From Solobacterium sp. UBA3691 (lineage in GTDB: Bacteria > Bacillota_I > Bacilli_A > Erysipelotrichales > Erysipelotrichaceae): a stretch of 39,664 nucleotides of DNA. The notes under the pieces are model-generated. The model was not told where the DNA came from. It ran no database searches and saw nothing but the letters and a program-made list of their open reading frames with translations. Below, one piece after another: positions 1 to 39,664 of this stretch; within the stretch, counting starts at the first letter, position 1; the number at the start of each line of letters is the position of its first letter. The translations under genes were made by a program, and so were the position numbers. The stretch lies in assembly GCA_002372175.1 (NCBI GenBank), contig DFIS01000080.1, positions 1 to 39,664 on the forward strand, written 5' to 3'.

Positions 1-43
1 TGTCTACTTGACAAGGGTCATATCATCCCAAGATTCTGTTTTA

Positions 44-493
44 TCATGTATTCATTTCGGTATTGAATTTCTTCTGCAGCTGTTTCCTGCATACCAGATA
101 TGCCGGTATCGCAAACAGTGCTGTAAAGATCCAGACCAATGCATTGGCACAGCATACCCCGGTAAAGCCAAACGGCCCTGCCAGGATATAACAGGCAAAG
201 GCTCTGCCCAGTACTTCTGTCATTCCGGTCACGAGTGATACCACCGGATATCCCATGCCCTGGATAATACCAGGTATGCACGTTGCAGGACCCAGTACCG
301 CAAAGCCGATCACAAGATTCATGAAAAACGCTGTGGCACCGAACCCCGCAAGCTGATTCAGGCCGAGATATCGGCCGACGATCATCGTATCCGCGATGTT
401 GTACATCTGCTGGAAAAGAATGCCAAGCCAAACCGGGAAGGCAAACCTGAGCAGATGCGTTAACGGTGAACCCGATGTCATATTATTGATCAT
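44..493 (-). pseudogene. Internally deleted MATE-family transporter remnant (149 aa; N-terminal ~60 aa joined in frame to C-terminal ~85 aa)
   Basis: The ORF aligns by eye to both ends of the adjacent 455-aa MATE protein. N-terminal match: SGSPLTHLLRFAFPVWLGILFQQMYNIADTMIVGRYLGLNQLAG vs VGSPLRHILSFAIPVLLGNLFQQLYNVADTLIVGRFLGLNQLAG. C-terminal match: IIQGMGYPVVSLVTGMTEVLGR vs ILQGMGFSIASLITGITEVVGR. About 300 central residues are missing. It starts 15 nt after the full-length gene's stop. Confidence 0.6.
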
Positions 494-508
494 ACGGGAA
501 CTCCGGTA

Positions 509-1876
509 TTATGCACGCATCAGTGCCTGCGCATCCTCAGCCGCAAACTTCTGTGCGAGACGCTTACGCAGGATAAAGTATGCCGGATATGCGAACAGTG
601 CTGTTAACAGCCAGGCCATGACCGAAGCCGAGGCGACCCCGGCAAAGCCCCACCACTTTGCAAAGTACCTGGCAGCGATGATTCGTCCGACAACTTCCGT
701 GATGCCGGTGATGAGACTCGCAATCGAGAAGCCCATGCCCTGCAGGATATTCGGCACTGTATTCACAGCCATCAGGAAGATAAACCCGGAAGTACTGATC
801 ATGTTCGCAAGATAACCAAGCCGGATGACTTCCTCCGGGGCATCCTTGACGAAGATACCGATCAGCTGTCTGCCGAAGAAGAACGAAACCAGCATGCCGA
901 AGATCCAGATGCCGATCTCCAGCATCGAGGCAGCACGCAGACCCTGTGATACACGGTCCAGTCTTCTCGCCCCGATATTCTGTCCGGCAAACGGTGCCAG
1001 TGACTGTCCTACCGCCATGATCGGTGCTGACAGGATACCGTAGATCTTGCCGGAAGCCGTCATCGCCGCAACCGCATTGGTACCCATCGAGTTGACAGCC
1101 ACCTGCAGGATCGAGATGCCCGAGGCAATGATCGTCAGGCGGATACCCATCGGTACGCCATGACGAAGCAGTTCCTTCGTATGTGCAGGTGAGAAAGCCA
1201 GATCTTCCTTATGCATATGCAGCAGGGGAACACGCCTGTATATGTGATACACACAGGTAAGACCGGAGATCAGCTGGGCAAGCACCGTAGCCAGCGCAGC
1301 ACCCCGTACACCCATGTTAAATGCCAGGATAAACACCAGATCAAGGACGATATTGATCAGGGAGGACATCACCAGCAGAAGTACCGGTGTCTTACTGTCA
1401 CCGAGGGAACGGATGATCGAAGCCGTATAGTTATACAGCATCGTAAACGGAAGACCCAGGAAGATGATCTGAATATACGCATGGGCATATTCGTAGATAT
1501 CCGCAGGTGTCTTCATCGCTGTTAACAGCGGACCGCAGAACACAGATACGAGTGTCGTGACTACAGCCGCAATGATCACAGCCATGCGGATACCGTTAGC
1601 CAGGTATTTCCGCAGTTCGTTATGTCTGCCGCCGCCGAAGCTCTGCGCGATCGGTATCGAAAACCCGTTGCATGTGCCGTTGCAGAACCAGATCACAAGG
1701 AATGACAATGAGCCGGTGGAGCCGACGCCTGCCAGCTGATTCAGACCGAGAAAACGTCCGACGATCAGCGTATCTGCCACATTGTATAACTGCTGGAACA
1801 GGTTGCCCAGCAGAACAGGGATTGCAAAAGAAAGGATATGCCTGAGCGGAGAACCAACCGTCATATCTTTGGTCAT
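509..1876 (-). CDS. MATE family efflux transporter
   Basis: 455-aa polytopic hydrophobic ORF with the typical MATE N-terminal region (LLGNLFQQLYNVADTLIVGRFLG). A GGAGGTG RBS lies just upstream of the ATG at 1876. Confidence 0.9.
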   Translation of the reverse strand: MTKDMTVGSPLRHILSFAIPVLLGNLFQQLYNVADTLIVGRFLGLNQLAGVGSTGSLSFLVIWFCNGTCNGFSIPIAQSFGGGRHNELRKYLANGIRMAVIIAAVVTTLVSVFCGPLLTAMKTPADIYEYAHAYIQIIFLGLPFTMLYNYTASIIRSLGDSKTPVLLLVMSSLINIVLDLVFILAFNMGVRGAALATVLAQLISGLTCVYHIYRRVPLLHMHKEDLAFSPAHTKELLRHGVPMGIRLTIIASGISILQVAVNSMGTNAVAAMTASGKIYGILSAPIMAVGQSLAPFAGQNIGARRLDRVSQGLRAASMLEIGIWIFGMLVSFFFGRQLIGIFVKDAPEEVIRLGYLANMISTSGFIFLMAVNTVPNILQGMGFSIASLITGITEVVGRIIAARYFAKWWGFAGVASASVMAWLLTALFAYPAYFILRKRLAQKFAAEDAQALMRA

Positions 1877-1903
1877 ACTGCACCTCCCGATGATACCGGA
1901 ATT

Positions 1904-1948
1904 AAAAACCGAATTGCTCTTGGTTATATACTAACGCAGAGAATTCGG
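1904..1948 (-). terminator. Possible rho-independent terminator downstream of the esterase gene
   Basis: The arms ccgaattgctc (1909-1919) and gagaattcgg (1939-1948) can pair with one bulge. On the minus strand they are followed by TTTTTAATT. The loop is long, so the call is weak. Confidence 0.3.
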
Positions 1949-1987
1949 CTGTATCTATCGCAAAAACTGCATTGTATGCGATGTTTC

Positions 1988-2584
1988 TTATAATACCAGT
2001 GTCTTTAATGCTTTATGCATACGCATATCAGGATCCTGGAAATGCCCTCCCGGATTCAGTTCATACGTTACCGTACAGTACTGTCCCAGAAGATCCCGGA
2101 CCTGTTCTGTCTTTTCTTCCACCGCAGACATGACCGGGTTCTTCGTCTTCTTCTCTTTCTCGCCGACGGAAAGGTATACCCGCTCACAAAGTACCGGATG
2201 CGTCTGTAAATACGCTGTAAAATCAGGAAACCACAGTGATCCCGATACCGAAGCAGCACCCGTAAAGCCCCGGATCTTTGTGACGGCATACAGCGAGAAA
2301 AGACCGGCCAGGGAATATCCCATCAGATACGCATGATCATACGTCTCTCCCGCAAGCACGGAAGCCACTGCCTGTACCATCTCATCCGCCTGTCCGCCGA
2401 AGTCTTCACCCTGTCTGAATATCTTCTGTGCCGGCCACGGTGACATATACATGTTCCAGTCATAGTCATAAATATTGACTGCCCGGATACCCTGCAGATC
2501 ACCCAGGATCTTTGCGGGATCCTCCTCCCGCATCATGATCACGAGATCTTTTCCTTCCCCGTATCTGCTTACCTTGTACTCCAT
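1988..2584 (-). CDS. Alpha/beta-hydrolase, putative esterase family protein
   Basis: 198-aa ORF with the nucleophile elbow G-Y-S-L-A-G (GxSxG) and a GGAGGA RBS upstream of the ATG. Confidence 0.65.
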   Translation of the reverse strand: MEYKVSRYGEGKDLVIMMREEDPAKILGDLQGIRAVNIYDYDWNMYMSPWPAQKIFRQGEDFGGQADEMVQAVASVLAGETYDHAYLMGYSLAGLFSLYAVTKIRGFTGAASVSGSLWFPDFTAYLQTHPVLCERVYLSVGEKEKKTKNPVMSAVEEKTEQVRDLLGQYCTVTYELNPGGHFQDPDMRMHKALKTLVL

Positions 2585-2650
2585 TGTCTTCCTCCGTTTT
2601 TACAAATCCCTTCATATCCGCTATGATTAATTTCAGCGGAGGTGATGTAT

Positions 2651-3352
2651 ATGACTTCTCAGAAAAAGAGATTCCCGCTGATCCGTTTCCTGGTCAGTCT
2701 GTGTCTCATAGTATGTGCCTGCCTGATGTGGGTACTGTATCATACGACATTGTTCGTCAGTAACCGTACAGCTCCCGAAGGCTATCTCGATATCAGTTCC
2801 TACAAACTGTATGACGAAAGCGGTAAGGCAGACAACGATCCCCTGCGCTCGATCGACGGCAGCTCCTACACCTGGTATACCGACATGAATACGCTTAAGA
2901 CGGCGGAAGGTATCGGTCCCGGCAGCTCCTGGGAAGAGTTCCTGCAGGCCTACGGCTCATACAAAGTCAAGTATATCGATATATACAGCGAAAACGCTGA
3001 CTACGAGAGTGATGAATACTATGCGACCCATCACCTCAAAGATATTACGCCCGAAGAATTCGACAGACGCTTTCTGCAGACCGGTATTATCGACCCCGAA
3101 AACGAGGACATCGATATCACCTTCGGTGTCTATGCCCGCGGTACGGAACTGCTGTATACACAGTCAGAGATCGATACTGCCCTTGATAAGTACTATGACA
3201 CGTTCTTCATGGTCGGTCCCTGGCGTTTCTCCCTGAGTCCCCAGTATCATACGGTCACGATGGACTTTGAGTTCCGTCCCATGAAAGAAATATACGGACA
3301 TGAGGACGAAGCAGGCTCCGTCCTCTATTCCGTCAGTATTTACAAGTACTGA
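2651..3352 (+). CDS. Hypothetical membrane-anchored protein (single N-terminal TM helix, acidic/Tyr-rich extracytoplasmic part)
   Basis: The ORF track starts at a GTG at 2642. The ATG at 2651 sits 8 nt after GGAGG and is the better start. The N-terminal hydrophobic helix is LIRFLVSLCLIVCACLMWVLY. I recognised no family. Confidence 0.55.
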   Translation: MTSQKKRFPLIRFLVSLCLIVCACLMWVLYHTTLFVSNRTAPEGYLDISSYKLYDESGKADNDPLRSIDGSSYTWYTDMNTLKTAEGIGPGSSWEEFLQAYGSYKVKYIDIYSENADYESDEYYATHHLKDITPEEFDRRFLQTGIIDPENEDIDITFGVYARGTELLYTQSEIDTALDKYYDTFFMVGPWRFSLSPQYHTVTMDFEFRPMKEIYGHEDEAGSVLYSVSIYKY

Positions 3353-6220
3353 TCACCTGACGATCTCAAGACCATCTACGGTATTCAGTTTACCCTCGGC
3401 TGCCACTACACATACGGCAGCCTTTTTCATGCCCTCTTCGAGCCAGTCCGCCAGCTGTACAAAGTCCTCCGGCGTCGTATGCAGAAGCTCTTCACGCAGC
3501 TTTTTGCGGTATTCATACGTAATACCGCTGATCTGACGCAGATCTTCAAGACGTATTCTGGACTGCGGAGACTGCAGCGGATCACCGGCTGCTACAGCAC
3601 CGATGATATACGCGTCCAGCGGGGTATCGCCCCTGGCCAGCTCACGTGTGAATTCACCCAGTGTCTTTGTGATATGGATCGTATTCGCCGGATCGGGATC
3701 ACGGAAAGAGTATGCGGTAAGCGTACCGTCAGCTCCCACGGAAAGTCCGGTACCGTAGGCACCGCCCTTGACTCTGACTTCATTCCAGAGATAGCCATAC
3801 GTCAGGATATGACTCAATGCCCTGATCGCTCCGGAGATCCTGCCGCCGACATCCTTCAGGTTGAACGAAGCTGCACTGTAGGCAATACCTGCAGGAATGA
3901 CCATGCCCTCCTGCTTTCTATCTTCGATCGGGAAGTGTACAACACCTCTCTCGAATCTCTGTGTCTGGTACTTATCCGAAAGATCGGTCAGAGCTTTCAG
4001 ATTCTCTTCACCGGTCATGCTCAGGATCATGCGCTCCCTGTTGAACAGGATATCCCTGTACATCTCCAGATTGGCGATGAATTCCTCAGCTCTTTCATCA
4101 TAGTGTTCATACAGATCACTGACCCAGCAGATCGAGGCATAGCCATCGAGGTCTTCCCTGGCACTGCCGCCGGCACTGCACTGTGACGCTGTTCTGATCA
4201 TCGCCGCAAGATGACCGCTGCTGATCATCGCCTGTCTGTTGGCTTCGACCTCCTGTGCCAGAAGAGCCCTGATCATCTCCTTGTCGAAGATCGTCTTCTG
4301 GGTGATCTCCCATACCAGATCCATCGCCGTCTGCAGGTTCTTCTTCAGTACCTTGCCGGTCGCATACAGCAGCGGAATCGCCGCATCACGGTCTTCAGGC
4401 AGGGAACTGACCGTTGTCCCGAAAGCCAGTCCGCCAAGGTCTCTGCGGATGATCTGGCGCAGTTCTGTCAGGGTATGATCTTCGGTCGGAAGACTGCCGA
4501 GCAGATCCGCGAACTCACCGACTTCCGCCAGTGACTTCTTCGTAATACCGTTCATCAGGAAGTACATGCTGAAGTAGACGATACCTGTCTTCTCCTCCGG
4601 ATACAGCATGACCGGTATGCCCCTGTATTCACGCTTCTCCGGTTCATAACGCATCGGTTCTGCCGGTACATCACTGATCTTCAGCTGCGGCAATGTCGCC
4701 AGCTGTTCCGGTGTATCCGGTGTCTCCTGCCATTCATCCAGGACCCTGTTGATCTCCACGAAGGCATTAACATCTTCCCAGCTCTCTTTCGCCTTCTGCA
4801 GACGTGCTGCCTCTTCCGCTTCTCTTTCTTCACCGAGCGTCTTTGACGGTATGGCTGTCAGAATATTGACATCTTCTGCCAGAAGTCCCTCTCTGATCAG
4901 TTCTTCAAAGTATCCCTGATTCAGCTTCTCCCGCAGCTCATCGTAGTAATGTCCGGCATCGAGATACATCGTCGGATCACCATCATACAGCCAGCTTCTG
5001 AGCATCATCTCGGCATAGATGACACCGCTGGGTTCCTTGGGCTCATGGTAGCGGAACTCCATCCCGTTAAGGACTGCCTTTACCTCTTCCCTGTCGATAC
5101 CCTTTGTCACAATATCCGTCAGTACTTCTCTGACCGTCTTTAATACTTCGTCCTTCTTCTCAGGATCGGTATTTCTGACTGACAGTGTAATATACGGCTG
5201 GATCATCTCATCCATCAGGGCGATCTCCACATCCTGCCCAAGACCGCTGTCAATAATAGCCTTCTTTAACTGTGTCTCATTACTTCCGGTCAGTACACCC
5301 GAGATCACATTCCAGGCGATCTGTTTCTCCGGCTCCGTGTAGTCACCGACGATCTTGGCCAGTGTTACTACAGTCTTGGCACTTTCATCCTCATCCGGGG
5401 CGATCTCATAGATTACCGTACGGTCTTCAGCAGGCAGGATCTTCTGCATATCGATATGTACATGCATATCCCTGGCTTCATATTCCTGCAGTACTTCATC
5501 GATCCTTGTCAGTACGGTATCGATATCAAGATCTCCGTCCAGGAAGAAGTACGCATTGGAAGGATGATAGAATCTTCTGTGATCGGCAATAAACTGCTCA
5601 TAGGAAAGATCAGGAATATGCCTGGGATCACCTCCCGATACATACTGATAGCAGGTATCCCTGAACATCATTCTCTGCAGTTCATCGATAATGATCTCAT
5701 CCACGGAAGAGAAAGCACCCTTCATCTCGTTAAAGACAACACCCTTGTATATCGGTTCCTCTTCAGGATCTCTGATCTCATAGTGCCATCCCTCCTGATA
5801 GAAGATATTCGGATTTGTATAGATCGCCGGGTGGAATACCGCATCCAGGTAGACATCCATCAGGTTCAGGAAGTCCTGAGGATTCCTGCTGGATACCGGA
5901 TACATCGTCTTATCGTTGAAGGTCATCGCATTCAGAAACGTCTGCATACTCCCCTTTAACAATTCCACAAACGGTTCTCTCACAGGGTACTTCTTCGAGC
6001 CGTTTAAGACACTGTGTTCAAGAATATGAAAGACACCCGTATCATCCTCGGGTACGGTCTTAAACGCCACCGAGAACGTCTTATTCTCTTCATCACGCTT
6101 TAACCAGGCAAGCTTTGCGCCGGAGTGAGGATGTTCCATCACGATCAGCTCTGCCTGTATGTCATTAACCTTACGGATCTCCTTAACCGTAAAACCATGT
6201 ATGATCTCATTTATCTGCAT
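3353..6220 (-). CDS. M16C insulinase-family zinc metallopeptidase (PreP-like)
   Basis: 955-aa ORF with the inverted zinc motif HxxEH present as H-I-L-E-H (GVFHILEHSVLNGS) near the N-terminus. Length and layout are typical of M16C peptidases. Confidence 0.85.
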   Translation of the reverse strand: MQINEIIHGFTVKEIRKVNDIQAELIVMEHPHSGAKLAWLKRDEENKTFSVAFKTVPEDDTGVFHILEHSVLNGSKKYPVREPFVELLKGSMQTFLNAMTFNDKTMYPVSSRNPQDFLNLMDVYLDAVFHPAIYTNPNIFYQEGWHYEIRDPEEEPIYKGVVFNEMKGAFSSVDEIIIDELQRMMFRDTCYQYVSGGDPRHIPDLSYEQFIADHRRFYHPSNAYFFLDGDLDIDTVLTRIDEVLQEYEARDMHVHIDMQKILPAEDRTVIYEIAPDEDESAKTVVTLAKIVGDYTEPEKQIAWNVISGVLTGSNETQLKKAIIDSGLGQDVEIALMDEMIQPYITLSVRNTDPEKKDEVLKTVREVLTDIVTKGIDREEVKAVLNGMEFRYHEPKEPSGVIYAEMMLRSWLYDGDPTMYLDAGHYYDELREKLNQGYFEELIREGLLAEDVNILTAIPSKTLGEEREAEEAARLQKAKESWEDVNAFVEINRVLDEWQETPDTPEQLATLPQLKISDVPAEPMRYEPEKREYRGIPVMLYPEEKTGIVYFSMYFLMNGITKKSLAEVGEFADLLGSLPTEDHTLTELRQIIRRDLGGLAFGTTVSSLPEDRDAAIPLLYATGKVLKKNLQTAMDLVWEITQKTIFDKEMIRALLAQEVEANRQAMISSGHLAAMIRTASQCSAGGSAREDLDGYASICWVSDLYEHYDERAEEFIANLEMYRDILFNRERMILSMTGEENLKALTDLSDKYQTQRFERGVVHFPIEDRKQEGMVIPAGIAYSAASFNLKDVGGRISGAIRALSHILTYGYLWNEVRVKGGAYGTGLSVGADGTLTAYSFRDPDPANTIHITKTLGEFTRELARGDTPLDAYIIGAVAAGDPLQSPQSRIRLEDLRQISGITYEYRKKLREELLHTTPEDFVQLADWLEEGMKKAAVCVVAAEGKLNTVDGLEIVR

Positions 6221-6290
6221 AGTATTCCTGCCATTTCTAAGCCCATGGGCAATCTATGGATATTGTACCAACGGATAAGAGAAAGAGGCA

Positions 6291-6325
6291 ATAAAACAAA
6301 ATACTCCTGTTGGACAAGAGTATTT
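6291..6325 (-). terminator. Weak candidate terminator between the island and the M16 peptidase gene
   Basis: On the minus strand, AAATACTC (pairs with 6318-6325), an 11-nt loop and GAGTATTT are followed by TGTTTTATT. The stem is AT-rich, so stability is low. Confidence 0.3.
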
Positions 6326-6553
6326 CTTTGCTGTCTCTCCCTGTTACTGCGGGACAGATATCGATTTACAGGACAATCAGCCACGGGGATGGGATGCATC
6401 ACATGACAAGTAACACAAACTTCTTCAATGCGTATTTCAGCAGAGAGTATCCCGCTAGATGTATGAAGAATTATCAAAAGATGATCAACTTCCGTACCGA
6501 TGCTCTAAGACATCATATTTCTTATTTAGAAACTGTAGAATTATAATTGCTGA

Positions 6554-9184
6554 TCAATTGATTTTCACCCACATAGCTGGACGGATCATGTACTCGTATT
6601 TTTGTTTAACAATCGGAGAATATCCATCAACGTATATACCATACAAGCCAATGCCTCCATCATGTACTCCAAAAGCAGCAGTATAAGGTTCTTGACCGGG
6701 CGAGCGCAGCCACCAATTAGAACCATTAGTGACATCGTTGACATAAACACCTTTCCCGAGTGTATATGGTGTTGCTTTTGCCAATCTTTCAGCATCAGAA
6801 TTAAAATACTGCTGAGCTTCCTGTATTGATAACAGGAATATCTTATCCTGTGTATCTTTTCCCGGATCTGTATTGTACTCCGGATTCTTGTCTGCTGTCA
6901 CAGTGCTTGTTTCAATGAGTGATTGTTCTTCACCGGTAAATGCTGATGAAATAAAATAACTATTCAACCATTTTCGAAGTGAACAAGTTTGCCATGTACC
7001 ATTCTCCCTTGATGTATCATATGGCTGACTGTCCAATCCGTATTCACTGATCAAAAGGATCCTGTTATCTTCTTTTGCTAAAACTTTCCATGTAATAGCT
7101 TCTTTGCCATTAGAAGTACTCGCATCCTGTTCATATGAACCAAATGTTACTATTTCTCCGGGCTTGGCAACCATAACTGTAACATACGGATTTTCTTCTC
7201 TAATAGATGCTGCCAGTTCAGCGCTGTCTTTATATCCATTCAAACCCATCAATATCTCATATGCGCCGGCATAATCTCCATTTTCTCGCATAGCAATTGC
7301 GGATTTATACTTATTGCTTGGAATTACCGTTGTTCTTATGATCACAAAAGCAACCACACAAAGAACCAAAACAGCAGTAACTATGCCAATTATGCTCTTT
7401 TTCTTTTTACGGGAGATTTCTTCCTGTTTTCTCTGAATCGCATACTGTCGCTCTATTTCTTTGCGATTCTCTTCTGTTAATCTGTCTATCTCCTTCTGGC
7501 AATACTCTGAATAACCGCCGCTTTCCTGATAACCCTTAAGCGAATCAAATACTGTTTTTGCTTTTTCAAAAGACGTTATATCTGTTGCGGCATTCATCGC
7601 AGTAATAGCTTGTGTATAGTCCAGATTTCTCCTTTGCTCTGCCTGCTCAGCCAATGCCTGCACTTCTTTATCTGCTTGTATAAGGAAAGCAGCATAATTA
7701 CTCTTCACCTTAGAAATACTGTTCTCATCTGTCTTTTTAGCAAGGGTGATACGCTCGTCCAAAATACGGTTTAATTCTGAGAGTTCATTTTCCAGCTTCT
7801 TCTTTGTTTCACCTTTAGCGTATTGTAATGCTCTGGTCAGATTACGTTCTGATTCCAATTCTTTTTGCAGCTTTGATTTTTGAATTCTTCTGCTTTGAAG
7901 ATAAGAGTCAAATCCAAGATCATATTGATATTGTCTCAGAATAGCTTCTCTGTCCAGGTATCCGTCAATACTGTATTTCTGTACTGCTGCATTAATATGA
8001 TCATTATCTTCCTGTCCTGCTTTTACTCGCTGGATGCCGGCATGTTTATACTCTTCTTTGTAATGATTAAACAAAGCTTCAAGATTTGGCTGACGGTTTT
8101 TCAGCAGAAGTTTTCCAAGATATGCTTCTGCAGATTCAGGCTCCTGATTCAGTGCTTCTTCAAAGAAACTATCGGCTTTATCCCATTCCTTGTCCTCAAG
8201 AGCTATCATGCCTCTTTTGACAAATGCCGAGGCACCACCTGAAGAATTGTTCTGAGTAACCGCCTTCTGAACAAACGGGGCTGCAGTCTCCTTTATAACC
8301 ACCTTTTTGATTCCACGAACCACATCATTGATAAATCCAATCTTACTCATGTCCTGTGCCTGGAGATGTGAGAATTCTTCAGGCAGGTCATATGCATCCA
8401 TATCTCTGTAGCAAGGAATCAGCAGCTTGGTACGGTCTTTTTTCATCAATTTCAGGAAACGTGACCATTCGTTCTTTACCCATACTGCATTGAAATACTC
8501 CGGTCTAGTGCCAATCACCAGCATTACTTTTGCTGTATTCAGTGCTGAGAAAATATACGGTTCATATTCTTTTCCCAGTTTATCTTCCAAAGTAATAGCC
8601 GCAAAGAATACTTTAAATCCTTCACGTGTCAGTTGGTAATAGATTTCATTGGCAATCACACTATCCTGTGTTCGTTTCCCAGATTCATCCGTCTCCTTAT
8701 AGCAGATGAAAACATCATATGGATCTTCTTTCTGTGCAAGGGCAAGGATTCCGCGCTGGATCTCATCGATCTCTTTAGCCTGAGCTTCATAGATTCCTCT
8801 TTGGGCAGTATCTGCGTAATATAATGCGTTCTTATAATCTTCATCCGCAGTGACTGATTCATATGACGCACGATGGCATGTCGGAACTCTCTTATACGTC
8901 ACCGGATCTTCAACATACTCAATACCGTACTTACAGAGGATAAGCCCCCAGTATGCTTCAGCTTCTGTTTCACTCCTCTGAAGGATCTTTTCATAGATCT
9001 CTGCTGCTTTATCAAACTCAGAGCGCATACGAAGCGTATTTGCTCTGTTGAAAAGCGTCTGCAAACCTTCATCATGAACAGAAGGAATTGTTTGTCTGGT
9101 ACCGCAGAACTCACATTCACATACCCTGCTTCCCTCTATAACGGTTAAATCACCGCCGCACATCTTACATTTCCATACCACCAT
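6554..9184 (-). CDS. Transmembrane TIR-domain protein: N-terminal Zn-ribbon, TPR-like region, TIR domain, TPR, long coiled coil, one TM helix, C-terminal DUF6273-like domain
   Basis: I moved the start to the ATG at 9184 (AAGGAG RBS 8 nt upstream); the track ORF starts at 9214. Zn-ribbon: CKMCGG...CECEFCG. TIR-like block: YDVFICYKETDESGK...AVWVKNEWSRFL, nt ~8315-8719, with the candidate catalytic Glu codon at 8468-8470. TM helix: KKKK-SIIGIVTAVLVLCVVAFVII-R, nt 7337-7396. The C-terminal domain has the SNWWLRSPG and RPAMWV motifs typical of DUF6273. Confidence 0.8.
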   Translation of the reverse strand: MVVWKCKMCGGDLTVIEGSRVCECEFCGTRQTIPSVHDEGLQTLFNRANTLRMRSEFDKAAEIYEKILQRSETEAEAYWGLILCKYGIEYVEDPVTYKRVPTCHRASYESVTADEDYKNALYYADTAQRGIYEAQAKEIDEIQRGILALAQKEDPYDVFICYKETDESGKRTQDSVIANEIYYQLTREGFKVFFAAITLEDKLGKEYEPYIFSALNTAKVMLVIGTRPEYFNAVWVKNEWSRFLKLMKKDRTKLLIPCYRDMDAYDLPEEFSHLQAQDMSKIGFINDVVRGIKKVVIKETAAPFVQKAVTQNNSSGGASAFVKRGMIALEDKEWDKADSFFEEALNQEPESAEAYLGKLLLKNRQPNLEALFNHYKEEYKHAGIQRVKAGQEDNDHINAAVQKYSIDGYLDREAILRQYQYDLGFDSYLQSRRIQKSKLQKELESERNLTRALQYAKGETKKKLENELSELNRILDERITLAKKTDENSISKVKSNYAAFLIQADKEVQALAEQAEQRRNLDYTQAITAMNAATDITSFEKAKTVFDSLKGYQESGGYSEYCQKEIDRLTEENRKEIERQYAIQRKQEEISRKKKKSIIGIVTAVLVLCVVAFVIIRTTVIPSNKYKSAIAMRENGDYAGAYEILMGLNGYKDSAELAASIREENPYVTVMVAKPGEIVTFGSYEQDASTSNGKEAITWKVLAKEDNRILLISEYGLDSQPYDTSRENGTWQTCSLRKWLNSYFISSAFTGEEQSLIETSTVTADKNPEYNTDPGKDTQDKIFLLSIQEAQQYFNSDAERLAKATPYTLGKGVYVNDVTNGSNWWLRSPGQEPYTAAFGVHDGGIGLYGIYVDGYSPIVKQKYEYMIRPAMWVKIN

Positions 9185-9265
9185 ACTTAAGTCTCCTTCG
9201 TAGTTTTCTGGCAAAAGCTATTCCTATTACATTTTTGGTTTATGATTCACCTATTTGTTATATTT

Positions 9266-10207
9266 CTATCCTTCAAAAATATCGGTCAAATGCTCATCCA
9301 AAAAGTTTTCTAGAGCAGCATTTACCAATCTCAGACACTTCAAATCCAAATCATTTTTAAACGCTATCAGCTGTATCGGTCTATTTGCATGAAACAGTGT
9401 GCACCGAAGGTAATATGACAGTTCACCGACGATAAATCCCTCTACGGTGATATCCTTTTTGACATGCTTTTCTATATAATGACTGATGATCTTATATGTT
9501 TTGGTTTCACTGTCCCGAATATCCTTCAGGAAGGTGTTTTCGCTGACTTCCTGCAGTGCCAAAAGCGGAGATTTTCCTAAGCTTTCTCGTTCTCTCTGTA
9601 TCAGCATTTCATTTCCAAGATGATATCGCCTTAAAATTCTCTCTATATTGGGTTTATCCTTATGTTTTTCAGCATCACGTCTGGATGAATAAAAACCATT
9701 AAATGCCATCCAAAGATTCTGAAACCGTTCTGTTTCATATGCTCTGCTTTTGCTGTACAAATATGCAGATAAAGCCGCGCTCTCACTTCCCTTTTCGGTT
9801 TTTGTTGCCGACATCGCTTTTTGAAGGAATTGAGTTTCCTTAACGTATTCCGGCAGGGGTCTCAACAATTTGGAATTGATCATCGAGTAAGGCATAAAGC
9901 TTGTATCGATAATCTCCTTACATTCATTCCCATCAATCACAGTTAATTCAAAGCATTGATTCTTGATAGGTGCTTCATATAGAAAAAGATGCAGGATCAT
10001 TGCACGCCTGATTCCTTCTCTCATGAGATTGATAAGATACTGATTATTTGTTTTTCTATAATCTTTACCAATCAAAGCACTGATCGTGTACTTATCCTTT
10101 GCTATCCGAACACTAATGTGATGGGTTCGCTGAAAAGAGAATTCAAACTTTTTAGCTCTTCTCAATTCATCATTACAGTTTACCTTTAACAAGTATTTCA
10201 GTTTCAT
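9266..10207 (-). CDS. Hypothetical protein with a C-terminal HEPN-like Rx4H motif (candidate RNase effector)
   Basis: 313-aa AT-rich ORF. The C-terminal helical half contains YYL-R-CTLF-H-ANRP (R268/H273, nt 9389-9406), which fits the HEPN Rx4-6H signature. An upstream helix ERFQNLWMAFNGFY resembles the first HEPN helix. The N-terminal ~130 aa are unrecognised. The functional call is tentative. Confidence 0.4.
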   Translation of the reverse strand: MKLKYLLKVNCNDELRRAKKFEFSFQRTHHISVRIAKDKYTISALIGKDYRKTNNQYLINLMREGIRRAMILHLFLYEAPIKNQCFELTVIDGNECKEIIDTSFMPYSMINSKLLRPLPEYVKETQFLQKAMSATKTEKGSESAALSAYLYSKSRAYETERFQNLWMAFNGFYSSRRDAEKHKDKPNIERILRRYHLGNEMLIQRERESLGKSPLLALQEVSENTFLKDIRDSETKTYKIISHYIEKHVKKDITVEGFIVGELSYYLRCTLFHANRPIQLIAFKNDLDLKCLRLVNAALENFLDEHLTDIFEG

Positions 10208-10277
10208 TCTTTTTCCTATTAACGTGACAGCCCTGAGGAACAGGGTGTTTTCACGTCTCTTATTGATCTGTTTTCAT

Positions 10278-10967
10278 TTACTTGTTTCGTGCACAAAGCA
10301 CATTTCTTTCTTTCAGCTGTGCAGTAATCTTTAAACAGCTTTTCTCTGCTTCTGAACTATTCTTTTCCGTCAGATATTTCTTCAATTTTTCCATCTCGTT
10401 CAGAAGATCATATTCATGCTGGATCGTCGCATCAGACGATACCGGATCACTATATTTAAACTCTTCTGTAAGATCCTGAAGTTTTTTCTTTAATGACCCA
10501 TCCTCACAAATACTAACTAATGCTGAACAGGCTGCCTGTAATGAACGCATGTTCGTAGTATCTTTCTTTATCTTTACTTCCTGTCGTTCTACTTCTTCTC
10601 TTGCTGCATCTGCTGCTACAGTACCTATAACAGCCAATGCTGCGGGCAGTATGTTGATCACGACAGCGATCCATGTCTTTATATATGGCGCAGCAATCAT
10701 CCCAATCAGACTGATCACCAACTGGGCAATCATATACATGACTCCTACACGTGCAATAGGAAAACCATAGAATTTACTTTTTGTTTCTGCTCCGTCAGCA
10801 AACGATATTTTCAGAACATACACCTGGAATACGATGGCAATTACACCAAACAGATATGAAATCCAGAAAACAGCATTTTTATTAAATGGAGCCGCAAACG
10901 CTATAACACTGAAGACGGCAAATATTACAGAAAGGATGATATACCGACGAAGTTCGTTTTTAGACAT
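10278..10967 (-). CDS. Hypothetical 4-TM membrane protein with a ~100-aa cytoplasmic helical tail
   Basis: 229-aa ORF with four clear hydrophobic helices followed by a charged helical C-terminus (…LQDLTEEFKYSDPVSS…). Its start lies 3 nt after the SPFH gene stop, which suggests tight coupling. Confidence 0.6.
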   Translation of the reverse strand: MSKNELRRYIILSVIFAVFSVIAFAAPFNKNAVFWISYLFGVIAIVFQVYVLKISFADGAETKSKFYGFPIARVGVMYMIAQLVISLIGMIAAPYIKTWIAVVINILPAALAVIGTVAADAAREEVERQEVKIKKDTTNMRSLQAACSALVSICEDGSLKKKLQDLTEEFKYSDPVSSDATIQHEYDLLNEMEKLKKYLTEKNSSEAEKSCLKITAQLKERNVLCARNK

Positions 10968-10969
10968 GT

Positions 10970-12820
10970 CTATTCACCTCTTCTCTTTCCGCATATATTG
11001 CAGAAGTTACCGATTATATTCTTGTTACCGCACGAGCAATCCCATGTTGCAGGAACCGACGGTTCCGGTCTCCTGGCTCCGCACATATTACAGAAATTGC
11101 CAATGATATTCTTATTGCCGCATGCACAGTCCCATGTATCCGGTTTAACAGGCTGCGGTCTTCTGGTTCCGCACATATTGCAGAAGTTACCGACGATATT
11201 CTTATTACCGCATGTACAGTCCCATGTATCTGCAACCGGCTGTGTACTTGTTGCAGGATTCGGTACTGCACCTGTCTGTGTCATGTTCATATTTTGGAAC
11301 ATACCGCCAATCTGCGGTGCAACTGCATTCATTGCAGCAAGTCCTACACCAAGACCAAGCATGTCACCCATAACATTGGAGCCCCCGCCTGCAGAGATTG
11401 CCGGTCCCATATTCCCGATTCCTTCAGCATATGCTTTCTGCACTTCAGCCTGCAGTACGTCCCTTTGAGAATATCCCTTGGCAGCCATAACCTCTGCTTC
11501 TGTTAAACCTGCCATTCTCTGTGCCTGCGCTTCCGCCTGGGCAGCAATGACTCTTCTTTCAGCTTCACGTCTGGCGATCTCCGTTTCAGTCGTCTGTCTC
11601 TGCAGTTCAGCTTCACGGCGTGCTGCTTCGATCGTCGCTCTGCTTTGTTCCTGCGCGGTTCTGTACTGAGTCTCTGCCTGTGCCTGTACAGTCTTTATCG
11701 TTGCATCTGCCTGCACAACTCTTGCCTGAAGGGTAATTGTATGCAGTTCTCTTATCCGTTTGAAATTCGGATCATTTTCCGGAAGCACCACACTTGTTAC
11801 ATATAACTGAGGGATGGTTAAACCATATTCTTCAAATCCCGGAAGAATCTTCTGTCTGAGATTTTCAGATATAAGATCCAGCTTCTCATCAATCTCCAAA
11901 AGATCAATATTCTCATTTTTAATTACTGAAGACAGATTGGTTTTTACAGCATTTGCGATTAATGGCCGGAAGGATGCCTGAAGTGATTTTGTCATACCTT
12001 CCCCACCGTCCCATGAAACTCCTTTTGTTGTTCCTACAAGCTTTACAAGCAGTTTCCTGGCATTAGATACCTGTAGATTCATTTCACCGGATGCTCCGAT
12101 CTCCAACGGTGTACCGGTCAATGGATCAATGAAGCGTACTTTTTCCGGTGTCCCCCACTTAATAGCCATCTGAACAGTCTTATTAATAAAATACACTTCA
12201 GAGTGGAAAGTCCTGTCTGTATCTGTAGGCAGCTGATAAATAGAATCCAAAATCGGAAGTTTCTGAGTTTCAAGTGTGTATCTGCCCGGTCCAAACAGAT
12301 CTAACGCCTGGCCATCTCTGAAAAAAACCGCTTCCTGACTTTCGTGCACGATCAACTGAGATCCCATATTGAAATCTTCTATAGGATGCTTCCAGATAAA
12401 AGTATTATTATCTCCTTCATATTTGATGATGCTTGCCAGACCGTCTTTTCTCATCTTTTCAGCCATCAGGCGTTCCGGAACATTATTCACAAAGTCACAA
12501 ACTGGACATGTATAGGAAGATGCCGCCTTGCTGGTGATCAGTTTCACACCACATTGGGCGCAGGAAAATTCTGCCATTTTATCTTGGCCTTCCATCGTAT
12601 TGATTGGTTCTCCGCAGACAGGACACTTCGCCTTTGCTCCTTTTGACTGATCAAAAACAACATCATTGCTGCAGTGAGGGCATTTTCTGCTTATAAGTTT
12701 ATCCATACGAACATTAATCGTGTAACCGCAGGAACAATCAATTTTCTTTCTTGCAAAGAACCCACTGCTTGCTTCTACATATTTGCCGCAGTTCGGACAC
12801 TCCATTACGAATTTAGACAT
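10970..12820 (-). CDS. SPFH/Band-7 family protein (YdjI / COG4260-like) with three N-terminal Zn-ribbons and three C-terminal RanBP2-like Zn fingers
   Basis: 616-aa ORF. N-terminal CxxC pairs: CPNCG...CSCG, CPHCS...CPVCG, CAQCG...CPVCD. The central region (IIKYEGDNNTFIWKHP...SQLIVHESQEAVFFRDGQ...) is typical of YdjI-type SPFH proteins and is followed by an A/Q/E-rich coiled coil. The C-terminus has 3x TWDC.CGNKNI.GNFCN.CG.RR. A GAGGGAG RBS precedes the start. Confidence 0.8.
   Translation of the reverse strand: MSKFVMECPNCGKYVEASSGFFARKKIDCSCGYTINVRMDKLISRKCPHCSNDVVFDQSKGAKAKCPVCGEPINTMEGQDKMAEFSCAQCGVKLITSKAASSYTCPVCDFVNNVPERLMAEKMRKDGLASIIKYEGDNNTFIWKHPIEDFNMGSQLIVHESQEAVFFRDGQALDLFGPGRYTLETQKLPILDSIYQLPTDTDRTFHSEVYFINKTVQMAIKWGTPEKVRFIDPLTGTPLEIGASGEMNLQVSNARKLLVKLVGTTKGVSWDGGEGMTKSLQASFRPLIANAVKTNLSSVIKNENIDLLEIDEKLDLISENLRQKILPGFEEYGLTIPQLYVTSVVLPENDPNFKRIRELHTITLQARVVQADATIKTVQAQAETQYRTAQEQSRATIEAARREAELQRQTTETEIARREAERRVIAAQAEAQAQRMAGLTEAEVMAAKGYSQRDVLQAEVQKAYAEGIGNMGPAISAGGGSNVMGDMLGLGVGLAAMNAVAPQIGGMFQNMNMTQTGAVPNPATSTQPVADTWDCTCGNKNIVGNFCNMCGTRRPQPVKPDTWDCACGNKNIIGNFCNMCGARRPEPSVPATWDCSCGNKNIIGNFCNICGKRRGE
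10973..11227 (-). repeat. Three tandem ~90-bp coding repeats (one Zn finger each)
   Basis: Repeat units lie at about 11138-11227, 11048-11137 and 10973-11047 (the last is truncated by the stop). The periodicity also shows in the antisense ORF 10998..11468 (LQKLP.IFLLPH.QSHV x3). Confidence 0.85.
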
Positions 12821-13014
12821 TATAATTCTCCCTCTTCAGTGCTTTTACTTATCTCCTGAATCACTTCATTAAAAACAGTCAGACTGTTCTTCTTGTTAAT
12901 TGGTATATCAAGAATTTTTGCGTCATGATCCATATTCATTTCTGCTGATAGCCTACAAATATATACCGATATTATTTTGCCGATTTTTTGCGATCTACCA
13001 CGATATATGAACAT
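12820..13014 (-). CDS. Possible small ORF (39-64 aa) translationally coupled to the SPFH gene
   Basis: Its stop TAA overlaps the SPFH ATG (TAATG). I recognised no family and the start is uncertain (an internal MNMDHDAK... start is possible). It could be spurious. Confidence 0.25.
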   Translation of the reverse strand: MFIYRGRSQKIGKIISVYICRLSAEMNMDHDAKILDIPINKKNSLTVFNEVIQEISKSTEEGEL

Positions 13015-13152
13015 TGATCTTTTGACTTTGTTATTACAGCAAGTTCGCTCTGTCCTGCCTTACTTCCGTAAATCTCAAATACATTGCTATGTGATTATGG
13101 GATCGACGCTTTGCAACATTTCCCGGGCTTCGCTGGATTTCTGATTTTAGGA

Positions 13153-15738
13153 TTAGTCGATTTTCACCCATAAAGCGGGGCGGACCGTGTTACTGTCATC
13201 ATCCACGGAGTCGCCGATCACATCGACAAGAACAGAGATCTTAGCAGCAAACCCGGAATCGCTGCCGGGCGACCGCAGCCACCAGGAACACATTCCTTTG
13301 TCATTTGTATAAGCTCCATTCTTTTTTGCGTATGGCGTTGCTTTAGCACTTCTATTTTCATCGGATTTGAAATATTTGTTTACTTCAGGCACAGATAAGA
13401 GAAATATCTTATCCTGTGTATTCTTACCAGGGTCTGCAGGATACTCAGGATTCTTATCCGCAGTTACTTTTGTCGTAAGAATCCGTGCTTTTTCCTGTCC
13501 ATTAAACACAGTATTATAGAACTCTTTATTCAACCATTTTCTTATCGAACATTTTTCCCATGTTATACTTTCGTATTCTTCGTTGTATGGCTTCGCATCA
13601 ATTCCATCTTCTGTAATCAGCAGTGCTCTGTCTTTTTTAACTTCAAGTATTCGCCATTTAATTGGTTTCTTCTGAGAATCATATTGATAAGTGCCAAACC
13701 CTTGACTTATTATTTGAGCTTTATTAATTAACGGGTTTATTGCATTTATAATCATTGCCTTTGCAGAGACAGTATTATTTTGATGTATGATTACTGCTTT
13801 CTTTTCCGGCTTTGGCTTTTGTACGGGTTTATCTGCTGGCTTGGTCACTGGTTTCGTTTCAATGAGTGTTTTTTTCAAAGCCGCAATATTATCCTCCAAC
13901 TCTTTTCTCTTTTTGCCGGAGAACAAACCTTTCAAATTCTTTTTTTCAGATTCTAATTTCTTTATTTTCTCTTCCAATTCACCTTTTTTCTTCTCTGCGG
14001 TTATACATGATTCTTCATAATCAATTTTGGATTGTTCCCATTTCTTTACAGCTAGATTATTATCGTTTTCCCATTGACTAATATCTCTCTGGTAAGAATC
14101 TTCAGCGTCTTTTTCCGCTTTCTTTCTTGCTGTTTCTTCCTCTATTTTTATTTTGGAAATCTGATCAGCATTTTTTTCTAAACGATCAGAAATATCTCTT
14201 TTAAACAATTCTGACTGTTCAGCCAATAATTTTTCTGCATTTTTTCTCTTTTCTAATTCTTTTGACATTTCAGATTTAAGAAGATCCCTGAGTTTGTCGA
14301 TCACTTTGTTTATTTCTTTTTCAACATTTCCATCTTTGTATCTGCATGCGCGTTTGTAATCGCGGTTGTTAAGAAGTTTCCCAAGACCTTCAACTGATAA
14401 ATTTCTGAATGCCTCCCTATAGCACACAGGATCCTCTAGTGTAAATGTTATTTTTTCAGGATGTAAGCCAATCAGCAATTTATCCAGTTCCTGATCAGAG
14501 AATTCATCGAGGAAGTGCCGAGAATCTGCTTCCCTTGCATATGCATGCGCCTCAAATGGAAGCGTCTGAACCCATAAATGTTCTTGCGCGTGCTTTTTAA
14601 TCTGGTCAAATAATTTTTTTGCCAATTCTGCTGAGCAATTCGAATTATACACGCACAGTACTTTCCCCCAGTAAGCAGCGCCACATTCTGCATCATTGTT
14701 AAGAACCTGCTCATAAAACTCATTAGCTCTTGTAAAATCACCATCTTCAATTGCCATATTGCCACGTTTCAATAGTGACTGTGTCTGCGCGTTCAAAACT
14801 GACAGCCCGCTGTCAGTATTTTTTTCTTCTTTTTCCTTATTATCTTTTCTCAGAATTTTATCGATCCCTCTCAAAAGATCCTGCATTGCACCTACTTTTC
14901 CCATATCTTGTGCCTGCAGTCTTGCAAATTCCTTCGGCATATCATATGCATCCAGATTTTTATATACCGGGATCATTGTTTTCTTTTCTCCTGAAGCTAT
15001 AAGATGAAGATATCTACTCCATTCGTTCTTTACCCATACCGCATCAAAATATTCAAATTTTGTTCCAACGGCCAGCATCAGTTTGGCGGAATGAAGTGCC
15101 GCAAAGATATATGGTTCATATTCCGTGCCGAGTTTATCTTCTAACGTAATTCTGGAGAAGAATACCCGATATCCCTTTTCAGTTAAAGCATTATAAATAT
15201 CCTGTGCCAGAACACTGTCCAGTGTCCTTTCTCCGTTTTCATCGGTTTCTTTGTAGCAAATAAAGATATCATACGGCTGTTCATTGGAAGATACTTCTAT
15301 TATGCCTTTTCTCAGATCTTCAATTTTCTTAGCCTCGTCACGATATACACGCTTTGCAACTGCATCAGCATATTCCATGACCATCTCATAATTATTGTCA
15401 TCAAAAATACTTTCAAACGAGGATCTGTGGCAGGTAGGCACTTTCTTTCCGGTTAGCGGATCATCAACATACTCTATTCCATACTTGCAAAGAACCAGTC
15501 CCCAGTATGCTTCTGCTTCTTCCTGAAATTCAGAAATGATAGCTTCATATACACCGGCAGCTTTGTCGAATTCATTATTAAAACGAAGTCTGTTTGCCCG
15601 TGTAAACAAATTCATCTTTTTTTCATTATCCGCATTTGGAATTGTCTGCAAAGTTCCGCAGAATTCACATTCACATACTGTACTGCCTTCTATCGGTGTA
15701 AGATCTCCACCGCACATTTTACATTTCAGAGCCACCAT
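13153..15738 (-). CDS. Soluble TIR-domain protein, paralogue of 6554..9184: Zn-ribbon, TPR-like region, TIR, TPR, long K/E-rich coiled coil, P/K linker, DUF6273-like C-terminal domain; no TM helix
   Basis: 861-aa ORF with a GGAGGG RBS. The first ~290 aa are collinear and gap-free with the other TIR protein (about 60% identity by eye). TIR block: YDIFICYKETDENGE...AVWVKNEWSRYL, nt ~14869-15273, Glu codon at 15022-15024. The C-terminus has the CSWWLRSPG and RPALWV motifs. Confidence 0.8.
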   Translation of the reverse strand: MVALKCKMCGGDLTPIEGSTVCECEFCGTLQTIPNADNEKKMNLFTRANRLRFNNEFDKAAGVYEAIISEFQEEAEAYWGLVLCKYGIEYVDDPLTGKKVPTCHRSSFESIFDDNNYEMVMEYADAVAKRVYRDEAKKIEDLRKGIIEVSSNEQPYDIFICYKETDENGERTLDSVLAQDIYNALTEKGYRVFFSRITLEDKLGTEYEPYIFAALHSAKLMLAVGTKFEYFDAVWVKNEWSRYLHLIASGEKKTMIPVYKNLDAYDMPKEFARLQAQDMGKVGAMQDLLRGIDKILRKDNKEKEEKNTDSGLSVLNAQTQSLLKRGNMAIEDGDFTRANEFYEQVLNNDAECGAAYWGKVLCVYNSNCSAELAKKLFDQIKKHAQEHLWVQTLPFEAHAYAREADSRHFLDEFSDQELDKLLIGLHPEKITFTLEDPVCYREAFRNLSVEGLGKLLNNRDYKRACRYKDGNVEKEINKVIDKLRDLLKSEMSKELEKRKNAEKLLAEQSELFKRDISDRLEKNADQISKIKIEEETARKKAEKDAEDSYQRDISQWENDNNLAVKKWEQSKIDYEESCITAEKKKGELEEKIKKLESEKKNLKGLFSGKKRKELEDNIAALKKTLIETKPVTKPADKPVQKPKPEKKAVIIHQNNTVSAKAMIINAINPLINKAQIISQGFGTYQYDSQKKPIKWRILEVKKDRALLITEDGIDAKPYNEEYESITWEKCSIRKWLNKEFYNTVFNGQEKARILTTKVTADKNPEYPADPGKNTQDKIFLLSVPEVNKYFKSDENRSAKATPYAKKNGAYTNDKGMCSWWLRSPGSDSGFAAKISVLVDVIGDSVDDDSNTVRPALWVKID

Positions 15739-15905
15739 GATGATCCCTCCATTTCCCCTTATAATTGATTAAGATTATCTATTTATCGCAATTCGCTCAA
15801 TCTGGACTAAAACGTGTACTTTTTTGCTTGGTAATATGTCTAAATCAAATTTTAACATATACCGCTCTTTATGCGCATAACAATAAGGTACTTAGAAGCT
15901 AATAC

Positions 15906-16597
<692 letters not shown>

Positions 16598-16627
16598 TCA
16601 TCCATGTTTTCTGCGCATGCATATATG

Positions 16628-16669
16628 AAAAAGTCACCTGTATGTAACCCTTGATTTGATACAGTTGAC
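16628..16669 (-). terminator. Rho-independent terminator of the citDEF/dehydrogenase operon
   Basis: On the minus strand, GTCAACTGTAT, a 15-nt loop and ATACAGGTGAC (10/11 pairing) are followed by TTTTT, 13 nt after the dehydrogenase stop. Confidence 0.65.
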
Positions 16670-16681
16670 TTTCTTTCTTTA

Positions 16682-17647
16682 TTATTTGTTTACAACGTTT
16701 ACCGGTTCACCCTGCAGGTAACCTTTGATGTTATCTACCGTCATGTCCATGATACGCTGTCTGGCTTCCTTTGCGCCCCAGGACATATGCGGTGTAATGA
16801 TGCAGTTCTTTGCGGTAAGCAGAGGATTATCACCCTTGATCGGCTCGGTGCTGGCGACGTCTACACCGGCTGCGGCGACCTTCCCTCTGTCCAGCGCATC
16901 CGCAAGATCCTGTTCAACGATCAGCGGTCCCCTGGAGTTATTCAGGATGATCACACCGTCCTTCATCTTTGCGATACTGTCCTTGTTGATGATCCCCTGT
17001 GTCTCCGGGAATAACGGACAGTGCAGGGCGATCACATCACTCTTTGTGAACAGTTCATCCAGTGTCACATAGTCTGCGATCTGTCTGCCTGCCTCATTCT
17101 CAAAGCTGTCATATGCCAGTACATGCATACCCAGTGCTTTGGCGATCTCACCGGTCCTTCTGCCGATGCGTCCGAAGCCGATGATGCCAAGTGTCTTGCC
17201 GGCCAGTTCGATCAGCGGATAATCCCAGTAACAGAAGTCGGGGCAGTTCTCCCACTTACCTTCCTTGACAGTTCTGTCATGGTGACCGATATGATGACAG
17301 ATCTCCAGCAGTAAGGCAATCGCAAACTGGGCTACGGAATCTGTACCGTATGTCGGTATATTGCATACCGGGATGCCCTTCTCTTTCGCATATGCGGTAT
17401 CGACAATGTTGTATCCGGTTGCCAGCACACTGATCATCCTGATCTGCGGACATGCGTCCAGTACATTCTTCGTGATCGGTGTCTTGTTGGTCAGTACGAC
17501 TTCTGCATCCCCGATGCGGCTGATGATCTCCTCTTCATCATGCAGAGGAGTTCTCTCATAGACTGTCAGTTCACCAAGTGCTTCTACACCTTCCCAGGAG
17601 AGATCTCCGGGATTCTCTGTATATCCGTCCAGTACTACGATCTTCAT
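16682..17647 (-). CDS. D-isomer-specific 2-hydroxyacid dehydrogenase (glycerate dehydrogenase/hydroxypyruvate reductase-like)
   Basis: 321-aa ORF with the NAD-binding motif GIIGFGRIGRRTG and a family-typical C-terminal region (NCIITPHMSWGAKEARQR). Confidence 0.85.
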   Translation of the reverse strand: MKIVVLDGYTENPGDLSWEGVEALGELTVYERTPLHDEEEIISRIGDAEVVLTNKTPITKNVLDACPQIRMISVLATGYNIVDTAYAKEKGIPVCNIPTYGTDSVAQFAIALLLEICHHIGHHDRTVKEGKWENCPDFCYWDYPLIELAGKTLGIIGFGRIGRRTGEIAKALGMHVLAYDSFENEAGRQIADYVTLDELFTKSDVIALHCPLFPETQGIINKDSIAKMKDGVIILNNSRGPLIVEQDLADALDRGKVAAAGVDVASTEPIKGDNPLLTAKNCIITPHMSWGAKEARQRIMDMTVDNIKGYLQGEPVNVVNK

Positions 17648-17650
17648 CTC

Positions 17651-19057
17651 TCACTCCACTGCGTAGATCACATCCAGAGGCTGATCCAGTCTGTCCAGTA
17701 CCTCGGCAACGATCTTATTCTTGTTTACCTTGATCTCGGCAGGAATACCGTTCATCTTATCAGCGATCTCCTTCAGTTCCTGCATCGTCTTCATCGGCAG
17801 CCTGGCCTTGGCAAACTGCTCAACGAGATCTTCTCTCTTCGGATTGACCGCAATACCATACTGTGTAACCAGGATATCCACATCCTTGCCGGGTGTAGAT
17901 ACCGTCAGTACTTTGTCTACGACGACCGGCATTCTGGCTCTGCTTACCGGAGCTACGATCATCGTCAGTTTCGCTTCTTCCGCCACATCGGTATGTCCGC
18001 CGGAGCCGCCGATGATATAACCACGGGAATCCGTATGTACATTGACGTTGAAATCCGTATCGATCTGGGTTGCGCCTAAGACAACAACATCCAGGTTTCT
18101 TGCGGCATTACTTTTAGCCGTAGGACTGGCATACTGTGTGGAAGAGATCTCGAAGTGACCGGGATCATCTCTTAACGATTCAACAGCCTTCAGGTCAAAG
18201 CACTGTACATCCTGGATCGCCTCAAAGAGTCCTTCTCTGTACATATCCACGATATAGCCGGTAATACCGCCGAGGGCATAGCTTCCCTTGATACCGCGTT
18301 CTTTCATGATGTCACGGACATATGCTGCACAGGCAAGCGAAGCCCCGCCGGCACCGGTCTGGAACGAGAAACCATCCTTCAGAAGACCTGAGGCATCGAT
18401 TGCCTTGGCCGCAAGCTCCGCAATACGCAGAGATACAGGGTCCTTTGTTACCTTTGTTGTGCTGGCAACGATACCCTGGGGATCACCGATCGCATCAACT
18501 TCGACAACATAGTCGACATAGTTTTCAGGTACCGAGAAATCCGTCAGAGGATACGGTACCAGGTTATCGGTAATGACAACAACTTTATCCGCAAAGTATG
18601 CATCCTCAAAGGCATAGCCTAGAGAACCGCAGGCAGACTTGCCGATCTTACCTGTAAAGTTACCCATCGGGTCACTTGTCGGTGCTGCGATAAACGCAAC
18701 ATCGATATGCGACTTGCCGGCAGCCAGTGAACTCGGTCTGCCTCCGTGTGTACGGAAGATCAGCGGCTTCTTCATATATCCTTCGGATACTGTCTTACCG
18801 ACTTCAATACTCATGTAGTTTGTCTCTACGCACGTTACGACACCGCTCTTGATATGTTCAGCCAACGGCGCATGTCCGGGATGGATCGAGCTGGCATTGA
18901 TCGTCAGATCCTTAAGACCGAGCTTGGCGATCTCATCCATGACCAGATTCAGCACAAAGTCACCGGAGCGCAGATGATGATGGAACGAGATGGTCATGCC
19001 ATCCCTGACACCCGCAAGCTTTACAGCTTCGGCAATACTTCCGACAAGTTTACTCAT
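17651..19057 (-). CDS. citF: Citrate lyase alpha subunit-like (citrate CoA-transferase family)
   Basis: 468-aa ORF with the CitF-typical N-terminus (GMTISFHHHLRSGD). It overlaps the citE stop by 4 nt. It is somewhat shorter than the ~510 aa typical of CitF. Confidence 0.75.
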   Translation of the reverse strand: MSKLVGSIAEAVKLAGVRDGMTISFHHHLRSGDFVLNLVMDEIAKLGLKDLTINASSIHPGHAPLAEHIKSGVVTCVETNYMSIEVGKTVSEGYMKKPLIFRTHGGRPSSLAAGKSHIDVAFIAAPTSDPMGNFTGKIGKSACGSLGYAFEDAYFADKVVVITDNLVPYPLTDFSVPENYVDYVVEVDAIGDPQGIVASTTKVTKDPVSLRIAELAAKAIDASGLLKDGFSFQTGAGGASLACAAYVRDIMKERGIKGSYALGGITGYIVDMYREGLFEAIQDVQCFDLKAVESLRDDPGHFEISSTQYASPTAKSNAARNLDVVVLGATQIDTDFNVNVHTDSRGYIIGGSGGHTDVAEEAKLTMIVAPVSRARMPVVVDKVLTVSTPGKDVDILVTQYGIAVNPKREDLVEQFAKARLPMKTMQELKEIADKMNGIPAEIKVNKNKIVAEVLDRLDQPLDVIYAVE

Positions 19058-19932
19058 ATTTCTTCTACCTCCATACCCATGGCTTTGGCGTTTTCCAGGA
19101 CCAGTCTTGCACGCATGACGATCGGTGCATCGACCATCTTACCGTTCAGGGATATCGCACCCTTGCCCTGTCTCTTGGCTTCTTCGATCGCTCTGAAGAC
19201 AGCCTTGGCATGATCAACCTCAGCAATCGTCGGGCTGAAGATACGGTTGACAGTCTCTACGTGTCTCGGGGAGATAACCGCCTTTCCGGTATAGCCGAGG
19301 CTCTTCGCAAAGGCCGCATCTTTTGCCAGGCCTTCCAGATCTTCGACATCGGTAAACGGTGTATCGTAGGCTTCAATACCGGCAGCTCTTGCGGCTGTGA
19401 CGAGTCTTCCTCTGGCGTAGAGGATCTCGTTGCCTTCCTTGGTACGCTTGCATCTGAGATCTGCGGTGAGGTCTTCCGCACCGAGATACAGAGCTTCCAT
19501 ACGCGGTGTGCTCGTGGCGATCGCAAAGGCATTCTCAATACCAATCGCTGTCTCCAGCAGCGGGATCAGCTTGATCGTACCTACCGGAATACCACATTTC
19601 TCTTCGATCTCATCCATCTTCGCAGACAGTGTCCTGCAGTACTCGGCACCGCTGACCTTGGTAGGCATGATCATATCCGGCTTCAGCGGGATCACCGCTT
19701 CCAGATCATCCACCCAGTACGGTGTATCCAGCGCATTGATACGGACAATGATCTCGCATCCGCCGAAGTCTACAGACTCCAGGGCATTCTTTACGAGTTC
19801 TCTTGCGGCATCCTTCTGATCCGGTGCTACAGCATCCTCGAGGTCGAGAATGACACTGTCAGAGCCCAGAATACCGCCGTTAATGATCATATTCGGGTTA
19901 TTACCCGGCAGAAACATCATCGTACGTCTCAT
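19054..19932 (-). CDS. citE: Citrate lyase beta subunit-like (citryl-CoA lyase, HpcH/HpaI aldolase family)
   Basis: I moved the start to the ATG at 19932 (GAAGGAGGA RBS, 1 nt after the citD stop). The N-terminus RRTMMFLPGNNPNMI...DSVILDLEDAV is typical of CitE. Confidence 0.8.
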   Translation of the reverse strand: MRRTMMFLPGNNPNMIINGGILGSDSVILDLEDAVAPDQKDAARELVKNALESVDFGGCEIIVRINALDTPYWVDDLEAVIPLKPDMIMPTKVSGAEYCRTLSAKMDEIEEKCGIPVGTIKLIPLLETAIGIENAFAIATSTPRMEALYLGAEDLTADLRCKRTKEGNEILYARGRLVTAARAAGIEAYDTPFTDVEDLEGLAKDAAFAKSLGYTGKAVISPRHVETVNRIFSPTIAEVDHAKAVFRAIEEAKRQGKGAISLNGKMVDAPIVMRARLVLENAKAMGMEVEEI

Positions 19933-19933
19933 G

Positions 19934-20203
19934 TCAGTCCTCCTTCGAAGAACGGACAAGCGCCGTCTTCAGTCTTGCCTTGATCGTACAGTCCAGAGCA
20001 CCGTGGTCAACAGCACTGACCTGTACCGAGTCCACGCCCTCTGCCCGCAGAACATCTTCGATCACGCGAATAATTGCGTCGTGGTAGTACATGTCCACCG
20101 TGGAGTCAAGATCGATCGCTACCTCACCGTTGCCGGGTGCCACCGTGATCATGACATCACTGGATTCCAGTGTACCGCACACTGCAGGATGTTTAATTAT
20201 CAT
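19934..20203 (-). CDS. citD: Citrate lyase acyl carrier protein (gamma subunit)
   Basis: I moved the start to the ATG at 20203 (GGAGGA RBS). The 89-aa protein begins MIIKHPAVCGTLESSDVMITV, which carries the conserved prosthetic-group serine context (LESSD). Confidence 0.8.
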   Translation of the reverse strand: MIIKHPAVCGTLESSDVMITVAPGNGEVAIDLDSTVDMYYHDAIIRVIEDVLRAEGVDSVQVSAVDHGALDCTIKARLKTALVRSSKED

Positions 20204-20217
20204 ACGTATGTCCTCCG

Positions 20218-20245
20218 TTCTGTATACTGTTAAATGTATACATTT
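20218..20245. promoter_or_regulatory. Two TGTATAC-core boxes including a perfect 14-bp palindrome; candidate GntR/FCD operator
   Basis: The boxes are ttctgtatactg (20218-20229) and aaatgtatacattt (20232-20245, a perfect palindrome). They lie in the divergent citD/GntR intergenic region and overlap a TTGACA (20244-20249)-16 nt-TACAAT (20266-20271) plus-strand promoter. Confidence 0.5.
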
Positions 20246-20340
20246 GACATTCTCAAAATACCACATACAATATATCTAGGCAACAAAATATTGTCATGAC
20301 ATCACGGAATACTCCGATGAACCACAGGAAAGAGGCAAGT

Positions 20341-20985
20341 ATGCGAGCATTAACAAACAATCTGACCAAAGACAGAGTCGTTGCCGAACTGCGCAAGGAG
20401 ATCCTGTACGGCAGCTATGAACCCGGTGATACCCTGTATCAGGAGAAGATCGCCGAAGAACTCGGTGTATCCAGACTCCCTGTACGGGAAGCTTTTCAGA
20501 TCCTGCACAATGAAGGACTGATCACCGTCAAGCCCAACAAGGTAGCCTATGTCAACGAGATCTCTCTGGACTTCCTGCGTGATCATTTCGCCGTCAGAGC
20601 CCTGATGGAGAAGGAAGCCGCTAGACTCGCCTGTGTCAACGGTATCGACACTGCCCCGCTGTACGAAGAATACAGGAAGGCCGAAACAGCGATCGCACGC
20701 GGAGACCTCTCTGCCTTCGACGACAGTAATCATGCGATCCATGCCATGATCTGGGAAGCGGCCGGCAATGTCGTCCTGGAGAGAATGATCTCTTCGATCT
20801 GGAATACGATGATCAGCAGTGAGGAGACTGCTCTGGAATATGCCAAAGCATCCAACCGTGATCATTTACAGATCATTGAAGCTCTTGAGAAAAGAGACAC
20901 GGAAGCTGCCATGACCCTCAGTGAGAACCATGTCAGACGAAGCTATGAAAGGATCCGCAAACGGATCTGTAAAACCGTGAAGTAG
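20341..20985 (+). CDS. GntR family transcriptional regulator, FCD (FadR C-terminal) subfamily
   Basis: I placed the start at the ATG at 20341 (AGGAAAGAGG RBS). The winged HTH is IAEELGVSRLPVREAFQILHNEGLI and is followed by an all-helical C-terminal domain. The gene is divergent from citDEF. Confidence 0.85.
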   Translation: MRALTNNLTKDRVVAELRKEILYGSYEPGDTLYQEKIAEELGVSRLPVREAFQILHNEGLITVKPNKVAYVNEISLDFLRDHFAVRALMEKEAARLACVNGIDTAPLYEEYRKAETAIARGDLSAFDDSNHAIHAMIWEAAGNVVLERMISSIWNTMISSEETALEYAKASNRDHLQIIEALEKRDTEAAMTLSENHVRRSYERIRKRICKTVK

Positions 20986-20987
20986 AC

Positions 20988-21012
20988 AAAAGCCGGTCGA
21001 TTGACCGGCTTT
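20988..21012. terminator. Bidirectional rho-independent terminator between convergent genes
   Basis: aaagccggtc-gatt-gaccggcttt forms a perfect 10-bp GC-rich stem, flanked by an A-run on one side and T's on the other. Confidence 0.7.
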
Positions 21013-21030
21013 ACTGTCCTCAGATATATA

Positions 21031-22095
21031 CTAATTATTCCTGGCATACAGTGCCTGCATTCTCTCATAGAATGCCGGATTCTCATCACCGTACTGTTTC
21101 TGGCACTCATCCAGAGCAGCCTTGTACAGACTCGTATTGATATGATTGTCGATATTGATACGGATACCCTGTGCATCCAGGAGACCCAGACGCTTCATGT
21201 AAGCCCAGGCTCTCTTTACCGAACTCCTCATCGGATCGGTATTGACCTCAAACCTCGGATTATCCATGAATGCCCTGACATGTTCCTCATCTTCACCAAG
21301 CTGCTCAGCCATCAGCTTTACAGCCTCCTCATGATGTGTCTCATAGTAAGCCATAGCCCGGATCCACGCCTTCATCAGGCCCTTCACCGCCTCCGGGTTT
21401 TCTTCTACCCACGAAGTCAGTGCCTCCGAACGGCAGCACGAATAGTCAGGCAGGACATCACTCGCATACGTCAGGATCTTGAGATTGGGATTCGTATTGA
21501 TCTCATAATTTAATCCCGTACCGACAAGTCCGAAATCCGCTTCACCCGACTCCACCGCCGCAATACGCTCTTCCTGATTCTCTGTCTCGAGCCAGGTGAC
21601 CTCCTTCAGCGGATCATAGCGCATCTCCAGCAGAGGACCGGTGATCGCGTAGAGGTTCGGCTCCCAGGCAACCGTCTTACCGATGATATCTTCAATGCCG
21701 TGCCATTCCGCATCAGCCCGCCCGAATACAGGCATACAGCCGGTAAGCAGATAGCCGCCGAAGATCGTCAGATCCATGCCCTCAGAGATATGCTGAAGAG
21801 GCAGATTCGTACCGGAATTGGTCGCAATATCGATCGTACCGTTCCTGATACCTTCAAATACTTCGATATCATTCTGTACTTTGACATATTCAATGATGAT
21901 GCCCTCATCCTTCAGGTACCCCTGTGCCTCTGCGATCGCTGTCAGCACATGCCCGTTGGGATGATCCGCAAGCCGTACCGTGATTATCTCCCGCGGTGTT
22001 TCTTCGGGGATATCCTCCTGCGGTTTTTCCGTACAGCCGGAGACTGTCAGCACACTGCTCAGGAGCACTGCCGCAATCATACTGCGTTTATTCAT
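21031..22095 (-). CDS. ABC-type substrate-binding lipoprotein (NMT1/THI5-, SsuA/TauA-like)
   Basis: 354-aa ORF with a lipoprotein signal peptide ending LTVSGC. The fold call comes from general similarity to nitrate/sulfonate/bicarbonate-type SBPs. No permease or ATPase gene is adjacent. Its start overlaps the upstream MscS-like gene by 8 nt. Confidence 0.65.
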   Translation of the reverse strand: MNKRSMIAAVLLSSVLTVSGCTEKPQEDIPEETPREIITVRLADHPNGHVLTAIAEAQGYLKDEGIIIEYVKVQNDIEVFEGIRNGTIDIATNSGTNLPLQHISEGMDLTIFGGYLLTGCMPVFGRADAEWHGIEDIIGKTVAWEPNLYAITGPLLEMRYDPLKEVTWLETENQEERIAAVESGEADFGLVGTGLNYEINTNPNLKILTYASDVLPDYSCCRSEALTSWVEENPEAVKGLMKAWIRAMAYYETHHEEAVKLMAEQLGEDEEHVRAFMDNPRFEVNTDPMRSSVKRAWAYMKRLGLLDAQGIRINIDNHINTSLYKAALDECQKQYGDENPAFYERMQALYARNN

Positions 22096-25000
22096 GTTTC
22101 ACAGCCTCCTCATTTGCCCTGGCTTCCTCTTCGGCCTTGAAATCCTCGATCGTCTTACGTCCGCTCATATCCAGCTGGGATATCGTTACATTCGGGAACG
22201 GTACATTGATACCGTTTCTGTAGAAGATCTTCAGCACCTCCGCATTCAGGTATCTGTTCATGCCCTTGACATCCTTCTCAAAGCACTTGCAGATGACCAG
22301 GACATCGATACCGCTGGCCCCGAGATTGGAAACACCCAGATATGTAGGACCATCCAGGATCAGATCATTCTTCTCTCTCAATGCCGGCAGTTCACGCTTC
22401 ATGACAGCTTCCACATAGTCGATATCCTGTCCGTATTCGATACTGATCGTTGCCGAAGCGATCGAAGCTTCCTTCGTCATGTTCAGTACACCGGAGATAT
22501 GACTGTTGTTGTAGATCTTGATATTTCCGCCGGGCGCCTGGATCTTGGTCGTACGCAGACCGATATCCATGACCGTACCTCTGGTACCGTCGATCGTCAC
22601 GATATCACCGACCCGGAATTCTCCCTCAAAGACGATGAAGATACCGGCAATGATATCCGTGATCAGACTCTGGGCGCCAAGACCGATGACAAGTGACAGA
22701 ATACCGGCACTGGCCAGAACGTTGCTCGAATCCATACCCACAAGATACAGACAGTAGAAGAAGGCACCGATGGCACCGCCGTACTTCAGCACCGACAGTA
22801 ACAGATGACCCAGGGTCTCACCTCTCGTGCCAAACAGCGACACAACAAGCTGTATCGGGAATCTGCACAGGGATACACCGACGATCGCCACGGTCATGAT
22901 CAGCACACAGGAAGTCAGCGCAAAGATATTCCATCCTCTGTCCCAGGAACTGTAGACGATATACTTGATGATCGACTTTCTGTGGATCAGACTATCCGCC
23001 CCAAGTACGGAGATCAGCACATAGATCATCAGCAGGATACAGATGATCTTGATCATTAACATCAGTTTCTGTTCGGGACTGCGCTCACTCCATGATAAAC
23101 GGCGATTGCTCCAGCGTGCTGCCGCCGTCACCGTCGAAGCCGTCCGTCCGGAAGGAAGAATAATACTGTAGACAGCCGCATTGTTTCCGCTCTCCATCTC
23201 CTTATTGAGGGACTCGTAGAGCTTCTCTTCTTCTCTGTCTGTCAGCGTGATCGTTAACGACAGGATCAGGATCAGCACAAAGCAGATCACCGACGTGATC
23301 AGGGCGATCGGCAGACGTGCCGCAAACATACTGCTGCGCGGTATTGCCGTACAGATATAGTATCCGTCAAGGTAACGGAAATACTGGAAGTATGTCTCCG
23401 TACCGATCCGGTTAAAGCCAAAGTAATTCTCACTCAGGAAGGCCTTGTCAGGAATGCCGAGATCTGCGGCCTTCTTGCCGACATTCACTTCCAGCGGTGA
23501 ATACAGACATATATGATCATCGGTCGTATCAAACATGGCAATGGAACCGCCGTCCAGCATATTCGAAGACAGAATACTGGACACATCCGTAGCCTCCAGC
23601 AGTGAATCTGTCAGTGAATCATCCAATTCGATCTGGATCATCGACCGGTGTGCCGTAATACTGCCTTCTTCCGTCTCTGTCAGCCCGGATCCGTTGATCA
23701 TATCCTCATATTCAAACCGGGAAACATACAGTGTCTCCCCGTTTTCATCCTTTGCGGTATAGTAGTGGAATACCGTACCGATATACCGGGATGTCTTACC
23801 GAGATCATTGACCATCCTCTCCTGGATATAGCTGTCTTTCCTGCCGTCGATCACATCCAGGAACGGATAGGACTGATCTCCTTCATTATGACTGATCCGG
23901 AAGAACCAGTTCGGTGTACTTGTCGCAATGGTCCTGCCGTTTTCATCATAGATATAGATCTCATTGATGCCGTTAACCTCACACAGCTTCTTCAAAGCCT
24001 GTGAATTGGCCACAGACTTCAGTCTGTTGCCCTCATCATCTGTCAGATATACTTTATTGTTGTCTTCATCATAGATACTGTGATATCTGTCTGACTCTTC
24101 ATTCAGGATCGCAGGGTCTTCCTCCGCGCCAAGTGAGACAAGGGCTGCCGTCGTCAGGAAACGCCTGTCGTGGTACTGGTTGATCAGCTGCCGGCTCTCC
24201 TGGCTCTCCTCATATCTGCCGATCACTTCCTGCAGGGCAACTTCCGACTTCTCGATGCCTTCCGTCACCTCCAGCAGTGTCTGTGTATAGAACGACAGGC
24301 CGAACATGGCCATGATGCCCGTAAGCAGCAGCGGGAAGATCTTCTTGAATATGGACTTATCCAGGTAGATCGGATCTTTCGAATTACCGCGCAGGACGAT
24401 CCTGTCGGTCTGTACCTCCCGGCGGACAAAGTCATTGCGCACAATGACCGCATATGCCAGACACAGGATCATGATGACATTAAAGGCCAGGACTGACCAG
24501 AAAGCAACATAATTGACATCCTCACGGATCATGTCATATTCTGCTGCCGCCAAGATCACCGTATGATCCGGAAGCTCCTCGGTAACCACATAATACTCAT
24601 GACCGCCGATTCTCTGCGTACCTCTGTATCCTGCTGTCAGCGCCTCTTCCGTAAGTCCGCTGTTGGCTGTCTTCTGTCCTGTTAACAGCTGATCTCCGCT
24701 GTTGTAATACCTGAAGATCCTGTCGGAGGGATCCACAGCGAAAAGGAAACCGTCGTTGATCACGGCTGCACGCTTCAGCACCGACTCAACATTCGTCAGC
24801 TCTTCCGTCTGATGATCCAGAATATCTGCTTCGGCACCGATCGCCAGGACATACTCCTGATCCTCATACCGGTATGGCTTTGCGTAGAAATAAAAGATAC
24901 CGAACCGGTTTTTCACCCGCACATATGCCGGCGCATCAGTACCGCCTGCGGCACATGCCAGCAGTTCGTTGACATTCTCCTGGGTCATATATGCAGGAAC

Positions 25001-25465
25001 AGCCGGATTCAGCCCGATCAGCGCTTCGTCCGGAGATAACAGCACCGTCCCGTCCTGATCCATCAAAAACAGCAGCTTCGTCTGTGAACGTTCGGCAATA
25101 TTCGCAAAGATCTCCGCCTGTATCATACTGTCCGCATCCTGCATTGACGCAAACAGCCCGTTCGACAGGATCATCTCCACATCATCCAGCATCTGCCGGT
25201 TGCCCGCATGAAAGACTTCAGTCAGCTCTTCCGCACTCTCCCGGTTCCTCTCGATCACTGCCGACACCTGCTCGATCGCCTGCAAACTGTTCTGTTCCTG
25301 TTTCCGCAGAGATGCTGTTACCTGCATTTTCCGCAGCAGAATACTGATCAGTGCCGATCCCACCAGCAGCAGGATAACATTAAAAGCCATCTTCGCGAAA
25401 AAGTAGACATTCGCGCGTCTCTTTGTCTTATTCTTCTGTTCTGTCACCTTGGTATCTTCACTCAT
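22088..25465 (-). CDS. Large mechanosensitive-channel (MscS) family protein with two extended extracytoplasmic sensor-like regions
   Basis: 1125-aa ORF. The C-terminal MscS core is GLGAQSLITDIIAGIFIVFEGEFRVGDIVTIDGTRGTVMDIGLRTTKIQ. There are several TM helices and two long non-hydrophobic regions between TM segments. Confidence 0.8.
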   Translation of the reverse strand: MSEDTKVTEQKNKTKRRANVYFFAKMAFNVILLLVGSALISILLRKMQVTASLRKQEQNSLQAIEQVSAVIERNRESAEELTEVFHAGNRQMLDDVEMILSNGLFASMQDADSMIQAEIFANIAERSQTKLLFLMDQDGTVLLSPDEALIGLNPAVPAYMTQENVNELLACAAGGTDAPAYVRVKNRFGIFYFYAKPYRYEDQEYVLAIGAEADILDHQTEELTNVESVLKRAAVINDGFLFAVDPSDRIFRYYNSGDQLLTGQKTANSGLTEEALTAGYRGTQRIGGHEYYVVTEELPDHTVILAAAEYDMIREDVNYVAFWSVLAFNVIMILCLAYAVIVRNDFVRREVQTDRIVLRGNSKDPIYLDKSIFKKIFPLLLTGIMAMFGLSFYTQTLLEVTEGIEKSEVALQEVIGRYEESQESRQLINQYHDRRFLTTAALVSLGAEEDPAILNEESDRYHSIYDEDNNKVYLTDDEGNRLKSVANSQALKKLCEVNGINEIYIYDENGRTIATSTPNWFFRISHNEGDQSYPFLDVIDGRKDSYIQERMVNDLGKTSRYIGTVFHYYTAKDENGETLYVSRFEYEDMINGSGLTETEEGSITAHRSMIQIELDDSLTDSLLEATDVSSILSSNMLDGGSIAMFDTTDDHICLYSPLEVNVGKKAADLGIPDKAFLSENYFGFNRIGTETYFQYFRYLDGYYICTAIPRSSMFAARLPIALITSVICFVLILILSLTITLTDREEEKLYESLNKEMESGNNAAVYSIILPSGRTASTVTAAARWSNRRLSWSERSPEQKLMLMIKIICILLMIYVLISVLGADSLIHRKSIIKYIVYSSWDRGWNIFALTSCVLIMTVAIVGVSLCRFPIQLVVSLFGTRGETLGHLLLSVLKYGGAIGAFFYCLYLVGMDSSNVLASAGILSLVIGLGAQSLITDIIAGIFIVFEGEFRVGDIVTIDGTRGTVMDIGLRTTKIQAPGGNIKIYNNSHISGVLNMTKEASIASATISIEYGQDIDYVEAVMKRELPALREKNDLILDGPTYLGVSNLGASGIDVLVICKCFEKDVKGMNRYLNAEVLKIFYRNGINVPFPNVTISQLDMSGRKTIEDFKAEEEARANEEAVKHE

Positions 25466-25514
25466 ATTCGATATTATCTGTATTTTAGATTATATACCGC
25501 AAATAAGTCTCTGC

Positions 25515-26156
25515 TCAATGCGCAGGTTCATAATGACGCACCGGGAATGTAAAGAATGTCTCCGGATACGGTTCCTGCGCCAAGGTAAAGTGCCACCACT
25601 CCTCTGCCAGAGGCACAAACCCGTGTCTTTCCATGGCATCCCTGAGAAGTTTCCGGTTTCTCTTCTGTCTCTCCGAAAGCCCTGCATATGCATAATGACT
25701 GCGTTCTCCGAAGTAATCAAAGATACCGCCCATATCGATATCCTCCCCGGTCATCCTGTCGGTCAGGGTCAGATCCACGGTACTCCCGCGGCTGTGTCCG
25801 GAATGTTTACTGACATACCCAAGAGGGATGATCTCTCTTTTCTCCGTATCGGGATAGAAGATATCCTTCATCCGGATATCCCCCGGATCCTCTGCCCAGC
25901 GCACAAAGTGATCCACGGCCTGCTGAGGACGGTAGGCATCATAGATCTTCAGTCTGTACCCTTTTGCATATACTTCATCACTGACTTCCTTCAGCGCATA
26001 CGCCGCTTCCCGCGTCAGTAATGCTGCAGGCTCCTCATAGCCGCAGATCCTCTCCCCGACAAAGTTAAATGACGTATAATACCTGATCTCCGTGATCACT
26101 TCGGGAATGATATCCCGGATATTCACAAAGTCTGATCTGTCATCCGCATACTTCAT
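25515..26156 (-). CDS. D-alanyl-D-alanine dipeptidase (VanX/DdpX, peptidase M15D)
   Basis: 213-aa ORF with the zinc/catalytic motifs SKHSGHSRGSTVDLTL and EEWWHF characteristic of VanX-type dipeptidases. Confidence 0.8.
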   Translation of the reverse strand: MKYADDRSDFVNIRDIIPEVITEIRYYTSFNFVGERICGYEEPAALLTREAAYALKEVSDEVYAKGYRLKIYDAYRPQQAVDHFVRWAEDPGDIRMKDIFYPDTEKREIIPLGYVSKHSGHSRGSTVDLTLTDRMTGEDIDMGGIFDYFGERSHYAYAGLSERQKRNRKLLRDAMERHGFVPLAEEWWHFTLAQEPYPETFFTFPVRHYEPAH

Positions 26157-26184
26157 ATTTTTATCTCTTCACACCTGCCCGTGA

Positions 26185-26493
26185 TCACATGATCCTGATC
26201 AGAAACATGTATATGACCGTACCGGCCAGGATACTGATGATCGAATTGCGCTTCCACACATGTGTCAGGACAACGCACACAGACGCGATCAGCTCCGGTA
26301 TACCGTACGGATAGCTTAGAACAGCCGTATCCTTCAGACAGTATACCACCAGCATGCCGATGATCGCCTGCGGGAGAACCTTGCCAAGATAACTGATGTA
26401 TGCCGGTGTATGTCTGCGGAAGACAAGAAACGGCAGGAATCTCAGCAGGATCGTTACGGCAGCCATCACTGCCACAAGCACAGCCGCCCTCAT
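26185..26493 (-). CDS. azlD: AzlD family branched-chain amino acid transport protein
   Basis: I moved the start to the ATG at 26493, which overlaps the azlC stop (ATGA). The ~102-aa product is hydrophobic. The upstream extension of the track ORF overlaps azlC and is D/G-rich. Confidence 0.75.
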   Translation of the reverse strand: MRAAVLVAVMAAVTILLRFLPFLVFRRHTPAYISYLGKVLPQAIIGMLVVYCLKDTAVLSYPYGIPELIASVCVVLTHVWKRNSIISILAGTVIYMFLIRIM

Positions 26494-27173
26494 ACCCGTT
26501 TCTCCATCCTTCCCCGCAGAAGTGTCAGCACCAGTGTAATCACCAGCATCGCCGGGATCAGGAATCTCTCCGGTCCGAACAGGATCAGACACACAAGCGT
26601 GCTGAAAAGCCCCGTCAGTGCCGAGACATGATCATGTGTATTCAGCCACTGCTCCGTAAACGACGCAATGAACAATGCTGTCATGGAGAACTCGATACCG
26701 GCCGTAGAAAACGGAATGACAGCCCCTAGCAGACTTCCCAGAACACATCCGGTGATCCAGTAGCTGTAATTGAACATGGAGACCAGAAAACGGTAGAGAT
26801 CCGCATGTTCACGGTCCGGTGTATCCCCGTCGCAAAGCAGGGAGTACGTTTCATCGGTCAGCGTAAAGATCATATACGGCTTATACTTACCGGCATCCTT
26901 ATATGTATCGATCATCGAGATGCTGTAGAACAAGTGCCTGGCATTGACCATGAGCGTTGTGATCGCAGTCGTCAGCACCGACGCTCCGCCTGCCAGAAGA
27001 CTCACCCCGACATACTGCATCGATCCCGCGTAGATAAACGCTCCCATTGCAAATGACCAGAGCACACCGAAACCGGCATTCCGCAGCAGAATGCCAAAGC
27101 CTATGCTCAGTACGATATAACCCGCCATGACCGGCAGGGAACGCAGAAATGCCTGCTTAACGATCCTGCCCAT
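26490..27173 (-). CDS. azlC: AzlC family branched-chain amino acid exporter subunit
   Basis: 227-aa polytopic ORF with an AzlC-like sequence (LPVMAGYIVLSIGFGILL...) and the typical azlC-azlD pairing. Confidence 0.8.
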   Translation of the reverse strand: MGRIVKQAFLRSLPVMAGYIVLSIGFGILLRNAGFGVLWSFAMGAFIYAGSMQYVGVSLLAGGASVLTTAITTLMVNARHLFYSISMIDTYKDAGKYKPYMIFTLTDETYSLLCDGDTPDREHADLYRFLVSMFNYSYWITGCVLGSLLGAVIPFSTAGIEFSMTALFIASFTEQWLNTHDHVSALTGLFSTLVCLILFGPERFLIPAMLVITLVLTLLRGRMEKRV

Positions 27174-27198
27174 GCGTTACCTCTCCAAGACTCATGCA

Positions 27199-27253
27199 TA
27201 TATTGTACACAACGGAAAACTTTACAGTATACTCATTCTGTATATATCAGTAC
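27199..27253. promoter_or_regulatory. Two operator-like boxes related to those upstream of the LeuCD-like and citD operons
   Basis: atattgtacacaa (27199-27211) differs by 1 nt from atattgtatacaa at 29080. attctgtatatatcagtac (27235-27253) shares attctgtata with 29154 and ttctgtata with 20218. Confidence 0.4.
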
Positions 27254-27287
27254 TAAAAATGCCACCCTGAGATAGCATTTGAATGTA

Positions 27288-27791
27288 TTAATCCTTTCCG
27301 AACCGTTTCCTCATCAAGGGCTTGATACCGCCTGCTTCAAGGATCATCTTCTGCTGTTCACCAAGCGGATCACAGGGCAGTACTTCACCCGTTTCCTGTA
27401 CCGTGACTGTACCCGCATCGAGATCCAGTGTCAATGTCATACCCGTCTCCACCTTCTCACTGATCCCGTGACAGACGATCGGCAAAAGTCCGAGATTGAC
27501 CGCATTCCTGTAGAAGATACGCGCAAACGAATCTGCCAGGACAGCTTTCGCACCCATCGCCAGCAAAGCGATCGGCGCATGTTCACGGCTGGATCCACAG
27601 CCGAAGTTCCTGCCTGCCGCAATGAAACCGCCCCGGGGCAAGTTCTTTGAGAAGTCAGTGCTGATCCCTTCCATACAGTGACTGCCGATCTCCTGCGGAT
27701 CGGTCAGCGCCAGGTATGCCCCGGGATAGATCTGATCTGTGTCGATATTATTGCCGACAACGGTAACCTTACCGGTGATCTTCGTTTCCAT
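27288..27791 (-). CDS. leuD: Aconitase-family dehydratase small subunit (3-isopropylmalate dehydratase LeuD-like)
   Basis: I placed the start at the second ATG (27791), 6-7 nt after AGGAGGA. The motifs GKVTVVGNNIDTDQIYPG and GRNFGCGSSREHA are LeuD/swivel-domain signatures. Confidence 0.8.
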   Translation of the reverse strand: METKITGKVTVVGNNIDTDQIYPGAYLALTDPQEIGSHCMEGISTDFSKNLPRGGFIAAGRNFGCGSSREHAPIALLAMGAKAVLADSFARIFYRNAVNLGLLPIVCHGISEKVETGMTLTLDLDAGTVTVQETGEVLPCDPLGEQQKMILEAGGIKPLMRKRFGKD

Positions 27792-27802
27792 GTCCATTCC
27801 TC

Positions 27803-29062
27803 CTAAAGATATTCACGGGGATCGGTGATCTTCCCGCTGATCATACTTGCGGCAACCGCAGCCGGACTGGCCAGATACAGCTTCGCTTCCTTGGAACCCA
27901 TACGTCCCGGGAAATTCCTGTTTGTACTGGTAATGCAGGTCTCCCCCGGCGCAATGATACCGCCGTGCACACCAAGACAGGCAGCACATCCAGGTGCCAT
28001 GATCGTTGCCCCGGCATCCATCAGATCCTGGATATACCCAAGCCTGATGCACTCCTGCATGACCTCTGCCGAAGCCGGCACGATGACAAGACGTGTATAC
28101 TTCGCAATATGTCTGTCCTTAAGGATCTTTGCGGCAACCGCGATATCCTCGACTCTTCCGCCCGTGCAGGAACCGATGTAACCCTGATCGAGGAACACAT
28201 CGCCCTGTGCCACTACACTTTCCAGCGAATGGACATTTTCAACACTGCTCGGGCAGGACAACTGCGGAGACAGCTCTGCCACGTTGAACACATAGCTCTC
28301 GGCATATGCATAACCGGGATCGGTATACTGCACCTCAAACGGTCTGACCGCACGCTTTGATACATATTCGAGGACTTCCTTGTTCGGCTGCATATACGCT
28401 GTCTTGGCACCCATCTCCACAGCCATGTTGCAGATGACCATGCGTCCTGCCACACCCAGCTCTTCAACATAGCTGCCGGTAAAGTCGATCGCCTTGTATA
28501 CGGCACCGTCGGCTCTGATCTTACCCAGAACAGCCAGGATCACATCCTTCGGGAATACCCCGGCAGGTGCCTTGCCTTCCAGTCTTACCTCAATGATCTC
28601 CGGCACCCTGAACCAGAGCTCACCGGTCATCAGGATCGTAGCCATGTCGGTCGCTCCGCAGCCTGTGCCAAGAGCCCCGAATGCACCATGTGTCGTCGTA
28701 TGACTGTCCGTTGCCACAACGATCATTCCGGGATAGATGACACCGGCTTCCGGCATCACCTGATGGCATACACCGCAGTTGGTGTCGAAGTGAAAGCGCA
28801 GGTTGTTCTTCTTTGCGAACTCACGCATCTCCTTATGGTTTGAAGCACTCTTCACATCCGGACACGGAGCATAGTGATCAAACACAAACGCACAGCGTTC
28901 ATTATCCCAGACACGTTCACCGCCCATCTCGTAGAATGAATAAACAGTCTGCAGGTACAGGTCGTTGATCTCCGCAAAATCGATCTTCGCGGTAATGATC
29001 TCCCCGGCTTTTACGGTCTCTCTGCCGCTGTTCTTAGCCAGGATCTTCTCCAAAGCGTGCAT
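27803..29062 (-). CDS. leuC: Aconitase-family dehydratase large subunit (3-isopropylmalate dehydratase LeuC-like, ~420-aa type)
   Basis: I placed the start at the ATG at 29062 (AAGGAGGA RBS). The Fe-S cluster Cys contexts are GSCTGGR and APGCAACLG, and VATDSHTTTHGA is also present. Confidence 0.8.
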   Translation of the reverse strand: MHALEKILAKNSGRETVKAGEIITAKIDFAEINDLYLQTVYSFYEMGGERVWDNERCAFVFDHYAPCPDVKSASNHKEMREFAKKNNLRFHFDTNCGVCHQVMPEAGVIYPGMIVVATDSHTTTHGAFGALGTGCGATDMATILMTGELWFRVPEIIEVRLEGKAPAGVFPKDVILAVLGKIRADGAVYKAIDFTGSYVEELGVAGRMVICNMAVEMGAKTAYMQPNKEVLEYVSKRAVRPFEVQYTDPGYAYAESYVFNVAELSPQLSCPSSVENVHSLESVVAQGDVFLDQGYIGSCTGGRVEDIAVAAKILKDRHIAKYTRLVIVPASAEVMQECIRLGYIQDLMDAGATIMAPGCAACLGVHGGIIAPGETCITSTNRNFPGRMGSKEAKLYLASPAAVAASMISGKITDPREYL

Positions 29063-29079
29063 GTTGTCCTCCTTTTTGC

Positions 29080-29174
29080 ATATTGTATACAATATACGAT
29101 TTACAAGGATAATCTAACACCAGGTTTTGCGTGTGTCAATATCATGTATAATATATTCTGTATACGATATACAG
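29080..29174. promoter_or_regulatory. Two palindromic TGTATAC-core boxes; candidate GntR/FCD operators in the divergent leuC-like/GntR region
   Basis: atattgtatacaatat (29080-29095) is a perfect 16-bp palindrome. ctgtatacgatatacag (29158-29174) has 7-bp inverted arms. A TATAAT hexamer lies at 29147-29152. Confidence 0.5.
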
Positions 29175-29181
29175 GAGATGT

Positions 29182-29823
29182 ATGATGGAACCTTTTGAAG
29201 TGATGCCTGTCAGAGTCCGGCTGACAGCTGTATTAAAGAAAGCGATCTATACCGGTGAGATCAAAAGCGGACAGGAGCTGAGCCTGACGGATATTGCCGA
29301 AAAGACCGGTGTCAGCCGCACACCTGTACGTGAAGCCTTCCAGGCCCTGGCTGCCGAAGGACTGATCACCCTGCGTATGAACAAGGGTGCGATCGTCAAC
29401 CCGATCGATGCCGGCTTCATCCGTGATCACTACGAACTGCGGGCACTGCTGGAGGCTGACAGCGCTGCCAGAGCCGCCGGACAGAAACCGGATGTATCCG
29501 CCCTGCTGGAACGCCTGCAGACAATGCGTGAACATACCGATACTGTTTCTGCTGAAGATTATGAGAAACTGAACCAGGATATCCACATGACGCTCTGGAA
29601 CGTATCCGGAAACAAGCGCATCAAGACCCTGCTCATGGATCTCTGGAACGGTCCGAGCACCGGTGAGACTGCGGAGGAAAAACGGCAGCACTACGCTGAA
29701 TCTACCGCTGAACACATCGAGATCCTCGAAGCTGTACAGCGCGGAGACAGCGAAACAGCCGGAAAGGTAATGAAAAAACACATCCTGCGCAGTATGCAGA
29801 ATATCCTGAAGTATTATCAGTAG
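29182..29823 (+). CDS. GntR family transcriptional regulator, FCD subfamily (paralogue of 20341..20985)
   Basis: The HTH is IAEKTGVSRTPVREAFQALAAEGLI. The C-terminal helical FCD-like domain shows detectable similarity to the other GntR (FIRDHYELRALLE vs FLRDHFAVRALME). The start may be the second ATG at 29185. Confidence 0.85.
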   Translation: MMEPFEVMPVRVRLTAVLKKAIYTGEIKSGQELSLTDIAEKTGVSRTPVREAFQALAAEGLITLRMNKGAIVNPIDAGFIRDHYELRALLEADSAARAAGQKPDVSALLERLQTMREHTDTVSAEDYEKLNQDIHMTLWNVSGNKRIKTLLMDLWNGPSTGETAEEKRQHYAESTAEHIEILEAVQRGDSETAGKVMKKHILRSMQNILKYYQ

Positions 29824-29830
29824 AAAGCGT

Positions 29831-30724
29831 ATGAAAGATCTACTGCATAAATATCGGAAACTGCTGCTGACTTCAGCCATCCTTATCATTACCATTGCCG
29901 TAGTTTTTGTGCTGAATTACCGAAACAAACCAGTCACATATTCATGGGATGAAAAAGAAAAAGATAATCATCTCAGCAGGAAGATCACAACGGCGATCAA
30001 TGTTTATACAGACGGCAAAGCACAGGAAGTGTTTCATGAAAGCGGAACGCTGGAAGGAATCCCGTATGACATACTGAGAGTCACCCCTTCTGAACATACA
30101 TTTCTGCAGGTCGATTATTCAGAGGTTCCAAAGCCGCTGAGCGAACTGGCTGATGAAGAAACGACGGCGGCAGGATATGCGTATGCAGGAGGAATCAACG
30201 GAGGATTTTTCCAGCTGACCGGAAAAGAATACGGCAGACCCGTCGGGGCAGTCCGCAGAAAAAACAACTGGACGAAATGGCAGGGTGAGGATAATACACC
30301 TGCTTACGGCAGCGGTTTTGCCACAGTATACTTTACCGGTGACACGATGCGTCTGAAGTATCACGGTTGGCAGAACGGTATCTGGATCGGAGACGAAGAC
30401 TGGACATACGAATCCGGTTATGCGATCGATGCCGAAAACGCTCTTTCAGGGTCGTATACATATATCGCTGACGGAGAGGTAAAGGATATTACCGGAGACG
30501 ATCACGGCAGTATCGATTACCGTACATTCGGCAGAGCCGCCACAATATTTGCCCAGAATACGCAGCACGAATACTTGCTGATCACGATTTTCGGGGTAGT
30601 TGACGATACGAAGATCCTGGAATTTCTCCAATCACAGAATACCGTGAATGCACTGCGCATGGACGGCGGTATTTCAACGCAGATGGTATATATCCGGAAA
30701 TATGTCACCGAAGTCAAATCATAG
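29831..30724 (+). CDS. Membrane-anchored phosphodiester glycosidase-like (DUF2233) protein
   Basis: 297-aa ORF with an N-terminal TM helix. The C-terminal ALRMDGGISTQM resembles the LDGGGS motif of the family. It lies 8 nt downstream of the GntR stop. Confidence 0.5.
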   Translation: MKDLLHKYRKLLLTSAILIITIAVVFVLNYRNKPVTYSWDEKEKDNHLSRKITTAINVYTDGKAQEVFHESGTLEGIPYDILRVTPSEHTFLQVDYSEVPKPLSELADEETTAAGYAYAGGINGGFFQLTGKEYGRPVGAVRRKNNWTKWQGEDNTPAYGSGFATVYFTGDTMRLKYHGWQNGIWIGDEDWTYESGYAIDAENALSGSYTYIADGEVKDITGDDHGSIDYRTFGRAATIFAQNTQHEYLLITIFGVVDDTKILEFLQSQNTVNALRMDGGISTQMVYIRKYVTEVKS

Positions 30725-30735
30725 TACTGTGCAGA

Positions 30736-30782
30736 AAAGGACTGCTCAGATCCAGCCTGCGGCTGTTTCTCAGCAGTCCTTT
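30736..30782. terminator. Bidirectional terminator between convergent genes
   Basis: aaaggactgctcaga (30736-30750) pairs with tctcagcagtccttt (30768-30782) at 14/15, with A/T-rich flanks. Confidence 0.65.
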
Positions 30783-30789
30783 ATATAGA

Positions 30790-32151
30790 TCAGATATGTG
30801 CAGTTTCACCATCCGGGGGAAACTTCCGGTATACCGTCAGATACATCGCCAGCGCACAGGCACTGCCGCCGATCAGGTTGGAGATCGCCTCCGCCCAGTA
30901 TACACCGTTGACCCCGAAGCCCATCCTCGGCAGAAGAATCGTTAACGGCACAACGATAATGACCTTTCTGAACAGCGAGAAGAATACCGCTCTTTTCGTA
31001 CACCGCAGAGCCGTAAATGTCGACTGTCCCGCACTCTGTCCGGCCATGAACGCAAATGCAAAGAAGTAGATCTTCAGGGATTCCGTACCGACTCTGATCA
31101 TCTCTTCATCACTGGTGAAGATACCCATCAGCGCATGCGGGATCACCAGTACCGCGATCCAGGCAATGATCATATACAGCAGACCGGCAAATGACATGAA
31201 CCGGATACCCTCTTTGATACGTGTATACTTTCTGGCGCCGAAATTGAACGACAGCACAGGCTGAGCACCCTGGGTGATACATCCGCCCGGCAGCGAGAGG
31301 ATCTCACGCACACTGTTGATGACAGTCATCACACCAACGTAGATATCACCGCCGTATGTACGCAGCGTAACATTGCACAGAATATTGACCAGCGTATTGG
31401 TTCCCTGCATGACAAAGCCCGCAAAGCCAAGCGGAACGATCTCCTTCAGAAGAGAGATATCCGGTTTCATATACGCTCTGCGGATATGATACGGCGCATT
31501 CTTCTTCAGGAAGAACGAAACCGCCCAGACACAGGAAACGACCTGACTGATCACGGTCGCAAGCGCAGCACCGACAACGCCCATATTCATGACATAGATG
31601 AATACCGGGTCAAGAACCAGGTTGATCGCCGCCCCGATAAAGATCGTTAACATACCGATACGGGGATACCCGGAAGCATTGATAAACCCGTTCAGACCTG
31701 TCGACAGCATCGCTGCCGTCGTGCCCCAGATATATACACGCAGATAATCATCCGCATACGGATAGGTCACATCACTGGCCCCGAACAGATACAGGATATC
31801 CTTTTTCCAGATCAGGGAGACAATAAGCAGCACAAACGAAGTCCACACCAGCATGCCTGCCACCTGACCAAGCACACGCTCTGCCTTTGCCTCGTTCTCC
31901 TCACCGCGGGCAATTGCGAATAACGGTGCACCGCCGGCCGCAAACAGACTCGTAAATGCCCCGACCAGTGTTGTGATCGGAAAGGCCAGTCCGATACCGG
32001 TCAGAGCCAGTGAACCCGTCCCCGGCAGATGACCGATGTAGATCCTGTCCACCACGTTATACAGCAGGTGTACCAGCTGTGCGAGCAGCAGCGGGATCGC
32101 CTGCGACATGATCACTTTCCAGATCTTACCTTTGCCAAAATCATTTTTCAT
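30790..32151 (-). CDS. MATE family efflux transporter
   Basis: 453-aa polytopic ORF with a MATE-type N-terminus (IPLLLAQLVHLLYNVVDRIYIGHL). Confidence 0.9.
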   Translation of the reverse strand: MKNDFGKGKIWKVIMSQAIPLLLAQLVHLLYNVVDRIYIGHLPGTGSLALTGIGLAFPITTLVGAFTSLFAAGGAPLFAIARGEENEAKAERVLGQVAGMLVWTSFVLLIVSLIWKKDILYLFGASDVTYPYADDYLRVYIWGTTAAMLSTGLNGFINASGYPRIGMLTIFIGAAINLVLDPVFIYVMNMGVVGAALATVISQVVSCVWAVSFFLKKNAPYHIRRAYMKPDISLLKEIVPLGFAGFVMQGTNTLVNILCNVTLRTYGGDIYVGVMTVINSVREILSLPGGCITQGAQPVLSFNFGARKYTRIKEGIRFMSFAGLLYMIIAWIAVLVIPHALMGIFTSDEEMIRVGTESLKIYFFAFAFMAGQSAGQSTFTALRCTKRAVFFSLFRKVIIVVPLTILLPRMGFGVNGVYWAEAISNLIGGSACALAMYLTVYRKFPPDGETAHI

Positions 32152-32173
32152 ACAGCGTCTATCTTACCATACC

Positions 32174-32198
32174 AAAAACTGCGTGATAAACACGCAGT
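32174..32198 (-). terminator. Rho-independent terminator after the GH32/lactonase pair
   Basis: actgcgtg-ataaa-cacgcagt forms a perfect 8-bp stem and is followed on the minus strand by TTTTT. Confidence 0.7.
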
Positions 32199-32204
32199 CC
32201 TGTC

Positions 32205-33089
32205 TTATCTTGTCAAAATACTTACACATCCCGGTATATGCACACGTGAAAGTATCTCCTGAGGAAGATGATCTTCCCCGATCCTCTGCACATGCAGCTC
32301 ATCACTGTACCGGTTTGCCGTAAAAAGATACCCATCCTGAATAAAGATATCCCGGGGATGGTCACCTTCCGCAGATACCGAACCAGTTACCTGCAGGTCT
32401 TCCGCACGCACACAGAAGATCCTGTTCGTCTCCCGCACCGAGATATACAGATGATCCTCATACAGCCTGACGGCCGCCGGCGCCCCGCCGAGCACGACCG
32501 AATGCAGGATCCTGTGCTCCTTCAGCGATACCGCGTAAAGCTCGCCGCTCAGCTCTGTCGCAATATACAGGATATCCCCGATGATCACACCGTGTCTCGG
32601 CCCGCTGCCCTTCGGAAGGACGATCTCATCACACATGCGCAGATCCCGGTCAAGGATAACGACCCTGTCCTGCACAAGTGAGGGCACCAGCAGATGCTCA
32701 CCATACGGGATCACCTGGTGACAGCCAGCCCCGTCCCCGATCAGCACCCGGTTACGCAGTGAGAGACTGCCATCTTCACAAACGATATCACTGACGGTAC
32801 CGGCATGATAATTCGCTGTATACAGGTGATCCCCCTCCCTGCAGATATAACAGGAAGGTTCATGTTCAAAGATCACCTTGGCGGACAAGGTTCCGTCTGA
32901 CGCATACGCAAAGACCCCGCAGCCTTCGTCACCCCTGCCGACCGCAAAGATCCCTTCACCTGTACAGAGATACTTGGGATCCCTGATCCCGGCGAATACC
33001 TGTACATCCGACAATTTCCCGTCTCTGCACTCTGCCGTGTAGATACCCTGACTGCCCCGTTCCGCGTAGGTCCCGATATACAGTTTCAT
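32205..33089 (-). CDS. Lactonase-family beta-propeller protein (6-phosphogluconolactonase-like)
   Basis: 294-aa ORF. The N-terminus MKLYIGTYAERGSQGIY and the repeated blade-like segments are typical of the 7-bladed lactonase family. It is shorter than the usual ~340 aa. Confidence 0.55.
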   Translation of the reverse strand: MKLYIGTYAERGSQGIYTAECRDGKLSDVQVFAGIRDPKYLCTGEGIFAVGRGDEGCGVFAYASDGTLSAKVIFEHEPSCYICREGDHLYTANYHAGTVSDIVCEDGSLSLRNRVLIGDGAGCHQVIPYGEHLLVPSLVQDRVVILDRDLRMCDEIVLPKGSGPRHGVIIGDILYIATELSGELYAVSLKEHRILHSVVLGGAPAAVRLYEDHLYISVRETNRIFCVRAEDLQVTGSVSAEGDHPRDIFIQDGYLFTANRYSDELHVQRIGEDHLPQEILSRVHIPGCVSILTR

Positions 33090-33091
33090 AC

Positions 33092-34546
33092 TTATATAAC
33101 GAAATCGTCAGTCACGGCAGGCTTCATCGTGTAGATCTTCACTTGCGCATCCGCATTCACTCTGTAGTTATGTTCGACATCGGTCGGATAGACATGTGCT
33201 GTAAAGGTCTGTTCACCGCCGTTGATGAAGATCTCTGCCGAGCAGTGATCGATAAAGATACGCATATCTTCAAGCTCTCTGTCCAGCGGTACTTCCAGCA
33301 CTTCCCCGATCTCCTTGTTAAAGCTGAGCTCCATGCCTGACTTATCCACGGTCAGTACTTTCTTTTCCGGATCCGCGGTGATGCGCAGACCGCCGTTTCC
33401 TTCCAGATCCGCAAACAGGGACAGATCACAGGCTTCCTCGCCGAATCTGATCAGGATCTCACAGGCATCCGGCAGGCTGCTGTCACCGGGGATCTCCTCC
33501 TCCCGCAGCTCAGCGATCTTTCTGACCGGTTCCTGGATCAGCCTGCCATCCTTCAGTGACAGTACTCTCGGGATCGTCATACTGCCTTCCCAGTCGATCT
33601 CCGCTGTCGGATAGTGATTGTCCGGAAGTCCGATCCAGGCGATCACAGCCGCATGGTCTTCATCAAGATTACTGCCGGCAGCCTGTGCCGCATAGAAATC
33701 AAAGCCGTAATCAAGATATCTGTATCCGGTCTCCGGCGTGAATGTCAGTGTATCATAGTCCATCGTACCGATGATATAGACCGTATGGTTGGTGCTCTCT
33801 GCTCTGCCCGGAAGCTTCGTATACTGCGGCGAGAAGATCAGCACATCCTTACCGCTGAGCCTGATGACCGAAGGACACTCCCACATACCGCCGAAGTCTT
33901 CATAGCCCGGTATCTTCAGCTCTCCCGCAAACGTCCATCCTGTAAGCAGTTCATCGGAAACATAGACCAGTACAGCACCATGTTTCTCTGCTGTCTGGGC
34001 ACCGATGAAGATATAGTACTTCTGTTTCTCTTCATTCCATACAAGCTTGGGATCCCGCTGATGTTCCGTATATCCCGACATCGGTCCAAACAGAGGCTCC
34101 GTAAGCTTGACCGGCTTACCGTCCTTCATCTCTGCTGCACATGTATACGGTGTCCGGATCCACTCCTCATCCCGGTGATTGCCTGTATAGAAGATATACA
34201 TCTCACCATCTTTGACAAAAGCACTGCCGGAATGCACACCATGACTGTCATAGAACGTATCCGGCTTCAGACCGATCCCTTCGTTCTTCCAGTGCACCAG
34301 ATCCCGGGAACTGACATGGTACCAGTATTTCAGCCCGTGTACAGCACCCCATGGACACCACTGGTAGAACAGATGCCACGTATCCCCAAGCTTGGCAAAA
34401 CCGTTGGGATCACTGGACAGACCTGTCACCGGCTGGACATGAAAGATCTGTCTGTACTTGGTACCGGCTATTTTGTCATAAATCTCACGGATCTCTTCAG
34501 GATCCTGCAGAACACGATAGCGTTCTTCTCTTGTCCACTCTCTCAT
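33092..34546 (-). CDS. Glycoside hydrolase family 32 (sucrose-6-phosphate hydrolase / beta-fructofuranosidase)
   Basis: The GH32 motifs are HVQPVTGLSSDPNG (NDPNG-like nucleophile block), FYQW, RDP and MWECPS. I placed the start at the ATG at 34546 after GGAGG. Confidence 0.85.
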   Translation of the reverse strand: MREWTREERYRVLQDPEEIREIYDKIAGTKYRQIFHVQPVTGLSSDPNGFAKLGDTWHLFYQWCPWGAVHGLKYWYHVSSRDLVHWKNEGIGLKPDTFYDSHGVHSGSAFVKDGEMYIFYTGNHRDEEWIRTPYTCAAEMKDGKPVKLTEPLFGPMSGYTEHQRDPKLVWNEEKQKYYIFIGAQTAEKHGAVLVYVSDELLTGWTFAGELKIPGYEDFGGMWECPSVIRLSGKDVLIFSPQYTKLPGRAESTNHTVYIIGTMDYDTLTFTPETGYRYLDYGFDFYAAQAAGSNLDEDHAAVIAWIGLPDNHYPTAEIDWEGSMTIPRVLSLKDGRLIQEPVRKIAELREEEIPGDSSLPDACEILIRFGEEACDLSLFADLEGNGGLRITADPEKKVLTVDKSGMELSFNKEIGEVLEVPLDRELEDMRIFIDHCSAEIFINGGEQTFTAHVYPTDVEHNYRVNADAQVKIYTMKPAVTDDFVI

Positions 34547-34594
34547 CATCCACCTCCGAACAAAAAGACCCGGCATACACCGGATCAGACAGTA

Positions 34595-35068
34595 TTAAAG
34601 AATATCGATAACTTCCCCGATAAACATCGTATGGGGAGCTTCTTCCGTATAGTAGCGGTCTCTTGCAAAATCCGGTATCGCATCGATATCCAGATCCTGG
34701 GTGTAGATCTTCCGGCACAGCAGTGTCGTCTTCGCTTCCCTGAATGTTACCGCATTCTCGAGATATACCGGTGTAAACCCTGTCTCTTTTACCTTATCGG
34801 TATCTCTGCCAGATTTCGACCCAAAGACACCCAGGGCCTTCCTGTACTGCTCATCATAAAAGCTGACCGTGAAGTAATCATTCTCCTTCAGGAAGTTCCA
34901 GGTATATCTGACCGGCTTGACATAGACTGTCGCCACAGGCTTTCCCCACAGCGTGCCAAGACCGCCCCAGGAGACCGTCATCGCATTGCATGACTCCTTC
35001 GTACCGGCCGTAACCAGTGCCCATTCCCGATCAAATACCTCAAAGCTCTTCGCGTTAAACTCTTTCAT
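34595..35068 (-). CDS. Flavin reductase-like (FMN-binding split-barrel) protein
   Basis: 157-aa ORF. The N-terminal half (REWALVTAG...NAMTVSWGGLGTLWGKPV) is typical of the flavin reductase-like domain family. Confidence 0.6.
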   Translation of the reverse strand: MKEFNAKSFEVFDREWALVTAGTKESCNAMTVSWGGLGTLWGKPVATVYVKPVRYTWNFLKENDYFTVSFYDEQYRKALGVFGSKSGRDTDKVKETGFTPVYLENAVTFREAKTTLLCRKIYTQDLDIDAIPDFARDRYYTEEAPHTMFIGEVIDIL

Positions 35069-35075
35069 ATTCCTC

Positions 35076-35792
35076 CTAGTACATCGCTCTGTCCCGGCGT
35101 GATCCTCTGCGGATCAGTCCGCTCATGGTCAGATACATCACAGCAATAAACAGCCAGAAGACGATCATCGCCGTATCCGTGCCAATCATTGCGGCCGCAT
35201 CGTAGATCCCGTGGAAAGCCGCTGCCGAAGTCCAGGCCAGCAGAAGATGCCGGAAGCACTTCCGCTCATCGCCCCAGATATCCGCCAGCTTTGCCTGACC
35301 GTAGAAATACCCCATCAGCACCGCAAACGCCGTATGCCCGGGAATTGCCAGCACCGCCCGAAGACCCGCAACCTGCAGACCGTACTCATAGACGTAGAAG
35401 ATATTCTCAAAAGCCGCAAAGCCCAGTGACACAAAGACAGCGTAGACTACACCATCGTAGAGATAATTGAACGCAGGATGATTCCACGTATACTTCTTCA
35501 GGAAGAAGAACTTGCATCCCTCTTCGATCATACCGGTAGTAATACCGATCAGCGCAAAGCAGACCTCCTCACTCTGTATATCCGCCATCGGCAGGATCAC
35601 ATTGCCGACAAACTGCTCCAGTAACGCGGCCGGAAAACAGGACACAACGCCAAGCACCAGCAGTCTGCCCAGCAGAGGCAGAGGCTCCTTCTCATGTTTA
35701 TCGGAACGGTAGATACTGATCATCAGGATGACCGCAGGGATCACCGCCGCAGCGATCAGCAGCGCACTCTCTCGAAACATCGGCAGAAACAT
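35076..35792 (-). CDS. prsW: PrsW family intramembrane metalloprotease
   Basis: 238-aa polytopic ORF with the PrsW motifs EEGCKFF, FAAFENIFY, HTAFAVLMG and HGIYD. Confidence 0.8.
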   Translation of the reverse strand: MFLPMFRESALLIAAAVIPAVILMISIYRSDKHEKEPLPLLGRLLVLGVVSCFPAALLEQFVGNVILPMADIQSEEVCFALIGITTGMIEEGCKFFFLKKYTWNHPAFNYLYDGVVYAVFVSLGFAAFENIFYVYEYGLQVAGLRAVLAIPGHTAFAVLMGYFYGQAKLADIWGDERKCFRHLLLAWTSAAAFHGIYDAAAMIGTDTAMIVFWLFIAVMYLTMSGLIRRGSRRDRAMY

Positions 35793-35799
35793 AACTCAC

Positions 35800-36654
35800 C
35801 TAACTGCACTTCTCGTGCACAAGATCATAGATCTTATTCTTGGATATCCCTGTCTTCTTCGCTGTCTCACGGATCGCCTCCGAGCGCGAGATTCCCTGTT
35901 CGACATACTCTTCGACCATATGCATGATCTCTCCGTAATCGATATCCTTCTCATAATCATCATGATTGCCTTCCACGACAATGACCATCTCCCCCTTCAG
36001 CGTATCCGTTTCCTTACGGATCTCACTGATCTTACCGCGGATAAACTCCTCGTGGACCTTGGTCATTTCCCTGGCAATACATATTCTTCTGTCCCCGAGC
36101 ACATCCTGCAGGCATTCCAGCATCCTGCTGATCCTGTGCGGTGCTTCATAGAAGACCATCGTCATCGGATAGCTCCGGTACTCCCGCAGTTTCTTCCGGC
36201 ACTCTCCGGCAGAGCTGGGCAGGAAACCGACAAACAGGAACGGCTGGGCAGGCAGACCGCTGGCAACCAACGCATTCAGCACAGCACTGCTTCCCGAGAC
36301 AGGAACGACATTGTATCCGGCAGCGGAGGCTTCCATGACCACACGCTGTCCCGGATCGCTGATCAGCGGATATCCTGCATCACTGATCAGGGCAACATTC
36401 TGCCCCTGTGACAAGAGATGCACGATACCCCTGGCACTTGGCTCTTCGTTGAAATTCTGGTAGGAGATCAGTCTGGCATGAATATCAAAATGCTTGAGCA
36501 GCACACCCGAAGTCCGTGTATCCTCACAGGCGATCACATCCACCTTCTTCAGGATATCCACAGCTCTCGGTGTCAGCTCATCCAGATTGCCGATCGGTGT
36601 CGCCACCAGATACAGCGTTGGCATATCATTTTCAAAACTCTTCTGCCGTATCAT
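35800..36654 (-). CDS. rsmI: 16S rRNA (cytidine1402-2'-O)-methyltransferase
   Basis: 284-aa ORF containing LYLVATPIGNLDELTPRAVDILKKVDVIACEDTRTSGVLL. It has an ATGA overlap with the upstream gene. Confidence 0.9.
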   Translation of the reverse strand: MIRQKSFENDMPTLYLVATPIGNLDELTPRAVDILKKVDVIACEDTRTSGVLLKHFDIHARLISYQNFNEEPSARGIVHLLSQGQNVALISDAGYPLISDPGQRVVMEASAAGYNVVPVSGSSAVLNALVASGLPAQPFLFVGFLPSSAGECRKKLREYRSYPMTMVFYEAPHRISRMLECLQDVLGDRRICIAREMTKVHEEFIRGKISEIRKETDTLKGEMVIVVEGNHDDYEKDIDYGEIMHMVEEYVEQGISRSEAIRETAKKTGISKNKIYDLVHEKCS

Positions 36655-37904
36655 GCCTGACCTTCATCTTTATGTTTGGAACTCTTGAAACTTCTTACCG
36701 TAATATTCGGATTATTCGCATTCTTATCCGTACGGTTATCCTGTCTGCGCCTGTTTCTGTCCTTCTGACGGTTATTGTTCCGGCGCTGTTCATTCTTCTC
36801 TTTTGCCTGTTTGTTTTCTTCCTTACGCTGCGGTTTCTCCGGCTTCTGCTTTCTCGGCTCGTTATTTACCGCAAGCTGTGCAGGTGCCTTCTCCTGCGGA
36901 TTACTGATATTGTTTTCACGGCGGAAGGTACGCACTTCTGCCTTGTTCTTCTCTTTCGCTGTCTCTGCCTGCTTGGCTTCGATCTGGGCGCTTCTGACGA
37001 CCTTGACAGACCTTCTCTGTCCGTCTGCTGCCTTCTTGACCGATACACCCTTGCGGATGATACCCTTTTCTCTCAGCTCATCCAGCGTCAGGATACGGTA
37101 TGTCTCACTGTTTTCAATACGTGCTTCATTCGCGATGACATTGATCGAAGTGACTTTGTACAGTTCATCCTCGTATTCAACATTGCCGCCTAGCTTGGGC
37201 AGTCCGGCAATACACTGCTTGTATACATCATCCTCAAACTTCAGACAGCACATCAGCTTACCGCACATACCGGAAAGCTTTTCGATATTCAGCGCCAGCT
37301 GCTGGTTCTTCGCCATATTGATCGAGATGATGTCAAAGTGGTTCTTAAACCGTGTACAGCAGCACTCCATGCCGCAGATACCGATACCGCCGGTCATCTT
37401 CGCCTTATCTCTGTCACCGATCTGACGCAGTTCTATACGGCAGTGCAGTCTGGCCCCGAGACGCTTCAGCAGCTCACGGAAGTCCACTCTCTGTTCAGCC
37501 ATGTATACGATCAGGATCTTGGATCTGTCCAGCAGGTAGGAAGCACTGAGCAGACGCATCTGCAGACCGAGATCGGAGACCTCTTCCTGACATACTCTCA
37601 GGGCATCCTTGGCATAGATAAAATTGTCTTCAAAGTTCTGTATATCTTCTTCTGTAGCTTTTCTCAGTACAGGACTCAGTATCAGTTTCACAGGCTGCTT
37701 TTCAATACTAACGGATGAAGACTGACACTGTCCGAGTTCTATCCCCTGCGATGTCTCCACAACAACACGGTCTCCCGCACACAGTGTGGGGTCATCGGTT
37801 CCGAATGTATATGATTTACTGGTGTTATGAAACTTCACCTGTACTGTATATAGGAAAGTCCGGATCTCCGGTACGGCTTCCTGTGTATTTTCCACAACCG
37901 TCAT
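36651..37904 (-). CDS. ricT: PSP1-domain protein YaaT/RicT with a ~140-aa highly basic C-terminal extension
   Basis: 417-aa ORF with a PSP1 core containing a Cys cluster (GICGMECCCTRF...CGKLMCCLKFE). The tail is K/R/N/Q-rich (…RKEENKQAKEKNEQRRNNNRQKDRNRRRQDNRTDKN…). It has an ATGA overlap with holB. Confidence 0.85.
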   Translation of the reverse strand: MTVVENTQEAVPEIRTFLYTVQVKFHNTSKSYTFGTDDPTLCAGDRVVVETSQGIELGQCQSSSVSIEKQPVKLILSPVLRKATEEDIQNFEDNFIYAKDALRVCQEEVSDLGLQMRLLSASYLLDRSKILIVYMAEQRVDFRELLKRLGARLHCRIELRQIGDRDKAKMTGGIGICGMECCCTRFKNHFDIISINMAKNQQLALNIEKLSGMCGKLMCCLKFEDDVYKQCIAGLPKLGGNVEYEDELYKVTSINVIANEARIENSETYRILTLDELREKGIIRKGVSVKKAADGQRRSVKVVRSAQIEAKQAETAKEKNKAEVRTFRRENNISNPQEKAPAQLAVNNEPRKQKPEKPQRKEENKQAKEKNEQRRNNNRQKDRNRRRQDNRTDKNANNPNITVRSFKSSKHKDEGQA

Positions 37905-39010
37905 TTTCCCAATACCTCCATTCTGTATATCGCCTGATCCATAAGCAGATTCAGGTCGTTATTCCGATTGATCAGATCCCTCTCCTCTACTGCGATCTTC
38001 AGGATCTTCGCAGTATCGGCATACCGGGGATGCTTTACAGCTTTATGATACCACGGCGGACCGTCTTCGGCACCACGCAGGATATCTTCACAGTATGTGA
38101 TGATCATCCCGAAAAACATCTGTACCAGAGCCAGATTCACATCCTTCACATTCTCTCCGGGACCGGCATCCTTCGGCTTTACCCGCATACGTACGTCGTA
38201 GTCCACCAGCAGATATGCCCGGTTTCCTTCCTCACCCAGCCATTGCCTGAACATGGTCTTGGCACGCTGGTATGCGGGGGAAGCCGCCATAGCCCCGTAA
38301 TCGCCGGTCTTGCCGGTGATGCGGGAAAGAAAGTAAGCATCTTCGGGATCGAGCCCTTCCTGCAGGGCAAGTTCATAGTATACGCTGCTGTCGATTGGTT
38401 TGAAGGGAACCGGCACACAGCGTGAGATGATCGTCGGCAGCACTCTTTCGCGGTTGTCGGTGATCAGGATCGCATAGACATTGTCAGCGGGTTCTTCAAG
38501 AAACTTGAGCAGGCTGTTCATGGCTCCGTAGGTCATATTCTCACAGTGTTCAAGGATATACAGCTTGCGGTCTCTTTCCTCCATGGATGTCTTGGCAAAG
38601 GCTTCCTGCAGATCATCCACATCATTCTTGTCGATTGCCTGACTGCCGGAGCCGTCATAGTACAGAAGATCGCCATAGGTGCCTTCAGCGATCCTGCGGG
38701 CATCTTCCTTGTCCTGACCGCTGAGTTTTTCCTCATCGATCAGTTCATGCGCACCGAGGATGATACTCTGGGCAAACAGTACCGCCATCTCCTTCTTCAG
38801 GGAACCTGCGGTACCGGTAAACAGGCAGGCATGGGGTACCTGATCCTGTTTCAGCGCCTGTTCAAGCATACGAAAAACCACCGGCTGATGTTCCGCCAGC
38901 AGTTTTCTTGAAGCGATCCTTGCGTTCAGCTGTATGCGTTCCGACTCTGTGCGTTCGTTGGCTTCTCTGACCTGTTCAGCTTCCTTCTTTGTCAGTGATA
39001 CCTTAGGCAT
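37901..39010 (-). CDS. holB: DNA polymerase III delta-prime subunit
   Basis: I placed the start at the ATG at 39010 (AAGGAG RBS, overlapping the tmk stop). The AAA+-like motif is HACLFTGTAGSLKKEMAVLFAQ. It sits in the conserved tmk-holB-yaaT context and has a ~45-aa charged N-terminal extension. Confidence 0.8.
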   Translation of the reverse strand: MPKVSLTKKEAEQVREANERTESERIQLNARIASRKLLAEHQPVVFRMLEQALKQDQVPHACLFTGTAGSLKKEMAVLFAQSIILGAHELIDEEKLSGQDKEDARRIAEGTYGDLLYYDGSGSQAIDKNDVDDLQEAFAKTSMEERDRKLYILEHCENMTYGAMNSLLKFLEEPADNVYAILITDNRERVLPTIISRCVPVPFKPIDSSVYYELALQEGLDPEDAYFLSRITGKTGDYGAMAASPAYQRAKTMFRQWLGEEGNRAYLLVDYDVRMRVKPKDAGPGENVKDVNLALVQMFFGMIITYCEDILRGAEDGPPWYHKAVKHPRYADTAKILKIAVEERDLINRNNDLNLLMDQAIYRMEVLGK

Positions 39011-39629
39011 CAAGGATCTCCTTGATGATCCTGCAGGCATCCTCTATGACTTCTTCGGGAGTGCGGCCGGCATCTACGCATATGATCCTGTCGGGATAGC
39101 GTCTGACGACTTCCTGATAGCCTTCGTATACAGCTCTGTGAAACTCTATGCTTTCCTGGTCAAGACGGTCAAGGAAACTGCGGTCAGCGATACGCTTCAG
39201 TCCCTCTTCGGCAGAGATGTCAAGAAAGATCGTCTTGTCAGGCATGGCCCCGGCAATCGCAAATTCGTTGATGGCATAGACTTCTTCAATGCCAAGTCCC
39301 CGGCCGCAGCCCTGATAGGCCAGTGAGCTGTCGACAAAACGGTCACAGATCACATGTGTGCCTTCTTCAAGAGCGGGGAAGACTCTGTCGACGAGGTGCT
39401 GACGTCTGCTTGCGGCATACAGTAAAGCCTCCGTACGGGCATCCATCTCCGTATTCTGCGGATCAAGGATGATACCGCGGATCTGTTCAGCGATATTACT
39501 GCCTCCGGGTTCCCTTGTATAACGTACGGGATAGCCCATCTCCTGCAGTTTCTTTACCACTGCCGTGCTGACGGTCGTCTTGCCGGATCCATCCGGACCT
39601 TCAAATGTAATAAACTTTCCTCTGGTCAT
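39003..39629 (-). CDS. tmk: dTMP (thymidylate) kinase
   Basis: 208-aa ORF with the P-loop FITFEGPDGSGKTT and the motifs YTREPGG and DRFVDSSLAYQG. Confidence 0.92.
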   Translation of the reverse strand: MTRGKFITFEGPDGSGKTTVSTAVVKKLQEMGYPVRYTREPGGSNIAEQIRGIILDPQNTEMDARTEALLYAASRRQHLVDRVFPALEEGTHVICDRFVDSSLAYQGCGRGLGIEEVYAINEFAIAGAMPDKTIFLDISAEEGLKRIADRSFLDRLDQESIEFHRAVYEGYQEVVRRYPDRIICVDAGRTPEEVIEDACRIIKEILDA

Positions 39630-39664
39630 CGATAAGATTATACCACGGGAGAAGCCTGTGATTC

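Follow-up and report, generated by a model that had tools for sequence, protein, structure and literature searches.

In the described bacterial TIR systems (Thoeris ThsB, TIR-STING, TIR-SAVED, SpbK and others) infection is sensed in the cytoplasm. Type II membrane sensors of Gram-positive bacteria, such as the PASTA kinases PknB/PrkC and RsgI anti-sigma factors, join an N-terminal cytoplasmic signalling domain, through one transmembrane (TM) helix, to an extracellular C-terminal sensor. We know of no described link between a TIR protein and YdjI, nor of any role in immunity for an SPFH protein paired with a four-TM (4-TM) protein. YdjI of B. subtilis is a soluble SPFH protein that has a low-complexity stretch and ends in a Zn finger; it relies on YdjG and YdjH as membrane anchors and acts in membrane surveillance (PMC8581546). 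Domains with a C-type-lectin (C-lectin) fold have been proposed as 'antigen sensors', with both cytoplasmic and periplasmic placements predicted (Kaur et al. 2020; Dore et al. 2024), and DUF6273 is a C-lectin-like receptor-binding module in gut phages.

Here we analyze a gene, gene A, that encodes a TIR domain and a DUF6273 domain on the two sides of a TM helix, within a 39.7-kb window (the whole stretch of DNA that was analyzed). Gene A probably encodes a type II, receptor-like TIR protein that belongs to a modular family and forms part of a cassette acting as a conflict (anti-phage) system. Its features are as follows.

6554–9184, minus strand: gene A, 876-aa TIR-TM-DUF6273 protein (open reading frame; Pfam TIR_2 and DUF6273; stop codon 6554–6556)
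9089–9172, minus strand: N-terminal Zn-ribbon, aa 5–32 (C6, C9, C24, C27), from conservation and the AF2 model
8732–9073, minus strand: TPR-like helices, conserved beta-hairpin and long helix, aa 38–151 (Pfam TPR_1/TPR_14 at 43–81; AF2 secondary structure)
8297–8722, minus strand: TIR domain, aa 155–296
8468–8470, minus strand: Glu239 codon (motif AVWVKNEWSR), where TIR NADases have their catalytic glutamate
8093–8230, minus strand: second TPR, aa 319–364 (Pfam TPR_2, TPR_6, TPR_19)
7397–8092, minus strand: charged helical linker, aa 365–596, poorly conserved (sequence and alignment consensus)
7337–7396, minus strand: single TM helix, aa 597–616 (hydrophobicity, shuffles, conservation, charge bias)
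7172–7327, minus strand: juxtamembrane TPR-like helical hairpins, aa 620–671, predicted on the outer side (motif GxYxxAxxxxxxLxGYKDS)
6557–7153, minus strand: DUF6273 C-type-lectin-like domain, aa 678–876, predicted ectodomain
6584–6694, minus strand: most variable ectodomain segment, aa 831–867, between WWLRSPG and RPAMW (column entropy)

Domain architecture and membrane topology

An AGGAG lies 8 nt upstream of the gene A ATG, and this Met is also where homologues begin, which makes initiation at a TTG at 9214 unlikely. From N to C terminus, the protein comprises a Zn-ribbon, TPR, TIR, helical linker, one TM helix and DUF6273. Pfam profiles matched TIR_2 at aa 158–280 (45.4 bits, cutoff 28; E 1.4e-11), DUF6273 at aa 706–874 (104.7 bits, cutoff 23.5; E 6e-30) and TPRs at aa 43–81 and aa 319–364, and the protein has >8000 homologues. 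Across 81 sequences, Zn-ribbon cysteines C24 and C27 are invariant, with conservation of 90% or more at C6 and C9; the AF2 model places beta-hairpins at residues 21–23 and 30–32. Residues 38–151 belong to a conserved TIR N-module with 55–82% identity across family representatives, against 33–52% for the ectodomains. The TIR domain has the flavodoxin-like TIR fold and a W-x-x-x-E motif, the glutamate of which (Glu239) is invariant in 81/81 sequences and aligns, in a weak pairwise alignment (E 0.12), with the Glu of 'SKWCLMEL' in the flax L6 TIR. These features suggest an NADase-type TIR with a glutamate at the catalytic position, which would presumably cleave NAD+. The linker may have coiled-coil character, judging by its composition, and ends in a GYxxS hairpin motif followed by KKKK.

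The TM segment, SIIGIVTAVLVLCVVAFVII, consists of 20 uncharged residues with a mean Kyte-Doolittle (KD) hydropathy of 3.32 (19 residues) and a rough Hessa sum of -4.9 kcal/mol, while the second-best window of the protein reaches only 0.89. None of 2000 shuffled versions of the protein attained 3.32 (maximum KD 1.47 +/- 0.29 on average, with a top value of 2.77). The helix is kept at the same place in all 120 closest homologues (41–100% identity), each of which, like gene A, contains one window with KD ≥1.8. The KKKK flank contributes to 7 K+R per 15 residues on the N-side against 3 on the C-side, and this bias is general: family means are 7.2 and 1.8, and the N-side carries more K+R in 119/120 of the close homologues as well as in 71/73 single-pass relatives from a diverse set. 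As in a type II single-pass protein, the sequence begins with a polar Zn-ribbon and lacks a signal peptide. The original report of one unambiguous TM segment at these positions is confirmed, and its prediction of a cytoplasmic N-terminal part by the positive-inside rule is supported.

Accessory domains also bear on orientation. FMN_bind domains are extracytosolic, and one TM-bearing relative (P0246) has an FMN_bind domain with an SGAT flavinylation motif at its C-terminal end; another (P0189) carries Peripla_BP_4. TM-less relatives feature 4Fe-4S domains (P0146) or ankyrin repeats (P0331). This co-variation with the TM helix is as expected if the post-TM part is outside, and supports that placement. 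A cysteine-exclusion test found no significant difference between TM-linked and soluble ectodomains (2.37 vs 2.63 Cys per 100 aa, p 0.066).

The soluble paralogue that had been mentioned alongside gene A is also present in the operon.

13153–15738, minus strand: gene B, 861-aa soluble paralogue, Zn-ribbon-TPR-TIR-linker-DUF6273, no TM

Gene B shares 38% identity and the same domain order with gene A, and lacks a hydrophobic segment (maximum KD 1.08); of its 120 best homologues, 91 are likewise without a TM. In 11 loci, L009 among them, a TM form and a soluble form are found side by side, and their pairing in one operon, as here, provides a built-in comparison for experiments. Both DUF6273 and LRR_5 are also found in conserved TM-less relatives; the presence of DUF6273 in a TM-less clade makes the domain alone uninformative on location, and its ligand could be identical inside and outside.

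Paralogue B and its clade demonstrate that a soluble TIR-DUF6273 protein is viable, and ectodomains are not depleted in cysteine. Both observations would fit a gene A product whose hydrophobic segment is not a true span, or is inserted N-out/C-in, leaving DUF6273 in the cytoplasm as in B. Such an arrangement is very improbable given a KD of 3.32 across 20 uncharged residues beside KKKK, the helix and consistent charge bias throughout the homologues, and the FMN_bind and Peripla_BP domains that follow the TM in relatives; N-out insertion would moreover mean that 596 residues, among them those of the Zn-ribbon and of an NAD-using TIR, are exported with no signal peptide to direct them. An N-in/C-out, type II topology is accordingly the supported prediction, with which every computational test but one agrees. 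The earlier placement of DUF6273 outside the cell stands in so far as charge bias, fold and accessory domains favor it, and is tempered by the cysteine content and by the existence of a cytoplasmic DUF6273 clade.

A predicted ectodomain with a C-type-lectin-like fold

The gene A ectodomain is modeled by AF2 with a pLDDT of 95.4, and combines a DUF6273 profile match above cutoff with a C-type-lectin-like fold. Its structural relatives are secreted or surface proteins: among solved structures, the nearest is 9qa6, the N-terminal domain from the Thomasclavelia ramosa IgA protease, and another relative is the Legionella adhesin Lcl. Column entropy in aa 831–867 is 2.1–3.2 bits, with indels, vs ~1–2 bits elsewhere in the domain.

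In C-lectin domains targeted by diversity-generating retroelements (DGRs), the variable region (VR) is placed where gene A has aa 831–867, so that variability in this ectodomain peaks at the expected VR position. Moreover, the DUF6273 fold is a documented DGR target, and Thiohalocapsa has TIR/C-lectin DGR targets (PMC10907252). It could be supposed on these grounds that a DGR diversifies DUF6273 of gene A too, as happens in gut phages and, in multicellular bacteria, to the C-lectin 'antigen sensors'. However, neither gene has a template-repeat-like copy of its 3' end in the 39.7-kb window (no TR/VR-type repeat), no reverse transcriptase was found among the called genes here or in eight related loci, and the gene A protein is identical in three independent assemblies of the species, with no sign of ongoing diversification. 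DGR targeting was therefore rejected for this locus, where we regard it as extremely unlikely.

A modular TIR family and its partner genes

The TIR family comprises at least 591 loci in species-representative genomes and 7196 representatives at 50% identity (4170 with E≤1e-30). Its hosts are gut and rumen Clostridia, often with several TIR paralogues per locus. Only 2 loci were detected in 2.9 million viral contigs, and status as a phage family was rejected on this basis. A sample of 150 representatives comprised 73 single-pass, 23 multi-pass, 5 tail-anchored and 49 soluble proteins, such that about two thirds (101/150) show membrane association of some kind. The ectodomains of 20 single-pass members without DUF6273 were RCC1 (13), LRR_5 (5), RHS (1) and one unknown; over the family as a whole, the C-terminus is interchanged between C-lectin, RCC1 propeller, BspA-type LRR, ankyrin and WG repeats. 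BLAST clustering merged all ectodomains via their shared juxtamembrane repeats. On sequence grounds, this is one modular family with a constant TIR module and a swappable C-terminal domain. The family is absent from PADLOC, and we found no description of it in the literature on DUF6273, bacterial TIR architectures, Thoeris, BspA LRR or SPFH proteins.

The genes that accompany A and B in the cassette are listed below, with the island that contains them.

6221–16680, no strand: low-GC island with the whole cassette (composition profile)
9266–10207, minus strand: p313, orphan 313-aa protein in the operon, in a slot that varies across the family
10278–10967, minus strand: p229, 4-TM protein (TM at aa 6, 31, 71, 96) with a C-terminal helical tail, conserved partner
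10970–12820, minus strand: YdjI-like soluble SPFH protein, conserved partner (Pfam Band_7_1, 129 bits)
15906–16567, minus strand: serine recombinase (resolvase/invertase) with an apparent frameshift in an A5 run, 16244–16258 (two overlapping open reading frames in different frames)

The island has a GC content of 0.38–0.42 (one 1-kb window at 0.47) vs ~0.51 in the flanks, and is inserted between housekeeping genes for an M16 peptidase and a 2-hydroxyacid dehydrogenase/CitF. Among the 38 loci for which the sequence spans 15 kb or more, the 4-TM protein is present in 29 and the SPFH protein in 31; an SPFH gene also lies in the locus for 27/29 soluble non-DUF6273 genes. The SPFH partner lacks a TM, is followed immediately downstream by p229, and features five N-terminal CxxC motifs, Band_7_1, a G/M-rich low-complexity stretch and three C-terminal Zn-finger (CxxC) repeats, with three copies of an 85-nt repeat in its gene. 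It returned no PDB sequence match and no known effector by PADLOC, Pfam or NCBIfam. Orthologues of p229 in three related loci (L006, L007 and L009) share 39–49% identity, and p229 matched nothing in PADLOC, NCBIfam or Pfam. The third neighbor, p313, has only 2 homologues in 5.8e9 proteins and no match in Pfam, NCBIfam, PADLOC or a PDB sequence search; its slot is elsewhere occupied by SIR2_2/AbiH-like or DUF2971 genes, the former in three cassettes.

The recombinase, identified by NCBIfam and Pfam Resolvase matches, is rare in the family (1/79 loci). Between it and gene B lies a 12-bp inverted repeat pair that is echoed in L004 and L007. An invertible promoter was rejected for this pair: it encloses no promoter-like site and has the same orientation in three assemblies, besides the rarity of the recombinase. 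Invertible segments or a shufflon within the island were likewise rejected, the inverted repeats being weak only.

Proposed function and comparison with known systems

The proposed arrangement is one in which some 596 cytoplasmic residues would connect by one helix to a short TPR-like stalk and a DUF6273 domain displayed outside. The variable C-terminal domain would recognize a ligand, at the cell surface for form A or in the cytoplasm for form B, and binding would drive clustering through the helical linker. Clustering may in turn yield a TIR oligomer at the membrane, active in NAD+ cleavage or signal production, with the SPFH/4-TM pair as a membrane scaffold or effector. Likely ligands would be components of phage or other invaders, and the cassette would hold both an outside-looking and an inside-looking sensor. 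Computation establishes the domains, the TM helix, the signals of orientation, the folds, the modularity of the family and the linkage of the genes; NADase activity, activation by a ligand, the parts played by SPFH and 4-TM proteins and a function in defence, like the originally suggested sensing of phage adsorption at the surface, are inferred.

A more ambitious reading, which we put forward tentatively as a possibility, is that gut and rumen Clostridia possess true surface pattern-recognition receptors: interchangeable ectodomains would detect phage or foreign ligands before entry and signal through one helix to a TIR NADase on an SPFH scaffold, while soluble paralogues watch the cytoplasm. 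Were this so, bacteria would couple TIR signalling to outside events, following the logic of animal TLRs, and the swappable ectodomains would provide a route to the ligands. The same membrane association has another potential explanation, in which TM helix and ectodomain form a tether rather than a receptor, holding the TIR by the SPFH/4-TM complex until a membrane or envelope perturbation (phage DNA injection, lysis from without) or a cytoplasmic cue triggers it. Membrane association is the commonest trait of the family, the partners are a 4-TM protein and an SPFH protein resembling YdjI, which surveys the membrane in B. subtilis (PMC8581546), and soluble relatives keep the same partners. The multi-pass C-terminal ends of 23/150 representatives likewise fit 'membrane anchoring or an effector' as a common theme better than 'receptor'. 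We nevertheless consider a tether rather unlikely, since C-lectin, LRR and propeller ectodomains are classic scaffolds for ligand binding, and here they are exchanged and evolve rapidly beside a constant TIR module, and a mere anchor needs neither such diversity nor several paralogues per locus.

A surface sensor could also serve purposes other than defence, responding to mucosal glycans, IgA or neighboring cells, with the TIR tuning NAD metabolism or signalling for colonization. The IgA protease from a gut bacterium as closest solved structure, the adhesin Lcl as a structural relative, and the confinement of the family to gut and rumen Clostridia are all in keeping with such a role. It is made improbable by the location of gene A, a mobile low-GC island that also carries a recombinase, by paralogue arrays and SIR2_2/AbiH-like neighbors, by a catalytic-type TIR of the kind that conflict systems typically carry, and by the occurrence of DUF6273 in soluble forms.

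The locus resembles Thoeris in its catalytic-type TIR, in several TIR paralogues with different sensing parts per locus and in the SIR2-like neighbors of some cassettes, although the SIR2_2-like genes occur in other loci only, outside the gene A window. ThsB proteins are small and cytosolic, unlike gene A, which has weak profile matches, far below the cutoffs, to ThcB4 (25.9 bits; NCBIfam cutoff 220) and to ThsB (16 bits, E 1e-3; PADLOC). PADLOC, Pfam and NCBIfam revealed no adjacent ThsA-type effector (SLOG, Macro and so on) among p313, p229 and the SPFH protein, and neither the SPFH/4-TM partners nor the ectodomains belong to any Thoeris type in a 2025 survey. Like the C-lectin 'antigen sensors', gene A joins a C-terminal C-type-lectin fold to conflict-system domains including TIR; those sensors are DGR-diversified, of the FGE-sulfatase type, and occur with STAND or vWA/MoxR modules in cyanobacteria and proteobacteria, whereas the gene A system has no DGR or NTPase, a DUF6273 subtype, Clostridia hosts and an SPFH partner. 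The 9qa6 IgA-protease domain and the DUF6273 receptor-binding proteins of phages are secreted or virion proteins with neither TIR nor TM anchor. With PspA-YdjGHI, the cassette shares an SPFH protein of YdjI layout, compared by description, next to a multi-TM protein; the likeness of p229 to YdjG/YdjH is that of a multi-TM neighbor of an SPFH gene rather than established homology, the pspA gene is absent here, and the SPFH partner bears extra N-terminal Zn-ribbons. PknB/PrkC and RsgI follow the same topology logic with a kinase or anti-sigma output in place of TIR, and have no sequence relationship to gene A.

The likeness to Toll-like receptors that was originally proposed holds for the elements and fails for their polarity. 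A TIR inside, one TM helix and a binding domain predicted outside are all present, and relatives carry BspA-type LRRs. TLRs, however, are type I proteins with a signal peptide, N-terminal LRRs, a TM helix and a C-terminal TIR, whereas gene A, unlike TLR and IL-1 receptors, is type II, lacks a signal peptide and has its TIR in the N-terminal part. Its ectodomain is a C-lectin-like DUF6273, the LRRs of its relatives lie C-terminal to the TM, and no adaptor partners accompany it; rather than being a pure adaptor, its TIR retains the NADase-type Glu, preceded by a Zn-ribbon/TPR module. The resemblance, made more literal by the BspA-LRR ectodomains of relatives, is one of architecture rather than demonstrated descent. 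If gene A and its relatives do act as surface receptors, they would be the prokaryotic equivalent of the outside-in TIR signalling seen with TLRs, and some members would even have the LRR-TM-TIR domain set.

Topology and domain layout of the gene A protein

The features of gene A, an 876-residue TIR-TM-DUF6273 protein, are:
6554..9184, minus strand: gene A ORF, 876 aa from the ATG at 9184
aa 43-81 and 319-364: TPR matches (Pfam)
aa 158-280: TIR_2 (Pfam, E 1.4e-11)
7337-7396, minus strand, aa 597-616: TM segment SIIGIVTAVLVLCVVAFVII, Kyte-Doolittle mean 3.32
aa 706-874: DUF6273 (Pfam, E 6e-30)
~7460-7550, minus strand, aa 545-575: helical-hairpin motif, first copy
~7205-7279, minus strand, aa 636-660: helical-hairpin motif, second copy

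The ATG at 9184 is preceded at 8 nt by an AGGAG, and its Met is also where homologues begin, which makes the TTG at 9214 an unlikely start. The single TM segment originally predicted at nt 7337-7396 is confirmed, position included; the second-highest hydrophobic window in the protein scores 0.89 (Kyte-Doolittle), and none of 2000 shuffled sequences reached 3.32 (mean maximum 1.47, top 2.77). The hairpin motif, Y/F-x2-A-x3-F/L-x2-L-x-G-Y-K/Q-D/E-S, is found on both sides of the helix, with both copies juxtamembrane, one predicted to be cytoplasmic and the other external.

Searching 5.8 billion proteins for gene A homologues returned at least 8000 matches, and all of the 120 best (41-100% identity) contain exactly one strongly hydrophobic segment, in the corresponding position. 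In this set, the 15 residues before the segment contain on average 7.2 K+R, versus 1.8 in the 15 after it, and the N-side exceeds the C-side in 119 of 120 proteins. More distant single-pass relatives (n=73) show the same bias in 71 cases (7.0 vs 2.1). In the reverse orientation, a stretch of 596 residues that contains a Zn-ribbon and an NAD-using domain would have to be exported without a signal peptide, leaving N-in/C-out as the only reasonable prediction. The original proposal of a cytoplasmic N-terminus and an outside C-terminal domain is thus strongly supported as a prediction by charge bias, TM conservation and this export argument, and the protein very probably adopts a type II topology. 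Cysteine content, used as an independent test of export, was not lower in TM-linked than in soluble DUF6273 domains (2.37 vs 2.63 per 100 aa, p 0.066) and so does not support export. Putative sensing at the cell surface by this protein is plausible.

The conserved Zn-ribbon/TPR/TIR end of the protein (the N-module, aa 1-310) was modeled with a pLDDT of 88.4. Within its AVWVKNEWSR motif, V236, N238, E239 and W240 are invariant and the remaining residues are at least 90% conserved; E239 pairs, albeit with a weak pairwise E-value, with the Glu in the SKWCLMEL sequence of the flax L6 TIR, known as the catalytic residue of TIR NADases. The C-terminal 260 residues are modeled (pLDDT 95.4) as a short TPR-like helical stalk by the membrane, followed by a globular domain that matches DUF6273 phage proteins in a Foldseek search of viral models. 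DUF6273 is known from the literature as a C-type-lectin-like module in receptor-binding proteins of gut phages, where it is diversified by DGRs. Variability within the family is highest at aa 831-867, between WWLRSPG and RPAMW, the same place as the variable region of those DGR-diversified domains. No DGR was found in the window, and the gene A protein does not differ between three assemblies of the source species.

A constant TIR module with swappable binding domains

The family sharing the N-module is far larger and more modular than the original prediction implied. Searching with the N-module alone retrieved the representatives of 7196 clusters formed at 50% identity; for 4170, E was <=1e-30. 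Among the best 150, N-module identity is 55-82% in all but two, and content outside it varies, with lengths of 436-1591 aa.

Membrane architecture of the best 150 of the 7196 representatives
Single-pass with a C-terminal domain: 73
Multi-pass: 23
Tail-anchored: 5
Soluble: 49

DUF6273 features in 40 of these 150, following a TM in 23 and without one in 17. Pfam scans of the single-pass members revealed other ectodomains, comprising BspA-type LRR_5 (e.g. relatives P0263, P0298, P0265, P0325, P0342 and P0380, and locus L030), RCC1-like propellers, RHS repeats, and, in P0189, Peripla_BP_4 followed by DUF6273. P0246, a TM-bearing protein of 1300 aa, possesses two DUF6273 domains and a terminal FMN_bind with the SGAT flavinylation motif (within DGVSGATW). 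FMN_bind domains are flavinylated outside the cytoplasm, and the sequence of P0246 implies that here a TIR protein carries a flavoprotein module outside the cytosol. Soluble members instead carry 4Fe-4S (P0146), ankyrin (P0331) or WG repeats, as well as LRR_5 and DUF6273. Compartment-restricted domains therefore track TM presence or absence (FMN_bind and Peripla_BP_4 with it, 4Fe-4S without), whereas general binding scaffolds occur in both. The TIR - TM - BspA-type LRR set was also seen in loci L020, L023, L052 and L082, and LRR versions lacking a TM in P0269, P0294 and P0312. Computation thus shows a family in which the TIR module is constant and the binding domains attached to it are swappable.

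The window itself encodes a soluble member:
13153..15738, minus strand: gene B, 861 aa, 38% identical to A

Its domain order is that of A, with the hydrophobic segment absent. No TM at all is found in 91 of the 120 best gene B homologues; gene B represents a soluble clade rather than a relic. On the co-occurrence question raised originally, the TM-bearing and soluble forms do occur together, in 11 of 70 species-representative loci, as at L009, where a soluble 865-aa gene adjoins a TM-bearing 939-aa gene. The TM-less clade and this co-occurrence show that DUF6273 fused to the family TIR module also works in the cytoplasm.

Genomic setting and partner genes

The genes are ordered recombinase, B, a small ORF, an SPFH gene (10970..12820), a 4-TM protein (p229), the orphan p313 and A, in a co-directional and tightly spaced run in which the SPFH and p229 genes are only 2 nt apart. 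This cassette occupies a low-GC island of ~10.4 kb (GC 0.38-0.42, one 1-kb window 0.47, against ~0.51 in the flanks) with housekeeping genes either side. The N-module was detected in at least 591 stretches of GTDB species representatives from Lachnospiraceae, Oscillospiraceae, Ruminococcus, Acutalibacteraceae, Erysipelotrichaceae and other gut/rumen taxa; it is almost absent from viral contigs (2 loci). PADLOC/NCBIfam gave only far sub-threshold Thoeris matches for the cassette's TIR proteins and none for its partner genes.

Linkage was counted in the 38 loci for which 15 kb or more of sequence was available. Within 10 kb, an SPFH homologue is present in 31 and a p229 homologue in 29, which shows by computation that the SPFH/4-TM pair is physically linked to family TIR genes. 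Two to five TIR paralogues are found in 25 of 79 loci. The SPFH protein lacks a TM and combines Band_7_1 with a low-complexity stretch rich in G/M and, at the C-terminus, three Zn-finger repeats. This layout matches that of B. subtilis YdjI, which functions in membrane surveillance and reaches the membrane only with the membrane proteins YdjG and YdjH (PMC8581546). The repeats are three 85-nt copies spaced 90 nt (10979-11243), with the consensus TWDCxCGNKNIxGNFCNxCGxRR and, by eye, a likeness to RanBP2-type fingers. The N-terminus of the same protein has five CxxC motifs in Zn-ribbons resembling the initial one of the TIR proteins.

The p313 slot is variable: three loci have SIR2_2/AbiH-like genes there, and one has DUF2971. 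p313, encoded at 9266-10207 on the minus strand, has just two homologues among 5.8 billion proteins and gave no match in a profile search; near its C-terminus is a strictly conserved LRCTLFHANRPIQLIAF, whose R-x4-H spacing is reminiscent of HEPN RNase motifs. The SIR2_2/AbiH-like genes (~300 aa) lie amid TIR genes:
L007 10689-11609
L011 1829-2734
L006 15274-16182

L006 (Oribacterium sp. FC2011, JNJM01000010.1 100118-118940) contains at least six TIR-family genes with differing C-termini (DUF6273, RCC1_2 or none). It also contains fragments, namely a Zn-ribbon piece of 90 aa, a TIR-only gene of 311 aa and DUF6273-only genes of 570 and 507 aa. The sequence of this array suggests recombination among highly similar N-modules.

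At the island edge lies a recombinase; an inverted repeat between it and gene B is also seen in two related loci:
15906-16567, minus strand: serine recombinase, frameshifted at ~16244-16258 (two frames) at a GGGGAAAAA run
15810-15824 and 15915-15929: inverted repeat in the window
L004 5451-5463 and 5578-5590: inverted repeat
L007 ~4815-4830 and 4955-4975: inverted repeat

The canonical resolvase continuation picks up in the other frame, and the same 193-aa truncated recombinase is called in three other assemblies of the source species, which makes a genuine pseudogene or a slippage site probable. In three different genomes, copies of the repeat (12-13 bp, GTGTAC/GTATAC core) enclose a segment of 90-130 bp that separates the recombinase gene from the first cassette gene. 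This segment may be an invertible promoter switch; however, no sigma-70-like site was found inside it, its orientation is one and the same in the three source-species assemblies L001-L003, and the recombinase is rare in the family. Between the recombinase and SPFH genes of L007, a 64-aa ORF (4992-5186) has the look of a ribbon-helix-helix regulator (RIPKDMLQDIDFVAKESGRTRNEIV); the window ORF at the same position (12820-13014, minus strand) is unrelated.

Proposed mechanism and relation to known systems

These computations show a predicted type II membrane protein whose TIR, of the catalytic type, is cytoplasmic and whose C-lectin-like domain is external. Tentatively, and at slightly under even chances, we propose a receptor-type defence mechanism for the cassette. 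The variable C-terminal domain would be the recognition end; ligand binding would cluster the protein via its helical linker and so activate the TIR domains, with the SPFH/4-TM pair as scaffold or effector, A facing outward and B facing inward. Some other TIR enzymes likewise need higher-order assembly for activity. In the leading alternative, the TM and ectodomain do no more than anchor the TIR module in the envelope, with membrane damage as the trigger. The presence of an SPFH partner and the abundance of multi-pass and tail-anchored relatives favour such a tether, but the binding domains are swapped and fast-evolving, which argues against it.

In the literature covered, we found no published description of the family or of a TIR-SPFH link. 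The family merits attention as large, uncharacterised and experimentally tractable. C-lectin 'antigen sensors' of the cytoplasm and periplasm have been proposed for DGR-linked STAND and vWA systems (PMC10907252), which involve different proteins in different phyla.

The original interpretation likened gene A to animal TLRs. Its topology is strongly supported, and the likeness holds in outline: a binding domain outside, one helix, and a TIR inside. However, polarity and ectodomain type differ, and LRR ectodomains occur in relatives only, whose TIR - TM - LRR arrangement is the TLR domain set in reversed order. In its enzyme type and its arrays of paralogues, gene A comes closer to ThsB and similar bacterial TIR sensors, although the cassette lacks a ThsA-type effector and the protein is membrane-embedded. 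The pairing of TIR with SIR2 in L006, L007 and L011 recalls Thoeris, except that no SLOG or Macro sensor domain is present. Overall, the gene A protein is a putative TIR conflict protein of bacteria that takes a receptor-like, membrane-bound form.

Follow-up and report, generated by a model that had tools for sequence, protein, structure and literature searches.

Does the 313-aa protein encoded next to a TIR gene in this DNA act as the RNase effector of a TIR system? A preliminary description of the window, i.e. of the whole stretch of 39,664 nucleotides analysed here, had proposed this role for what it considered an orphan protein with a HEPN-like Rx4H motif. Our analysis suggests that the protein probably represents a new family of HEPN-fold RNase effectors that has been recruited in a modular fashion to a new TIR cassette. 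The available data are best explained by a cytoplasmic protein of two domains that belongs to an unnamed family.

The gene belongs to an island of low GC content (approximately 0.37–0.42 compared to 0.50–0.53 in the flanks) and is part of a run of cassette genes on the same strand, where it is located between other cassette genes and not at the edge (Table 1). Along the direction of transcription, a serine recombinase gene is followed by a TIR-DUF6273 gene, a small ORF, an SPFH gene, a gene for a membrane protein with about four transmembrane helices (4-TM), the 313-aa gene, a second TIR-DUF6273 gene and a terminator-like hairpin that likely marks the end of the operon. A plausible ribosome-binding site of the AGGA type is found 5' of the 313-aa ORF. 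As the preliminary description stated, a TIR gene follows directly downstream: the gap amounts to 51 nt if the listed TTG start is used and to 81 nt for the ATG at 9184. We adopted the latter start following the 876-aa gene calls in metagenomic copies of the island (L002-L004). Both TIR proteins that flank the 313-aa gene match TIR_2 at E 1e-11. The SPFH gene contains three 90-nt repeats at 10979-11243. For the 229-aa membrane protein, Pfam returned nothing at E≤0.001 and two sub-threshold matches only. A 64-aa ORF at the equivalent place in another locus (L006) is unrelated in sequence to the small ORF of the window.

Table 1. Features of the island in the order of transcription
Feature	Position	Strand	Basis or remark
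193-aa serine recombinase, upstream edge of the low-GC island	15986..16567	minus	Pfam Resolvase 5.4e-18
861-aa Zn-ribbon-TPR-TIR-coiled-coil-DUF6273 protein, no TM helix	13153..15738	minus	Pfam TIR_2 2.9e-11, DUF6273 2.4e-32
Putative small ORF before the SPFH gene, called as 64 or 39 aa	12820..13014	minus	ORF/gene calls
616-aa SPFH (Band_7_1) protein, N-terminal Zn ribbons, three C-terminal Zn-finger repeats	10970..12820	minus	Pfam PF13421, E 2.5e-37
229-aa membrane protein, ~4 TM helices and cytoplasmic helical tail	10278..10967	minus	Hydropathy
313-aa ORF, two-domain protein	9266..10207	minus	ATG start; unnamed family
N-terminal alpha/beta domain (~residues 1-118), six strands and one long helix (56-77)	9854..10207	minus	AF2 model
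C-terminal all-helical HEPN-like domain (~residues 136-311)	9275..9802	minus	AF2 model
Conserved helix E158-T-E-R-F-x-x-L-W-M-A-F-N-G-x-Y173	9689..9736	minus	Conservation; proposed HEPN helix 2
R268-C-T-L-F-H273, predicted catalytic Rx4H	9389..9406	minus	Sequence, conservation, model position
876-aa Zn-ribbon-TPR-TIR-coiled-coil-TM-DUF6273 protein, single-pass membrane	6554..9184	minus	Pfam; TM helix residues 594-624
Terminator-like hairpin, 13-bp stem and T run, downstream of the final cassette gene	6298..6326	minus	Sequence

The orphan status of the 313-aa protein was suggested by a word-indexed homology search, which returned the identical protein and one relative with 63% identity only, and just three proteins when queried with a 100-sequence profile. 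This view was overturned when 1.84 billion cluster representatives were scanned exhaustively with HMMER and a two-sequence profile. The scan yielded 325 representatives of clusters at 50% identity with E≤1e-3, 238 of them with E≤1e-10, which sets the size of the family at a minimum of 325 such clusters. Among the 150 relatives listed, most comprise 300–370 aa and match from end to end. The family is widespread in metagenome assemblies from gut and rumen, mostly in Clostridia-type MAGs, and no relatives were found in collections of phage contigs and plasmids. Neither names nor Pfam domains were found on the relatives, and the 313-aa protein itself gave no match at E≤0.001 in Pfam, NCBIfam, PADLOC and PHROGs; its best PHROGs matches were weak (E 0.027 and worse) and pointed to families of unknown function. 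Scattered Pfam and PADLOC matches among 100 relatives (RecG_wedge in four, MauJ in two, ApeA_NTD1 and CARF_HEPN in one each) were inconsistent across the family and dismissed as noise. Sequence searches of the PDB returned a natriuretic-peptide receptor and condensin only, both spurious.

The peptide LSYYLRCTLFHANRP (LSYYL-R-CTLF-H-ANRP), on which the preliminary description had based its HEPN assignment, is indeed encoded in the ORF, with codons cgg for R268 (9406-9404) and cat for H273 (9391-9389). As a bare pattern, Rx4H is at chance level, since three occurrences are found in the protein (R68, R177, R268) and composition-preserving shuffles contain at least one in 48% of cases (86% for Rx4-6H). 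What distinguishes R268/H273 from such chance matches is their invariance and their place in the structural model, where a helix ends and the next loop begins. In an alignment of 100 relatives with a mean column identity of 23%, W166, Y265, R268 and H273 are the only invariant positions. The 27 copies translated from the fetched loci show the same picture, with R268/H273 present in all of them. Invariance at this degree of divergence settles the question of chance, and the pair can be regarded as the signature of the family. Further positions are conserved in at least 90% of the 100 relatives, namely F162 (91%), N170 (98%), Y173 (96%) and C269 (97%, Asn in the other 3%).

The second most conserved element in the 100 relatives is the helix ERFxxLWMAFNGxY (W166 in 100%), which corresponds to ERFQNLWMAFNGFY at residues 160-173 of the 313-aa protein. 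Two acidic positions are found at the start of this helix (158-174), E158 in 82% and E160 in 80% of the relatives, with Asp at the latter position in a further 10%. The helix had been compared to the first helix of Apea- and Abi-like HEPN domains. Its strong conservation agrees with this comparison, although profile searches linked the protein to no HEPN family, Apea included. A second candidate element, E189-x3-R193 as the 'Ex3[KR]' motif of HEPN domains, is not conserved in the family and was ruled out.

Structure prediction with AF2 depended on the depth of the alignment: two sequences gave a pLDDT of 37, whereas the 100-sequence alignment resulted in a model with a pLDDT of 95.2 and a pTM of 0.92. 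In this model the residues from 120 to 311 or so are all helical, as had been predicted for the C-terminal half. We propose a HEPN layout with H1 at 140-152, H2 at 158-174, a helical insert at 175-254, H3 at 255-271 and H4 at 287-311; small helices that span about 80 residues thus lie between the first hairpin and helix 255-271. R268 is followed by three more residues of H3, and H273 lies in the subsequent loop to H4. Based on the model, the C-terminal domain is probably a divergent helical bundle of the HEPN fold. The preliminary description had named a missing HEPN-like bundle and an unconserved Arg/His pair as observations that would speak against it; the model contains such a bundle and the pair is kept throughout the family. 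Foldseek searches with the model against the PDB and BFVD gave no match below E 0.4.

The N-terminal alpha/beta domain has its own set of conserved residues (T28, K29, D64, K67, K68, H73, Y77 and S108), and its fold matches are ribosomal protein L1 domain I and TBP, which are nucleic-acid binders and not nucleotide sensors. It possibly serves in the binding of RNA or a ligand, or in oligomerisation. TBP-like N-terminal domains are combined with a HEPN toxin domain in the RnlA/LsoA toxins. The N-terminal part had previously been suggested to be a sensor for a signal nucleotide. The presence of conserved polar and aromatic residues is compatible with a ligand site, but no SLOG, Macro, CARF or SAVED domain was detected with Pfam, NCBIfam and PADLOC. 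Moreover, among the 27 locus-derived copies the conserved residues are identical whether or not a TIR gene is linked, and a TIR-specific signature of the N-domain was not found in a comparison of the two groups. This uniformity argues against an N-domain specialised for a nucleotide made by TIR proteins.

We collected 43 family loci, about 28 of which are distinct, and annotated the neighbouring genes by phmmer against the window proteins and by Pfam. In 9 of the ~28 distinct loci, i.e. about a third, the family gene lies in or next to a TIR cassette. Apart from the window and its copies L002-5 (100% identity to the query), these include L001 with the 63% relative, where an SPFH tail, a 233-aa membrane protein, the relative and the start of a Zn-ribbon-TPR protein follow each other, and more distant loci: L011 (33%, five full-length TIR paralogs and a 75-aa fragment), L012 (30%, four TIR paralogs), L023 (24%), L006-9 (23%, with a TIR protein that ends in LRR_5) and L033 (22%, two TIR paralogs). 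In L040 the order is resolvase-SPFH-4TM-family-TIR-TIR, and the contig of L037 ends in the Zn ribbon-TPR start of a TIR-type gene and is too short for SPFH and 4-TM genes. Each TIR-linked locus contains one family gene and 1–6 TIR genes and, wherever the contig reaches far enough, one SPFH and one 4-TM gene. Homologues of the 4-TM gene adjoin the family gene in L001, L006, L011, L012, L023, L033 and L040, and SPFH homologues occur in every TIR-linked locus of sufficient length and in addition in L039. While the gene content is constant, the order is shuffled, and the spacing often amounts to only 0–16 nt: the family gene and the TIR gene of L040 share a base (0 nt), and 2 nt separate the family gene from the SPFH gene in L011. 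Shuffled order together with overlapping or nearly touching codons is a pattern typical of functional linkage rather than of co-residence on an island. In a neighbour-joining tree of the family, copies with and without linked TIR genes are intermingled. The cassette of TIR, SPFH and 4-TM genes with a family gene is apparently undescribed; the literature searched, with incomplete coverage, contained neither a TIR-SPFH-HEPN cassette nor a HEPN-armed Thoeris system.

About two thirds of the distinct loci have no TIR gene within the DNA covered, which extends up to 8–10 kb to each side on longer contigs, and, except for L039, no SPFH gene nearby either. Neighbours of these copies include an SPFH protein and a DUF6273 protein that lacks a TIR domain, next to a Tn7-like element (L039), a TPR-DUF6273 protein (L025), a secreted LRR_5 protein directly downstream (L016, L029) or nearby (L031), and proteins with the FGE-sulfatase fold (L020, L021). 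Others are found inside a type I restriction-modification (R-M) operon between hsdS and the next gene (L043), adjoining Wadjet JetBCD (L041), SMEK_N and DUF2326 genes (L018) or, as identified by eye, smpB in a tmRNA-proximal position together with a toxin-antitoxin-like pair (L013), and among metabolic genes (L042). In L015, L019 and L029 the family gene follows a serine recombinase. A resolvase is also found upstream of the family gene in L040.

The proposal that the protein is the effector of the TIR cluster is partly supported by these loci: the TIR link recurs in nine divergent loci with tight spacing, yet roughly two thirds of the copies lack a nearby TIR gene. An effector of the cassette with RNA cleavage as its output, whose route of activation we leave unspecified, has in our estimate about an even chance of being correct. 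Membership in the family, the invariant residues, the similarity of the fold and the recurrence of the cassette are shown by the data, and from these we infer RNase activity, toxicity, a trigger and a role in defence for the 313-aa protein as follows. R268 and H273, helped by Y265 and the helix carrying W166, N170 and Y173, would form a metal-independent RNase site that, as in other HEPN enzymes, would be completed by dimerisation. Metal-independent RNA cleavage is established for other HEPN enzymes (PMC3710099). The N-terminal alpha/beta domain may be a regulatory or substrate-binding module that holds the nuclease off until a trigger arrives, and the family behaves like a portable toxic module that conflict systems use as effector. 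In the island of the window, single-copy HEPN-like, SPFH and 4-TM genes accompany a varying set of Zn-ribbon-TPR-TIR paralogs with diverse C-terminal binding domains. The TIR paralogs would be the sensors and the HEPN-like protein the RNA-cleaving executioner that halts translation upon activation. Candidates for the activating event are a TIR product, loss of NAD+, protein contact, or membrane stress conveyed by the SPFH and 4-TM proteins.

The solitary copies raise the possibility that the protein acts as an autonomous single-gene HEPN abortive-infection toxin similar to ApeA, HepS or RAZR, in which the N-domain senses infection and which is co-resident with the TIR cassette without being coupled to it. 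We consider this somewhat unlikely. It would account for the varied settings of most copies (type I R-M operon, Wadjet, smpB site, metabolic operons) and for an N-domain conservation that is uniform whatever the context, and there are well-documented HEPN defences that consist of one protein with a sensor domain (PMC13434031). It would not readily explain why nine divergent lineages share the TIR set, seven of them also with SPFH and 4-TM genes, why neighbouring genes overlap at their stop and start codons or almost abut despite a shuffled order, and why the gene is placed between the cassette genes.

The TIR proteins of the cassette are uniform in their N-terminal part. The 14 paralogs examined across loci share a near-identical Zn-ribbon-TPR-TIR module of ~370 aa with the motif WVKNEW at residue 234-235 in 14 of 14 (residues 235-240 in both TIR proteins of the window), the Glu of which we take to be the catalytic Glu of TIR NADases. 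In 10 of the 14, a single TM helix follows and then a variable C-terminal domain. The DUF6273 domain found at this position in the window is a C-type-lectin-like binding domain that is known from phage receptor-binding proteins diversified by diversity-generating retroelements, or DGRs (PMC10743442). DGR targeting of the DUF6273 domains was considered and rejected: no reverse-transcriptase-like ORF was seen by eye among the ORFs of the window, and the only long repeats are those shared by the two paralogous TIR genes.

In Thoeris loci, several ThsB genes accompany a single ThsA gene. The combination of many TIR paralogs with one set of partners resembles this arrangement and favours the TIR proteins as sensors. 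Carried further, the resemblance would mean that the TIR paralogs respond to a trigger by making an NAD-derived nucleotide, which is bound by the N-domain and switches the HEPN RNase on. One HEPN-like gene per 1–6 TIR paralogs, the invariant Glu motif in the paralogs examined and the conserved polar and aromatic residues of the N-domain would fit, but we regard a nucleotide relay of this kind as doubtful. TIR-less copies, which make up two thirds of the loci within the DNA covered, have identical conserved residues in the N-domain, the fold matches of this domain are nucleic-acid binders, none of the four signal-binding domains named above was detected, and the effector that responds to a signal could just as well be the SPFH or the 4-TM protein. 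The shared N-domain residues, the lack of a nearby TIR gene in most copies and the missing signal-binding domain are also the reasons why we retain the cassette effector, with no particular route of activation, as the best explanation.

A more specific and quite improbable version views the cassette as an 'outside-in' immune pathway with the layout of a Toll-like receptor. Arrays of single-pass membrane proteins with the Zn-ribbon-TPR-TIR module in the cytoplasm would use interchangeable outward-facing domains (C-type-lectin-like DUF6273, BspA-type LRR, RCC1-like) to sense a surface cue such as phage adsorption, contact with a competitor or a host factor, the TIR domains would signal via an SPFH/4-TM scaffold, and the HEPN RNase would be switched on through its N-domain. 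It is just as improbable that the protein is not a nuclease at all and instead a HEPN-like or generic four-helix bundle for binding of nucleotides, RNA or proteins, or an immunity or regulatory subunit, with R268/H273 in a ligand-binding or structural role: a large number of HEPN domains bind without catalysing (PMC3710099), the profiles of catalytic HEPN families gave no match and Cys replaces N, D or H after the Arg, but non-catalytic HEPN domains characteristically lose Rx4-6H (PMC3710099) while R268/H273 are kept in 100 of 100 relatives, and the R-M-embedded and mobile-element settings are typical of toxins.

If the assignment of the effector is correct, the HEPN RNase superfamily gains a family of at least 325 clusters that has been missed by Pfam, NCBIfam and PADLOC. 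On the most conservative reading, the family would be a new candidate single-gene abortive-infection toxin with R268/H273 as predicted catalytic residues. The interest of the locus rests less on the HEPN assignment than on the receptor-like TIR cassette. The findings would draw attention to a conserved cassette in which TIR proteins with receptor layout and variable ectodomains are accompanied by SPFH, 4-TM and HEPN partners, and would provide a tractable case for asking if extracellular signals can be passed on by TIR proteins in bacteria and if an RNase can be the executioner of a TIR pathway. Should even the outside-in pathway hold, it could be counted as a fifth Thoeris-like system, armed with a HEPN RNase and sensing outside the cell.

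Like known HEPN domains, the family has in the model a helical bundle whose two helix hairpins are set apart by a long insert, carries an invariant Rx4H where the third core helix gives way to the loop before the last one, and occurs in contexts of defence, R-M and mobile elements. E158 and E160 are candidates for the acidic residue that HEPN domains conserve in helix 2. The position of motif and insert is in line with the published description of the superfamily, in which Rx4-6H is placed at the helix end or loop start before the last helix and an insert is located between the helix hairpins (PMC3710099). On the other hand, the family has Cys after the Arg where N, D or H are 'typical' of HEPN domains, though not obligatory (PMC3710099). 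An invariant Tyr three residues before the Arg and a W-x3-N-x2-Y helix also set it apart, and its N-terminal alpha/beta domain is new. No HEPN family is among the 25 Pfam families listed for 100 relatives, nor was one found for the query, and hhalign assigned a probability of 0.1% to a comparison of the family with a 27-sequence alignment of PF05168, seeded from the HEPN gene beside L016. Given that fold and motif position fit and that the tests of sequence similarity and of the polar residue fail, we file the family as a probable new HEPN family and not under a named one.

Among single proteins, ApeA is a parallel in architecture, as it combines a beta-rich N-terminal part with a C-terminal HEPN domain in one polypeptide and occurs in R-M operons. 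ApeA is a single-protein HEPN tRNase that a small ligand activates via a separate pocket (bioRxiv 10.64898/2026.01.26.701840) and plausibly illustrates how an N-domain could gate the nuclease. However, its N-terminal domain comprises ~300 aa (PMC3710099) compared to ~118 aa in the 313-aa protein, an ApeA_NTD1 match was seen in 1 of 100 relatives only (E 0.025) and no PADLOC match for the query, and ApeA has no reported TIR or SPFH partners. The missing model match and the much shorter N-domain indicate that the 313-aa protein is not ApeA. The HEPN anticodon nucleases PrrC and RloC are comparable in that the family copy of L043 lies within a type I R-M operon and carries the invariant Rx4H; unlike these, the family has no ABC-ATPase domain, no sequence similarity to them and mostly no linkage to R-M genes.

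Thoeris systems (types I–IV, with ThsB TIR sensors and a ThsA effector) resemble the cassette in the varying number of TIR paralogs beside single-copy partners, in the catalytic-Glu motif that the cassette paralogs keep and in the weak matches to ThcB4 and ThsB that the TIR domains gave in NCBIfam and PADLOC, all of which fall far short of the family cut-offs (25.9 bits compared to 220). The 313-aa protein is not a ThsA. The known Thoeris effectors are of the SIR2-SLOG, Macro-TM or caspase-like type, and TIR genes are no obligate companions of the family. In further contrast to Thoeris, the TIR proteins of the cassette are Zn-ribbon-TPR fusions of 600–1100 aa, most of which have a TM helix and a binding domain predicted to face outward, and the cassette has the additional SPFH and 4-TM genes.

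The family gene, which encodes the 313-aa HEPN-like protein, lies in the window on an inserted low-GC island (GC 0.37-0.42 versus 0.50-0.53), with an M16 peptidase gene on one side of it and a 2-hydroxyacid dehydrogenase/citrate lyase operon on the other. The window holds no tRNA gene, and no clear direct repeats were found at the ends of the island. In five independent loci, a small serine recombinase of the resolvase/invertase type is encoded just upstream of the family-bearing island and on the same strand. In the window and in L040, one of the other collected loci with family genes, it stands ahead of the entire TIR cassette, that is, the Zn-ribbon-TPR-TIR, SPFH, 4-TM and family genes. This recombinase may mobilise or invert the family-bearing islands; no repeats flanking the recombinase-associated islands were identified.

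Within the cassettes, the 4-TM gene always comes after the SPFH gene. The SPFH protein of the window carries several Zn ribbons in its N-terminal part, and the 3' end of its gene contains three direct repeats of 90 nt each (68-81% identical) that encode three RanBP2-like Zn-finger units (WDC.CG..N...NFC..CG.RR). Its 229-aa partner combines about four TM helices with a helical tail in the cytoplasm and gave no match to Pfam, NCBIfam or PADLOC at E <=0.001. The two proteins may form a membrane-acting pair, and the 4-TM protein could be an alternative effector. At its position, L023 has a 443-aa ORF, which may be a fusion. Both L006 and the window have a 64-aa ORF immediately before the SPFH gene, the two being unrelated in sequence. 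Judged by eye from its sequence, that of L006 looks like a ribbon-helix-helix regulator; that of the window, which some assemblies annotate as 39 aa, may be non-coding.

Features of the window and of other loci bearing family genes (coordinates count within each)
Feature	Locus	Coordinates
Low-GC island	window	~6300-16650
Small serine recombinase	window	15986-16567
	L015	1-510
	L019	1069-1635
	L029	2344-3027
	L040	323-964
90-nt repeats, SPFH gene	window	10979-11243
229-aa 4-TM protein	window	10278-10967
64-aa ORF	window	12820-13014
	L006	4351-4545
TIR proteins	window	6554-9184; 13153-15738
	L040	3925-8724
TIR protein	L006	6706-9984
TIR protein array	L011	3613-20273
	L012	4313-16625
Binding-domain neighbours, TIR-less loci	L016	11007-13694
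	L020	6286-8703; 9904-10812
	L025	8801-9871
	L029	4310-5446
	L031	3-2363
	L039	369-2924
PF05168 gene	L016	8942-9289 (-)
Type I R-M operon, family gene between hsdS and next ORF	L043	2332-8192
Wadjet JetBCD beside family gene	L041	1-4517
SMEK_N/DUF2326 gene set beside family gene	L018	1-2831
278-aa RelA_SpoT small alarmone synthetase, directly upstream of family gene	L035	7070-7906

Among the other neighbours, the SMEK_N/DUF2326 set is a putative ABC-three-component conflict system. In L016 the family gene has a classical PF05168 (UPF0332) HEPN gene some 700 nt upstream, on the opposite strand; an hhalign comparison of the family with a PF05168 alignment seeded from this gene was negative. In TIR-less loci, family genes often still have as neighbours proteins with binding domains of the type found at the C-terminus of the TIR proteins (LRR_5, DUF6273, FGE-sulfatase/C-lectin fold); several of these proteins have signal-peptide-like N-termini. 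This proximity could reflect either a functional tie or simply how common such genes are in these genomes.

The TIR proteins of the window, L006, L011, L012 and L040 share a near-identical Zn-ribbon-TPR-TIR module of ~370 aa, in which the WVKNEW Glu motif is invariant. Beyond this module come a coiled coil, in most cases a single TM helix, and an exchangeable domain at the C-terminus (DUF6273 C-lectin-like, BspA-type LRR_5, RCC1-like or ECF-transporter-like); the 861-aa protein of the window has no TM helix. One to six paralogs per locus are arranged as arrays. The TIR proteins of the cassette are built like receptors: compared with Toll-like receptors, TIR-TM-LRR is the same type of parts list in reversed order.

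Follow-up and report, generated by a model that had tools for sequence, protein, structure and literature searches.

The gene pair at positions 10,278 to 12,820 of the window, as we call the whole stretch of 39,664 nucleotides from Solobacterium sp. UBA3691 that was analysed, encodes an SPFH protein and a 4-TM protein and belongs to a widespread and apparently undescribed gene system, in which both genes are linked to genes for TIR proteins. Our literature search did not retrieve a published description of an SPFH/4-TM/TIR system. We propose that the SPFH and 4-TM proteins form a membrane docking hub for interchangeable TIR sensors, probably in defence, and rate the chance that this proposal is correct at slightly below even.

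The well-flanked set comprised 34 species-level loci with 5 kb or more on each side; the 4-TM gene was kept in 33 of them and at least one TIR gene was present in 32. The 4-TM gene followed the SPFH gene in 68 of 77 loci, mostly with a gap of -4 to +6 nt. In the reciprocal test, which started from the TIR module, an SPFH gene was found in all nine metagenome loci that spanned 18 kb or more, and in 24 of 31 when the minimum was 12 kb. The number of TIR paralogues per locus was one to five (five at L033), and SPFH, 4-TM and TIR were the only families conserved across 80 loci, with no fourth. The earlier note had named frequent occurrence of the pair without TIR genes, and of the TIR genes without the pair, as a sign of chance juxtaposition; both turned out to be rare. 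Since the linkage holds in both directions and in two independent collections, and since 94 of 95 TIR genes share the strand of the SPFH gene, we concluded that the arrangement did not arise by chance. Nothing beyond the single window spoke for a fortuitous meeting of the pair and the TIR genes in one island, and we consider its probability negligible. More distant SPFH/4-TM pairs occurred altogether without TIR genes (L165 and L167), which means that the pair must have an independent function. The family is found in gut and rumen Clostridia, and it is abundant among the Lachnospiraceae, Oscillospiraceae and Ruminococcus that live in the human gut and the rumen.

The SPFH protein (616 aa; 10970..12820, minus strand) is the first constant core component. 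The Pfam profile search assigned aa 149-349 (11774..12376, minus strand) to Band_7_1 (PF13421) with E=2.5e-37 and 129 bits, the cut-off being 24, and Band_7 was the second match (1.2e-8). The hydrophobicity scan revealed no hydrophobic segments, so that the protein lacks a membrane anchor of its own. Three N-terminal Cys4 ribbons (12497..12799, minus strand) follow the pattern CxxC...CxC at aa 8-31 and CxxC...CxxC at aa 47-69 and 87-108. All 12 of their Cys residues were invariant in the homologue alignment, and generic Zn-ribbon Pfam signals over this part were each below cut-off. The core is followed by a long Ala/Gln/Glu-rich helix (aa 351-437) and by a conserved, mildly hydrophobic, Gly/Met-rich low-complexity stretch (aa ~467-530), which together were delimited by alignment at 11231..11770 (minus strand); the helix also appeared, with low confidence, in the AF2 model. 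The C-terminus carries three WDCxCG...FCxxCG fingers (10988..11224, minus strand), whose motif WDCxCGNKNIxGNFCNxCG is located at aa 533, 563 and 593, and in the DNA this region is made up of 2.7 tandem copies of a 90-nt unit. These fingers had no match to zf-RanBP or any other Pfam family at E<=10; their likeness to the RanBP2-type zinc finger is confined to the W-x-C...C-x2-C pattern. The 24 Cys residues of all six modules were invariant across 26 full-length homologues with 64-86% identity, and judged by the Cys pattern only, the six modules would bind zinc. The YdjI-type SPFH core and the three ribbons plus three fingers that the earlier note had described were thus borne out by the profile search, the Cys patterns and their conservation.

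More than 8000 homologues of the SPFH protein were retrieved, of which the top 120 were full-length with 64-86% identity, and the family was present in at least 594 GTDB species. Three ribbons were found in 66 of 77 orthologues, and the number of finger copies was 0-5 by a strict regular expression, possibly an undercount. The idea that finger number counts docking sites was rejected, as it did not correlate with how many TIR genes a locus has (rho -0.09, p=0.65, n=27). A search of solved structures with the SPFH sequence gave no match. Owing to the insufficient depth of the alignment, the AF2 model reached a mean pLDDT of only 51; it was dropped from the fold search and was too poor for interfaces.

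The second constant core component is a 4-TM protein of 229 aa with a cytoplasmic tail of four helices (10278..10967, minus strand). The junction of both genes reads ...GAA TAG AC ATG..., with a Shine-Dalgarno sequence (GAGGTG) 8 nt upstream, and the two genes are translationally coupled. It had been stated previously that the next gene starts 3 nt after the SPFH stop; the adjacency is correct, while the spacer has 2 nt, a trivial difference. Hydrophobic helices are located at aa 10-28, 33-51, 71-89 and 100-118, the distribution of K and R residues places the predicted N-terminus and tail in the cytoplasm, and the AF2 model (pLDDT 84.9) shows four TM helices and a 4-helix tail, all in agreement with the topology proposed before. 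In the orthologue alignment, a cytoplasmic loop (S64-x-FYGFPI) and certain residues of the tail were invariant. No family or fold match was obtained in Pfam (even at E<=10), NCBIfam, PADLOC or the fold search, and the search of solved structures returned nothing meaningful. Pfam detected neither a TPM domain (E<=10) nor an NfeD domain.

Both TIR genes of the window, which are also encoded on the minus strand, exceeded the Pfam TIR_2 cut-off of 28 with 44.4 and 45.3 bits. Paralogue 1 (861 aa; 13153..15738) has the order Zn ribbon-TPR-TIR-TPR-coiled coil-DUF6273 (DUF6273 2.4e-32) and no TM helix. Paralogue 2 (876 aa; 6554..9184) has the same order with a TM helix (aa 608-626) in front of DUF6273 (6.3e-30), and its DUF6273 domain is predicted to lie outside the cell. 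The start of paralogue 2 is Met11 of the ORF 6554-9214; gene callers choose this start, and an identical protein has been recorded. Across loci, the TIR proteins comprise 450-1300 aa. About half are TM-anchored with a predicted N-in/C-out orientation and about half are soluble. K and R residues were more numerous on the N-side in all 33 single-TM paralogues (5.9 vs 1.8). The sensor domain of the anchored proteins is therefore predicted to be outside the cell.

The heads of the TIR paralogues (Zn-ribbon-TPR-TIR) had a mean column identity of 60% in a set of 61 paralogues; for the tails it was only 9%. The ribbon Cys residues, a W-V-x-N-E-W motif and the Glu at the catalytic position were invariant in this set. 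E249 aligned with the Glu of SKWCLMEL in the flax L6/L7 TIR, which we take to be the catalytic Glu. The TIR domain was distant from every solved TIR (best E about 0.1 in the search of solved structures), and for this reason catalysis is not assured; the head as query matched solved structures only in the TPR part. The tails belonged to RCC1 (32/87), DUF6273 (20/87) and LRR, Ank, MORN or TPR types, and we read these variable tails as putative, mutually unrelated ligand-binding sensor domains. BLAST clustering of the sensor C-termini was discarded, since it was confounded by the common coiled-coil and TPR regions, and a seed-based classification took its place. RCC1 and DUF6273 were each seen in soluble proteins as well as after a TM helix. 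DUF6273 has been described as a C-type-lectin-like fold that is diversified by diversity-generating retroelements in phage receptor-binding proteins (PMC10743442).

The claim that the pair is embedded between two TIR genes held for the flanking TIR genes, but a gene of 313 aa (9266..10207, minus strand) separates the 4-TM gene from the downstream paralogue. It was present in only one other of the 80 loci. Its family has 315 cluster representatives with invariant W166, Y265, R268 and H273, the latter two forming an R-x4-H motif in the cluster alignment, and no meaningful match was found in Pfam, PADLOC or PDB. A terminator-like hairpin (13-bp stem and T run) follows the last gene of the block at 6298..6326 (minus strand); no comparable minus-strand site was found between the island genes. 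The GC content of the block was 0.37-0.47, compared to 0.50-0.54 in the flanks, which contain housekeeping genes. The ends of the island showed no att-like or long repeats, the only long repeats being the two TIR paralogues and the finger repeat, and an exact look-up of the flanking dehydrogenase as an empty-site test returned only the identical arrangement. A small RHH gene, found in 13 of 80 loci, is absent from the window.

Upstream of the operon lies the gene for a small serine recombinase (15906..16567, minus strand; Resolvase N-terminal domain 5.4e-18), which is split over two overlapping frames; the identical 193-aa recombinase was called in two independent assemblies. At 15810..15929 (no strand assigned), the repeat search detected 15-nt inverted repeats (93% complementary) around a 90-nt segment, a candidate invertible promoter that contains the extended -10-like sequence TGTTAAAAT, directed towards the operon. 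The inverted-repeat score was at least 15 in 9 of 10 recombinase-bearing loci, compared to a median of 8 in 105 other loci, and the repeat-flanked, promoter-sized design was limited to recombinase-bearing loci. About a tenth of the loci, the window included, have an invertase and such a segment upstream, and the operon of these loci would be under the control of a candidate invertible promoter. A second orientation was not found in the window, L161 and L162, which were alike, nor within the pairs L137/L128 and L123/L156, a sample too small to exclude inversion. A comparison of the orientation of these segments between loci in general was abandoned, as the inner sequences were too divergent and the near-identical pairs had the same orientation.

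In our proposed mechanism, the 4-TM partner, which is co-translated, would keep the soluble SPFH protein beneath the membrane, and the SPFH protein would oligomerise, which is a general property of SPFH proteins. The conserved Zn-ribbon-TPR head would attach the TIR paralogues to this platform, with the SPFH Cys4 modules as possible points of contact. The variable domain would take up a ligand, outside the cell in the N-in/C-out paralogues and inside in the soluble ones, and ligand binding might then cluster the TIR domains, which have kept the catalytic Glu, and lead to cleavage of NAD+. Growth arrest or cell death would be the outcome, perhaps helped by a membrane lesion due to the 4-TM protein, and defence against phages or other invaders is the likeliest role. 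Genes without a TIR domain that encode the TPR part or the Zn-ribbon-TPR head adjoin the SPFH/4-TM pair at L012, L013, L042, L071 and L005 and on plasmid pNP21; the persistence of such heads argues for docking rather than for a diffusible signal. Co-variation was weak between SPFH protein and TIR heads (rho 0.14, vs 0.38 between SPFH and 4-TM protein); this is compatible with turnover of cassettes and gives no support for contact. The low-GC stretch, recombinases and integrases near the loci, the plasmid-borne variant (pNP21) and strong PADLOC matches among 137 neighbouring proteins (RT_UG24, PDC-S37, Hhe, MkoA/C, pAgo, mad1/2) give the system the flavour of a conflict system. The enrichment in defence islands is suggestive only, because the neighbour survey had no matched background. 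A phage origin of the gene set was rejected, as only seven IMG/VR contigs contained a relative and no GenBank phage record gave a full-length match. Band7 domains are described as superstructure-forming modules in other conflict systems, among them the vWA-MoxR (VMAP) systems (PMC7159879); vWA or MoxR genes are not part of the loci described here.

The earlier note had compared the pair to PspA-YdjGHI (SamGHI) of B. subtilis, and a YdjI/SamI-type envelope-stress or membrane-maintenance module, in which the pair would keep the membrane stable or monitor it, with the TIR proteins as accessory clients, could account for several features. YdjI is likewise a soluble Band_7_1-type SPFH protein that contains a low-complexity stretch and, at the C-terminus, a zinc finger (PMC8581546), it is encoded together with and depends on membrane proteins that recruit it (PMC8581546, PMC11237479, bioRxiv 10.64898/2026.02.06.704340), and one of these, YdjG, starts with zinc ribbons (PMC11237479). 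YdjG-type partners have two such ribbons, an NTF2-like domain and a TM helix. The TIR-free distant pairs also agree with such a module. As a mechanism, PspA-YdjGHI was not supported: Pfam found no PspA_IM30 match among the six island genes, no other family was conserved in the 80 loci, and the partner is an orphan 4-TM protein that lacks the TPM domain of YdjH. Domain searches gave no sign that the 4-TM protein is a homologue of YdjH or YdjG, and in a comparison with YdjG by description only, zinc-ribbon heads are present on the TIR proteins and on the SPFH protein itself. The latter has three additional N-terminal ribbons and 3-6 fingers instead of one, and the zinc-ribbon-headed partners are TIR proteins in several variable copies. 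SPFH genes are coupled to a small membrane-protein gene in SPFH-NfeD pairs as well, but the 4-TM protein is devoid of NfeD. Location in a low-GC stretch, the upstream recombinase and the plasmid-borne variant also speak against this reading, and multi-copy sensors with unrelated ligand-binding domains as well as an inverton-like switch are unlike housekeeping stress systems. The data point more to a docking hub for many interchangeable sensors than to an envelope-stress device, which we regard as very unlikely. Non-immune outside-in signalling, with recognition of host, diet or kin by anchored TIR receptors that the SPFH protein clusters and in which TIR serves as an adaptor, would be in line with the predicted external position of lectin-like, RCC1 and LRR domains, with candidate phase-variable control, which is typical for surface structures of gut bacteria, and with the confinement of the family to gut and rumen Clostridia. 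We hold it to be distinctly unlikely: the invariant Glu in 61 paralogues argues that TIR is enzymatic, about half of the paralogues carry the same sensor domains inside the cell, and there is no conserved transcription-factor output, the RHH gene being limited to 13 loci.

A Thoeris-like mode of action, in which the TIR sensors produce a diffusible ADP-ribose-derived signal and the 4-TM protein is an effector that collapses the membrane, gated or organised by an SPFH ring, has to be weighed in the same way. Stomatin-type proteins are known to modulate channels. Several TIR genes around one constant module and a TIR domain with the catalytic Glu are also found in Thoeris (types I-XI), the TIR proteins weakly matched the ThsB and Thoeris type III TIR models, and the invariant loop and tail residues of the 4-TM protein would suit an effector. 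Membrane-protein effectors are known in Thoeris, and effectors that consist only of TM helices, without known signal-binding domain, were validated in new types (bioRxiv 10.64898/2025.12.03.692087). In contrast, the constant module of the loci analysed here has no recognisable nucleotide-binding domain and no match to the ThsA-L models or any PADLOC effector, and apart from Band_7 the SPFH and 4-TM proteins matched nothing in PADLOC, Pfam or NCBIfam. The TIR proteins differ from those of Thoeris by their large size, the Zn-ribbon-TPR head, big repeat or lectin sensors and the transmembrane nature of half of them. The main text and the part of the supplements of the 2025 Thoeris survey that we covered do not contain the terms SPFH or Band_7 (bioRxiv 10.64898/2025.12.03.692087). 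A diffusible signal also leaves unexplained why the non-catalytic Zn-ribbon-TPR head is conserved best and why it survives in TIR-less partners, and we consider this mode unlikely. Fusions of a repeat or lectin sensor to TIR are found in Avs-TIR and TIR-NLR-like STAND proteins too; those of the present family lack the STAND NTPase. A more speculative version of the docking hub, to which we assign a rather low probability, views the anchored proteins as partly phase-variable innate-immune receptors that work from outside to inside: lectin-like, RCC1 or LRR ectodomains at the surface, together with soluble twins, would have their heads plugged into the 4-TM-anchored SPFH platform, and contact, e.g., phage adsorption, would trigger TIR before or independent of genome entry. 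Toll-like receptors, in which one TM helix joins an ectodomain to a cytoplasmic TIR domain, signal from flotillin-marked microdomains (PMC4293489), while in the proteins described here the orientation is reversed, with TIR N-terminal and the sensor C-terminal; the relation is an analogy only.

TIR-based immunity is a central theme common to bacteria, plants and animals, while YdjI-type SPFH proteins are poorly understood. To our knowledge, every described bacterial TIR system either combines TIR with an effector activated by a small molecule or has it fused to an NTPase, Argonaute or cyclase sensor. If the docking hub is correct, an SPFH scaffold as obligate TIR partner would represent a new principle of organisation, in which exchangeable sensors share a membrane microdomain hub, and would give YdjI-type SPFH proteins a second, testable role. 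The anchored paralogues would be the first candidate bacterial TIR receptors with extracellular sensing domains, and, should they indeed act as outside-in receptors, a functional parallel to Toll-like receptors in flotillin rafts. Since the family is abundant in Lachnospiraceae, Oscillospiraceae and Ruminococcus, the system may shape phage-host dynamics in the gut and the rumen.

The GC content was 0.37–0.47 at about 6.3–16.6 kb of the window, compared to 0.50–0.54 outside, and all genes of this low-GC block are located on the minus strand. A small serine recombinase in two overlapping frames (15906–16567; N-terminal Resolvase domain, 5.4e-18) comes first in transcription order, followed by an 861 aa TIR protein (13153–15738), the 616 aa SPFH protein (10970–12820), the 229 aa 4-TM protein (10278–10967) and a 313 aa protein of no known family (9266–10207). 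The second TIR protein (6554–9184; 876 aa from Met11 of the ORF, the start set by gene callers) precedes a terminator-like hairpin (6326–6298). The block is bordered by housekeeping genes, at one end for an M16 peptidase and at the other for a 2-hydroxyacid dehydrogenase and citrate lyase. The SPFH/4-TM pair was expected to lie between TIR genes, and both large flanking genes passed the Pfam TIR_2 threshold.

We predicted the ORFs of 80 species-level loci and used the window's proteins as queries against them. Unsupervised clustering of all neighbours revealed only three conserved families: the SPFH protein (73 loci), the 4-TM protein (66 loci) and Zn-ribbon-TPR-TIR proteins (130 genes in 70 loci). 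When at least 5 kb was present on both sides, the 4-TM gene was found in 33 of 34 loci, a gene with the full TIR head (Zn ribbon, TPR and TIR) in 32 of 34, and 94 of 95 TIR genes were on the SPFH strand. The spacing from SPFH to 4-TM was mostly −4 to +6 nt. The reverse test took the TIR head as query in a separate collection, metagenome contigs. An SPFH gene was present in all nine loci of at least 18 kb, and 24 of the 31 loci with 12 kb or more had SPFH or 4-TM. Since the genes co-occur in both directions, the chance juxtaposition considered in the earlier note does not explain their arrangement. The SPFH, 4-TM and TIR genes form one gene system, and the link between them is real and strong. 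SPFH co-varied with 4-TM (rho 0.38, reached in 0 of 500 permutations) and weakly with the best TIR head (rho 0.14, reached in 1 of 500). Such a pattern is compatible with a stable core and sensor cassettes that are exchangeable. In some genomes the complete system is present twice, at separate places and with differing TIR sensor sets (L011 and L030 in MAG RUG10851; L004 and L008 in ruminal_MAG_154).

A small ribbon-helix-helix (RHH)-like gene was first in the operon in 13 of the 80 loci (L001 1039–1299, L034 9702–9989, L045 8113–8424 and 10 more) and absent from the window; it was assigned by eye from the motif ...SVISMRMPK.ML..ID.IA..TGRTRNEI..., and the L001 copy had no Pfam match. At the same position the window has a 39 aa ORF (12820–12939) without similarity to the RHH gene. 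Its ending ATGA overlaps the SPFH start codon, and gene callers annotated it in two assemblies. The 313 aa protein belongs to an unannotated family of 315 cluster representatives with invariant W166, Y265, R268 and H273, and its R-x4-H motif resembles that of HEPN RNases. Searches of Pfam, PADLOC and PDB gave no match for it. Its gene was present at just one further locus of the 80, L051. The protein may act as an accessory effector.

The SPFH core of the YdjI type was confirmed by profile search (Band_7_1, E=2.5e-37). We also recovered all the putative zinc-binding modules proposed for it: three Cys4 ribbons at the N-terminus and, at the C-terminus, three WDCxCG...FCxxCG fingers encoded by a 90 nt tandem repeat. 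All 24 cysteines were invariant in 26 homologues, and the number of fingers ranged from 3 to 6 in the homologue alignment. At E<=1e-10, at least 8000 homologues were retrieved, of which the best 120 were full-length with 64–86% identity. We found a relative in at least 594 GTDB species representatives, nearly all of them Clostridia of the gut or rumen (Lachnospiraceae, Oscillospiraceae, Ruminococcus, Acutalibacteraceae, Christensenellales). The ribbon-and-finger architecture is thus a trait of the family and not peculiar to this genome. A search for a hydrophobic segment in the SPFH protein found none. Its "low-complexity" linker (aa ~467–530, window 11231–11422) is actually conserved, with G485, D486, G489, L490, G491, A496, P502 and G505 invariant or nearly so, and its mildly hydrophobic, glycine-zipper-like pattern (GDMLGLGVGLAAM) could be a membrane-interacting segment. 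For the 4-TM protein, hydrophobicity and an AF2 model (pLDDT 84.9) agreed on the four TM helices expected, and the model showed a four-helix tail, predicted to be cytoplasmic from the K/R distribution; the start codon, with its own Shine-Dalgarno sequence, lies 2 nt past the SPFH stop rather than the 3 nt reported before. Family and fold searches gave no match.

In 61 TIR paralogues the N-terminal ~370 residues (Zn ribbon, TPR, TIR, TPR) had 60% mean column identity, with no variation in the ribbon cysteines or in the motif W245-V-x-N-E249-W. E249 aligned to the Glu of SKWCLMEL in the TIR domain of flax L6/L7, the residue that serves plant TIRs as catalytic glutamate and corresponds to SARM1 E642. 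The remainder was unrelated among paralogues (9% column identity) and made up of predicted ligand-binding modules: RCC1 propellers (32 of 87), DUF6273 (20 of 87), BspA-type LRR, ankyrin, MORN or TPR. DUF6273 adopts a C-type-lectin-like fold, and diversity-generating retroelements target it in receptor-binding proteins of gut phages (PMC10743442, PMC11792537). In 50 of 108 paralogues, about half, a TM helix separates the head from the sensor. The flank on its N-side was far more basic in 33 of 33 single-TM paralogues (K+R 5.9 vs 1.8), which predicts a cytoplasmic TIR and an extracellular sensor. RCC1 tails were anchored in 14 and soluble in 18 cases, DUF6273 tails in 8 and 7. In the window, DUF6273 occurs on the soluble TIR protein (13162–13632) and, predicted outside, on the TM-anchored one (6563–7069); such inside/outside twins of a single sensor type recur across loci for RCC1 and DUF6273.

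The recombinase is separated from the first TIR gene by 247 nt, in which A[A/T]AAGTACAC[G/A]T occurs three times. At 15810–15929, two of these copies make up a 15 nt inverted repeat (93% complementary) that encloses a 90 nt segment with an extended −10-like TGTTAAAAT directed toward the operon. Every other examined locus with a recombinase directly upstream showed the same design (among them L001 832–1042, L040 6704–6863, L066 9832–9964, L163 9775–9963, L166 7741–7872), with arms of 15–30 nt, 77–167 nt between them and the common core AAAAGTRYAC. A systematic scan scored at least 15 in 9 of 10 recombinase-bearing loci, compared to a median of 8 (95th percentile 12.8) in 105 loci without recombinase. 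This makes the design specific to loci that bear a recombinase, and the segment looks like a candidate invertible promoter; locus comparison did not show both orientations. The recombinase frames comprise a 193 aa catalytic part and a 168 aa frame with the rest. As L161 and L162, two assemblies independent of each other, have the identical 193 aa call, we regard the frameshift as probably real or programmed and not as a sequencing error.

The nearest characterised SPFH protein is YdjI/SamI of B. subtilis, a soluble protein with a low-complexity stretch and a C-terminal zinc finger. It is recruited by the membrane proteins YdjG (two zinc ribbons, an NTF2-like domain, a TM segment) and YdjH (TPM domain), and itself recruits PspA (PMC8581546, PMC11237479, bioRxiv 10.64898/2026.02.06.704340). 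Unlike that system, the one studied here has no PspA or TPM partner, nor an NfeD partner. The earlier interpretation holds for the SPFH/4-TM/TIR link, but its frame of PspA-type envelope stress does not fit. PADLOC (2023) has no model for the SPFH, 4-TM or 313 aa protein and matched the TIR proteins at E about 1e-3 only. No account of a comparable system turned up in full-text literature searches that combined SPFH, Band-7 or flotillin with TIR, anti-phage or defence. A systematic TIR survey of 2025 gives 29 effector types, and its main text and part of its supplements do not mention SPFH, Band_7, DUF6273 or RCC1. Band7 modules were reported in unrelated vWA-MoxR conflict systems (PMC7159879).

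TIR-less relatives of the TIR component are inserted between SPFH and 4-TM in L042 (11870–13549), L071 (11861–13537), L013 (11433–13049), L012 (11986–13914) and L005 (6034–7233), the only loci with the coupling broken by a TIR-less sensor gene. The insertions carry RCC1 repeats in L042, L071 and L013 and LRR_5 in L005; a Pfam search of the L012 gene gave no domain match. Those of L013, L012 and L005 show a match to the TPR segment that follows TIR in the window TIR protein, whereas those of L042 and L071 do not. The 20 kb Butyrivibrio fibrisolvens plasmid pNP21 (L171, NZ_CP146965.1) harbors a reduced variant (4925–10053) with a recombinase, an SPFH protein lacking the N-terminal ribbons but retaining the C-terminal fingers, a 4-TM gene split in two and a Zn-ribbon-TPR-coiled-coil protein that has no TIR. 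Its neighbours are a YoeB/RelB toxin-antitoxin pair and an R-M S subunit. More distant SPFH/4-TM pairs on IMG/VR contigs were wholly without TIR.

The TIR proteins could act purely through a diffusible signal, or their sensors could physically dock on an SPFH/4-TM hub. A purely diffusible signal is less favoured, since the non-catalytic Zn-ribbon-TPR head survives in TIR-less relatives; this persistence argues for docking.

A neighbourhood survey of about 20 loci, covering 137 proteins encoded within 5 kb, gave strong PADLOC matches to RT_UG24, PDC-S37, Hhe, MkoA/MkoC, pAgo, WYL and mad1/2. Recombinases, integrases, GNATs and methyltransferases were also found. As the survey had no matched background, its results are suggestive only. 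Phages rarely carry the system. The loci are best read as a three-component system that is conserved and undescribed. While the gene linkage, the domain content and the topology signals were observed, we infer that the SPFH/4-TM pair would be a membrane hub serving exchangeable TIR sensors, outward- and inward-looking, and that the system most probably has a role in defence or another conflict.

What the first reader, a model, noticed from the sequence alone, without database searches (positions are those of the whole stretch)
13153..15738. Paralogous TIR pair with mosaic conservation: conserved sensor/enzymatic ends, diverged coiled coil, TM helix present in only one copy
The first ~290 residues of the two TIR proteins align without gaps at about 60% identity by eye; this span covers the Zn-ribbon, the EAYWGL(I/V)LCKYGIEYV(E/D)DP...PTCHR region and TIR. 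The C-terminal ~190 residues are also clearly homologous (KWLN..F....F...E...I....V.ADKNPEY..DPGK.TQDKIFLLS...WWLRSPG...RPA.WVKI). The central 300-350 residues are unrelated K/E-rich coiled coil. The 861-aa copy has a P/K-rich linker where the other has the TM helix. The same DUF6273-like module is therefore predicted to be outside the cell in one paralogue and inside in the other. This is odd and suggests either two sensing compartments or a hetero-oligomer held together by the coiled coils. The two genes are direct repeats ~6.5 kb apart and could also mediate deletion of the intervening genes.
Basis: seen in the sequence. Interest (0 to 1): 0.6.

Follow-up and report, generated by a model that had tools for sequence, protein, structure and literature searches.

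The report
TIR sensor paralogues flanking SPFH genes
The two look-alike genes are old paralogues from a very large family of gut-Clostridia TIR proteins that sit in arrays next to a conserved membrane-scaffold gene pair. Each carries a swappable binding domain placed either outside or inside the cell, which looks like an undescribed sensor array rather than a local duplication.

Summary
Gene A (13153-15738, 861 aa) and gene B (6554-9184, 876 aa) share a gapless 296-residue N-terminus at 59.8% identity (Zn-ribbon, helical/hairpin module, TIR). Their DUF6273 ends are 45.7% identical, and only B has a transmembrane (TM) helix (residues 597-619).

The middles are not unrelated: profile comparison gives 97% probability and the AF2 secondary-structure order is the same. 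The genes are also poor recombination substrates (about 73% nt identity, longest exact run 21 nt).

A and B are not a local duplication. A's N-module is 82-92% identical to TM-less proteins elsewhere, and B ranks 209th of 233.

Both belong to a family of at least 2,440 clusters at 50% identity in Clostridia. In 80 species loci the TIR genes occur as 1-5 same-strand copies beside a conserved SPFH (Zn-ribbon + Band_7_1) gene and a 4-TM gene.

C-terminal domains are interchangeable (DUF6273, RCC1 propeller, LRR). TM+ and TM- forms are about equally common and mix at random. One relative's DUF6273 is a diversity-generating retroelement (DGR) variable region.

Best reading: a modular TIR (NADase) sensor array on an SPFH membrane scaffold. 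The function itself is inferred, not shown.

The parts
13153..15738 (-). Gene A, 861 aa, TM-less TIR-DUF6273 protein
   Evidence: ORF. Pfam TIR_2 + DUF6273. No TM helix. AF2 mean pLDDT 91. The exact protein is in public data as P0001.
15628..15738 (-). A residues 1-37: CxxC...CxxC zinc ribbon
   Evidence: C6, C9, C24 and C27 are invariant or nearly so in 121 sequences. 75% identical to B.
15274..15627 (-). A residues 38-155: helical + beta-hairpin module (EAYWGL..CKYGIEYVDDP..PTCHR), family signature
   Evidence: C84, C103, H104 and R105 are invariant. 2,440 clusters at 50% identity with E <= 1e-30. In the top 150 the module is always at the N-terminus. All 142 newly retrieved members carry the WVKNEW TIR motif after it.
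14851..15273 (-). A residues 156-296: TIR domain with invariant Glu239 (WVKNEW)
14644..14793 (-). A residues 316-365: second TPR-like unit
   Evidence: 34% identical to B. TPR Pfam and PDB profile hits.
14332..14643 (-). A residues 366-469: small alpha/beta domain of unknown function
   Evidence: AF2 pLDDT above 90, strands at 389-393 and 430-434. Aligns with the B-type profile, including the RxxxRAxxYA motif.
13858..14331 (-). A residues 470-627: long helices (coiled-coil-like hairpin)
   Evidence: AF2 helices 470-522, 524-600 and 608-627.
13765..13857 (-). A residues 628-658: P/K-rich linker, close to where B has its TM helix
   Evidence: Sequence TKPVTKPADKPVQKPKPEKK. Coil in the AF2 model.
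13156..13701 (-). A residues 680-861: DUF6273 (C-type-lectin-like) domain, cytoplasmic. The VR-equivalent loop is residues 826-852 (nt 13183-13263).
12820..12939 (-). Small ORF (39 aa; 64 aa if started at 13014) immediately upstream of and overlapping the SPFH start. It sits where other loci have a ribbon-helix-helix (RHH)-like 45-66 aa gene.
   Evidence: Called in L001 and L002. Small ORFs at the same position in L085-L089, one with a weak RHH_1 hit. The window copy is only about 23% identical to them.
10970..12820 (-). SPFH protein, 616 aa: N-terminal Zn-ribbons, Band_7_1 SPFH domain, three C-terminal 30-aa Zn-finger repeats
   Evidence: Pfam Band_7_1 E = 2.5e-37. 90-nt repeats at 10979-11243. 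Homologue present in 46/80 family loci.
10278..10967 (-). 4-TM membrane protein, 229 aa, with a cytoplasmic helical tail; conserved partner of SPFH
   Evidence: Sequence. Homologue in 44/80 loci, directly after SPFH in 39. No hit in Pfam, PADLOC, NCBIfam or PHROGs.
9266..10207 (-). 313-aa near-orphan cargo gene in the variable slot between the 4-TM gene and the downstream TIR gene
   Evidence: Only one homologue in 5.8e9 proteins. No family or PDB hit. LRCTLFH (Rx4H) motif seen by eye. Among the fetched loci it occurs only in this one.
6554..9184 (-). Gene B, 876 aa, TM-anchored TIR-DUF6273 protein (TIR 8297-8719, TM 7328-7396, DUF6273 6557-7135)
   Evidence: ORF. Pfam. TM helix KD 3.32. AF2 mean pLDDT 85.4.
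15986..16567 (-). Small serine recombinase (193 aa) upstream of the cluster
   Evidence: Pfam Resolvase E = 5.4e-18. Weak NCBIfam hits to XisF and Mpi invertase. Resolvases at the same position in L045, L075 and L087.
15810..15929 (.). 15-nt inverted repeats (15810-15824 / 15915-15929) flanking 90 nt between the recombinase and gene A; candidate invertible segment
   Evidence: Analogous 22-nt IRs flank 167 nt containing TTGACA in L087. No inverted copy was observed.
6298..6326 (-). Terminator-like hairpin downstream of gene B; probable end of the transcription unit
   Evidence: 13-pair stem plus T tail.

Best explanation
Genes A and B are two anciently diverged members of one large Clostridia-specific protein family.

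**Protein plan (shown).** The N-terminal unit is constant and cytoplasmic: a zinc ribbon, a signature helical/hairpin module, and a TIR domain with the catalytic-position glutamate. It is followed by a TPR, a small alpha/beta domain and long helices. An optional single TM helix comes next, and then a swappable C-terminal binding domain. Here that domain is DUF6273, a C-type-lectin-like fold used by gut phages as a receptor-binding, DGR-diversified module.

**Gene cluster (shown).** The genes belong to a conserved same-strand cluster: a small RHH-like ORF, an SPFH protein, a 4-TM protein, variable cargo, and one to five TIR paralogues. In the window, A lies upstream of the SPFH pair and B downstream.

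**Mechanism (inferred).** Each paralogue is a receptor. Its C-terminal domain binds a ligand outside the membrane (TM+ forms such as B) or in the cytoplasm (TM-less forms such as A). Binding changes the oligomeric state through the helical region and switches on the TIR NADase. The SPFH/4-TM pair organises or regulates these receptors at the membrane. The likely role is phage or envelope surveillance.

**Origin of the mosaic (shown).** The mosaic conservation reflects unequal evolutionary rates along one homologous protein: N-module much slower than DUF6273 scaffold, which is slower than the middle and the binding loop. It does not reflect a recent duplication or recombination.
For: **Homology end to end**
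- Searches show the N- and C-terminal similarity.
- One search aligns the two middle profiles with 97% probability.
- The AF2 models have the same secondary-structure order.

**Ancient paralogy**
- N, middle and C modules of A all have their nearest relatives among TM-less proteins. Those of B are mostly among TM+ proteins.

**Family size and invariance**
- At least 584 loci in species-representative genomes of Lachnospiraceae, Oscillospiraceae, Ruminococcaceae, Acutalibacteraceae and Christensenellales.
- 2,440 clusters at 50% identity.
- The WVKNEW motif is present in all 142 newly retrieved members.

**TIR**
- Pfam.
- The Glu aligns to the Glu of L6 'WCLMEL'.

**Cluster**
- SPFH in 46 and 4-TM in 44 of 80 loci.
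- 28 of 35 loci of at least 18 kb have SPFH or 4-TM.
- SPFH is followed directly by 4-TM in 39 cases, and 4-TM by a TIR gene in 27.
- Reciprocally, 3 of 3 contexts sampled from SPFH homologues carry TIR genes.

**Swappable sensors**
- Of 76 members without DUF6273: RCC1 propeller in 31, BspA LRR in 4, LRR_8 in 2, and WG and MORN repeats in 1 each.
- On an N-module tree, TM state needs at least 38 changes and DUF6273 presence at least 45.

**DUF6273 as a binding domain**
- L006 has a VR/TR pair with mismatches almost all at TR adenines and an Avd-like ORF.
- Phage RBP literature: PMC10743442, PMC11792537, bioRxiv 10.1101/2024.10.15.618418.
- Between A and B the scaffold is 51% identical and the VR-equivalent loop 18%.
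Against: - No biochemical or genetic evidence for NADase activity, ligand binding or phage defence.
- PADLOC has no model for the SPFH or 4-TM proteins and gives only noise-level TIR hits.
- No conserved downstream effector (SIR2, SLOG, Macro, nuclease) is in the cluster.
- Neighbouring genes are heterogeneous, and only about 10 of 136 hit defence models.
- 7 of 35 long loci lack SPFH and 4-TM within 10 kb, so the association is strong but not absolute.
- TM calls rest on a hydropathy threshold.
- The RCC1 x TM cross-tabulation and the motif counts rest on regular expressions. The 31/76 RCC1 count itself is from Pfam.
- The NJ tree of a highly conserved module is noisy.
- The catalytic-Glu alignment to L6 has a weak E-value (0.12).
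Confidence: 0.55

Rival explanations
1. A and B form an obligate hetero-oligomer through their helical regions. That would couple an extracellular DUF6273 (B) to an intracellular one (A) in a single signalling complex.
For: - Both genes lie in one apparent transcription unit, with no convincing internal - strand terminator (the scan's only internal - strand hit lies inside gene B) and one after B.
- Both have long helices.
- 20 of 28 multi-copy loci contain both TM+ and TM- forms.
- TIR domains generally act as oligomers (established knowledge).
Against: - Mixing is not above random expectation (16.9 expected, P = 0.15).
- There is no up- or downstream bias relative to SPFH.
- 45 of 80 loci show one copy.
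- The helical regions are the least conserved parts (18% identity), and each resembles only its own subfamily.
- No multimer prediction could be run.
Confidence: 0.15
2. The pair arose by a recent tandem or segmental duplication inside this island. The middle then diverged rapidly. The repeats now act as substrates for deletion of the intervening genes.
For: - Same strand, 6554-nt register, and collinear similarity blocks.
- Low-GC island (0.37-0.42 for most of the island, 0.47 over 11-12 kb, against about 0.50-0.53 in the flanks) with an adjacent recombinase.
Against: - A's N-module is 82-92% identical to proteins on other contigs but 59.8% to B.
- B ranks 209/233 for A.
- Nucleotide identity is 73-74% and the longest exact run is 21 nt.
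- The intervening SPFH and 4-TM genes are the conserved core of the cluster in other species.
- Intact copies are found in two other assemblies.
Confidence: 0.03
3. The family is not an immune or surveillance system. It is a cell-envelope organisation or adhesion system. C-terminal lectin, propeller or LRR domains bind the cell's own wall polymers or host glycans. The SPFH scaffold forms membrane microdomains. The TIR acts as a protein-protein scaffold or housekeeping NAD-linked regulator.
For: - DUF6273 occurs on a secreted gut-bacterial IgA protease (9qa6; PMC12402451).
- RCC1, BspA-LRR and WG repeats are typical Firmicute surface domains.
- Band_7_1 SPFH protein YdjI works in membrane maintenance with PspA in B. 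subtilis (PMC8581546).
- Few classical defence genes lie nearby.
Against: - About half of the family lacks a TM helix or signal peptide, so those binding domains are cytoplasmic.
- The catalytic-position Glu is invariant across thousands of members.
- Multi-copy arrays with rapidly swapped sensor domains, DGR targeting, mobile-element neighbours and low-GC island placement are hallmarks of conflict systems.
- No PspA gene is in the island.
Confidence: 0.2
4. The DUF6273 ends mark these genes as prophage-derived receptor-binding or DGR target proteins, so the locus is phage cargo.
For: - PHROG hits to Hoc-like decoration protein.
- BFVD hits to phage DUF6273 and RBP proteins.
- One relative has a DGR VR/TR pair.
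- One neighbouring ORF is a prophage tail protein.
Against: - Only 2 loci in 2.9 million viral contigs, against at least 584 in cellular genomes.
- No TR copy in the window and no RT-like motif in any of the 82 fetched loci.
- The window flanks are housekeeping genes.
- Only 12/142 representatives carry DUF6273.
Confidence: 0.03

Closest known systems
Bacterial TIR-domain immune proteins (Thoeris ThsB, SpbK, AbTir, TIR-SAVED, SPARTA TIR-APAZ)
   Same: - Conserved Glu at the catalytic position.
- A sensor-plus-TIR logic, with oligomerisation-driven NADase expected.
   Different: - No ThsA-like effector, SAVED domain or Argonaute partner.
- PADLOC and NCBIfam Thoeris models score far below cut-off (16 bits; 25.9 against 220).
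- A unique N-terminal Zn-ribbon/hairpin module.
- An optional TM helix with an extracellular sensor.
- A conserved SPFH + 4-TM partner pair and multi-paralogue arrays.
Toll-like receptors and plant TIR-NLRs (architecture analogy only)
   Same: - A ligand-binding repeat or lectin domain coupled to a TIR, across a single TM helix in B.
- Some family members carry LRRs.
- The closest PDB TIR sequence match is TLR15/TLR2.
   Different: - The order is reversed: the TIR is N-terminal and the sensor C-terminal.
- No NB-ARC or STAND module.
- Half of the family is entirely cytoplasmic.
- This is analogy, not shared ancestry of the whole protein.
DGR-diversified C-type-lectin 'antigen sensor' proteins of multicellular bacteria (Dore et al., PMC10907252) and phage DUF6273 receptor-binding proteins (tentaclins, PMC10743442)
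   Same: - A CLec-like C-terminal binding domain fused to conflict-system effector domains, including TIR.
- The VR lies at the C-terminus of DUF6273.
- One relative (L006) has a bona fide VR/TR pair.
   Different: - A and B have no TR or RT in the window.
- Most family members use non-CLec sensors.
- No STAND, MoxR or vWA partners; the partners are SPFH + 4-TM instead.
- The host clade is gut Clostridia.
B. subtilis PspA-YdjGHI membrane-stress module (PMC8581546)
   Same: - A Band 7/SPFH protein encoded with a Zn-ribbon element and a multi-pass membrane protein. That YdjI belongs to Pfam Band_7_1 specifically is from my own knowledge.
- In B. subtilis these recruit a cytoplasmic partner to the membrane.
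   Different: - No PspA gene here.
- The Zn-ribbons are fused to the SPFH protein and to the TIR proteins.
- Homology of the 229-aa 4-TM protein to YdjH was not tested.
- The recruited clients would be TIR proteins.

Membership tests
TIR domain (Pfam TIR_2, PF13676), NADase-competent type | Sequence match to the TIR_2 profile above the gathering score | tested here: met
   A scores 44.4 bits and B 45.4 bits against a cut-off of 28.
TIR domain (Pfam TIR_2, PF13676), NADase-competent type | Flavodoxin-like TIR fold | tested here: met
   [not shown]
TIR domain (Pfam TIR_2, PF13676), NADase-competent type | Glutamate at the catalytic position (the Glu of plant 'WCxxEL' / SARM1 E642) | tested here: met
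   E239 in WVKNEW is invariant in 121 and 114 sequences and in the 142 newly retrieved representatives. It aligns with the Glu of L6 'WCLMEL' (weak E = 0.12). That this Glu is catalytic is established knowledge, not tested here.
TIR domain (Pfam TIR_2, PF13676), NADase-competent type | NAD+ hydrolase or cyclase activity | not testable with these tools
   Needs an enzyme assay.
Thoeris defence system | ThsB-type TIR protein matching curated models | tested here: not met
   PADLOC ThsB gives 16.1 bits, E = 0.0011. NCBIfam ThcB4 gives 25.9 bits against a cut-off of 220.
Thoeris defence system | Adjacent ThsA-type effector (SIR2 or Macro/TM with SLOG) | tested here: not met
   No such domain in any island gene or among neighbours of 80 loci.
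DGR variable (target) protein | C-type-lectin-like variable domain (DUF6273) | tested here: met
   [not shown]
DGR variable (target) protein | VR with a cognate TR differing at adenines | tested here: not met
   No repeat of either 3' end in the 39.7-kb window. The feature is met in relative L006. A TR elsewhere in the genome cannot be excluded.
DGR variable (target) protein | Reverse transcriptase and Avd nearby | tested here: not met
   Not found among the 17 window ORFs scanned: the 7 island ORFs and 10 flanking ORFs up to 25465. ORFs from about 25.5 to 39.6 kb were not scanned.
PspA-YdjGHI-type SPFH membrane module | Band_7_1 SPFH protein | tested here: met
   PF13421, E = 2.5e-37.
PspA-YdjGHI-type SPFH membrane module | PspA/IM30 gene in the operon | tested here: not met
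   No PspA hit among the island genes.
PspA-YdjGHI-type SPFH membrane module | YdjG/YdjH-homologous membrane partners | not tested
   A 4-TM gene follows SPFH, but no YdjH sequence was available for comparison.

The most novel reading that the evidence does not exclude
The locus may be one instance of an undescribed and very widespread Clostridial surveillance system. In this reading, an SPFH/4-TM membrane scaffold is served by arrays of TIR receptors that share an invariant Zn-ribbon/TIR signalling head. Their C-terminal sensors (C-type-lectin-like, RCC1 propeller, LRR and others) are shuffled between paralogues and deployed either outside or inside the membrane. Functionally this would be a bacterial counterpart of Toll-like and cytosolic TIR receptors. 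Some members would be hypermutated by DGRs, and some clusters would be switched by an invertible promoter.
Probability: 0.35. Interest if true: 0.85.

Novelty: new variant of a known kind. Interest (0 to 1): 0.66.

Why it matters
TIR proteins are a shared currency of immunity in bacteria, plants and animals. Known bacterial examples are cytoplasmic, and each is tied to a specific effector.

This family has at least 2,440 clusters at 50% identity in dominant gut and rumen Clostridia. It couples one invariant TIR head to many interchangeable binding domains on either side of the membrane, always beside an SPFH scaffold.

If the inferred function holds, three consequences follow:
- It gives a tractable bacterial model for transmembrane TIR signalling.
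- It shows how receptor repertoires diversify, by domain swapping and in at least one case by DGR hypermutation.
- It gives SPFH/flotillin-like proteins a role in immunity or surveillance.

For genome annotation, thousands of "TIR domain-containing" and "DUF6273 domain-containing" proteins can be read as one modular family with defined partners.

Tried and rejected
- **TR/VR or RT in the window:** none (BLAST of the last 200 nt of each gene; Pfam).
- **RT motif in 82 loci:** none (regex only). In L006 no RVT Pfam hit lies downstream of the TR.
- **Sequence search of A, the SPFH protein and the 313-aa protein against the PDB:** no hits.
- **Known defence system:** PADLOC gives only noise for the TIR proteins and nothing for SPFH, 4-TM or the 313-aa protein.
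- **A conserved third partner among neighbours:** none, the neighbours are heterogeneous.
- **Phage origin:** only 2 viral contigs.
- **Enrichment of TM+/TM- pairing:** not significant.
- **313-aa protein against the HEPN protein in the same slot of L006:** no similarity. Its homologue search found a single relative, so its nature stays unknown.
- **Evidence of inversion of the IR-flanked segment:** L001 and L002 have the same orientation as the window. The inverted junction is absent from JGI metagenomes, but so is the forward junction, so this is uninformative.
- **afdb50 fold search:** library unavailable.
- **Literature:** searches for SPFH + TIR, Band_7_1 and SPFH + anti-phage found no description of this cluster. 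The library lacks many subscription papers.
- **Organism:** not identified directly. The best relatives are Lachnospiraceae MAGs.


Full report
**1. The observation**

The window has two long - strand ORFs. A is 13153..15738 (861 aa). B is 6554..9214, with the likely start at the ATG at 9184 (876 aa, MVVWKCKMCGG). BLASTP aligns them end to end at 39% identity.

Identity by segment, with shuffling controls:

| Segment | Identity | Note |
|---|---|---|
| Residues 1-296 | 59.8% | gapless, z = 67 |
| Zn-ribbon | 75% | |
| Residues 41-155 | 51% | |
| TIR | 62% | |
| TPR-like unit, about 316-365 | 34% | |
| Middle (A366-680 / B365-683) | 18% | z = 3.2 |
| C-terminal about 190 residues | 45.7% | z = 32 |

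- Pfam finds TIR_2 and DUF6273 in both proteins, well above the cut-offs.
- Hydropathy gives one strong TM helix in B (residues 597-619, score 3.32). A has none (maximum 1.08) and instead carries a P/K-rich linker at 628-647.
- The start-to-start distance is 6554 nt.

**2. Two corrections to the description**

*The middle is not unrelated coiled coil.*
- The AF2 models are confident (A: mean pLDDT 91; B: 85.4).
- Both show the same order of elements after the TIR: a TPR pair, a small alpha/beta domain (A 366-469, B 365-457), then very long helices.
- B's TM helix (H600-634) lies where A has a soluble helix (608-627) followed by the P/K linker.
- I built profiles from 55 A-type and 47 B-type middles. 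They align with 97% probability (E = 1.2e-10, 197 columns, 13% identity), including a shared R(D/N)xxRAxxYA motif.
- Coiled-coil composition can inflate such scores, but about 100 of the aligned columns lie in the globular part.

*The genes are poor recombination substrates.*
- Nucleotide similarity is 73-74% in blocks of 109-172 nt, and the longest shared exact run is 21 nt.
- Two independent metagenome contigs carry the identical intact arrangement.

**3. Not a local duplication**

| Module | Nearest relatives | Rank or match of the other window gene |
|---|---|---|
| A N-module | 82-92% to TM-less proteins on other contigs (P0002, P0008, P0004...) | B is 209th of 233 |
| B N-module | 73-80% to TM+ proteins in other species, then 66-73% to a few TM-less ones | A is 63rd |
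| A middle | matches only TM-less proteins (P0002 50%, others 30-37%) | no A-B hit |
| B middle | matches only TM+ proteins (27-34%) | no A-B hit |
| DUF6273 ends | mostly follow the same subfamilies | |

The three modules therefore give largely congruent pictures of ancient paralogy. The mosaic is a rate gradient: even A against its closest relative P0002 is 92% (N), 50% (middle) and 62% (C).

**4. The family**

All but one of the 120 listed proteins carry TIR_2 + DUF6273 (P0068 has no DUF6273 hit on record), and 31 of them have a TM helix at about residues 470-650.
- The first 155 residues alone find 2,440 clusters at 50% identity with E <= 1e-30. In the 150 listed the match starts at the N-terminus (residue 1-8).
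- All 142 newly retrieved representatives carry the WVKNEW TIR motif: 68 are TM+, 74 are TM-, and only 12 have DUF6273.
- In species-representative genomes at least 584 loci exist, all in Clostridia of gut and rumen: Lachnospiraceae, Oscillospiraceae, Ruminococcaceae, Acutalibacteraceae and Christensenellales.
- Only 2 loci were found in 2.9 million viral contigs.
- Conservation of the N-module is extreme. C6, C9, C24 and C27 (Zn-ribbon), C84, C103, H104 and R105, and W235, N238, E239 and W240 are invariant or nearly so.

**5.

In the 80 fetched loci I searched ORFs for relatives of every island gene.

- Relatives of the SPFH protein (10970-12820; Zn-ribbons + Band_7_1 + three Zn-finger repeats) occur in 46 loci.
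- Relatives of the 229-aa 4-TM protein (10278-10967) occur in 44 loci.
- 28 of the 35 loci of at least 18 kb have SPFH or 4-TM.
- SPFH is directly followed by 4-TM in 39 cases. 4-TM is followed within 200 nt by a TIR gene in 27. A TIR gene precedes SPFH in 13, as in the window.
- 33 loci have 2-5 TIR paralogues, all on one strand in all but one locus (L041).
- Sampling from the other side gave the same picture. Three SPFH homologues with long contigs all show small ORF, SPFH, 4-TM, optional cargo, then one or two TIR_2 genes.
- SPFH is much better conserved than the TIR proteins: the 120 listed homologues are 64-86% identical.
- The 313-aa gene between 4-TM and B occurs only in this locus among those fetched and has one homologue in 5.8e9 proteins.
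- That same slot holds other cargo elsewhere: a HEPN pEK499_p136 protein in L006, and a 183-aa gene, a 552-aa gene and DUF4365 in L087.
- The remaining neighbours are heterogeneous. Serine recombinases are the most frequent (5/136), and about 10 of 136 hit PADLOC models.

**6. Modularity of the sensor end**

- Of 76 complete family members without DUF6273, 31 carry RCC1 propellers, 4 carry BspA-type LRRs and 2 carry LRR_8. Single members carry WG or MORN repeats, and the rest have no Pfam match.
- DUF6273 appears in 16 TM+ and 20 TM- proteins, and other C-domains in 34 TM+ and 42 TM-. DUF6273 is always C-terminal of the TM.
- The flanks obey the positive-inside rule for an N-in/C-out orientation: 5.7 against 1.8 K+R.
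- On an NJ tree of 233 N-modules, TM state needs at least 38 changes and DUF6273 presence at least 45. Random expectation is 68 and 74. The traits are phylogenetically structured but very labile. The tree is noisy, so these counts are rough.
- TM+/TM- co-occurrence in multi-copy loci (20/28) is not above random assortment (16.9; P = 0.15), and position relative to SPFH shows no bias.

**7. What DUF6273 is**

- PHROG and BFVD hits are to phage DUF6273, Hoc-like and receptor-binding proteins.
- The literature describes DUF6273 as C-type-lectin-like and as a recurrent DGR target with the VR at its C-terminus (PMC10743442, PMC11792537, bioRxiv 10.1101/2024.10.15.618418).
- I found one direct case inside this family. 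In L006 (a Lachnospiraceae MAG) the TM+ TIR-DUF6273 gene ends with a segment that matches a copy about 560 nt downstream.
  - The mismatches fall almost all at adenines of the downstream copy, whose codons are AAT/AAC-rich. This is a textbook VR/TR pair.
  - A weak Avd-like ORF lies between the two copies.
  - No RT was detected within 10 kb.
- Consistently, A and B are 51% identical over the DUF6273 scaffold but 18% in the VR-equivalent loop between WWLRSPG and RPA(L/M)W.
- Neither A nor B has a TR in the window.

**8. The TIR**

- A TIR-only profile aligns WVKNEW with L6 'WCLMEL' and TLR 'WCQYEL'. This puts the invariant E239 at the position of the glutamate that is catalytic in NADase TIRs (weak E-values; the catalytic role is established knowledge).
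- Thoeris models score far below their cut-offs, and no ThsA-like effector is present.

**9. Mechanism**

*Shown:*
- the domain plan and its conservation pattern;
- the predicted topology;
- the conserved gene cluster;
- the interchangeability of sensor domains;
- one case of DGR targeting.

*Inferred:*
- each paralogue is a receptor whose C-terminal domain binds a ligand outside (B) or inside (A) the cell;
- the signal passes through the helical region to activate the TIR NADase;
- SPFH/4-TM organise or regulate these receptors at the membrane, by analogy with the B. subtilis SPFH protein YdjI, which needs Zn-ribbon and membrane partners to recruit PspA (PMC8581546);
- the purpose is phage or envelope surveillance.

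Cytoplasmic CLec domains fused to TIR and other effectors have been proposed as antigen sensors before (PMC10907252), so A's topology is not anomalous. I put 0.55 on this reading. The main rival (0.2) is a non-immune envelope or adhesion role. An obligate A-B hetero-oligomer gets 0.15. Recent duplication and phage cargo are essentially excluded.

**10. Context in the window**

- The cluster lies in a low-GC island: 0.37-0.42 for most of it, rising to 0.47 over 11-12 kb, against about 0.50-0.53 in the flanks.
- The island sits between a PreP-like M16 peptidase and 2-hydroxyacid dehydrogenase and citrate-lyase genes.
- A 193-aa serine recombinase lies at its upstream edge.
- Between the recombinase and gene A, 15-nt inverted repeats flank 90 nt.
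- An independent locus (L087) has a recombinase and 22-nt inverted repeats flanking 167 nt with a TTGACA at the same place. This suggests, but does not show, an invertible promoter.
- A terminator-like hairpin follows B.

**11. Novelty and limits**

- No paper in the searchable library describes an SPFH/4-TM/TIR cluster or this N-terminal module. The library is incomplete.
- The parts (TIR, CLec, SPFH) are known. The combination, its scale and the two-sided deployment of sensors are not. I therefore rate it a new variant of a known kind.
- Limits:
  - TM calls come from a hydropathy threshold.
  - My own ORF calls start at the first ATG.
  - The RCC1 x TM table and the motif counts rest on regular expressions.
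  - There is no baseline for defence-gene enrichment.
  - No multimer modelling was possible.
  - There are no functional data.

Noticed in passing
window 15810-15929 and 15986-16567; L087 828-1042: A small serine recombinase sits directly upstream of the cluster. It is followed by 15-nt inverted repeats flanking 90 nt, with a third repeat copy at 15965-15978. L087 has the same layout with unrelated 22-nt inverted repeats flanking 167 nt that contain TTGACA. This may be an invertible promoter giving phase-variable expression.
   Followed up: partly
L006 12422-12540 (VR), 12700-12981 (Avd-like), 13129-13247 (TR): A TM-anchored TIR-DUF6273 relative in a Lachnospiraceae MAG carries a textbook DGR VR/TR pair, with mismatches at TR adenines and AAY codons. 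An Avd-like ORF lies between the two copies. No reverse transcriptase was detected within 10 kb downstream.
   Followed up: partly
window 9266-10207 (-): This 313-aa gene is a near-orphan, with one homologue at 63% identity in 5.8 billion proteins. It has no family or PDB match and carries an Rx4H motif (LRCTLFH). It occupies a variable cargo slot between the 4-TM gene and the TIR gene, which holds a HEPN protein in L006 and DUF4365 plus two unknown genes in L087.
   Followed up: partly
window 10979-11243 (-), C-terminus of the SPFH protein: Three tandem 90-nt repeats (68-81% identical) encode TWDCxCGNKNIxGNFCNxCGxRRP zinc-finger units (RanBP2-like pattern by eye). The N-terminus of the same protein has several CxxC ribbons.
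   Followed up: no
window 12820-13014 (-); L085 9846-9983, L086 4177-4371, L087 1099-1299, L089 9791-9985: A small ORF (39-66 aa) precedes SPFH in every locus examined. In other loci it has a ribbon-helix-helix-like motif (SARIPKDM...GRTRNEI; weak RHH_1 hit in L089). The window copy is very divergent (about 23% identity).
   Followed up: partly
window 6000-16600: The whole cluster lies in a low-GC island (0.37-0.42 for most of it, 0.47 over 11-12 kb, against about 0.50-0.53 in the flanks). The island is inserted between a PreP-type M16 peptidase gene and 2-hydroxyacid dehydrogenase and citrate-lyase genes.
   Followed up: partly
window 333-504 and 1716-1887: A 172-nt direct repeat at 73% identity lies 1383 nt apart around the MatE transporter gene (509-1876). 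A 40-nt repeat at 99-138 and 579-618 may mark a partial duplicate of the MatE gene end.
   Followed up: no
window 22088-25465 (-): An unusually long (1125 aa) protein whose only Pfam match is an MscS-type channel beta-domain near its C-terminus. An NMT1/THI5-like binding protein is encoded just downstream.
   Followed up: no

Follow-up and report, generated by a model that had tools for sequence, protein, structure and literature searches.

Organization of the two regulator loci

The window analyzed here is the whole 39,664-nt stretch of DNA from Solobacterium sp. UBA3691 (contig DFIS01000080.1). It contains two genes for regulators that combine a GntR winged helix with an FCD domain, gntR1 and gntR2, each adjoining a putative target operon on the opposite strand.

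16682-17647, minus strand: D-2-hydroxyacid dehydrogenase gene, in the putative GntR1 target operon (Pfam/NCBIfam matches)
17651-19057, minus strand: citF, in the same operon (Pfam/NCBIfam matches)
19054-19932, minus strand: citE-like gene, in the same operon (Pfam/NCBIfam matches)
19934-20203, minus strand: citD, first gene of the putative GntR1 target operon 16682-20203 (Pfam/NCBIfam matches)
20341-20985, plus strand: gntR1, GntR winged-helix and FCD regulator of 214 aa (matches to PF00392 and PF07729)
27288-27797, minus strand: leuD-like gene, aconitase-family dehydratase subunit, in the putative GntR2 target operon
27803-29062, minus strand: leuC-like gene, aconitase-family dehydratase subunit, in the putative GntR2 target operon 27288-29062
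29182-29823, plus strand: gntR2, GntR winged-helix and FCD regulator of 213 aa

The domain matches bore out the gene calls of the first-pass annotation, which had named citD, citE and citF, two GntR and FCD regulators, a LeuC/LeuD-like pair and azlC/azlD. The leuC-like and leuD-like products passed subfamily models and missed the LeuC/LeuD equivalog cut-offs.

GntR1 and GntR2 share 37% identity. About 20 orthologs of GntR1 were found (45-87% identity), and all 12 ortholog loci examined adjoined citrate-lyase-type genes: nine carried citD-citE-citF (seven species-level, non-redundant), one also had a 2HCT transporter gene, and citF alone was visible in two loci on cut contigs. GntR2 has hundreds of homologs (628 proteins at E <= 1e-20). 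Its orthologs are transcribed divergently from such a leuC/leuD-like pair in another 16 loci, of which 13 are non-redundant, and these two genes are their sole constant neighbors. Since GntR2-type regulators are common and GntR1 orthologs rare, the two systems appear to be separate evolutionary modules. The FCD part of both regulators contains one Asp and three His, all invariant (D82/H135/H178/H200 and D81/H134/H175/H197). Against NF007588, the NCBIfam model of the Uxu operon regulator, the two proteins scored 34.6 and 21.7 bits, where the cut-off is 442.

Predicted GntR1 operators in the citD leader

The region between citD and gntR1 contains the following elements.

20218-20231, no strand: GntR1 secondary site TTCTGTATACTGTT, on the citD side of the main operator, with its centre 14 bp away
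20232-20245, no strand: GntR1 main operator AAATGTATACATTT, a perfect 14-bp palindrome, read directly
20244-20271, plus strand: gntR1 promoter TTGACA-16-TACAAT, 11/12 consensus positions, with the -35 box overlapping the operator arm by two bases
20269-20297, minus strand: candidate citD promoter ATGACA-17-TATATT, 10/12 positions in a consensus scan only

Direct reading confirmed the palindrome that had been reported at 20232-20245. In orthologous loci the main operator reads AAATGTAT[A/C]CATTT at the same position, and it is kept in L083, L085, L086, L088, L089, L173 and L174. With a matrix of only eight sites from orthologous loci of other genomes, it was the top match in the window (25.2 bits). 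Its overlap with the TTGACA-16-TACAAT promoter also held, and the fusion of the -35 box to the operator (ATTTGACA) recurs in the orthologs L086, L089, L090 and L174, which fits the proposed autoregulation. The operator centre is GTATAC in this lineage and in L086 and GTATCC in most orthologs; the 8-bp core in this lineage is therefore identical to that of the GntR2 operator described below (20235-20242 and 29084-29091).

The first-pass annotation had described second boxes beginning TTCTGTATAC near each palindrome, at 20218-20229 and 29154-29174. The positions stood, but rather than a separate motif the boxes represent additional copies of the GntR1 and GntR2 operators. The pair of main and secondary GntR1 sites is also present in L083 and in L086, whose regulator is 56% identical, and L173 has an equivalent secondary site (AAACAGTATCCAAGA) 15 bp from the main site, likewise on the citD side. 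Conservation of the secondary site is limited to its core, and its 9-mer ACAGTATAC was found two more times within genes. We predict that both sites are operators and that the neighbor is the weaker one.

Both sites lie downstream of the candidate citD promoter, that is, in the citD leader. That promoter is a weak prediction, but it cannot be placed 3′ of the sites, because the gap from the sites to the citD ATG is 14 nt and is occupied by the ribosome-binding site. This geometry bears on the suggestion that GntR1, like Enterococcus faecalis CitO, is a ligand-dependent activator rather than a repressor. CitO is an FCD-type GntR protein that controls the citrate-lyase genes beside it from a divergent intergenic region containing a pair of sites (PMC4746285). 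It binds at -41 to -74, on the upstream side of the -35 boxes, whereas the sites in the window leave no space for a promoter on their 3′ side, overlap the gntR1 -35 box and thus occupy repressor positions; in L173, moreover, the site comes after the predicted citD -10 box. We consider activation by GntR1 quite unlikely.

Predicted GntR2 operators between the leuC-like gene and gntR2

The second divergent region contains two predicted operators and an additional half-site.

29080-29095, no strand: GntR2 operator O1 ATATTGTATACAATAT, a perfect 16-bp palindrome 25 nt upstream of the leuC-like ATG
29093-29100, no strand: extra half-site TACGATTT, 9 bp from the O1 centre, third-best match in the window (13.0 bits)
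29111-29139, minus strand: leuC-like promoter TTGACA-17-TAGATT with TG, the O1 centre lying 23 nt past the -10 box
29147-29152, plus strand: gntR2 -10 box TATAAT, read directly, with O2 starting 3 nt downstream
29155-29170, no strand: GntR2 operator O2 ATTCTGTATACGATAT, 14/16 to the consensus, centre 19.5 nt upstream of the gntR2 ATG

The O1 palindrome, likewise reported earlier, was confirmed by direct reading. Across orthologous loci the consensus is ATAT[T/C]GTATAC[A/G]ATAT, and the operator is kept while the remaining intergenic sequence diverges. The GntR2 matrix drew on 21 GTATAC-centred sites, every one with T at -5 and A at +5, in 13 non-redundant orthologous loci. It gave 30.3 bits for O1 and 22.9 bits for O2, the second-best match in the window; neither this matrix nor that for GntR1 was built with any window sequence. 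The operators of both regulators were also recovered by a k-mer count that presupposed no motif, in which the 10-mers ATATCGTATA and ATATTGTATA occurred in 11/13 and 9/13 of the GntR2 loci, respectively. The half-site recurs as GTATACAATATACGAT(A/T)T in L003, L005, L006, L016, L168 and L172 and as the variant GTATACGATATACGATTT in L011, and O2 reads ATTCTGTATACAATAT in L171, a 93% relative.

The arrangement of these elements is conserved as well. In 9/14 loci the leuC -10 box ends 18-25 nt before the O1 centre. The second site of the orthologs lies 18.5-28.5 nt upstream of gntR2, centred 10-15 nt past the TATAAT box, and TGTATAAT followed by the operator is kept in L016, L168 and L172. No good -35 candidate was found upstream of the TATAAT at 29147-29152, and the gntR2 -35 box is a weak prediction. 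The two sites spread apart with intergenic length (75 to 186 bp), each hugging its own gene, and the pair matches the class of separate double sites in a survey of FadR-subfamily operators, which also records additional half-sites like that beside O1 (PMC4494728). In the window only 14-18 nt separate sites from start codons, and since this gap holds the ribosome-binding site, no promoter fits 3′ of the sites. The predicted site geometry at both loci fits repression.

Could these motifs have arisen by chance from AT-rich promoters and a genome-wide excess of GTATAC? The window has 26 copies of the hexamer where 5.6 are expected (a four- to fivefold excess), 21 of them within genes, so that whole-window shuffle statistics overstate significance, and -10 boxes such as TACAAT and TATAAT look like operator half-sites. 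However, none of 2000 dinucleotide shuffles reached 25.2, 30.3 or 22.9 bits, and the sites are conserved even where regulator identity is only 44-59%, which rules out this origin for the two GntR regions. As a general account of the motifs we regard chance as highly improbable; judged by scores and conservation, the predicted operators of both intergenic regions are clearly beyond it.

Discrimination between the two operator types

From nearly identical recognition helices and a shared TGTATACA core, the first-pass annotation had proposed one regulon in which either or both regulators bind three regions and co-regulate citDEF, leuCD and azlCD. The identity of the 8-bp cores speaks for this reading. 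The recognition helices are indeed one residue apart (GVSRLPVREAF versus GVSRTPVREAF), and the cross-matrix scores of 8.7 and 10.6 bits nominally exceed those of shuffles (P about 0.03). The sequences quoted for the recognition regions were correct, but near-identity understates the difference: the residue after SR is group-specific (GntR2 orthologs all have T there, whereas 19/20 GntR1 sequences of alignment A2 have M or L, P0130 having T), and the wing sequences differ too (MNKGA versus PNKVA).

The operators differ in their flanks, with differences at +/-5 and +/-7 fixed among orthologs. Each matrix picks its own locus only. For the sites of the other regulator the scores are 2.6-10.6 bits, a background level like that of chance matches within genes (11.8 and 10.6) and 15-20 bits under true sites. 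In Clostridium sp. OM02-18AC, which carries both regulators (L011 and L085), the motifs of the two loci are clearly distinct, ATATCGTATACGATAT and TAATGTATCCATTT. These data, like the unequal distribution of the two regulator families, argue against cross-regulation and suggest that regulator specificity resides in the operator flanks. A single regulon is unlikely, and the azlC region lends it little, as follows.

The azlC upstream region

The leuD-like gene and azlC share a strand, and the 114 bp between them contain the following elements.

27200-27215, 27224-27233 and 27235-27250, no strand: azlC upstream boxes ATATTGTACACAACGG, ACAGTATACT and ATTCTGTATATATCAG, weak
27257-27280, minus strand: hairpin with U-run, candidate terminator directly past the leuD stop codon

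Of the boxes reported earlier, ATTCTGTATATATCAG was found at the position given and ATATTGTACACAA one base away, at 27200-27212 instead of 27199-27211. Their description as one-mismatch versions applies to the truncated boxes only; against the full 16-bp operator they match at 12/16 and 10/16 positions. The best scores were 5.8 bits (P = 0.015) or 4.5 bits (P = 0.05) with the GntR2 matrix, whose sites were picked for a GTATAC core so that the GTACAC variant 5′ of azlC is over-penalized, and 4.1 bits (P = 0.23) with the GntR1 matrix. In its favor as part of a regulon, the region has GTATAC and a perfect ATATTGTA half-site, is the sole intergenic region of the window with GTATAC but no GntR gene, and has the highest GntR2-matrix score among those without a GntR gene. 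The perfect match of the first box is confined to its left half-site, where the azlC strand reads TACAAT, a -10-like hexamer. The boxes are missing upstream of azlC in the sister genomes L176-L179, which have a 95% identical AzlC and an unrelated, putative promoter region, and azlCD adjoined leuCD in no other locus examined, the leuD-azlCD order being confined to this lineage. The motif evidence from the azlC region is marginal. The boxes are probably not operators, chance being their most likely reading, and by the conservation data neither regulon has azlCD as a conserved member.

It is conceivable, although doubtful, that GntR2 has come to control azlCD in this lineage alone, through read-through from leuCD or through a low-affinity ATATTGTA half-site over TACAAT. 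The half-site match has P = 0.015-0.05, no strong azlC promoter was predicted (the TACAAT has a poor -35 box), and the terminator scan did not call the AT-rich hairpin, across which read-through is possible. Conversely, the hairpin has a 10-bp stem in the minimum-energy and centroid folds alike and with its U-run makes a plausible terminator, the GTACAC core is mismatched at a position invariant in 21/21 sites, the right half-site matches at 4/8 positions, and other loci have different genes 3′ of leuCD. If azlCD is tied to GntR2 here, the weak boxes are no more likely to provide the link than read-through is.

A model of two local repressor systems

As a whole, the earlier observation is partly confirmed and its interpretation partly supported. 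We favor two independent, paralogous, local GntR/FadR (FCD) repressor systems rather than one regulon, with a probability of roughly 0.75. From the sequences, their positions, their conservation and the discrimination by the matrices, we infer the following scheme of binding, repression and kind of ligand.

A GntR2 dimer would bind the 16-bp palindrome. O1 and the adjacent half-site would sit in the early transcribed part of the divergent dehydratase operon, and O2 would cover the start of the gntR2 transcript, so that GntR2 would repress its own gene as well as the target operon. GntR1 would bind its main operator and, more weakly, the site at 20218-20231; because this pair falls within the citD-citE-citF-dehydrogenase leader and overlaps the gntR1 -35 box, it could repress in both directions. 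Each repressor would be released by an organic-acid ligand, probably held via the FCD-domain metal site. The common TGTATACA centre would reflect shared ancestry of the two DNA-binding domains, and because a GTATAC centre is a family trait, it points to ordinary local regulation rather than a three-operon regulon.

Comparison with known systems

GTATAC-centred operators are already known for the FadR subfamily (UxuR, DipR), and the assignment of the window motifs to GntR/FadR-type operators was upheld by their TKGT/ACMA boxes, the 2-nt spacing of GT and AC and their conservation among orthologs. In Suvorova et al. 2015 (PMC4494728), a GT-N2-AC operator group comprises GntR, UxuR, HpxS, HypR, MdcY and PrpR. 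Like the window regulators, these have a GntR winged helix-turn-helix and an all-helical FCD-type C-terminal domain; they bind AT-rich palindromes that have TKGT/ACMA boxes and a centre of 2 nt, and their genes are divergent from the targets, with single or double sites and weaker half-sites nearby. Unlike the window systems, the group is mostly proteobacterial, with one clostridial FadR-type factor analyzed, and the groups named in the portion of the paper on which we draw do not include LeuCD-like dehydratase or citDEF-like lyase targets.

Escherichia coli UxuR, an FCD-type repressor released by a sugar acid, binds AAATTGGTATACCAATTT, a GTATAC-centred palindrome with AT-rich arms whose flanks (GGTATACC) differ from TGTATACA of the window; no orthology is implied (PMC8092373). 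Footprinting of the GntR/FadR-family repressor DipR of Alcaligenes faecalis located GTATAC-centred sites at several promoters, that of its own gene among them, and the protein is released by a carboxylate ligand (PMC11472048). It controls six transcription units in one catabolic cluster, whereas the window regulators apparently control the neighboring operon and themselves only. As DipR binding is chiefly set by the 6-bp centre and the 8-bp cores in the window are identical, some cross-binding between GntR1 and GntR2 may occur. CitO shows metal-dependent organic-acid binding (PMC4746285); the cit cluster of the window differs from its system in being without citC, citX, citG and oad genes. The closest solved structure to GntR2 is Thermotoga maritima TM0439 (PDB 3fms and 3sxy; E = 5.5e-21 and 2.9e-20), likewise a full-length GntR and FCD protein, which its depositors label "GntR family transcriptional regulator" alone, a label uninformative on operator or ligand.

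Genes and boxes of the two divergent loci

The gene calls of the first-pass annotation were upheld by Pfam and NCBIfam matches, and direct reading of the sequence found every box it had listed; one, ATATTGTACACAA upstream of azlC, lies 1 base from the position reported, and the remaining boxes were correctly placed. The TTGACA-16-TACAAT promoter described as overlapping the first palindrome was found at 20244–20271.

Genes (Pfam/NCBIfam) and boxes (read directly) of the window
16682–17647, minus strand, D-2-hydroxyacid dehydrogenase
17651–19057, minus strand, citF
19054–19932, minus strand, citE-like
19934–20203, minus strand, citD
20218–20229 and 29154–29174, TTCTGTATAC boxes
20232–20245, palindrome AAATGTATACATTT
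20341–20985, plus strand, gntR1 (GntR + FCD)
26185–26496, minus strand, azlD
26490–27173, minus strand, azlC
27200–27212, azlC-upstream box ATATTGTACACAA
27235–27250, azlC-upstream box ATTCTGTATATATCAG
27288–27797, minus strand, leuD-like
27803–29062, minus strand, leuC-like
29080–29095, palindrome ATATTGTATACAATAT
29182–29823, plus strand, gntR2 (GntR + FCD)

The segment 6554–16567 has a GC content of 37–42%, against about 51% elsewhere in the window. It encodes two paralogous TIR + TPR + DUF6273 proteins (6554–9214 and 13153–15738), an SPFH/Band 7 protein (10970–12820) and a serine resolvase (15986–16567), together with two ORFs without a Pfam match, and resembles a mobile defence-type island that has inserted beside the cit cluster. 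Between the two GntR loci, the gene for a 1125-aa MscS-domain protein (22088–25465), in which Pfam recognises only the C-terminal MscS channel domain, overlaps that for an NMT1/THI5-like substrate-binding protein (21031–22095) by 8 nt, an unusual pairing.

The window has 26 copies of the hexamer GTATAC where 5.6 are expected, a 4–5-fold over-representation, and 21 of them are intragenic. There are also two additional intragenic copies of ACAGTATAC, and the further matches to TGTATACA or TTCTGTATA, at 3153, 32817, 37220, 37636 and 37921, all lie within genes. Codon and dipeptide usage is the suspected cause of the GTATAC excess. Because GTATAC and ACAGTATAC are enriched in genes, whole-window shuffles exaggerate the significance of motifs built on this core; such statistics for short cores were therefore dropped as misleading and replaced by ortholog-derived matrices, region-specific shuffles and conservation across other genomes.

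GntR2 operators are conserved beside LeuCD-like dehydratase genes

GntR2 loci were collected by a reference-genome scan with an alignment of GntR2 homologs and by look-ups of closer relatives. Sixteen further loci, 13 of them non-redundant, carry a GntR2-like regulator (44–93% identical) divergent from a leuC/leuD-like pair, and the sequence ATAT[T/C]GTATAC[A/G]ATAT was present in every intergenic region of these loci. The 13 non-redundant loci contain 21 GntR2-type sites, with an invariant T at −5 and A at +5. A motif-free k-mer count recovered the same operator, the shared 10-mers being ATATCGTATA (11/13 loci), GTATACGATA (10/13) and ATATTGTATA (9/13).

The leuC-side site, O1 in the window, has its centre 25.5 nt 5′ of the leuC ATG there and 28.5–36.5 nt 5′ of it in seven orthologous loci, and follows a TTGACA-17-TAnnnT promoter by 18–25 nt in 9 of 14 loci. 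In five loci the centre of the gntR2-side site falls 18.5–28.5 nt 5′ of the gntR2 ATG, the distance in the window being 19.5 nt, and the site sits 10–15 nt past a TATAAT box. Since a second site near the gntR2 ATG is common among orthologous loci, the box at 29154–29174, which had been taken for a separate second-box type, is operator O2, ATTCTGTATACGATAT at 29155–29170, matching the consensus at 14 of 16 positions. At 29093–29100, 9 bp away from the O1 centre, there is a further half-site, TACGAT(A/T)T, which is kept in seven loci from other genomes (L003, L005, L006, L011, L016, L168 and L172). It may serve for the binding of a second dimer or a higher-order complex. Extra half-sites are described for the FadR-type family in a published comparative study (PMC4494728).

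The idea that the GntR2 operon has a third constant member was rejected because the genes 3′ of leuD differ between loci; they encode an MR_MLE enzyme, a LysR regulator, a polymerase IV-like protein or an alanine symporter. The GntR2-type group is widespread, and its partner is always a LeuCD-like dehydratase. In the window, the LeuC and LeuD equivalog models were not reached (TIGR02083, 427 vs cut-off 611; TIGR02084, 150 vs 246), and the pair passes only the broader subfamily models NF001614, TIGR01343 and TIGR02087.

GntR1 operators are conserved beside citDEF-like lyase genes

GntR1 belongs to a rare group; its orthologs number about 20 (45–87% identity), and citrate-lyase-type genes adjoin the regulator in 12/12 loci examined. 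The order citD-citE-citF was seen in nine ortholog loci, seven of which are non-redundant at species level; in two loci on cut contigs only citF is visible. The loci often include a D-2-hydroxyacid dehydrogenase gene and, in one case, a gene for a 2HCT transporter. A metagenome scan for further orthologs was of little use: it returned mostly paralogs about 40% identical to GntR1, and only L088–L091 were useful loci. One such paralog, very common among the human-gut metagenome contigs L092–L167, is directly preceded by a shorter reading frame that is also GntR-like, and this tandem recurs in dozens of contigs.

The conserved GntR1 sequence is (C/T)AAATGTAT(A/C)CATTT. Its usual centre is GTATCC (L085, L088, L089, L173 twice, and L174); GTATAC is found in the window, L083 and L086. 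L086, with a regulator only 56% identical to GntR1, has exactly the window's CTGTATACTGTTAAATGTATACATTTGACA block, and L173 has the same layout as the window, a strong site followed by AAACAGTATCCAAGA 15 bp on toward citD. The segment 20218–20231, likewise set apart earlier as a distinct box type, is therefore a conserved, weaker second GntR1 site. In L086, L089, L090 and L174, too, the operator is fused to the gntR1 −35 box, ATTTGACA.

In the window, citD and citF pass their equivalog cut-offs (90 vs 63.5 and 577 vs 501), and citE does not reach its NCBIfam equivalog cut-off (332 vs 443). No citC, citX or citG was found among the annotated window genes, and none was called in the nine citD-citE-citF ortholog loci (L083–L086, L088, L089 and L173–L175); these genes may have a place elsewhere in the genome. 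The partner of the GntR1 group is always a citDEF-like lyase without the usual accessory genes. The lyase may have a substrate other than citrate.

Two operator motifs with a common centre

GntR1 and GntR2 are 37% identical. When their operators were aligned on the centres, the GntR1 type read A-A-A-T-GTA and the GntR2 type (A)-T-A-T-Y-GTA, the two being opposite at ±5 and ±7 in every site. Score matrices were derived from orthologous loci of other genomes only, and each found its own locus alone; cross scores were no higher than chance matches elsewhere in the window.

Matrix scores of window sites
GntR2 O1, 29080–29095: GntR2 matrix, 30.3 bits; GntR1 matrix, 10.6 bits
GntR2 O2, 29155–29170: GntR2 matrix, 22.9 bits; GntR1 matrix, outside top 25
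GntR1 operator, 20232–20245: GntR2 matrix, 2.6 bits; GntR1 matrix, 25.2 bits
Best matches at unrelated positions: GntR2 matrix, 5.9–7.5 bits; GntR1 matrix, 11.8 and 10.6 bits

The predicted operators of GntR1 and GntR2 are two motifs, not one. In the recognition helix, the residue after SR is T in all GntR2 orthologs and M or L in 19 of 20 GntR1 sequences of alignment A2 (the remaining one, P0130, has T); in the wing, GntR2 orthologs have MNKGA and GntR1 orthologs PNKVA. These protein differences track those between the predicted operators. The comparative study (PMC4494728) ties a helix position to specificity, and its mapping onto GntR1 and GntR2 is an inference.

Clostridium sp. OM02-18AC has both systems (L011 and L085), with clearly different sites. 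A third paralog of the FCD-type GntR proteins, with TTGTATACAAT sites, is present there too (L085, 10405–11600), located 3′ of the cit genes and 5′ of a DctP TRAP-transporter gene, with ATGTCATGTATACAATGCA and TTGACATTGTATACAATACGA in the two upstream regions. As this paralog too has such sites, the GTATAC centre is a trait common to the whole clade. The operator of Bacillus subtilis GntR is probably ATACTTGTATACAAGTAT; a literature search did not find its sequence, and it is no part of the evidence here. A GTATAC centre has already been documented for DipR (PMC11472048) and for Escherichia coli UxuR (PMC8092373), and a GT-N2-AC operator group is described in PMC4494728. A common operator core between paralogs is thus no evidence of a common regulon.

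The region upstream of azlC

The shared motif noticed in the first pass is real for the two GntR regions and marginal for the azlC region. The two azlC boxes agree with the full GntR2 operator at 12/16 and 10/16 positions. The first has a perfect left half-site and a poor right half, carries a C at a core position invariant in 21/21 GntR2 sites, and reads on the azlC strand as TACAAT, a −10-like hexamer. With the GntR2 matrix the region scored at best 5.8 or 4.5 bits (P = 0.015 or 0.05); for the GntR1 matrix the best score was 4.1 bits (P = 0.23). Counting for the boxes, this is the window's only GTATAC-bearing intergenic region without a GntR gene, and it has the top GntR2-matrix score among intergenic regions of that kind. 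As candidate operators, the azlC boxes are weak.

Comparison with other genomes speaks against the boxes. Only in this lineage does azlCD follow leuD: relatives with a 75% identical GntR2 have an MR_MLE enzyme gene in its place, and other loci have unrelated genes. Sister Solobacterium-like MAGs (L176–L179; AzlC 95% identical) keep an azlC-azlD-M15 dipeptidase block, after which L177 additionally keeps 1125-aa MscS-like and NMT1-like genes. In all four, an esterase gene, not leuD, precedes the block, the upstream sequence is unrelated, and no GTATAC occurs upstream of azlC. The same block behind a different neighbour indicates that a rearrangement made the leuD-azlC junction in this lineage; footprinting of the azlC upstream region had nothing alignable, owing to the different upstream gene and unrelated sequence. 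The hairpin and U-run 3′ of leuD (27257–27280) are weak, so transcriptional read-through from leuCD into azlCD is possible. A riboswitch or leader 5′ of azlC was sought, and no Rfam match was obtained anywhere in the window; apart from the hairpin after leuD, the upstream sequence folds no better than shuffles (z = −0.07). Origin of the region as a duplicated GntR intergenic region was rejected, the local alignment being marginal (P = 0.01) and the orientation wrong relative to the genes.

The AzlCD-type exporter family is linked to branched-chain amino acids. The proposal that one GntR/FCD regulon joins the citDEF-like, LeuCD-like and azlCD operons is unsupported, as the flanks are opposite at ±5 and ±7, the matrices are locus-specific and the azlC boxes are weak. 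A narrower version would invoke lineage-specific cross-talk, with the lyase, the dehydratase and the exporter answering one organic-acid signal through a change of the GntR1 operator centre from the ancestral GTATCC to the GntR2-type GTATAC and a recent rearrangement that moved azlCD to a position after leuCD and left a new half-site where the two meet; we consider this very improbable.

Proposed mechanism and comparison with known systems

Both proteins pass the Pfam cut-off for the N-terminal GntR winged helix-turn-helix (PF00392; GntR1, E = 1.3e-16; GntR2, E = 8.1e-14) and match the all-helical C-terminal FCD effector domain (PF07729; E = 9.3e-19 and 2.2e-20, respectively); the closest solved structures are FCD proteins. 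The operator boxes, TTGT-AT-ACAA for GntR2 and ATGT-AT-ACAT for GntR1, are kept in orthologous loci and fall within the FadR-type definition, a palindrome NyGT-N(2-3)-ACNy with TKGT/ACMA boxes (PMC4494728). The reading of the palindromes as autoregulatory GntR-type operators is supported. The sites end 14–18 nt before the start codons, with the ribosome-binding site alone in between, so the promoters have to overlap the sites or be situated upstream. For the predicted sites this placement is a repressor geometry: GntR1 and GntR2 would bind their operators and repress, and a putative small-molecule ligand would release each regulator. By alignment, one Asp and three His of the FCD domain are invariant in each orthologous group, in keeping with the metal-assisted binding of carboxylates that is known in this family (PMC4746285); a three-His metal site of an FCD protein (Gao et al. 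2008) is quoted in that paper.

In regulators of this kind the inducer is usually a pathway substrate or intermediate, and for this reason the two regulators could help to identify the substrates of both enzyme systems. For two uncharacterised FCD-type GntR groups of gut and rumen Firmicutes, the analysis provides target assignments and operator models that can be put to use. Clostridia FadR-type regulators are barely covered in the comparative study, which analysed only one (PMC4494728).

Both systems are additions to a well-known type of regulatory unit and introduce no new regulatory principle. The double sites of GntR2 fit the class, as set out in PMC4494728, where every operon is under the control of a site of its own. 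CitO binds sites at −41 to −74, upstream of the −35 boxes, and activates in a ligand-dependent manner (PMC4746285); GntR1 is unlike CitO in that its sites lie 15–42 nt 5′ of the citD ATG and overlap the gntR1 −35 box.
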